Source of the DNA: Proteromonas lacertae
Taxonomy: Eukaryota
Reading direction: 5' to 3'
Assembly (NCBI GenBank): GCA_002245135.1
Contig: NGBS01000013.1
Location: 124,001 to 166,470 of the forward strand
DNA: 42,470 nucleotides
Part shown: piece after piece, positions 1 through 42,470 of the stretch
How the letters are laid out: every line of letters starts with the position of its first letter
How positions within the stretch are numbered: the stretch's first letter is position 1
Program-made: the position numbers and the translations under genes
Notes under the pieces: generated by a model
Told to the model about the DNA's origin: nothing
Seen by the model: only the letters and a program-made list of their open reading frames with translations
Database searches by the model: none

Positions 1-13975: not shown

Positions 13976-14660
13976 ATGTTTCGATTTTCATCATTATCGA
14001 TAAGAAAATTCTCCACTCAAACCAGAAAATATACGAAGACAACAAAAGAGGTAGGTAAAGAGTTTGAGGACAGAGTAGCACATATATGTAAGTTAGCTGG
14101 TTATAGGGATATTAAACAAAACGTAATAATAACAGATTCTCATGGAAATAAATCAGAAATAGATATTATATGCCGAAAAGGCATATTACCTTTGAAATAC
14201 AACAAATTATACATAGAGTGCAAAAATTACACCATTCCAATAAAATTTGATTTAGTTGCCAAATTTAAAGTATGAATATTGGTATAATACTTATTGTACA
14301 TAGGAAGTTTTACTGTTAAACAAAATTCGTCCTTCTCAAGGATTGTTCGTTACTAGTTCTGTATATACACCGAGATGCAGTAAAATTGGAATAAAATGTA
14401 TGAATGGAAAAGAGCTAGATGATTGGGAAGACAAGTTAATAAGAGATATAAAGAGAATAAGGAATATGAAAATATATAGTGGTTTATTTGCAATATTATT
14501 GATTGTATGTGGAATAGCATATGAAAGGATGGTAATGCAGCCAAAGAAAATTGAAGAAAATAAAGAAAAAGAGACAGAAAAAGAAAGAAGAAGAGTATAT
14601 ATTATATATAAATTTGTGTTTTATATATTGGATATTTATTTAATTATATATTTTGTTTAA
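13976..14660 (+). CDS. Mrr-like / PD-(D/E)XK restriction-endonuclease-fold protein with presequence-like N-terminus and C-terminal transmembrane helix
   Basis: GKEFEDRVA...SEIDII...LYIECKNY...DLVAKFKEVL...GLFVTSSVYTPR...MNGKEL. Intron at 14270-14303. Hydrophobic segment IYSGLFAILLIVCGIAY. The 3' end is uncertain (possible donor at about 14595). Confidence 0.75.
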
Positions 14661-15013
14661 ATAATCACAAATATATATAAATTAATAATTAGTTAATATA
14701 ATCCATATAAATATATATGAAAAGCTTTCGATAGACATTATAAATGTGAATTAATATTATAATGACAGATACGAGCTTAATATTATTCTGCATATATATT
14801 TTATTTAAATAGAAACTGATAATGGATATTTGAGTTATGAGAGAAAAGAAAGAAGTATTTAGAGGAAATACAATGTAATTAATGTATTATTATTAGTAAT
14901 AGAATAATATAAAAAGAATTCATTTTGTCTTTATAACCCTAAAAAACAACATCAACAATAACAATGACAACATAAAATTATATAATAAAAATATAAATCA
15001 TAAGTATTTAAAG

Positions 15014-16532
15014 TTATAACAACAAACTATTCAATTCATTAATACATATCTCATCACCATCTACTTTCTTATCAATATCAACAATACTCTCTTCACTACC
15101 ATTACTACCACTATTTCTATCATCTTCTCCACCATTATACTGCAACAACTCTGGCATTTCAATTGGCGATATTAACAATAATTTCGGTAAATGTCTAACA
15201 TTATTAAATGAATGAACTGTATGAGATATGTCTGAGTTATTATCATCATTTATTTCTGGTACAAATGAAACGGACAAGTATCTTTTATCTCTTTTTTGAG
15301 GTGTAACGAATATATTTTTGGTATTTTCATTTTCTTCATTATTACAATTGTATTCTTTCATTGCTGGCTTTATAGCAGGCATACTTTTAGCAGATCCACG
15401 ATATTCTATAATATATAAATAAATATATATGATTATACTATAATTATTGTTAATTGAGTGAAATATTGATAGTGTCTCTTTAGTAATAGCATTATCATCA
15501 GTAGAATAAGTATCATATTTCCATATATGAATATTACATACATCTTCAATTATTCTCAACATGAAATTAATACATTGCAAATTAGACGATTTATTATTAT
15601 TATTATTATTATATATCTTTGGTAAGAATACATGAATCATTAATAAAGTACTAGGCAAATGTTCTGGAAGTATTTCATATACACAGTATTTTATTATATT
15701 AATAAAATACTCATACTTTATCAACAAGTCGTTTGAATGATTGAATAGAAATTTATTCAAATCATTGTGTATAGTGATTAATGTTATAACATACACATAT
15801 AACGAATAACATCTGTTAAATGTACGAAAGCTGGATTTCAATTTGTTGAAAAATGATTCGTCGTATAATTGTTTTGGAATGTCAAAGAATATTAATAATA
15901 TTTGACTATTATCATATTTATCTTTTAATGATGATTTTCTTAACGGATTAATTCTTGAATCATAAATTTGATTATATATCTGCAAATCATATGATAAAAA
16001 CTCTTTGTTTACTATATTTAAAATAGTTGGATAGATTGGCTCTAAGATTTTTCTATATAAACACTCATAAATTAAGTCTATTTCGCTATCTGTTAAATCT
16101 GTTGATAAAAGGGATGAACATCTTCTAGTAAATGTCCTACAAGGATGTAATAAATAAAAGAGTGATGAATTTTCAGGAAATGTGATAGAAGCTCTTACTA
16201 ATTCTATATCACTTAAAATTTCTTCAAACAACTCACTAACTAAATTTCTATAACGAACAAGCACCTATAAATAAATAATAAAGCACATACGGATCTGTAA
16301 GAGAAAGACTTTTCAATAGTCTTTCCTGCTTTAAAGGGTAATATAGTTTTCAGATCTATCTGTTGTATATATTCGGTTAGAGCAGACAGTTGAATCCTAA
16401 ATTTCTCGGGTATTGCGCTATCTATATAACTATCTAAACTTTCACAATGAAAATAAGCTACATTATAGATAAAACAATGTATATGAGAATACGATTATTT
16501 AGAATAATTTTCTTTTTTGAGAAGAGGTTCAT
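15014..16532 (-). CDS. Uncharacterised protein, possibly with a degenerate VPS9-like domain
   Basis: ATG at 16532. Introns at about 16459-16492, 16265-16290 and an in-frame 33-nt intron at 15406-15438. YCVYEILPEHLPSTLLMIHVFLP loosely resembles the VPS9 P.L.S.L..I..F motif. Confidence 0.55.
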
Positions 16533-17190
16533 ATTCGATTTATAACACAATGACGAATTTTTAAAACGGATTTATTTTAGTAACATATATTACATCACAG
16601 TCATCACGATTATGATTTTTATCATATCACATCGTTGATATTACAATCAACTACAGTCTTTGAGTTAGAGCACAGCCTTCACTCATTTTATCCTTCATAA
16701 TTTCTTCCAATAAACTATTTGCCTTTCAAATTTCATATGTTTTTCTGCTTTATTTTCTATATTGCTTAATATTCCTTAAAAACAATCGCATTTAAGAAGA
16801 CAACAAACTGAGTAGGATTTTGGTTAATATGTAATGAAGAGCATAATTATAAACTAATACACATGAAACGATAATTACAAGGCAAAATATTTAAATAGTT
16901 TAATATTATGGATAACTTGATATATCTACTATGTTCATAATTATAATGCAATTTGATCTTATTTATTGCATGAATATTACCCATTAGTATCACAGTTTAT
17001 AAAAAAAATACAATAATTAACAAGAAAGATGACAAATAATACACAATAGTGAAGTTTTATTAATGTTAAGAAAATTGGTGCAAAAAAAAAGAGAAAATAT
17101 AATCATATTACCTCTTTTATTCTTATTCAGAGAAAAACTACAAGAAAAAATATTTGGCTTGATTGATTTTGAGATTAAAATTTCTTAAGA

Positions 17191-19797
17191 ATGGAAGAAT
17201 TTGAAAGTATAAGTGATGAATATTCTGTATATTTTACTGTTGTTTAATATGAAATAGTTGATAAGAGTGATAAAGAAGAGTGATTTAAGTGTTTTGTTGG
17301 AAGTTAAAGAAAAGAATAGTAATGATATAAAATATGTGAAGATATATAACAGAGATAAAATGAATTTGAGGTGTCTGGATCGTTTTGTTGAATCACTAGA
17401 GAAATCGAGTAATTTGAGAGTGAGCAATGTATTGATATATGATAAATACATAATTACCGAAAAATATGTGATATTGATAATGAAGAAATATGAGAGTAAC
17501 TTAGAAGAGTTAATGTTTAAGAAAGAGTTAAAAGAGATAGAAATCAATGAGATAATGTTAAAATTGATAAAAGGGATAAAGACATTGGAAGAAAATGGTA
17601 TGATATATAACAATATCAAACTGAATAATATCTTGTTTGATGAAGAAGGAGATATAATAATAGTTGATAATTTAAAATATTTGTTATTGAAAGACAGATT
17701 AAATGATATAAAAAGAGATATGGATGAGATAATATATTTAAGTCCAGAAATATTGAAAGATGGAGAAATGAATGTTGCAAGTGATATATGGAATATAGGA
17801 ATAATCTATTATAGATTATTAAGAAAAGAAATTCCATTTAAAACCAATTCAATATCTGATTTAATAAAATCCATAACAGAATTTAAATATGAAAATAATG
17901 ATAAACTAAACTATAGATACAATAATATATTATCAAGATCACTAACAGTGGAAAAGTATAATCGAATGACAATAGAAGAATTAATATTCAGAATTAGAGT
18001 TAATGTTATTATTGAATTATTGAAGAATAAAGAAAAAGAAAAAGCGAATGAAATGATGGTAGAAATGAGAGAAAACAATTCACAAAAAGAAAACTATAAA
18101 ATGAATGAGATAATAGGAGATTATTATTATGAAAATGTATATTGTTATATATGATGAAATGAATAGAAAGAATACAGAGAAGCAATTCCATATTACGAAA
18201 ATAGATTAGAATATGCTATAACAAATGATCATAAAAAATATTGTTATAATAGTTTAGGATATTGTTATTTTAAATTAGTATTTATAGATTGATATATAGT
18301 GTAGAATGAATATCAAAAATCAATTCAATATTATAAAAAAGCTTTACTATTTTCTACATTAAATGAAGAAAAAGAAATAAATAATCATGGTATAGGAAAA
18401 TGTTATTATAAAATTGTATATATATAATAATTATTCATTAGCATCGTTATATGGAAGCAATTATATATTATAAAATTGCATTAGAATATTCATCAAGAAA
18501 TAAAGATAAAGAATATAATAATAGAATGATAGGCAAATGTTATTACTATTCAGTATGTTAATCATTGTAATAATAAATAGAAAGAATATAGAGAAACAAT
18601 TCCTTACTTAGAAAGTGGCTTAGAATATTCATCTTCAAATAAAAATAAAGCATGTAATAATAATGGATTAGGTTGTTGTTATTTTTTATTAGTATATTTA
18701 TTATTGTAATATTAAGTAGAAAGAATATAGAGAAGCAATTCCTTACTTTGAAAGCGCCTTAGAATATTCATCTTCAAATAAAGAAAAAGCATGTAATAAT
18801 AATGGATTAGGTTGTTGTTATTTTTTATTAGTATATTCACCATTGTAATATTAAGTAGAAAGAATATAGAGAAGCAATTCCTTACTTTGAAAGTGCCTTA
18901 GAATATTCATCAACAAATAAAAATAAAGCATGTAATAATAATTGGTTAGGTAATTGTTATTTTGATTTAGTATATTTATTATTGTAATAATAAATAGAAA
19001 GAATATAGAGAAACAATTCCTTACTTTAAAATTGCCTTAGAATATTCATCATCAAATGAAGAAAAAGCATGTAATAATAATGGATTAGGTTGTTGTTATT
19101 TTTTATTAGTATATTCACCATTGTAATATTAAGTAGAAAGAATATAGAGAAGCAATTCCTTACTTTGAAAGTGCCTTAGAATATTCATCAACAAATGAAG
19201 AAAAAGCATGTAATAACAGAATGATAGGCAATTGTTATTTTGATTTAGTATATTTATTATTGTAATAATAAATAGAAAGAGTATAGAGAAGCAATTCCTT
19301 ACTTTGAAAGTGCCTTAGAATATTCATCAACAAATGAAAAAATACATATATATAACCGAAATCTTGGTAATTGTTATTTTGATTTAGTATATTTATTATT
19401 GTAATAATTAACTAGAAAGAATATGAAGAAGCATTGAAATATTATAATACTTCATTAGATTATTTAGAAAATGAAAAAGATAAAAATCTAGTAAAGGTAG
19501 ATATAGCAGAATGTTATTTAGAATTAGGAAATAAAGAAAAGACAATTTCATATTTGAATGAAGTAAAAGATGAATTATGTGATGATGAAACAAAATATTG
19601 GTATAATAAAGTAATGGGAAAATATTATCTTCAAATTGTATTATTTGATAATTGATATATGATATAAATAGAAAGAAAAAGAAAAGAGTAAAGAATATTT
19701 AGAAGAATCACTCAAATATGTAGATAGTCAAGTGAAGGATGATGAAGAGAAAGAAGAAATAAACAAATTATTAGAAGAATTAAACAAAATGAATTAA
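17191..19797 (+). CDS. Pseudokinase-TPR protein, copy A (~753 aa, 13 exons, 9 modular 111-nt TPR exons)
   Basis: Exon 1 is 17191-17226 and the kinase exon is 17258-18136 (YNNIKLNN in place of HRDxKxxN, DNL in place of DFG, YLSPE, SDIWNIG). 111-nt exons start at 18167, 18305, 18442, 18581, 18720, 18859, 18998, 19137 and 19276. Then a 222-nt exon 19416-19637 and a last exon 19672-19797. All introns are phase 0 and the frame is intact. Confidence 0.9.
18167..19415 (+). repeat. Exon-intron tandem array, ~139-bp unit (111-nt exon plus 26-29-nt intron), 9 units, 6 highly similar
   Basis: AAAGA(A/G)TATAGAGAA(G/A)CAATTCCTTAC recurs every 139 bp from 18581 to 19276. Confidence 0.97.
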
Positions 19798-19888
19798 TTT
19801 CTCTGTACTAATTTTTTCCTTTTTGGTTAATATTTCTTATTTCTTTTGTAAAAAACAAAAATTTTCATTTTTAAAATAAAACTATTAA

Positions 19889-21618
19889 TTACAATCCTCC
19901 AGTTAAAGCATGAGCTTTATTCAATTTCTCTCTAACATTTTCTTCACGACAAGCAGCTTGTCTTTCTGATTTCTGTTTCTTTTCTGCTTCAATCGCTTTA
20001 TTCAATGCTTCTTTCAACATTACACCCAATTTTTCATCTCCATCACATATTCTCTTCAACATAGGTGGTCCAAATCTACAAAACATTTTACCATCCACAC
20101 TTTCACCAATATTCTTCACAAATTTATTGAATTTTCCTTTGTTTGTACTACTAATCCATTCAACTAATTGTTCATGGGTAAATCTAACAGGTGGTATAAG
20201 AATATCATTGCCAGTTCTACAGGAACTTATTTCTTGATTATTTTCTTTCATTGTATTTTCACTTGCACTCATCATTGCAACATGACTTAAAGTGTTTAAC
20301 GTATGTTCTGTATCTTTTGGATTTGGATTAACCGTCGCAATTACTAAAGTTTTGTCCGTTTCATTTTCAAATGCATCTTTCAGCAACATAGTTAATTTAC
20401 TACTTCTATAAGGAATATGATATTTATTATTATCAATGTCATTACTACTACTATCTTTAGATCTTTCTTTAACTATTCTTATACACTCTTTTAGACACAT
20501 TAAGGAGGTGTTTATTTCACTACATTCTCTTCGCTGTTCTGCAGTGTGGAACATGGAATCAATGCTCATTTCACTTCCTGCTAAATCAACAAGTGTTAAT
20601 ACACGAGATTCATTAGGGTATTTGGAGAGTGAAGTGGTGGTGAATATTATACGAATAATTCCATGAGTTCTACTGCTTGATTCATTCACAACTAAATATA
20701 TATATAATGAAAAAGAAAGAAGATAAATTGAGTAGAAAAAACATAGAAGAAAACAATGAAAAAAGTGAATTATCAATAATATATATATATACAAGTTGAT
20801 GAGCTTGTTCTTTCTTTTCTTGATATTTCAATATACTTCATAAATTCATCTTCACTATTCACATTAATATATTTCACCCCTCTAACATGTATTTGCTTAT
20901 CTTCACCTTCTCGTAAAAATACTTCATGATGATGATTAATTACATTATTATTATTATTATTATTATCTTTATAACAATTATTATTATTAATCTTTTTATT
21001 TTTAATATTACCATCTTTTGTATAGTTTTCTTTACAAGTATTTATATCTTCAAAATTAAATAAATCAAAACATTTTTTACCGCTAATTTCAAAACAACAC
21101 AGTGATATAGAAACTTTACCGTTTTTAATATCTTTTTGGTTGAATATATCATGAGCTAAGAAATTCTCTAAATTTGACATTGTGTAAGTTTTGCCTGTTC
21201 CAGTTTGGCCGTACATAATACATGTACCGTTACCTTTGAAACTAAACACATGAGCTATAAGATCGACAAAACTTTCCATATAAATATCTTCATTTGCTGA
21301 TGATTCATCATATACTTTGTTGAATTGATAGGATACTGTGTTTATAAACATACGTTTCATGTCAGCATGCATTCTACAGTCATGGATATAAATGAAAGGA
21401 TCTTTGCAGGAAACAGAATTAAATGCTCCTTTTTTTATTTCATCCGGAAATAAAGGTCTAACTCTTACACAAACAGTAATTGATCCATTTTCTTCTTCTT
21501 CAGTTGCTTCTCTATCCAAATTCTCTCTTATTTTTGATATTTCCCTCATAAAATCATCTCTGAACATTTTTCTGGCTGTTCTTTTATCTAAATTAGCTCT
21601 TGTAATGGCATCTGACAT
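19889..21618 (-). CDS. Kinesin motor protein (kinesin-13-like)
   Basis: ITVCVRVRPL, P-loop YGQTGTGKTYTM, NESSSRTH, LVDLAGSE and HIPYRSSKLTMLLKDAF. One 101-nt intron at 20692-20792. Confidence 0.93.
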
Positions 21619-21707
21619 TTTCAAAATTTTAAAAACTCTCAAACCAAATCAAATTGATGAATCAAGCCAATTTCAAATCAAAAAAAGGCGCCAATCCTTT
21701 AATTCTC

Positions 21708-22161
21708 ATGTCATTCAATAACCAAGGAGTTATTTCAATTGAAAATCAGGAAAACTTTGAAAACAAAGTAATATCTTCTCAGAGTAGTGGTAATAGTTCT
21801 TCTAGTAAACGAAAACCAAATTCATTCTCTAAAGATAAGTTAAAAAAGTCTGATAAACAATTTTTTGGTACTCCATCTTCTACACAATCAACAGTTTCAA
21901 CTCAAAGTGATAGATCAGAAACTTTAAATGATGCATCTTTAGTAATACATGCTATTGAATATGGTTTAGAGGTATATTATTTTATTTATATATTAACTTT
22001 AGGATTTACAGTTAAGGTTGGATGAGACACTGAAATATGTTTTAAGTAAAGACTTTGGTGTTGATACAGAAGCAGAATTCGTATTATTTGAAAAAGAAGA
22101 AGAAATAAAACGATTAGAGAAGAGAGTAGCAGAACTAAAACAAGAAATCAACAAGAAATAA
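21708..22161 (+). CDS. Small uncharacterised Ser-rich protein with a C-terminal coiled coil
   Basis: ATG at 21708 (alternative 21657). Intron at about 21972-22002 leads to ...EEEIKRLEKRVAELKQEINKK* (TAA 22159-22161). Confidence 0.6.
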
Positions 22162-22179
22162 TTTAATATATGTTTTAAT

Positions 22180-23215
22180 TTATAAAAAACTCTTAAGATT
22201 TGGTCTTGACGTGGAATGCTTATCATAATATGTTACTGCCTTATATAATTCAGAGTTTTTAGCAACTATGAAGAAATAATGGCTTTGCATCATATGATAT
22301 TCTTCAAATTCATCAAATATTTCCAATTTTGAGATTCTTTGAATTTCATTAGTATCTAGCACTTCATAATAAATAGTATTCATATCTTCAATTTCAACAT
22401 ATGGATAACCTAACTCAATATACCTTTGTTTCTGGCTTTCTAATGTTGGATATGTTTCAATACTCTGTAATGGACATCCTCGTTCCTATAAAATGATGCA
22501 AATAAAAATAATACTATCAAATTTTGAATCATAACTTGTCCAAATGGATCTTCTGGCTTTATTTGTTCATAAGTAGTAAATACTGAATTAATAAAATGCT
22601 CACTACACCATTTTATCAACGCATTTGATTTTTCTACCGGGATATATACTAACACACATTCGCTAATAAATAAAGTAGGATAATCTTTATTTAATCCAAT
22701 AGAAGTAAATAATAATTCACTTAATTTATCTATATCACATAAATCTACTGATCTTATATAATAATCATCAGATATTGTTAATTCCGTTTGTGATTCGTTT
22801 ATTACAAAGTGTTTATCTTCGCCCCATAATATTTCTAATCTGTCTTTGTGTTTTTCCATTTGCTGTATTCTTTTGTGAATCGAAGGAACTAAATCAACAT
22901 CTACAAATTTTGAAAAGTGTTGTTTCTTTTCTTTCAACTTGAATATTAATGTGTCCAAACCACATCCAAGGTTAACTATTTGATGATTACTTCCAACCGA
23001 TAAAAACTTAGATACAATTATATCAATGGAGGTAACACGAGTATAATAGCCACGGTTAATTAATGGTGATTTTCTACCATTCATTGAAAAGAACTTGATG
23101 TAATTATCTTCTATGTAACCCTTCTTTGTCAAAGAACTATACAAATGATAAACTTCACATACAATTTACACGATGCTGCATCATCAGCGGTTGCACGAAC
23201 AGCAGAATCACTCAT
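22180..23215 (-). CDS. LCMT1: Leucine carboxyl methyltransferase (PP2A methyltransferase LCMT1/PPM1)
   Basis: MSDSAVRATADDAAS, SPLINRGYYTRV, QIVNLGCGLDT, PTLFISECVLVY, YEQIKPEDPFGQVMIQNL and LEIFDEFEEY..MQSHYF. Two introns. Confidence 0.92.
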
Positions 23216-23279
23216 ATTTTAAAATCTTTCAAAATCTACTCAAGTTTTTGCTTGACATTCAATTTTTAAAATCTCGAAA

Positions 23280-24495
23280 ATGTTACAATCAAATGAACAT
23301 TCACTTTATTTAGCAGTAAAAAATACAATAATGGCATATTCTTTATCGTATTTTATGTTGATTATTATGTGTAGTGATAAAACAGTCAAATTCAATGTTT
23401 CTTGCACATCAGATATACTTACATACACTCTGATTGATAATAGTGAGTGGTTGGCTGTTACTGATTTTAATAAAGAGTTATTGATTTTAAATTCAAAAAC
23501 TGGTGAAACAATATCAACAAGGTATGAATAATAGAAATATAAGATGTATATAGAAAAGTACAGAAGAAAATCACTCAGTTAACAGCAATTAAACCACCAG
23601 AAGATTATAAGCCATATTACAAAGAATTTCCTTCCTTTATTCTATTAGCTTCAGATAAAGTGGGTGAAATATTGGCGTACCCATTACCGGATATTACAAA
23701 ACAAGAAAATATGATTTTAGGTCATTGTGCTTCAATAATTACATCATTTGTATATATATATATTATATACGAATAGAGTTTTTCATTAGATAATCATTAT
23801 ATCATTACAGCTGATAGAGATGAAAAAATTCGAATTTCAAATTATCCTAAAGCTACAATAATATCATCATATTGTCTTAATCATACAAAGTATGTGTTTT
23901 GCTTGAGTGTAATAACAGACAATATACTGATTAGTGGTGGAGGAGATGGTAAATTATGTTTATGGAATGTTCCAGAAGGATATTTATTGAAAGAATATCA
24001 GTTCAATGAATTAGTTGGTTTAGATACATCCTTCTCACTCAATTTGATATATTATAATAGAAAGAAGAAATTGTTGTTTGTTTCTCTGTTAAAGTATATT
24101 TTTCTAATTGTTTATTATTATTATGAAATAGTCATCCTGTATTATATATACTTAGTGTAAATGAAGATAACTATGATTTAGCATTAGTAAACAAGGTTAA
24201 TTATGAATCTTCGATTATTTCACTGTCATTTACTAATGATGATATTGTTTTCTGCTCTACCAAAGGAGGTGAATATATTTACACGAATTCAATTAATACA
24301 GGAGAAAGAATTGAAAATGAAATAATCAAATCGATCAGAGACAATCTGAAAGAATATTATGATGTATTGACCAATTACAATAATGATAGTCAATTCCATG
24401 GAGAGCTTGAAAAGGAGCAATTAAAAGTGAGATATGATCCTATTGCCTTAAAAGGACAGACTACTACTTTAACTCCATATCCTGAGAGTAAATAA
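23280..24495 (+). CDS. WDR4: tRNA m7G46 methyltransferase non-catalytic WD40 subunit (WDR4/TRM82)
   Basis: LASDKVGE, ILGHCASIIT, IITADRDEKIRISNYP...IISSYCLNHTKYV and LISGGGDGKLCLWN across short-intron exons. TAA at 24493-24495. Confidence 0.88.
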
Positions 24496-24590
24496 AGTAA
24501 TTAAAGTTGTTTATTTTTGTGTTGAAACATTGCTTATTTGAGTGTTTGAATAAAAATACATTTCAAGCCAAACATTGATATTTTAGAAAA

Positions 24591-26023
24591 ATGGTGTTTA
24601 ATCCTTCTTGGAAACAGTTAACAATAGCGTCCTCTATTGTGTTCTGGCTTCATGGTTCAATGGTGGCTATGGCATATAAGACTAGATATTTTAAGGAGTT
24701 CACAACATTTACCTTTGAGTTAATAGCATTTTTTCTTGTTGCTTTTGTAGTAGTGCAGAAGAATAAAACAATGGTAAGATTATTAGCAGCTATGGCGTAT
24801 TTTTAATAAATTATTTATAACTTAGGTATATTATTTGTTCAGCTTTTACTATGACAATCATGTCTGCAGCTTGTTTCTATAGAAACCCATCACAATTACC
24901 AATTCTACCAGATTATGGTTTTGACTTAATTCCAGTAATTACTCATGTAAAATTACCATTTGGGTTATATATAAATGGTCAAACAATACCAGACATACTA
25001 TTTCCAGTATTGATGTTATCAACTGTAACATTTGTTTTAATTCAAAGTAACAGGTTGATAGTGTTAAGAAGACTAGCTTTGATATGGGGTACAACAATGT
25101 TTGTAAGAACCTTCACATTATTATGTACAGCTATGCCTGATGCTTCTCCTATTTGTCAAGAAATTACAGCAGGAACTGTATTACTAAATCAAATGTCTAT
25201 CACTAATATCCTAAATCGTGCATTCTATATAATGTTAGGTGATGGAACATTTACATGTGGAGATTTAATATTTAGTGGTCATACTACCGAACTGATGGTT
25301 TGTGGAATGGTTTGGCATACTTATTATCCAATCAAAAAGAGAGGAAGTAATGTGATCAAAGCATTAGTTTGGTTTGTAATAATAATATTATTATATGTAC
25401 TAATTGGATGTAGAAGTCATTATACGATAGATTGTGTTTTAGCAGTGTATATAAATATAACAATATGGAATTTATACCATCGATTCGCTCGAGATGTTCA
25501 AATGGGAATTAAAAGCAATTTATTATGGTTTTTGGATGATTTGATTTATAGTTTTATAAACTGGTTTGAACAAGATGAAAATGATTTGAATGAATCGAGA
25601 ATGTTGAATAAAAATATGTTTAATAATGAATTTGATGGAAATAATAACAACAATAGTTATGAGTTGGTTATATATTTATTATGTAATAATAAAATAGAAG
25701 AGATTAAAGAATTGATTAGTAAAATGGATGTGAAGAATTTGAATATATTAAAAAATGGTTTGAAATATATGAATGAGAGTTATTTGAATGAAATTTATAA
25801 GTTGTATAGAAGCGAAGAGGAATTGATTAATGTAAATGAAAAGATAGATGAAGTGTCTAAAGTTATTTCAATAAAAGAAAATGAAATAAAAGTTGAAGAA
25901 GATAAGATCAAAAGAACAAGTGAATTGTATGAAAGTAAAATTAGAGAAGATGAATTATTGAAGAATAATCTAATGCAATTCTTAAATGATGGTAATATAG
26001 AAGATTGTTTGAAATTACTGTAA
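24591..26023 (+). CDS. Sphingomyelin/IPC synthase-family (PAP2_C) enzyme, paralog 1, with coiled-coil tail
   Basis: LPDYGFDLIP, CGDLIFSGHT and RSHYTIDC catalytic motifs; multiple TM segments; intron at 24797-24826. Confidence 0.88.
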
Positions 26024-26216
26024 ACTATTTAATTAGGCACGATAATAATAATTATTTTAAATAAATGACATGTGTGATTTATGATTGTTTGTTAGATTTT
26101 AAATTATCATCCTATATAAATTTTAATATTTGAAATATAGGTTTGATTCTTATCAAATCAAAAAACACATCAAGCCAAACTTTCATTTTTTTAATTTTGA
26201 CTTTCTAAGAATTCTG

Positions 26217-27737
26217 ATGATTTTTTTTGTTGAAAACTTAGGAGATTTAACTCGTTATGTATTATTTACTGTAGTTATTGGGTATTTAATTCAAGCATGG
26301 TTTAAATCTCGTGGAGATGTCATGAGAGTATTTATAGCTGTAATGTATAATCAATAATATAATATATAAAATAGATATATATTTTTCGCTGCTTATTTAA
26401 TGGTGTTAGCTTCAGCAACAGCATTTTATAGAAATTTAGCTCAAATAGTCACATTGCCTGATGTAGGATTTGAATTAGTACCAAAACTAACTCTGTTACA
26501 TCTTCCATTCGGATTAACAATAACCTATGACAAAATAATAGAAGTATTTTTACCATTTTTAGTGACAATAACAACAATATTTGTTTTGTGTAGAAAAGAC
26601 AGTTTAATTCTATTAAGAAGGATAACAGTGATATGGGGTACATTAATGTATTTACGTACAGTCACTGTAATATGTACATCAGTTCCAGATCCATCTAATA
26701 TCTGTAAAGATATAGATCCATCACTATTAAAAATTTCAAATTTATCATTTTTTGAAATGATGAATAAAATAATGATTGTTATATTACCAATCAGTACAGG
26801 TAATATAACATGTGGAGATATGATATTTAGTGGACATACAACTTTAATTGTATTATGTGGAATGATATGGCATACTTACTTCATCAATGATAAAAAACTA
26901 AATAATATTCATCATCAATTACATAATAATAAATATTACTATAGAATAATTACAAGTATAATTTGGATTATTGTATTTACACTTTTATATATATTAATTG
27001 GTGTTAGAATGCATTATACAATTGATGTGTTATTAGGTATTTATATGACAATAACTTTATGGAATTCATATCATCGTGTAGGAAGAGATGTTCAAATGGG
27101 AATGAAATTCAGTACAATGTGGCTAATAGATGGATTTATTTATCCATTTGTAAAATGGTTAGAAATTGATGATGATGATATATCTAATACATTGTTATAT
27201 AAGAATGATTCTATTAATTCATTTGAATTAATTACCACTATTTGTTCACTTTCACCTGATGTTTTCAAAGAATTTATTAGTAAAATAAATGGAAATACTT
27301 TGATAAGATTACAAAGGGAGATTAAATTATGTAAAGAGAATTATTTGAACGAAAATTTCAAATTGGCGAAGACTGAAGAAATTGTGGAAGATAATAAAGA
27401 AAAATTGACAAAATTGACAAATGAAAAAATGATATTGGAGGAAGAATTAAAAGATAGAAAGTATAAGAATGAGTTGACTGTGAAATTATATGAAGCTAAA
27501 ATAAAGAGGAATGAAAAGATAAAGAATGAGTTGAAGGAGATGTTGAAGAAAGGCAATGTGAAGGAGAGTATAAAATTAGCAAAACAATTGAATCAAAGTG
27601 ATGAGAATAAAGTAGAAAATAAAATTGATGCTAATGAGTTGTTGAATAAGATTGAGATATTGGAGAATGAGATGAAACATATCAAAGAAAGTAGAAATGA
27701 ATTTTTGTTGAAGAAATCTGAAGAAGAACATAAGTAA
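26217..27737 (+). CDS. Sphingomyelin/IPC synthase-family enzyme, paralog 2, with coiled-coil tail
   Basis: LPDVGFELVP, CGDMIFSGHT and RMHYTIDV; intron at about 26346-26374, at an equivalent position to paralog 1. Confidence 0.88.
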
Positions 27738-27944
27738 TTTATTGATTTTTTTTTGATAATTTTAGTTTGTTATGGATAAAGAAAGAGTATATGTGATGTA
27801 AAATAAGATTTTTAAATAATTTGGTGTTTGAAAACTTCATCCCGCCTTTTAAATCATTAGTTTAATAAGGTTAAGAGTATAAATTAGCCTCATTTTTCAT
27901 TCATTTCTTCTTCTTCATATATAGCATATATACACATATAAAAA

Positions 27945-29218
27945 ATGGAAGAAATTGGAATCACTGATTTTGAAGACAAGCAGCAGGAAAAGCAGAATGA
28001 AAACTTGCCATTTGAGATAATTAAAATACAAGTATAGTTATTGCATTTATAAAAATGCCATAGAAATTAATATCATCAGGAAAAATATATGAAGCAGTAA
28101 AAGAGCTTGAAAGACAACACGAATTTATACATTACCAAGAAGAATACTTGAAGGATGAGATAAAGAATTTAAACAGAGAATACATACGTGCTTTAGATGA
28201 AATAAGCCGAATAAAAACCGTACCACTTACAATAGCTCAATTTATGGAAATGGTTGACACAAACTACGGTGTAATAGTCACATCATCTGGTACAAACTAC
28301 TATGTGAGAATATTAAGTACAATTGATCGAGAATTATTGAAACCAAATACAAGTGTCTTAGTTCATAGAACATCTCACGCTGTAGTTGATATTTTACCTG
28401 CTGATGCTGATACAACCATCCATTTAATGGAAGAAAAACCTGATGTAACTTACGAAGAAATAGGTGGATTGGATATACAAAAGCAAGAGATGAGAGAAGC
28501 TGTTGAATTACCATTAACTCAGGCTGATTTGTATAGACAGATTGGTATTGATCCTCCACGTGGTGTATTGATGTATGGACCACCAGGAACTGGTAAGACC
28601 ATGTTAGCTAAGGCTGTGGCTAATGCAACAACTGCATCTTTTATTCAAGTGGTTGCATCAGAATTCGTGCAGAAATATTTAGGTGAAGGACCTAGAATGG
28701 TTAGAGATGTGTTTAAATTAGCAAAACAACGATCGCCTTGTATTATTTTCATAGATGAGATAGATGCCATTGCTACGAAGAGATTTGATGCTCAAACTGG
28801 TGCTGATAGAGAAGTACAACGTGTACTATTAGAATTGTTGAACCAAATGGATGGATTTGACCAAACTACGAATGTGAAGGTTATAATGGCTACTAATAGA
28901 CAAGATACATTGGATCCTGCTATATTAAGACCAGGAAGGTTAGATAGAAAGATAGAATTCCCTAATCCCGATCGAAGGCAAAAACGTTTAGTTTATCAAG
29001 CATGTACTAGTAAAATGAATTTATCTGAAGAAGTAGATTTAGAAGATTTTGTAAATAGGCCAGAAAAGATATCAGCAGCTGAAATTTCTTCAATCTGTCA
29101 AGAAGCCGGTCTACAAGCAGTAAGAAAGAATAGATATGTTATTATTTCAAAAGATTTTGAAAAAGGTTATCAAAAGACAGTCAAGAAAGCTGATACAGAT
29201 TATGAATTTTATAAATAA
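27945..29218 (+). CDS. RPT3: 26S proteasome regulatory AAA-ATPase subunit RPT3 (6B)
   Basis: [43 protein letters not shown] and [14 protein letters not shown], ending YEFYK. Exon 1 is 27945-28031 and the intron is 28032-28063. Confidence 0.97.
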
Positions 29219-29340
29219 GATATTAAAAAAGATATTAATTTCTAAACTTATTTTTTCTGTGTTTAGTTTTACAGATAAGATGTTCAATCATAAGTTTTGA
29301 AGTTTTTGAGGAAAATAAAATGTAACGAATTTCAGTCAAG

Positions 29341-29350
29341 TCAAGCTTGA
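29341..29350. promoter_or_regulatory. Palindromic instance (TCAAGCTTGA) of a recurrent upstream TCAAGC/GCTTGA motif
   Basis: The same hexamer occurs shortly upstream of many start codons in this window: 6943, 9272, 9283, 13938, 17157, 21662, 23250, 24563, 26170 and 34843. Confidence 0.55.
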
Positions 29351-29391
29351 ATGTTGTAATACTTTTTTTTAAAAGATGATATATTAAGAGA

Positions 29392-30637
29392 ATGAAAAAC
29401 AGCTCTCCACCAATAAAACCAGATCATAGCTATGATCTTATAAACCAGTCATCTAAAAATCTTTTTATGCTGCCTAATGTACCATTAACAGATGATTCCC
29501 TCTGTGACTTAAAAGATGTTGAAAGATGTGAGACATTTAGCTTAGCAGCAAATGTAAAAATAACACCAATAAAAACCTCAAAAATTACAAATCCTCAAAG
29601 AAGTTTTTGTCAAACACCTGGTCTTCTTACTCCCACAAAGTCATGTTGTTCATCAAATTATAGCTCAATGACCCGTCATTCTAGAGTAAGTACTGTTTTA
29701 TTAAGTATGGGTTGTAGAAGGTCATTTGCTAAGGCTTCACAACAATTAAGTTCAGGTATACGTACTGCTAAAAGTTCTAATCCTAAAATTGATGCTATTA
29801 TTAAAATTCAAAAAATCTGTCGTCATCATTTAGTAATGACTAAATTCCGACAATATGAGAGATATAGAGAAGAAAGTCGAATTATAACCCATCAAGAGTG
29901 TAGAAATAGATTAACAGATTTAAATGAGTTATTTCAAGAGCCATCTCTACAATCATATAGACAAAGGCAAGTAGATAAAGCCAAAAAAGAAATAATGAAC
30001 TGCGGAGATCTAATTCGAGAAAAGAAATTGACAGAAACTGATGAATATAGTTTATTAAAAGAACTAATCAGTTGTTTTTCACTCTCTTCGTGTGAGAATA
30101 TATTTATAGAAGATATTATCTTGTTAATTATTACAATTTTGAGATTACCAGTTACAGTGGGAGAATTGGCAAATGATAAGGATGAGGTAAGGTGTATTAC
30201 TGTATTGTATAAAGGTAAACATCCAATTGTACACTTGGATGACTTTTATAAATGGATTTGTGAATGTATTTATTATTATTATTATTATTATAGTTCGTAA
30301 ACACAAGCCATCTCCATTTGGCAAATTATACCAAAAGTTTTTATTCTTTTTACATGAAGATATTCCAATTGATTTTATTATGTATGTATAATAGTATGTT
30401 TATTATTATTATTATAGTAATTATATGCAGTTGAAACAAAACCTATATGATATAGCAATCACACTAATGAATTATGATAAGAAAAATCCTCCTTTGTTCA
30501 AATGTAAAGTATGTGAAAATTACTCTAATTGTTTTCCTCTTCCAGTGGCAAGACATATAGTGAGGTGTAAAGTAGAATCGACAAAGAAGAAAAAGAAACA
30601 GATTAATTTTGTTAAATCAAAAAACAATTTCTTATAA
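29392..30637 (+). CDS. Uncharacterised protein with an IQ-like motif and a C-terminal Zn-finger-like motif
   Basis: AIIKIQKICRHHL (IQ-like) and FKCKVC...ARHIVRC. Two short introns near 30266-30293 and 30382-30417 link ORFs 29392 and 30425. Confidence 0.6.
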
Positions 30638-30876
30638 TAATAATAATAATAATAATAGTGGAGATGAATGTGTTATTTCTCTCTCTTTCTTCCAGTATTA
30701 TATATGTATATTTTATGGATTAGTCATTTAATTGTTATTATTTTAGATCATTATGTTTGTTTTTAATTATTTTATCTATCACTCTCTCTATTTATATATT
30801 TTACCCTTTCTAAAGCAACAAAAAAACAAATTTAAAAATGCCTCCCGATATATTTCATTTGTTGTTTAAACACTAT

Positions 30877-31508
30877 TTAATTCTTTAATGGAAATTGGAA
30901 TGAAACATCACGTTGTGTTAATTTCTTATATAAAACTGAGAATGTTTCTAATTTAGTTTCTACAACGGTTTGTTCTGATGGATCTAAATAAACTTTTAAT
31001 AATTTGCTTCCATCAGTTCCATATCTAGTTCTCTTACCAACGATTTCAGTTGGGAATACTAAATCTTCTAAAATAGCTTCATGAACATTGGTGATTGTTC
31101 TACTTCTTGGTAATGGACCATGGTTCTTTGTTCTCTTCCATGCCTTACCTAAGATGGTTCTTTGGGCAACAATAACAACATGATGATCACTAGTAAATAT
31201 TATTATATTAATTTAAATACGCGAATTTCTTTTCTAATTCTCTTACTAAAGTCTTTTGGATTTTGTGGAATGCTTTTAATAATGGGCATGGTACGAAAAG
31301 AATGATAGCTTTTTGTCCTCCAGCAATATCTTGTTCTTTAGCACTTACAATGTGTAATTTTGATAACTCTTCTTTGATTTCAGAGTTTCCATCCTATTTA
31401 AATTAACTAATTTCAATAAATACTTGGAATAGCTTGGATTTCTTGAGCTACTTTTAATTCAAAAGCATCTGGTTCTTGTTTTCCTGGTTTTACTATTTTT
31501 GAAGACAT
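30877..31508 (-). CDS. RPS7: 40S ribosomal protein S7 (eS7); missed by the ORF track; apparent +1 indel near 31426
   Basis: [22 protein letters not shown]...[16 protein letters not shown]...[40 protein letters not shown]...[14 protein letters not shown]. Introns at 31394-31423 and about 31190-31220. Confidence 0.95.
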
Positions 31509-32045
31509 TTCAAACTATTAAATATAAATAAATAAGAATGAGATTGAATAATGAGTTAATAATAGAACTAAAAAGTCCAGTGGATGGAATAATATAACAT
31601 AAAAACAAAACGTTAGTATTTAGATTGAAGTATTGAGAGAGAAGGTAATATATGATAAATACATATTAGTGGGAGGGATGCAAAATATTTGTATTAATGC
31701 CTATTAGATTGAATGATCAATTGATGTTTATTTCTTTACCCCTTAAAGCTTGTTCAATCAAACTTTTCGTTCTTTTTTAATTTCTTCTTTATCTCATAAA
31801 CTACTAGATTGTGGAATTAAATAAAATTACACTTGCTATATATTGATTATTGTGAATAGATTGAGTTGGTTATTTTTGTTTTTAATTCAATTCTTGAATA
31901 TCGATTTTGAAAATAAATTGGTTTTTACACTTTGATTGAATAAAACAACATTAAGAAGGAATGTTTTCGATTGATATAACAAATAATTATCATTATCGAT
32001 TATATGGTGTACCAAAATTTTCAATAGAAACAGTTTTTTATAGAA

Positions 32046-34722
32046 ATGGAAGAAACTGGTAGAGAGACAGAAGATTATTACAAAATAATCAATGAATTGA
32101 AAGAAGAAAATAGACAACTTAAAACTAAAGTATAATACTGACTATAGTGTGATAGATTGAAAATCAAGCCTTTCTTCTCAAGAAGACAGAACAGAAATTG
32201 AAGAATGCTAGTAATGGAGGAAGAAAATCCACAGCAAGCGCAAAGAAATCTATAATAGGAAGTGAAGGAGGTGATAAAAGTAGAAGGACTGATGAAAACC
32301 AACAATTAAAGTATTAAATAATGAACTAATATGTAGTAAAACAATATTAAAGTTGAAAGAAGAAAATGAGCATTTACAAAGTTATGCAAAGAAACTAGAG
32401 AATGAACAATTGGATTTAAAAGACTCAGTAACACAACATCTAACAGAATTGGCTGAAGAGAAAAGAAAAGTAGTAGAATTAAATGAAAAAATAACCAGAA
32501 ACGAATTAGACTTGAAAATCCAAAAATCAACAATAGATGAAAAGGATCAACAAATCAAAAAGCTTGAAGATGACTTGTTTAAAAGTAGTAAAACTGTATT
32601 AATGGATTATAACCCAGAAAATGAAGAAGAAAAGACAATATATGAAAAAACAATAAAAAATATGAAAATTCAAATGATGAGTAGCAATAGTGATAATTAT
32701 AATATAATAAATGAATTACAGACTGAATTATATATGACAAAATTGACATTAAATAAACAAAAATTAGAGTATATATTGTTATATATAATTTCATTTTATT
32801 TTATATTTAGTTATGAAGAGGAAATTCAAAATTGTTTATTATCATTAGAAATACAAAAGACAGAAAATGAAAAGAAATATGAAGATTTAAAGAATGAATA
32901 TTTGGATTTTAAGAATAAAGAAAATAAAAATAAAGAAATTCTATTGGAGGAACAAAATATAATAATCAAATCATTACAATCTCAGTTTGATTTGTATAGA
33001 AATACAGCAGAATATTTATTTCAAAAAGAAATATCTCGTTTAAAGGAAATAATCAAAAATCAAATGATTAAATATGAGTTAGAAATAACAAAGTTATGTA
33101 ATATGAAAGAATACCATTATGAACAGATAATATCGAGTAAAGATAGTAAAATAATGAATTTAATTGACGGAACAGATATTCAAGTATATATATTAATAAT
33201 TAATTTTAATCATATAGAGTTTAATATTGAAATATGAAAGTGAAATAAATGATATAAAAAAGAGTTGTAGAGAAGAGACGAATAGAATAGTGGATAATTT
33301 ACAACGTTCTCAAAGTGAAGAAATTTCTAGATTAAATAATGATATATTCAGCCAACAGGAAATAATAGAAAATTTAAAAGAAAACATACAAAGTTTAAAT
33401 GTATTTATATATTTATTTAATCTATAAATAGAATGTACAATATAATTTAAATAATCAAATCAAAAGAAAAGATCAAACTATTCACAAGCTTGAAGATCAA
33501 TTATCTCATGAAAGAGAAACATTAACATCCAAAATCAACGAACAGTCTAAGAATATAAATAATTTAGAGATAAAAATACATCATTTAAAACATTTATTAT
33601 TACAATATAAATTAAATGAAAAAGGTGAAACAGATGAATCTTTAAAGATGTTAACAAAATATTTGAATAATGAAATGATAAAGTTGAATGATGATTATAA
33701 TATATTAGTTGATAATCATAAATATAATGAATATGAAAGAAACGAACTGATGAGATCTAATCGATTTTTAGAATCTCAAAATGAAAAATTGAAAAATGTA
33801 TATTACATATAATAATATCTTAAAAATAGGCTTTAGAATCTCAAACAAGAGAATTTAACAATCTAAACAAAACTTTGAAAAGTGTAATACAACATCGAGT
33901 TAATACATTAAATACAATCAATGACAATGAAAAAAGTAAAAGAATATTATCATTCGAAAAAGATCAAATAAAACCAATTTATCATGGAAGTGGAATTGGA
34001 ATACCCAAAGCCCTTGAAACGATAAGAGTATTACTAATAATAATATTTATATAATGTATAGAGATATACCAAATCTCCAATTCCTACTCCCATTAATAAA
34101 CCTATTAATACAAACATTAGAAGTATAAACTCTTTATTATCCAATAATGATTCTTATCTTAATACAGAACAACAATATAATCCTTCTCCACAACCCCAAC
34201 CTCCAAAATCATCTTCTTCACATATTTCTGCTGCTATTACAACTACAAATAGAAATAAAATATTGAAAAATAAAGTAATTAGATTCAAAGAACCAAAGAA
34301 AGTATAATATGATATGAATATTAATAATAATAAATTAGATGAAAGAAAGAAAAGAAGAAAATGAAAGTGAAGTAATAGATAGTAAAACAATCGAAATATT
34401 AGAAAAAGGATTAATTTCAATAAAACATTTTAACAATATAAGTAAAGCGTATTCGAATGGTAATTATGATTTGAAGAAAGATAGAGAAGGTAATTTAAAT
34501 AGAGTAGTATTAAATAATGAAATTAATGATAATGATTTTTTGAACAGTTCAGGAAAAGTTAATACGATGAATAATAATAATAGTGATGATAATGAAAGTG
34601 AAGAAAATGAAAATAGAAAGATATTTGATAATAATAAGAGTATAGATATTTTAAAGAATGGTCGAAATAATGTTAGTAATGAAATTAAAGAAAACTCAAA
34701 TTTGAGAGCTTTATCAGTTTAA
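32046..34722 (+). CDS. Large multi-exon coiled-coil protein, uncharacterised
   Basis: ATG at 32046. Successive short GT-AG introns link ORFs 32353, 33227 and 34339. Heptad-rich E/K/L sequence. Confidence 0.7.
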
Positions 34723-34876
34723 TATTTATTATGTTATGTTTTTTGTACGGATTATCTTAATTGATCATAATTTTTAATAGTAATTTTCACAGTTTATGTA
34801 AATATGAAGTATTTACATAAAAAAACATTAAAAAAATATTTGGCTTGATTGATTTTGAGATTAAAATTTCTTAAGA

Positions 34877-37800
34877 ATGGAAGAATTTGAAAGTATAAGT
34901 GATGAATATTCTGTATATTTTACTGTTGTTTTATATGAAATAGTTGATAAGAGTGATAAAGAAGAGTGATTTAAGTGTTTTGTTGGAAGTTAAAGAAAAG
35001 AATAGTAATGATATAAAATATGTGAAGATATATAACAGAGATAAAATGAATTTGAGGTGTTTGGATCGTTTTGTTGAATCACTAGAGAAATCGAGTAATT
35101 TGAGAGTGAGCAATGTATTGATATATGATAAATACATAATTACCGAAAAATATGTGATATTGATAATGAAGAAATATGAGAGTAACTTAGAAGAGTTAAT
35201 GTTTAAGAAAGAGTTAAAAGAGATAGAAATCAATGAGATAATGTTAAAATTGATAAAAGGGATAAAGACATTGGAAGAAAATGGTATGATATATAACAAT
35301 ATCAAGCTGAATAATATGTTGTTGAATGAAGAAGGAGATATAATAATAGTTGATAATTTAAAATATTTGTTATTGAAAGACAGATTAAATGATATAAAAA
35401 GAGATATGGATGAGATAATATATTTAAGTCCAGAAATATTGAAAGATGAAGAAATGAATGTTGCAAGTGATATATGGAATATAGGAATAATCTATTATAG
35501 ATTATTAAGAAAAGAAATTCCATTTAAAACCAATTCAATATCTGATTTAATAGAATCCATAACAGAATTTAAATATGAAAATAATGATAAACTAAACGAA
35601 AGATACAATAATATATTATCAAGATCACTAACAGTGGAAAAGTATAATCGAATGACAATAGAAGAATTAATATTCAGAATTAGAGTTAATGTTATTATTG
35701 AATTATTGAAGAATAAAGAAAAAGAAAAAGCGAATGAAATGATGGTAGAAATGAGAGAAAACAATTCACAAAAAGAAAACTGTGAAATGAATGAGATAAT
35801 AGGAGATTATTATTATGAAAATGTATATTGTTATATATGATGAAATGAATAGAAAGAATACAGAGAAACAATTCCATATTACGAAAATGGATTAGAATAT
35901 GCTATAACAAATGATCATAAAAAATATTGTTATAATAGTTTAGGATATTGTTATTTTAAATTAGTATTTATAGATTGATATATAGTGTAGAATGAATATC
36001 AAAAATCAATTCAATATTATAAAAAAGCTTTACTATTTTCTACATTAAATGAAGAAAAAGAAATAAATAATCATGGTATAGGAAAATGTTATTATAAAAT
36101 TGTATATATATAATAATTATTCATTAGCATCGTTATATGGAAGCAATTATATATTATAAAATTGCATTAGAATATTCATCAAGAAATAAAGATAAAGAAT
36201 ATAATAATAGAATGATAGGCAAATGTTATTACTATTCAGTATGTTAATCATTGTAATAATAAATAGAAAGAATATAGAGAAACAATTCCTTACTTAGAAA
36301 GTGGCTTAGAATATTCATCTTCAAATAAAAATAAAGCATGTAATAATAATGGATTAGGTTGTTGTTATTTTTTATTAGTATATTTATTATTGTAATAATA
36401 AATAGAAAGAATATAGAGAAGCAATTCCTTACTTAGAAAGTGCCTTAGAATATTCATCTTCAAATGAAGAAAAAGAATATAATAATAATGGATTAGGTTG
36501 TTGTTATTTTTTATTAGTATATTTATTATTGTAATATTAAGTAGAAAGAATATAGAGAAACAATTCCTTACTTAGAAAGTGCCTTAGAATATTCATCTTC
36601 AAATAAAAATAAAGCATGTAATAATAATGGATTAGGTTGTTGTTATTTTTTATTAGTATATTTATTATTGTAATAATAAATAGAAAGAATATAGAGAAGC
36701 AATTCCTTACTTAGAAAGTGCCTTAGAATATTCATCTTCAAATGAAGAAAAAGAATATAATAATAATGGATTAGGTTGTTGTTATTTTTTATTAGTATAT
36801 TTATTATTGTAATAATAAATAGAAAGAATATAGAGAAGCAATTCCTTACTTAGAAAGTGCCTTAGAATATTCATCTTCAAATAAAAATAAAGCATGTAAT
36901 AATAATGGATTAGGTTGTTGTTATTTTTTATTAGTATATTTATTATTGTAATAATAAATAGAAAGAATATAGAGAAGCAATTCCTTACTTAGAAAGTGCC
37001 TTAGAATATTCATCTTCAAATGAAGAAAAAGAATATAATAATAATGGATTAGGTTGTTGTTATTTTTTATTAGTATATTTATTATTGTAATATTAAGTAG
37101 AAAGAATATAGAGAAGCAATTCCTTACTTTGAAAGTGCCTTAGAATATTCATCAACAAATGAAGAAAAAGAATATAATAATAATGGATTAGGTTGTTGTT
37201 ATTTTTTATTAGTATATTTATTATTGTAATAATAAATAGAAAGAATATAGAGAAGCAATTCCTTACTTAGAAAGTGCCTTAGAATATTCATCTTCAAATG
37301 AAGAAAAAGCATGTAATAATAATGGATTAGGTCGTTGTTATTTTTTATTAGTATATTTATTATTGTAATAATAAATAGAAAGAATATAGAGAAGCAATTC
37401 CTTACTTAGAAAGTGCCTTAGAATATTCATCAACAAATGAAAAAATACATATATATAACCGAAATCTTGGTAATTGTTATTTTGATTTAGTATATTTATT
37501 ATTGTAATAATTAACTAGAAAGAATATGAAGAAGCATTGAAATATTATAGTACTTCATTAGATTATTTAGAAAATGAAAAAGATAAAAATCTAGTAAAGG
37601 TAGATATAGCAGAATGTTATTTAGAATTAGGAAATAAAGAAAAGACAATTTCATATTTGAATGAAGTAAAAGATGAATTATGTGATGATGAAACAAAATA
37701 TTGGTATAATAAAGTAATGGGAAAATATTATCTTCAAATTGTATTATTTGATAATTGATATATGATATAAATAGAAAGAAAAAGAAAAGAGTAAAGAATA

Positions 37801-37900
37801 TTTAGAAGAATCACTCAAATATGTAGATAGTCAAAGAAATGATGATGAAAAGAAAGAAGAAATAAACAAATTATTAGAAGAATTAAACAAAATGAATTAG
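34877..37900 (+). CDS. Pseudokinase-TPR protein, copy B (~864 aa, 16 exons, 12 modular 111-nt TPR exons)
   Basis: Colinear with copy A at offset 17686 before the array and 18103 after it; the difference is 417 = 3 x 139. 111-nt exons start at 35853, 35991, 36128, 36267, 36406, 36545, 36684, 36823, 36962, 37101, 37240 and 37379. TAG at 37898-37900. Confidence 0.9.
35853..37518 (+). repeat. Exon-intron tandem array, ~139-bp unit, 12 units, 9 highly similar
   Basis: Exact 139-bp periodicity from 36267 to 37379. Confidence 0.97.
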
Positions 37901-38366
37901 TGATTTTCTTATTTCTTTTTCTTTTTTCAAAATTTTGATAAAACCAATAATATAAAAATAGTGTTGTATTTTTCGGTCAAAAAATATAGGTTTACATATA
38001 GGTCAAAACCTATATCTTTAGCTTGACCTTTACCTTCCTTATACTAATTATTAGTTGACCTCCTATTGAACATGAGTTAAGAAGCATATAATCTAACCAT
38101 ATATACAAAATTAATGTTTTATACATCATCTTTCAAATATCAAATTTGACCTTCGGTCGATGCACTTTTTATATTACTATTATTATATATTATAGAGGAT
38201 ATGAGTCAACAGGAATTTTAGTGTTCCTATACCCAAAATATCCAGTTCTGTTGAATAATTTTGCGGAAAAGTTCTACATCATAATCAGTATAGCTGTACA
38301 AATCTATAGTTTTTCTCTACAGTAGCAAAGCCCCGTGGTAGAACAGCTCACTACATCTATAAGTCA

Positions 38367-38381
38367 CTAACCCTAACCCTA
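38367..38381 (+). repeat. Interstitial telomere-like repeat, 2.5 x CCCTAA
   Basis: CTAACCCTAACCCTA in non-coding, otherwise very C-poor DNA. Confidence 0.6.
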
Positions 38382-38583
38382 GTTAGATCTATTTAATCAT
38401 TATTATGTAATTATTTTTTTATAATATTTGATGCATAAATCATCAAAAACATCAAGAATTTATCAAATGAATGATAAATCATCAAATAAATCAATTTTAT
38501 TTTAACAATATAAAAATTGCATCTTGAATTCATTCGACATTTTCCTGAACTTTTCAGCATAAAATATTTTTTGCTTTATTAAC

Positions 38584-39237
38584 ATGTCTCACTTACATCA
38601 AATTGTTTACGTATCTGATAGTGATAGTGATACAGATAGTGATTATGAGAGAGATATTGATAGTATCTCTAATCCAAAAATCAGAAAAATTTGTAAGACA
38701 ATTAATTTAGAAGATAAGGCTGCTGGTATCAAAAGACCAAAATATAGTATAACTTATATTATATTATAATTCATAGGTATACCAGTCACAGGTCGTCCAT
38801 TCAATCCCTTCAACCCTTATGGTTTATCTATTAAGATTGAATCACCCAATGGTGAGCCACCAAAAGATGAATCACCATTATACTCACCAACAACTCCACC
38901 TGATACAGAATCGAATGTTAGGCGTTTAATCAACTTTACTGTTCAAGAGCCTCCTCCACCACAGGACACTTTAACTTATGAGGAGATAAAGAAGCTGAGA
39001 AACGAGAGTTTAGTTGGTAATAGAATTAGAAACGGAAGAAAGAGAGCAAAGGCTGCCAGAGAAGAGTTATCGTTCAAAGCAGCAGCTGACGTAAATTTAG
39101 CTTTGGATCTTCAAAGGTATTATGATACAGTTTTTAAGAAGAAGGAGTTGGAAGATAAGTTGTTTAAGCATCATAACTTAGATACAAAACTGTTGAAGAA
39201 TATCACTAAGAAGGTATTACAGATAAAAAATAATTAA
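38584..39237 (+). CDS. Orphan protein (~207 aa): Ser/Asp-rich N-terminus, Pro-rich middle, basic helical C-terminus
   Basis: A 30-nt intron at 38747-38776 joins ORF 38584 to an open frame (SIPVTGRPFNPFNPYG...RNGRKRAKAAREELSF...) ending TAA at 39235-39237. Confidence 0.7.
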
Positions 39238-39281
39238 CTTTTATTATCAATACTTACTATAATTTGAAATTGTTTTATATT

Positions 39282-39600
39282 GAAAATTCATCTCTCATAG
39301 TATGATCTGTATATATATAATCTTTATTATTTTTGATCTATTATATTTGTCTATGTATAAGATTCTATTATTGATAATATCAAGTTAAAAGAAGAAGATT
39401 TAATATATTGATGAAATAGAAAAATTGAATAATCAGTGAGAAAATTCATCTATCATAGTATGATCTGTATATATATAATCTTTATTATTTTTGATCTATT
39501 ATATTTGTCTATGTATAAGATTCTATTATTGATAATATCAAGTTAAAAGAAGAAGATTTAATATATTGATGAAATAGAAAAATTGAATAATCAGTGAGAA
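39282..39600. repeat. Non-coding tandem duplication, 158-bp unit x2
   Basis: GAAAATTCATCT(C/A)TCATAGTATGATCTG... starts at 39282 and 39440; only one mismatch seen. Confidence 0.95.
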
Positions 39601-39689
39601 CTTTGTTTTGTCTTTATTTTATAATTGAATTTTTCGATAAGATTTTCATTTTCTTTTTTCTTGTATTTTTTGATTATTAAAATAAAAGA

Positions 39690-40403
39690 ATGAATCCAAT
39701 TCTTGAAAATGACTCAAATACAAATCCATTTGATTTAGAAAGAAGAGATAATAAATGTCGAAAATGTAATCAATATTATCCAATAAATGATTTTATGAAT
39801 GACAAAGGTAAACAATGTCAAATGTGTAGCAAATGCAGAGAAGAAAAAAGAATAAGTGTTTCTAATTATAGAAAAATAAAAAATGAAATATCTGATACTG
39901 ATATAAAAGATATAAATGATGAAAATGATTCAAATACAATTCCTTATAATTTAGTTAGCAGACCTAAAATATGCTCAAGATGTAATAAAAATAAACCAAT
40001 AGATGATTTTAAGAATGAAAAAGGTAAAGAATATAAAATGTGTAGTACTTGCAGAAAATATAAAAGAGAAAAAGCTTCTAATAATATTATAGAAAATGAA
40101 TTATCTGATATTAATATGGAAGATGCAGCTATTGATGATAAATTTAGATGTTTTAACTGTGATGGATGTTATAATGATAAATATAATGCATTTGTTATAA
40201 AAGATTTATGTAAAATGTGTTTTAAATTTCAACAAAATTATTTATATAATAGAAAGAGATATTCTAATGAAGAATTAAGTGATGATGAACAGAGATGTTA
40301 TATTTGCAGAAAAATAAAACACAAAGCAAAGATGCAGTATAATAATAAGTGTCATAAATGTGTAAGACATTATTTGCATAAACTAAATAAAAAAGCTATA
40401 TAA
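39690..40403 (+). CDS. Intronless Cys-rich protein with four CxxC...CxxC zinc-binding modules, the first two being internal duplicates
   Basis: KCRKCNQYYPINDF.NDKGKQCQMCSKCR and KICSRCNKNKPIDDF.NEKGKEYKMCSTCR, then CFNC...CKMC and CYIC...CHKC. Confidence 0.75.
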   Translation: MNPILENDSNTNPFDLERRDNKCRKCNQYYPINDFMNDKGKQCQMCSKCREEKRISVSNYRKIKNEISDTDIKDINDENDSNTIPYNLVSRPKICSRCNKNKPIDDFKNEKGKEYKMCSTCRKYKREKASNNIIENELSDINMEDAAIDDKFRCFNCDGCYNDKYNAFVIKDLCKMCFKFQQNYLYNRKRYSNEELSDDEQRCYICRKIKHKAKMQYNNKCHKCVRHYLHKLNKKAI

Positions 40404-40511
40404 CACTTATATAAAAACATTGGTTTTCATTTATTCATTTTATTAGTTTCTTTTATATTTTCATATTAATTTCACTAGTCTTTTTCTTACAAACTATTTA
40501 TTATTTATAAC

Positions 40512-41403
40512 ATGAATTCAGAACCAAATTATAATAACATTAGTAGCAATGATGAATCAAATATTCTTCATTCTATTGCTTCAACAAACAAGCATGATAA
40601 TGCATTATGTAAAGAAGATGGAGATGTCATAAACACCAAAAGAAGTTGCTATTCCAAAGAAAAAGATGATACTTTATACAATAATGTTAATGTAACTCAA
40701 TGGAAGAAATTGTTAATATTATCTGATAATGTTTATAAATTTATAGAAGAAAAGATAAATAATTGTTACAATAAGAATGATTCATCAGTATATAGCGAAT
40801 ATGCCATTTCAAGATATATTAATGCTCTTAATAATTTCTTTACATCTTTAGTGAATAATAATAGTTATATAAATAATATTATTTTTGAGGAAATTGATGA
40901 TGCATTAAATATACCGCCTGTTAGCGTAGGCAATAATATTAATATTGATTCAAAAATATTATTTAACATTAAAGAAAAAGAAATTCTAATAATGATAACT
41001 CCATCAAGAGAAAGAGAAACACTAAAAGAAAAAACATAAATGATTCTTCTAAGAATATATCAAATGAAATAGATTCTGCGCAACAAAAAGACTATCTTCA
41101 GATAGACCAAATTGAATCAAAAAGCCAAGAAAATATTAATATTGATGATTTAATTAATCAGCCACCTGTATTGCCTATAAATACATTTCATAAAACAAAT
41201 ATTGAAGATACAAAGAATAATCTAATTGTTAATGAAAACGAAACTAATATAGAGAATATAAAAGATAAATAGAGACATTGCAGCAACACCTTAATCAATA
41301 CAGAGGATGTGAAATTTATTCAAACTCATATGATGATTCAAATAATATTGAATTTAGTCCAATTCTATGTAATGATATGTTAAATTTAAGTGATATATGG
41401 TAA
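40512..41403 (+). CDS. Orphan Asn-rich protein broken by two apparent -1 shifts in A-runs (pseudogene or assembly error)
   Basis: ORF 40512-41039 continues in shifted frames after about 40982 and 41268 to TAA at 41401-41403. DDALNIPPV and DDLINQPPV on either side of the first shift suggest a single protein. Confidence 0.5.
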
Positions 41404-41540
41404 CAATACGCATGTAATTATAATTTTAAGTTTATTGATTCTATATAATGTATTATACTATTGGGTAAAATCATCTGTATAATATACAAAAAGTATTATT
41501 CCATGTTTTCTTTAGTTATTTTTATTTTTTTGTTTATAAA

Positions 41541-41897
41541 ATGCAGAGTTCATATAAGTTTTTATCATGGTTATACACAATATTTGAATCACTAAAAAGA
41601 AAAATATTTTCTCAGTCAAACGAGCAACAACCGCAATCTGAATCTTTAGCTGATCAATTGAGATATAATGAAATGCTAAAACATGTTAAAGATGAAAAAT
41701 TGAGAGAAAAAAGAAGAAGACATAATATACGAGCTAGGAACGGATTAGATGAAGGATTCATTTACAGCGAGGATCCAGAAGAATTTGATGAACTAATGGA
41801 TAGGTACATTACAAAGCATGATATAAAAGCAAAAAAAGAAATAAAAGAAAAATTTGGATTGGACTTAGACAAAGTAATCTACGGATTATATCATTAA
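41541..41897 (+). CDS. Orphan 118-aa intronless protein
   Basis: ATG after AAAA with natural-looking composition; no family recognised. Confidence 0.55.
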   Translation: MQSSYKFLSWLYTIFESLKRKIFSQSNEQQPQSESLADQLRYNEMLKHVKDEKLREKRRRHNIRARNGLDEGFIYSEDPEEFDELMDRYITKHDIKAKKEIKEKFGLDLDKVIYGLYH

Positions 41898-42080
41898 TTA
41901 ATGTCTCAATTAATTAGTCTCATTCTGATATTATTATATTGTGTTAGTCGTAACATTAACTCCCAAAATGAATATTTTTAGTATATTATTAAAGTTAGTT
42001 TATATTTATTTAAATCATAATACCATATATAGTTTTAATCAAATTCCCAATCATCTAATTGAAATAAAATATCATCATTT

Positions 42081-42437
42081 TCATGATCTTTTTAAACTTT
42101 TTATTAATTTTTGATAACTTTTCAAATCAAATTTTCTCTTATATCTTTTATTTAATGAACCTTTACCATATCTGACAGGACCATACTGTGGTGAATAAGA
42201 TTCATCACCTTTCATGTTTCTTCTACATTTTATACATGACTCTTCAATTAATTCTTCAGTATCTTTAGGATAATATTTTAAATCTTCAAGTAAATATTTA
42301 TCATCATCATAACAGAAAAACCATCTTCTAATAATTTGTGTTTTACATATACAATATGCTATATCTTTAGCTTCATTATGTTTTACTTCTAAATATGTAT
42401 CAATTAGTTCATAACAAATTCTATCATAAATACTCAT
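42081..42437 (-). CDS. Orphan 118-aa intronless protein with CxC and CxxC pairs
   Basis: YCICK...SCIKCRR and a basic C-terminus; no family recognised. Confidence 0.55.
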   Translation of the reverse strand: MSIYDRICYELIDTYLEVKHNEAKDIAYCICKTQIIRRWFFCYDDDKYLLEDLKYYPKDTEELIEESCIKCRRNMKGDESYSPQYGPVRYGKGSLNKRYKRKFDLKSYQKLIKSLKRS

Positions 42438-42470
42438 CTCACCTTTAATATCATGAAAAAGATAACTGAT

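Follow-up and report, generated by a model that had tools for sequence, protein, structure and literature searches.

Two recently duplicated genes, A and B, which encode a kinase-like domain fused to a TPR array, lie in the 42,470-nt stretch of DNA analysed here (the window), which comes from the AT-rich genome of a single-celled eukaryote. In the reading that we favour, which taken as a whole stands about evenly balanced between right and wrong, the kinase domain is non-catalytic, copying and patching between inner repeat units has altered how long a predicted protein-binding groove is and which residues line it, and the variable groove recognises a changing partner. The ligand of the TPR groove would be a peptide or a protein, and the kinase domain would serve as a docking surface or as a switch that binds ATP/Mg, relaying a signal to an active kinase by analogy with HER3 or JAK JH2. 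The changing partner could be foreign (a virus, bacterium or host) or one of the cell's own. The gene structure, the loss of the catalytic Asp and the Gly-loop, the mosaics within exons and the clustering of radical changes at the groove are all readable in the DNA itself.

Gene A (17191-19797, plus strand) encodes 753 aa and gene B (34877-37900, plus strand) 864 aa once introns are removed. In each, a kinase-fold exon is fused to exons of exactly 111 nt, nine in A and 12 in B. The predicted introns (12 in A, 15 in B) are all phase 0, 26–34 nt long and of the form GTAT...TAG, with 28 nt the length of 6/12 in A and 9/15 in B. Excising them leaves frames open without interruption up to 19797 and 37900, and retention of any of the 27 introduces a stop or a frame shift. 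Introns of the window's housekeeping genes (S7, Rpt3 and CDPK) are likewise GTAT...TAG and 27–44 nt long, so the splice model suits the style of this genome. Tandem Repeats Finder (TRF) gives a 139-bp period at 18473-19433 in A and 36159-37536 in B. The sequence-only reading had described a near-identical pair joining a kinase fold to a TPR array, with nine and 12 repeat exons in 139-bp modules of a 111-nt exon and a phase-0 intron; the splice model, Pfam, the TPR-family matches and the TRF period all agree with that description, the total for B being subject to the assembly of its array.

Exon 1 of gene A (17226 at its end, from 17191; 12 aa) is followed by exon 2 (17258-18136), which carries the pseudokinase domain and a C-terminal helical hairpin resembling a degenerate first repeat, as judged from Pfam, alignment to PLK2, STK33 and MSK1, the structure model and Foldseek. 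Its Pfam-matched counterpart in B (34944-35822) differs by 11 nt. Exons 3-5 (18167-18552 in A, 35853-36238 in B) are three old 37-codon TPR units, 38–40 nt from each other and 0–2 nt from their counterparts in the other gene. The inner units follow as exons 6-10 in A (18581-19247), near-identical mosaics, and as the eight exons 6-13 in B (36267-37350). Three exons close each gene, namely the last 111-nt unit, a 222-nt exon that holds two units, and a capping exon, placed by the splice model and, in A, by domain matches (exons 11-13, 19276-19797, in A; exons 14-16, 37379-37900, in B). Of the 111-nt exons, the first four and the final one are fixed between the genes, and differences are limited to inner ones beyond the shared exon 6, four in A and seven in B. 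The shared flanks differ at 23/2069 nt, which upholds the earlier description of near-identical flanks around differing inner modules. Identity begins 46 nt 5' of the ATG and stops at the stop codon, which delimits duplicated units of 17145-19797 and 34831-37900, both on the plus strand. An mRNA retrocopy origin of the duplicate is ruled out because introns are retained, and scans of stretches surrounding the duplicated unit, one region at a time, turned up no terminal inverted repeats.

Array B contains exact internal repeats of 232–255 nt, so its unit count may be off by one unit or one dimer if the assembly was built from short reads, which the portions of PMC12222747 available to us describe as unreliable for such arrays. 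A mis-assembled second copy, or mis-assembled extra units of B, would also be favoured by an exact stretch of 508 nt common to A and B. However, the unique neighbours of A are not those of B, the copies disagree at 23 positions, the longest exact internal repeat in array A is 138 nt, and each gene has units missing from the other. An artefact is thus very improbable, and any doubt is confined to the count in B at most.

By sequence, a pseudokinase is a kinase-like domain without at least one of Lys72, Asp166 and Asp184. The kinase exon matches Pfam Pkinase (E = 9 × 10−23), and the structure modelling called for by the sequence-only reading gives a confident kinase fold: a model from 34 sequences has a pLDDT of 89.5, superseding a poor one from five sequences (pLDDT 46), and finds Foldseek kinase matches with TM 0.59–0.71. 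Across sequence and Foldseek comparisons the best matches are PLK, STK33, MARK and AMPK, making the domain Ser/Thr-kinase-like. HRD has become YNN (17606-17614 in gene A), with the catalytic Asp replaced by Asn, DFG has become DNL, and no Gly-loop glycines are left; the beta3 Lys and the metal-binding Asn and Asp are kept, and K121, N124, D137 and E164 are almost invariant among the 34 sequences. The earlier claim of a pseudokinase therefore holds at the sequence level, and the kinase domain of both genes is likely to be catalytically inactive. Weak activity remains in HER3 and JAK2 JH2, which have the same Asp-to-Asn substitution. Like A and B, HER3 and JAK JH2 have Asn for Asp166 and keep the equivalents of Lys72, Asn171 and Asp184, a combination that allows ATP binding with a single cation according to the sections of PMC4718504 available. 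Unlike them, the A and B kinase is Ser/Thr-kinase-like, lacks the Gly-loop glycines, which may weaken ATP binding, and belongs to a chain with neither a receptor part nor a tandem active kinase.

The A and B kinase clusters with an unnamed set of degenerate kinases, mostly Asp-to-Asn. YNN, DNL and SPE are found in all five core relatives that span these motifs (SPE reads CPE in one), and the pseudo-active site is conserved among relatives at 41–60% identity. Some relatives have LRR or SPRY-like tails, domains that are typical of immune sensors; these relatives show no repeat-number variation, and their allelic variation is small and conservative. TPRs were seen in none of the seven closest relatives, all of which are short, some apparently ending at an intron. 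The ESM Atlas returned generic kinase clusters and one unnamed kinase-LRR cluster. A search of longer proteins with the kinase exon gave four weak matches, of which the TPR-bearing P0001 was rejected as a relative (HRD and DFG intact, 24% identity). No related loci were found in metagenome and genome contigs with alignment A1, or with P0228, and P0196 led to a single locus, L001, an active kinase that is unrelated. In the literature searched we found no expansion of a pseudokinase-TPR family in protists, although supplementary kinome tables could list such genes; nothing on eukaryotic kinase-TPR fusions or on intron position in tandem repeat proteins; and nothing relevant on expanded TPR families in Blastocystis or Proteromonas. 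A wider proposal, which we consider unlikely, is that a stramenopile receptor repertoire is built on a pseudokinase hub, an Asp-to-Asn family with interchangeable LRR, SPRY-like and TPR tails, whose TPR branch would re-deal groove residues by recombination of 139-bp units and so track changing pathogens or partners. The result would be an NLR-like recognition system that does without an NTPase.

Scanned singly, six of seven 111-nt exons match TPR families (E = 5 × 10−5 to 0.03, all under the gathering cut-off) and one has no match. Such weakness is expected, since each unit is split over two repeats: the intron sits between TPR helix A and helix B, and a 111-nt exon comprises helix B, the loop and the next helix A, and so is not a canonical TPR repeat. 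Each 139-bp unit nevertheless carries one whole groove helix.

The inner repeats have a mosaic make-up, and their breakpoints fall within exons. By the four-gamete test 87/703 site pairs are incompatible, with a minimum of six recombination events within the exon, and compatibility between neighbouring sites exceeds that under permutation (P = 0.02–0.09 across four window sizes). Of 28 variant bases in inner units, 25 are also present in the fixed outer units, against 25% by chance, part of which could be accounted for by shared ancestral bases. Exon A10 combines a 14-nt tract equal to A5 with a following 18-nt tract equal to A11. The B array is strongly homogenised and alternates with a 278-bp dimer period (neighbouring units, lag 1, differ by 6.6 nt on average and next-but-one units, lag 2, by 3.2 nt); B7, B9 and B11 share one sequence, and within B7-B13 the differences amount to 0–9/111 nt. 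These patterns point to unequal crossover or gene conversion with a 139/278-bp period. The clustering of A-versus-B flank differences (P = 0.0005) hints at conversion from unseen paralogs. Intron-mediated exon shuffling, which the sequence-only reading had invoked, is disfavoured because the breakpoints lie within exons. Phase 0 throughout goes back to a single ancestral intron position. The one-exon-per-unit layout would be incidental, arising as an exon together with one short intron was copied in tandem, the mechanism itself being independent of the layout. That every module keeps the frame was correctly observed, but it is no evidence of selection, since a 139-bp unit whose coding part is 111 nt keeps the frame after every crossover that is in register.

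Taking the ligand positions 2, 5, 6, 9, 12 and 13 from PMC1261162 as the groove, 5/6 groove positions vary versus 10/31 others (P = 0.03), and radical changes fall at 4/6 groove versus 2/31 other positions (P = 0.003). Of 37 rotations, the true register scores best for radical changes; for plain variability three of the 37 equal it. Both private non-synonymous changes lie at the groove, one turning G into W at position 6 and the other C into R at position 9. Groove codes in A exons 6-10 are CNGCFL, CNGCFL, CNWNFD, CNGCFL and CRMNFD, and 7/8 in the B inner units are CNGCFL or YNGCFL, a near-uniformity that looks like homogenisation. Concentration of the variation at the predicted binding groove is thus supported, but groove positions are the most variable across all TPRs (PMC1261162), so purifying selection on structural positions alone would produce such a bias, and the groove changes move in few patches and are not independent. 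pN/pS was 0.92 between the A and B flanks and 1.1 among inner units (uncorrected, from small counts and inflated by AT bias), which fits relaxed constraint as much as diversification. With pN/pS near 1 and few independent events, the clustered radical changes do not establish positive selection.

Neutral minisatellite behaviour is a serious competitor, though we rate it clearly below even: in a weakly constrained, recently duplicated scaffold gene, the 139-bp repeat would slip and cross over, in-frame products would survive, and the diversity would be unselected. It suits the pN/pS values, the homogeneous B array, the stability of relatives with other tails and two further recent tandem duplications in the window, of 327 bp (96%) and 158 bp (99%). 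Giardia GL4 Neks also duplicate fast, which their authors, in the parts of PMC3218828 available, partly blame on weak selection. Set against it are the placement of the radical changes in the best of 37 registers, the pseudo-active site kept across relatives 41–60% identical, and the intactness of all 21 exons of 111 nt and every splice site in A and B, with no stop or frameshift.

By analogy with fungal and algal recognition receptors, the array differences likely alter what the repeats bind; an immune role for A and B is a plausible hypothesis and is offered as such. The brown alga Ectocarpus offers one close parallel: as described in available sections of PMC3341825, its NB-ARC-TPR and ROCO-LRR genes have one repeat period per phase-0 exon, and recent paralogs are near-identical outside the array. 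The organism carrying A and B is likely a stramenopile too. Unlike the Ectocarpus genes, A and B have no NTPase or GTPase, have 37-codon units with 28-nt introns rather than 42-codon TPR exons with introns long enough for inactivated exons, and were remodelled at breakpoints within exons rather than by whole-exon moves. Those same sections describe Ectocarpus LRR-kinases as free of shuffling, whereas A and B are remodelled kinase-fold genes.

The Ectocarpus pattern bears on the possibility of a genuine repertoire generator of immune type, in which a large family would use targeted or somatic repeat-exon shuffling, or exon skipping by alternative splicing, to give many variants per culture, with a pseudokinase in place of the NLR NTPase. 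It would be in keeping with symmetric exons, all phase 0, with a remodelled array between flanks that hardly differ, a state also described for two Ectocarpus ROCO genes of 13 and 17 exons (PMC3341825, in part), and with the further donors suggested by clustered flank differences. The LRR and SPRY-like tails of sister kinases point the same way. Yet the breakpoints lie inside exons, a scan of the whole window found no minus-strand, inverted, orphan or pseudo-exon copies, and 28-nt introns are too short to house them. Such introns are normally spliced by intron definition, which would make exon skipping unlikely, and no effector domain or adjoining effector gene was seen. We think a generator of this kind quite improbable.

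Another close match is with fungal NLRs that carry high-internal-conservation WD, ANK or TPR repeats (Podospora het-d/het-e and Pa_2_10340). In the excerpts of PMC4986451 and PMC12222747 available, these have repeats >85% identical, concerted evolution, copy-number differences and a variable concave TPR face. Units B7-B13 are likewise >85% identical across at least 100 aa, exchange among repeats indicates concerted evolution, and a C-terminal superstructure-forming repeat sensor is present as the TPR array. The likeness first noticed to fungal repeats and brown-algal exon-per-repeat genes is supported, as are a dynamic array and recombination between units. Unlike the fungal genes, A and B have intron-split repeats, no effector domain and no central NB-ARC or NACHT, exon 2 matching a kinase only and the remainder being TPR-like; positive selection at the binding face is expected of the fungal type, and A and B show groove enrichment with pN/pS near 1. 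Giardia GL4 Nek pseudokinase-ankyrin proteins, for which a scaffold function has been proposed, are similarly lineage-specific degenerate kinases with repeat arrays and recent duplicates >98% identical (PMC3218828, in part), but A and B have TPRs instead of ankyrin, intron-delimited units and another lineage.

We know of almost nothing on non-self recognition in heterotrophic protists. Fungi and brown algae have documented repeat-reshuffling sensors, built there on an NTPase or a GTPase (parts of PMC3341825, PMC4986451 and PMC12222747), and the A/B pair is a fresh variation on that theme. A sensor of this kind built on a pseudokinase would widen the signalling hubs beyond NTPases and GTPases, and would belong to a hitherto undescribed kinase family whose tails (LRR, SPRY-like, TPR) can be swapped. 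If the variation is neutral, the pair would be a clean case of exon-per-repeat genes arising by tandem copying with breakpoints inside exons. The 139-bp units are easy to type by long reads and to swap in binding assays.

The motif TGTTTGTT occurs nine times against 3.4 expected, a count attained in 1/100 shuffles; its matches lie mostly within reading frames, and genes A and B each have their own stop codon.

Once GTAT...TAG introns are removed, gene A (17191–19797) comprises 13 exons encoding 753 aa and gene B (34877–37900) 16 exons encoding 864 aa. Introns of both genes are 26–34 nt long and in phase 0 throughout, and the 111-nt exons (nine in A, twelve in B) are followed by a 222-nt exon and then a cap; the 139-bp period of the arrays was detected by TRF. 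The sequence-only reading had described the pair in these terms, and the description stands. If retained, each of the 27 A and B introns would introduce a stop or a frameshift. The same short introns are present in the window's housekeeping genes, which supports the splice model for A and B without proving it. The duplicated unit runs from 46 nt upstream of the ATG to the stop codon in both copies (17145–19797 in A, 34831–37900 in B). It is gene-sized and retains its introns, and the neighbours of the two copies are unrelated. Over the 2069 nt of common flanks the two copies show 23 differences (pN/pS 0.92). These cluster (7 close pairs, p = 0.0005), suggesting conversion tracts donated by further paralogs that would lie outside the window. 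Exact repeats of up to 255 nt within the B array would be open to misassembly, a concern for repeat arrays (cf. PMC12222747); however, the risk is limited to the unit count of B, and we consider an assembly artefact very improbable.

The Pfam register places the intron after helix A of a TPR and before its helix B; a 111-nt exon therefore encodes helix B, then a loop that exceeds the canonical length by three residues, and finally the next helix A. Exons 3–5 are old, mutually 38–40 nt apart and fixed between A and B, and the inner units are young. The arrays have a two-unit period, with distances of 10.0 nt at lag 2 versus 16.8 nt at lag 1 in A, and 3.2 nt versus 6.6 nt in B. In a four-gamete test of 15 units, 87 of 703 site pairs failed, implying at least six recombination events, all within an exon; PHI-like permutation at four window sizes gave p = 0.04, 0.02, 0.06 and 0.09. 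Among the variant bases of the 13 inner units, 25 of 28 also occur in the fixed outer units (25% expected by chance), an overlap part of which can be attributed to shared ancestry. Exon 10 of gene A is a three-part mosaic that includes a 14-nt tract identical to exon 5. From the within-exon breakpoints, the permutation result, the shared bases and this mosaic, the units of a DNA tandem repeat have most likely been remodelled by unequal crossover and by conversion of patches, irrespective of exon borders. The shuffling of exon modules proposed from the first reading is thus not borne out. Phase 0 is one inherited intron position, and the reading frame survives any in-register exchange.

TPR ligand contacts lie at positions 2, 5, 6, 9, 12 and 13 (PMC1261162). 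Among the ten distinct inner peptides, 5 of 6 contact positions were variable versus 10 of 31 others (Fisher p = 0.03), and radical change occurred at 4 of 6 versus 2 of 31 (Fisher p = 0.003). When the mask was rotated through 37 registers, the true one was best for radical change, while its plain variability was equalled by two others. The only two private non-synonymous changes in inner units fall at positions 6 and 9. This pattern fits a predicted variable binding groove and is like that of the Podospora TPR NLRs (PMC4986451). The bias is not proof of selection, because contact positions tolerate change better than any others in TPRs generally, the inner-unit events are few and linked, pN/pS of the inner units is 1.1, and 7 of the 8 inner units of B carry one of two groove codes that hardly differ. 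A possible, if somewhat doubtful, explanation of the same variation is that a minisatellite turns over neutrally in a young duplicate gene under relaxed constraint. A targeted or somatic repertoire generator appears improbable for A and B. In the most likely reading, to which we give an even chance, the protein is a sensor or adaptor, in which the TPR superhelix would capture a peptide or protein, the pseudokinase would pass the signal to an active kinase via conformation or docking, and exchange among units would shift groove length and chemistry. The relay step is proposed by analogy to HER3/JH2 and to pseudokinase scaffolds.

Exon 2 was identified as a kinase by Pfam and by PDB sequence search, and its confident structure model matched MARK, AMPK, Aurora and MELK kinases. 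Its Gly-rich loop (KKSDLS), HRD (YNN) and DFG (DNL) motifs are degenerate, while the beta3 Lys, the catalytic-loop Lys and Asn, the DFG Asp, SPE and DxWxxG are retained. HER3 and JAK JH2 bind ATP with one cation and have little or no activity (PMC4718504); the A/B domain shares with them Asn for Asp166 and the retention of Lys72, Asn171 and Asp184. By this residue pattern the domain classes as a pseudokinase, and with YNN for HRD and the Gly-loop glycines absent, the earlier claim to that effect is upheld at the sequence level. ATP binding is predicted, more weakly since those glycines are missing.

The first relatives found were three unnamed proteins at 57–60% identity. Of the best 150 profile-search matches, 25 were single-domain proteins in which Asn occupies the catalytic position; the three proteins used in the profile are among them. 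We built a quick ML tree of 62 rows, comprising 55 hand-chosen profile matches of the 150, four earlier matches, both kinases of the A/B pair and, to control for composition, the CDPK encoded in the window. In it, the pair joined five core relatives with an SH-aLRT of 99, and this group lay within a degenerate set of 33 rows (97) separate from the active and tandem kinases; this placement is provisional because the ML search was quick, branches were long and rows were pre-selected. No TPR was seen in any of the seven closest relatives, whose sequences span 97–261 aa and in some cases apparently run into an intron. Within the degenerate set of database proteins, P0169, P0196, P0227 and P0268 have LRR tails (weak in P0272), and P0270 has a weak Pfam match to a SPRY-like tail (E = 0.007), with P0228, P0205 and P0313 resembling it by BLAST. 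P0169, P0196, P0227, P0228, P0270, P0205 and P0313 are degenerate, mostly with Asn for the catalytic Asp, and several occur in many assemblies. All ten family proteins looked up were unnamed and found only in Logan assemblies; degenerate kinases with LRR or SPRY-like tails apparently form an undescribed family.

Length was constant within three clusters of this family. Kinase and tail positions varied at 12/250 and 3/156 in the P0196 cluster (12 of 13 members), 4/235 and 6/213 in the P0228 cluster (13 of 15 listed members), and 0/250 and 2/355 in the P0169 cluster (4 of 4). Such near-invariance speaks against a general diversifying role in the family. Eight further unnamed proteins (P0134, P0136, P0138, P0139, P0140, P0146, P0161 and P0170) have two to four tandem degenerate kinase domains, are rich in residues with AT-rich codons, in some cases end in DUF285/BspA-type repeats, and form a separate clade in the tree.

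We found no publication on this kinase family or the kinase-TPR architecture in the main texts of the open-licence literature searched. The nearest precedent for a protist degenerate kinase with repeats is the Giardia Nek-ankyrin pseudokinases (PMC3218828). The pair would work like the fungal high-internal-conservation sensors and resembles the Ectocarpus exon-per-repeat genes, but without the inverted or inactivated exons seen there (PMC3341825). Identity as an NLR was ruled out, as the NTPase is absent.

GC content is 25.4% and the genetic code standard. For the proteasome subunit Rpt3, among the 120 of 2838 matches listed, oomycetes and ochrophytes supplied most of the named full-length matches of highest identity (75–79%); three entries from plants scored higher in bits, yet at 64–70% identity. 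The source is thus likely to be a divergent stramenopile. Low GC and short introns here resemble Blastocystis and relatives, but published human subtypes have 39–55% GC and 30-nt introns, and tortoise isolates 21–23% GC and longer introns (PMC12129017, PMC5608401). At three of the nine TGTTTGTT matches (130, 26086, 30754) an ORF ends a short way upstream, reminiscent of the Blastocystis polyadenylation motif. The window also holds an acidic Glu/Asn-rich ORF (7821–8837) in which 327 bp are duplicated at 96% identity, and two diverged tandem PAP2_C (sphingomyelin-synthase-like) genes with coiled-coil tails (24821–27737). Adjoining gene B is a block of orphan ORFs (38000–42470), four of which were scanned and gave no useful Pfam match; it contains a TAACCC-like telomeric doublet near 38368, a 158-bp tandem duplication of 99% identity (39282–39600) and a Cys-rich ORF with a duplicated 72-codon CxxC unit (39681–40403), and could have arisen by insertion of a mobile element or a virus.

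Follow-up and report, generated by a model that had tools for sequence, protein, structure and literature searches.

Gene layout, repeat register and head domain

The window analysed here, a 42,470-nt stretch of Proteromonas lacertae DNA with a GC content of 25%, contains two paralogous genes, A (17191–19797) and B (34877–37900), each of which encodes a kinase-fold domain without the catalytic aspartate followed by TPR-like modules, nine in A versus 12 in B. The modular unit is a phase-0 exon of 111 nt (37 codons) together with an intron of 26–30 nt. All the exons of gene A are in phase 0 (36 nt, 879 nt, nine of 111 nt, 222 nt and 126 nt) and are separated by GT–AG introns of 26–34 nt; its repeat region (18167–19386) comprises the nine 111-nt exons, with GT–AG introns of 26–28 nt between them. 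Both the exon–intron layout and the splicing of the two genes are predicted, the reading frames being open and the GT–AG ends kept through 12 introns in A and 15 in B. The features are as follows:

17191–17226, + strand: predicted exon 1 of gene A, 12 codons including the start codon; the copy B exon is identical
17227–17257, + strand: intron 1 of gene A, 31 nt, GT–AG
17258–18136, + strand: exon 2 of gene A, kinase-fold domain (Pfam Pkinase, motifs, PLK2 alignment), linker and first helix A
18167–18552, + strand: divergent flanking modules A1–A3 (exons 18167–18277, 18305–18415 and 18442–18552), with groove sites as in B1–B3
18581–19247, + strand: homogenised, mosaic inner modules A4–A8 (exons starting at 18581, 18720, 18859, 18998 and 19137)
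19276–19386, + strand: last 37-residue module, A9, with a core-type helix B and a distinct helix A
19416–19637, + strand: 222-nt exon of gene A, two further units with no intron between them, modelled as four helices (B–A–B–A)
19672–19797, + strand: last exon of gene A, capping helix and stop codon, at which the A/B homology stops
34877–35822, + strand: exon 1 of gene B (34877–34912), intron and kinase-fold exon (34944–35822)
35853–37489, + strand: modules B1–B12 of gene B, twelve 111-nt exons
37519–37900, + strand: 222-nt exon (37519–37740) and last exon (37775–37900) of gene B

In A4–A8, the 111-nt exons and their 28-nt introns give a period of 139 nt. The homology between the two genes runs from about 45 nt 5' of the start codon to the stop codon, introns included (17145–19797 versus 34831–37900), and the flanks are unrelated. 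Limited to the gene as it is, this similarity speaks less for a segmental duplication than for ectopic conversion that is still going on or for the transfer of a gene-sized piece. Among the matches listed for the proteasome ATPase of the window, identity reaches 78% at most and the near ones that bear a name come mainly from oomycetes, chrysophytes and brown algae, which makes a stramenopile host likely. In its low GC content, short and variable introns and normal stop codons, the window resembles a low-GC lineage of Blastocystis (PMC12129017, in part).

Each 111-nt exon encodes TPR positions 15–37 followed by positions 1–14 of the next repeat. The initial annotation had read these exons as helix B, a loop and then the next helix A, which we confirmed for the nine exons of 18167–19386; its position numbering was also correct, since G8, Y11, A20, Y/F/L24 and A27 keep the TPR spacing and the Pfam TPR_1 register agrees (profile positions 15–33 aligned to exon residues 1–19). 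Note that the TPR_1 score, obtained with single exons only, was 23.4 bits versus a cut-off of 27.8, and that one of the three repeat exons scanned gave no match. The period is 37 residues, not the standard 34 of TPRs, with one more turn at the N-terminal end of helix A. A structural model of the 222-nt exon (74 residues, pLDDT 90.6) displays stacked antiparallel helix pairs (helices 2–16, 20–36, 40–51 and 57–73), in which helix A is predicted to begin at position 34 and to be lengthened by the three extra residues. Positions 35 and 36 would thus belong to the N-terminal turn of the lengthened helix, on the groove side. The model of a homologous fragment from another assembly, P0199, shows the same helix A start, with confidence only over residues 20–80. 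A Foldseek search with the model of the 222-nt exon returned mostly TPR proteins as its best rows, none of them at E ≤ 0.001. In A1 (18203–18205), an arginine occupies TPR position 27, where a small residue is usual; B1 has a glycine there.

Exon 2 of gene A matches Pfam Pkinase with E = 9e-23. However, both features of an active Ser/Thr protein kinase, the glycine-rich loop and the HRD aspartate, are absent: there is no glycine in the first 45 residues of the domain, and motif reading together with alignment to PLK2 places YNN at HRD and DNL at DFG. The VAIK-type lysine and the DFG-type aspartate are retained. Since the glycine loop is missing, HRD reads as YNN and DFG as DNL, the head domain is likely to be a catalytically dead pseudokinase. 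It is the sole non-repeat domain of the protein, NB-ARC and NACHT being absent. The kinase exons of A (17258–18136) and B (34944–35822) differ by 11 nucleotide changes, nine non-synonymous and two synonymous, as expected for a coding sequence evolving without constraint. When the kinase exon was compared with longer proteins, four matches were obtained, with 24–27% identity; the only one of them with TPRs, P0001, was set aside as it reads as an unrelated kinase of prokaryote type with intact catalytic motifs. This argues only weakly that relatives are absent. The ESM Atlas gave nothing but generic kinase clusters, no sequencing run came up for 17150–18560, and metagenome scans for relatives yielded none of 57 candidates in one case and, in another, three of 200 that passed, none of them a family member.

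Variability at the TPR groove positions

The seven helix-A variants that had been listed for copy A are all present, with ACNNNGLGCCYFLL in three of nine modules, as are the two additional variants of copy B, EYNNNGLGCCYFLL in four of 12 modules and ACNNNGLGRCYFLL in one of 12. The initial annotation had further proposed that the changes cluster at positions 1–2, 5, 6, 9 and 13. In place of this post hoc set, we used for the entropy tests the published ligand-binding positions of TPRs, namely 2, 5, 6, 9, 12 and 13 (PMC1261162, in part). The p-values given below are optimistic, as shared tracts make positions non-independent. Over all 21 modules, the mean entropy was 1.46 bits at the groove versus 0.71 bits at the other 31 positions (p = 0.003; p = 0.009 versus non-consensus positions) and versus 0.67 bits at the eight exposed helix-B positions (p = 0.004, and 0.004–0.017 across tests). 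The enrichment was found in copy A by itself (1.57 versus 0.75, p = 0.002) and in the 13 inner modules (0.61 versus 0.23, p = 0.02); allele counts in five lineage representatives gave p = 0.015–0.067, the weakest test lying at 0.055–0.067. An analysis independent of any position set pointed the same way: the entropy moment of helix A lies at 199–209 degrees (p = 0.003–0.007), the groove set being at 184 and the core residues at 30, and helix B has no entropy moment (p = 0.09–0.84). A uniform spread of variable sites, which would have contradicted the proposed clustering, is rejected, and the variable sites fall on the predicted concave face, a placement that rests on TPR numbering and helical phase.

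The clustering is thus confirmed, with some corrections. The groove is enriched in variable sites, but position 1 lies outside the published set and groove position 12 is conserved (F/Y). Furthermore, positions 36, 33, 24, 26, 35 and 20 are as variable as some groove sites; 33, 24, 26 and 20 are not on the groove side, unlike 35 and 36. Similarly, the good conservation ascribed to helix B applies to the core and the last module only, modules 2 and 3 differing from the core at 12 of 20 and 8 of 20 positions of helix B plus loop.

As such, the groove pattern is no surprise in TPRs, since any set of them tends to be highly variable at these positions (PMC1261162, in part). Among 6,887 TPRs, Magliery and Regan found positions 2, 5, 9, 12, 13, 33 and 34 to be the most variable (PMC1261162, in part); counted back from helix A, position 36 of our modules corresponds to their position 33. 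Their pattern spans unrelated proteins, whereas the one described here arises inside a single homogenised array, where positions 12 and 37 are conserved.

The TPR-like family and its intron position recur in other assemblies. A profile built from ten exon-level units matched 417 representatives at E ≤ 0.001; among the 150 matches listed, eight short Logan fragments are evident family members, and one more came from another search. Their period is likewise 37 residues, and in 10 of the 18 extracted rows a valine stands exactly at the exon end of the window genes, as expected from a read-through GT donor. Once three cap-type rows and one duplicate had been dropped, 14 internal-type rows were analysed, one of which is probably shifted in register over its first half. 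Their most variable positions are 2, 22, 6, 9 and 5, with groove enrichment at p = 0.002 versus non-consensus sites and p = 0.052 versus exposed helix B, and their variability profile correlates with that of the window (Spearman 0.66). In P0132, two adjacent modules differ at 12 sites in positions 34–14 and at three in positions 15–33, and two of its read-through introns are nearly the same. In P0151, P0155 and P0199, at least two 37-residue units run on without an intervening intron, as in the 222-nt exon of the window, so that an intron is not found at every repeat boundary. The long matches among the 150 listed, mostly with a period of 40 or 42 residues and none with 36–38, were left out.

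A recombinant core and tests of selection on groove and scaffold

The 13 inner units contain 31 segregating sites, and 62 of the 190 informative site pairs fail the four-gamete test, with an incompatibility that increases with distance (p = 0.004): the core is a recombinant mosaic. Mutual differences amount to 0–10 of 111 nt among B4–B11 and to 6–21 among A4–A8, and 16 of the 21 exons are distinct. The B5, B7 and B9 exons are identical, and A5 pairs up with A7 and A6 with A8, which points to the duplication of two-unit blocks; A5 and A7 also share an intron variant. Most core variants are patches in common with flanking module 3 and the last module. More specifically, (i) A8 carries the module 3 codons at positions 5–8, including a synonymous GGC; (ii) A7 carries those at positions 25–26; (iii) N9 and D13 are common to A6, A8 and the last module; (iv) the EY variant of copy B matches module 3. 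For W6 in A6 and R9 in B11, no donor module exists in the window, elsewhere in which we found no further module or remnant. Copy B is near-uniform at the groove in its core, except for position 2 and the single R9, and modules 1–4 and the last one have identical groove sites in A and B. Compared with the core, the last module shows differences at 24 of the 51 nt of helix A, as against 4 of 60 (A) and 2 of 60 (B) for helix B plus loop, and its intron is core-like and near-identical. No such asymmetry between helix A and helix B was found at the nucleotide level when modules 1–3 were compared with the core (p = 0.5–1.0).

Codon models applied to the 16 distinct exons gave a dN/dS of 1.00–1.05 at the groove and 0.35–0.36 elsewhere; the models presuppose a single tree, an assumption that recombination in the data breaks. 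A single ratio is rejected (p = 6e-5), and the groove value is indistinguishable from 1 (p = 0.9–1.0), with a rough profile of about 0.5 to 2. The comparison of M1a with M2a, which has low power on these exons, was not significant (p = 0.72 and 1.0), and even the six sites singled out by the initial annotation gave 1.33, not different from 1. That annotation had the scaffold homogenised and the specificity residues diversifying. The first half stands in that the scaffold is constrained and the groove is not; diversifying selection, for which a site-model dN/dS was to speak, is unsupported, the groove value being compatible with a ratio at or below 1, which counts against it. For the five lineage representatives, the background dN/dS was 0.08–0.15 and the groove value unidentifiable (0.4–16; p versus 1 of 0.12–0.44); an estimate of about 15 was rejected as saturation, helix A alone having given 0.4–0.5.

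Nucleotide diversity in the core, a tree-free measure, favours the initial annotation. In the 13 inner modules, groove pi-N is 2.0–3.1 times the synonymous-plus-intron level (bootstrap P(ratio ≤ 1) of 0.006–0.05), and exposed helix-B pi-N is about one-fifth of neutral or less. However, when tracts were imported neutrally from the flanking modules with no preference, the observed core ratio of 2.6 was reached in 27–46% of runs (10 non-redundant inner units, about 395 runs per setting, a result obtained in seven of eight settings), as against 6% in a simulation without tracts; the joint pattern with a quiet helix B was reproduced in 6–14% of the tract simulations. We therefore rejected the bootstrap excess as proof of selection. 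Mild positive selection at the groove is possible but is not needed for the data.

The position-matched exons of the two genes are separated by 17.2 non-synonymous and 3.8 synonymous changes, and no groove site is affected. The resulting pN/pS of 1.09 fits 1; 0.2 is rejected (p = 0.0009) and 0.36 is borderline (p = 0.035), which makes normal constraint on both copies less convincing. A ratio of this size is what a gene released from constraint over its whole length would show, more than one maintained as a sensor.

Candidate explanations, related systems and surroundings

The explanation that we favour, with somewhat better than even confidence, is a concerted evolution of exon–intron cassettes in which the scaffold is under purifying selection and the groove changes at about the neutral rate. 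The 139-bp exon–intron unit would be the recombining element and unequal crossover would alter repeat number; as each phase-0 exon carries helix B, the loop and the next helix A, the gain or loss of whole units would keep frame and fold. Conversion patches of about 5–15 nt, coming from module 3, the last module or unseen paralogues, would rewrite groove residues, while purifying selection would hold the helical scaffold and leave the groove free to change. The protein is probably a ligand-sensing scaffold, its TPR groove binding a peptide and its pseudokinase relaying the signal, a receptor or sensor function suggested by TPR biology.

Alternatively, the genes could belong to a family of receptors that diversify under positive or balancing selection, new groove residues being advantageous and the conversion patches that bring them in being retained, as happens in the het-e-like NLRs of fungi. 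We consider this a serious contender, though an unlikely one. The core pi-N excess would fit, as would the multi-nucleotide codon differences at positions 6, 9 and 13, the resistance of helix A of the last module to homogenisation, the same helix asymmetry in P0132, the differences between A and B in repeat number and core groove residues, and the precedents of PMC4986451 and PMC3341825 (both in part). Yet the groove dN/dS and the M1a–M2a comparison give it no support, the core ratio is explained by neutral tract import, and copy B has expanded near-identical grooves, the flanking modules being unchanged between A and B. Even less probable, in our view, is a young redundant duplicate under relaxed selection, with the 139-bp unit behaving as a minisatellite and the groove pattern reflecting old divergence and functionless reshuffling. 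The pN/pS between A and B is what it predicts, and the arginine at position 27 of A1 and the missing catalytic aspartate agree with it; against it stand the open frames and GT–AG ends through all the introns of both genes, the low exposed helix-B pi-N in the core and the recurrence of family and intron position in other assemblies. Finally, an assembly artefact, be it a haplotype duplication or a mis-resolved tandem array, is a very improbable source of copy B or of the repeat numbers, although the high identity of the units might suggest it, given the unrelated flanks with homology limited to the gene, 21 substitutions in non-repeat and position-matched exons, and the distinctness of most inner units.

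Repeat sensors that evolve in concert have been described before, in fungal NLRs and in the exon arrays of brown algae; what is new here is a different head domain, a likely pseudokinase, and a tiny intron in each repeat unit, which provides a built-in neutral yardstick. The Ectocarpus NB-ARC–TPR genes (Zambounis et al., PMC3341825, in part) are likewise stramenopile candidate receptors in which a signalling domain precedes a TPR array, with one repeat per phase-0 exon and a variable repeat number. They differ in their NB-ARC head, as compared with the kinase fold found here, and in their exons, which encode 42 residues versus 37 in the 21 equal, predicted phase-0 exons of 111 nt described above; unlike theirs, the introns of 26–30 nt are homogenised and leave no room for spare exons (PMC3341825, in part). 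Site models supported selection in 124 Ectocarpus exons (PMC3341825, in part), a result that our 16 exons did not reproduce. Fungal NLRs with high internal conservation, such as HET-E (WD40) and Podospora Pa_2_10340 (TPR), share with the genes of the window near-identical repeats, repeat-number variation, inter-repeat exchange and variable sites on the concave TPR face (PMC4986451, PMC13449251, both in part). In contrast, they possess a NACHT or NB-ARC domain, absent here, positive selection is established in them and undemonstrated here, the repeat unit includes an intron here, and the difference in repeat number that we observed (9 versus 12) is between paralogues (PMC4986451, PMC13449251, both in part). 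Because they lack an NTPase, the pseudokinase–TPR genes are members of neither the Ectocarpus nor the fungal kind. The 90-bp LRR exon arrays of Tetrahymena are also protist exon–intron repeat units amplified by unequal crossover, some of them fused to kinases as here; their LRR repeats, phase-2 introns and association with retrotransposons have no counterpart in the window (PMC6564038, in part).

We found no earlier description of the kinase–TPR architecture in the open-licence literature: the main text of PMC12129017 mentions neither TPRs nor kinases, its supplement giving only domain counts, and the kinase and TPR sections of PMC5608401 do not describe it (both in part). The genes point to a possible family of receptors in a lineage for which that literature describes no recognition system. 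With modules from the whole genome, the intron yardstick would make it possible to distinguish directly between selection for groove changes and simple tolerance of them, a distinction that is hard to draw when the repeat units have no intron. A broader picture, which we offer as speculative and rather doubtful, would make the dispersed pseudokinase–TPR family the variable-receptor repertoire of a low-GC stramenopile: cassettes would determine the length of the solenoid, micro-conversion drawing on a common pool of modules would rewrite the groove, and selection by viruses, bacteria or nonself cells would keep the useful surfaces, in an NLR-like system devoid of a STAND NTPase.

As regards the surroundings, the region 3' of copy B (37901–42470) looks unlike the housekeeping block at the left of the window. 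The four ORFs scanned in it had no Pfam match; it contains TAACCC twice at 38368, a two-copy repeat of 158 bp (39282–39600) and an ORF rich in cysteine pairs (39681–40403). Elsewhere, a two-copy repeat of 327 bp (8113–8781, 96% match) lies within an acidic low-complexity ORF (7821–8837), and two adjoining genes (24821–26023 and 26370–27737), each with a PAP2_C domain followed by a charged tail, are likely a tandem pair.
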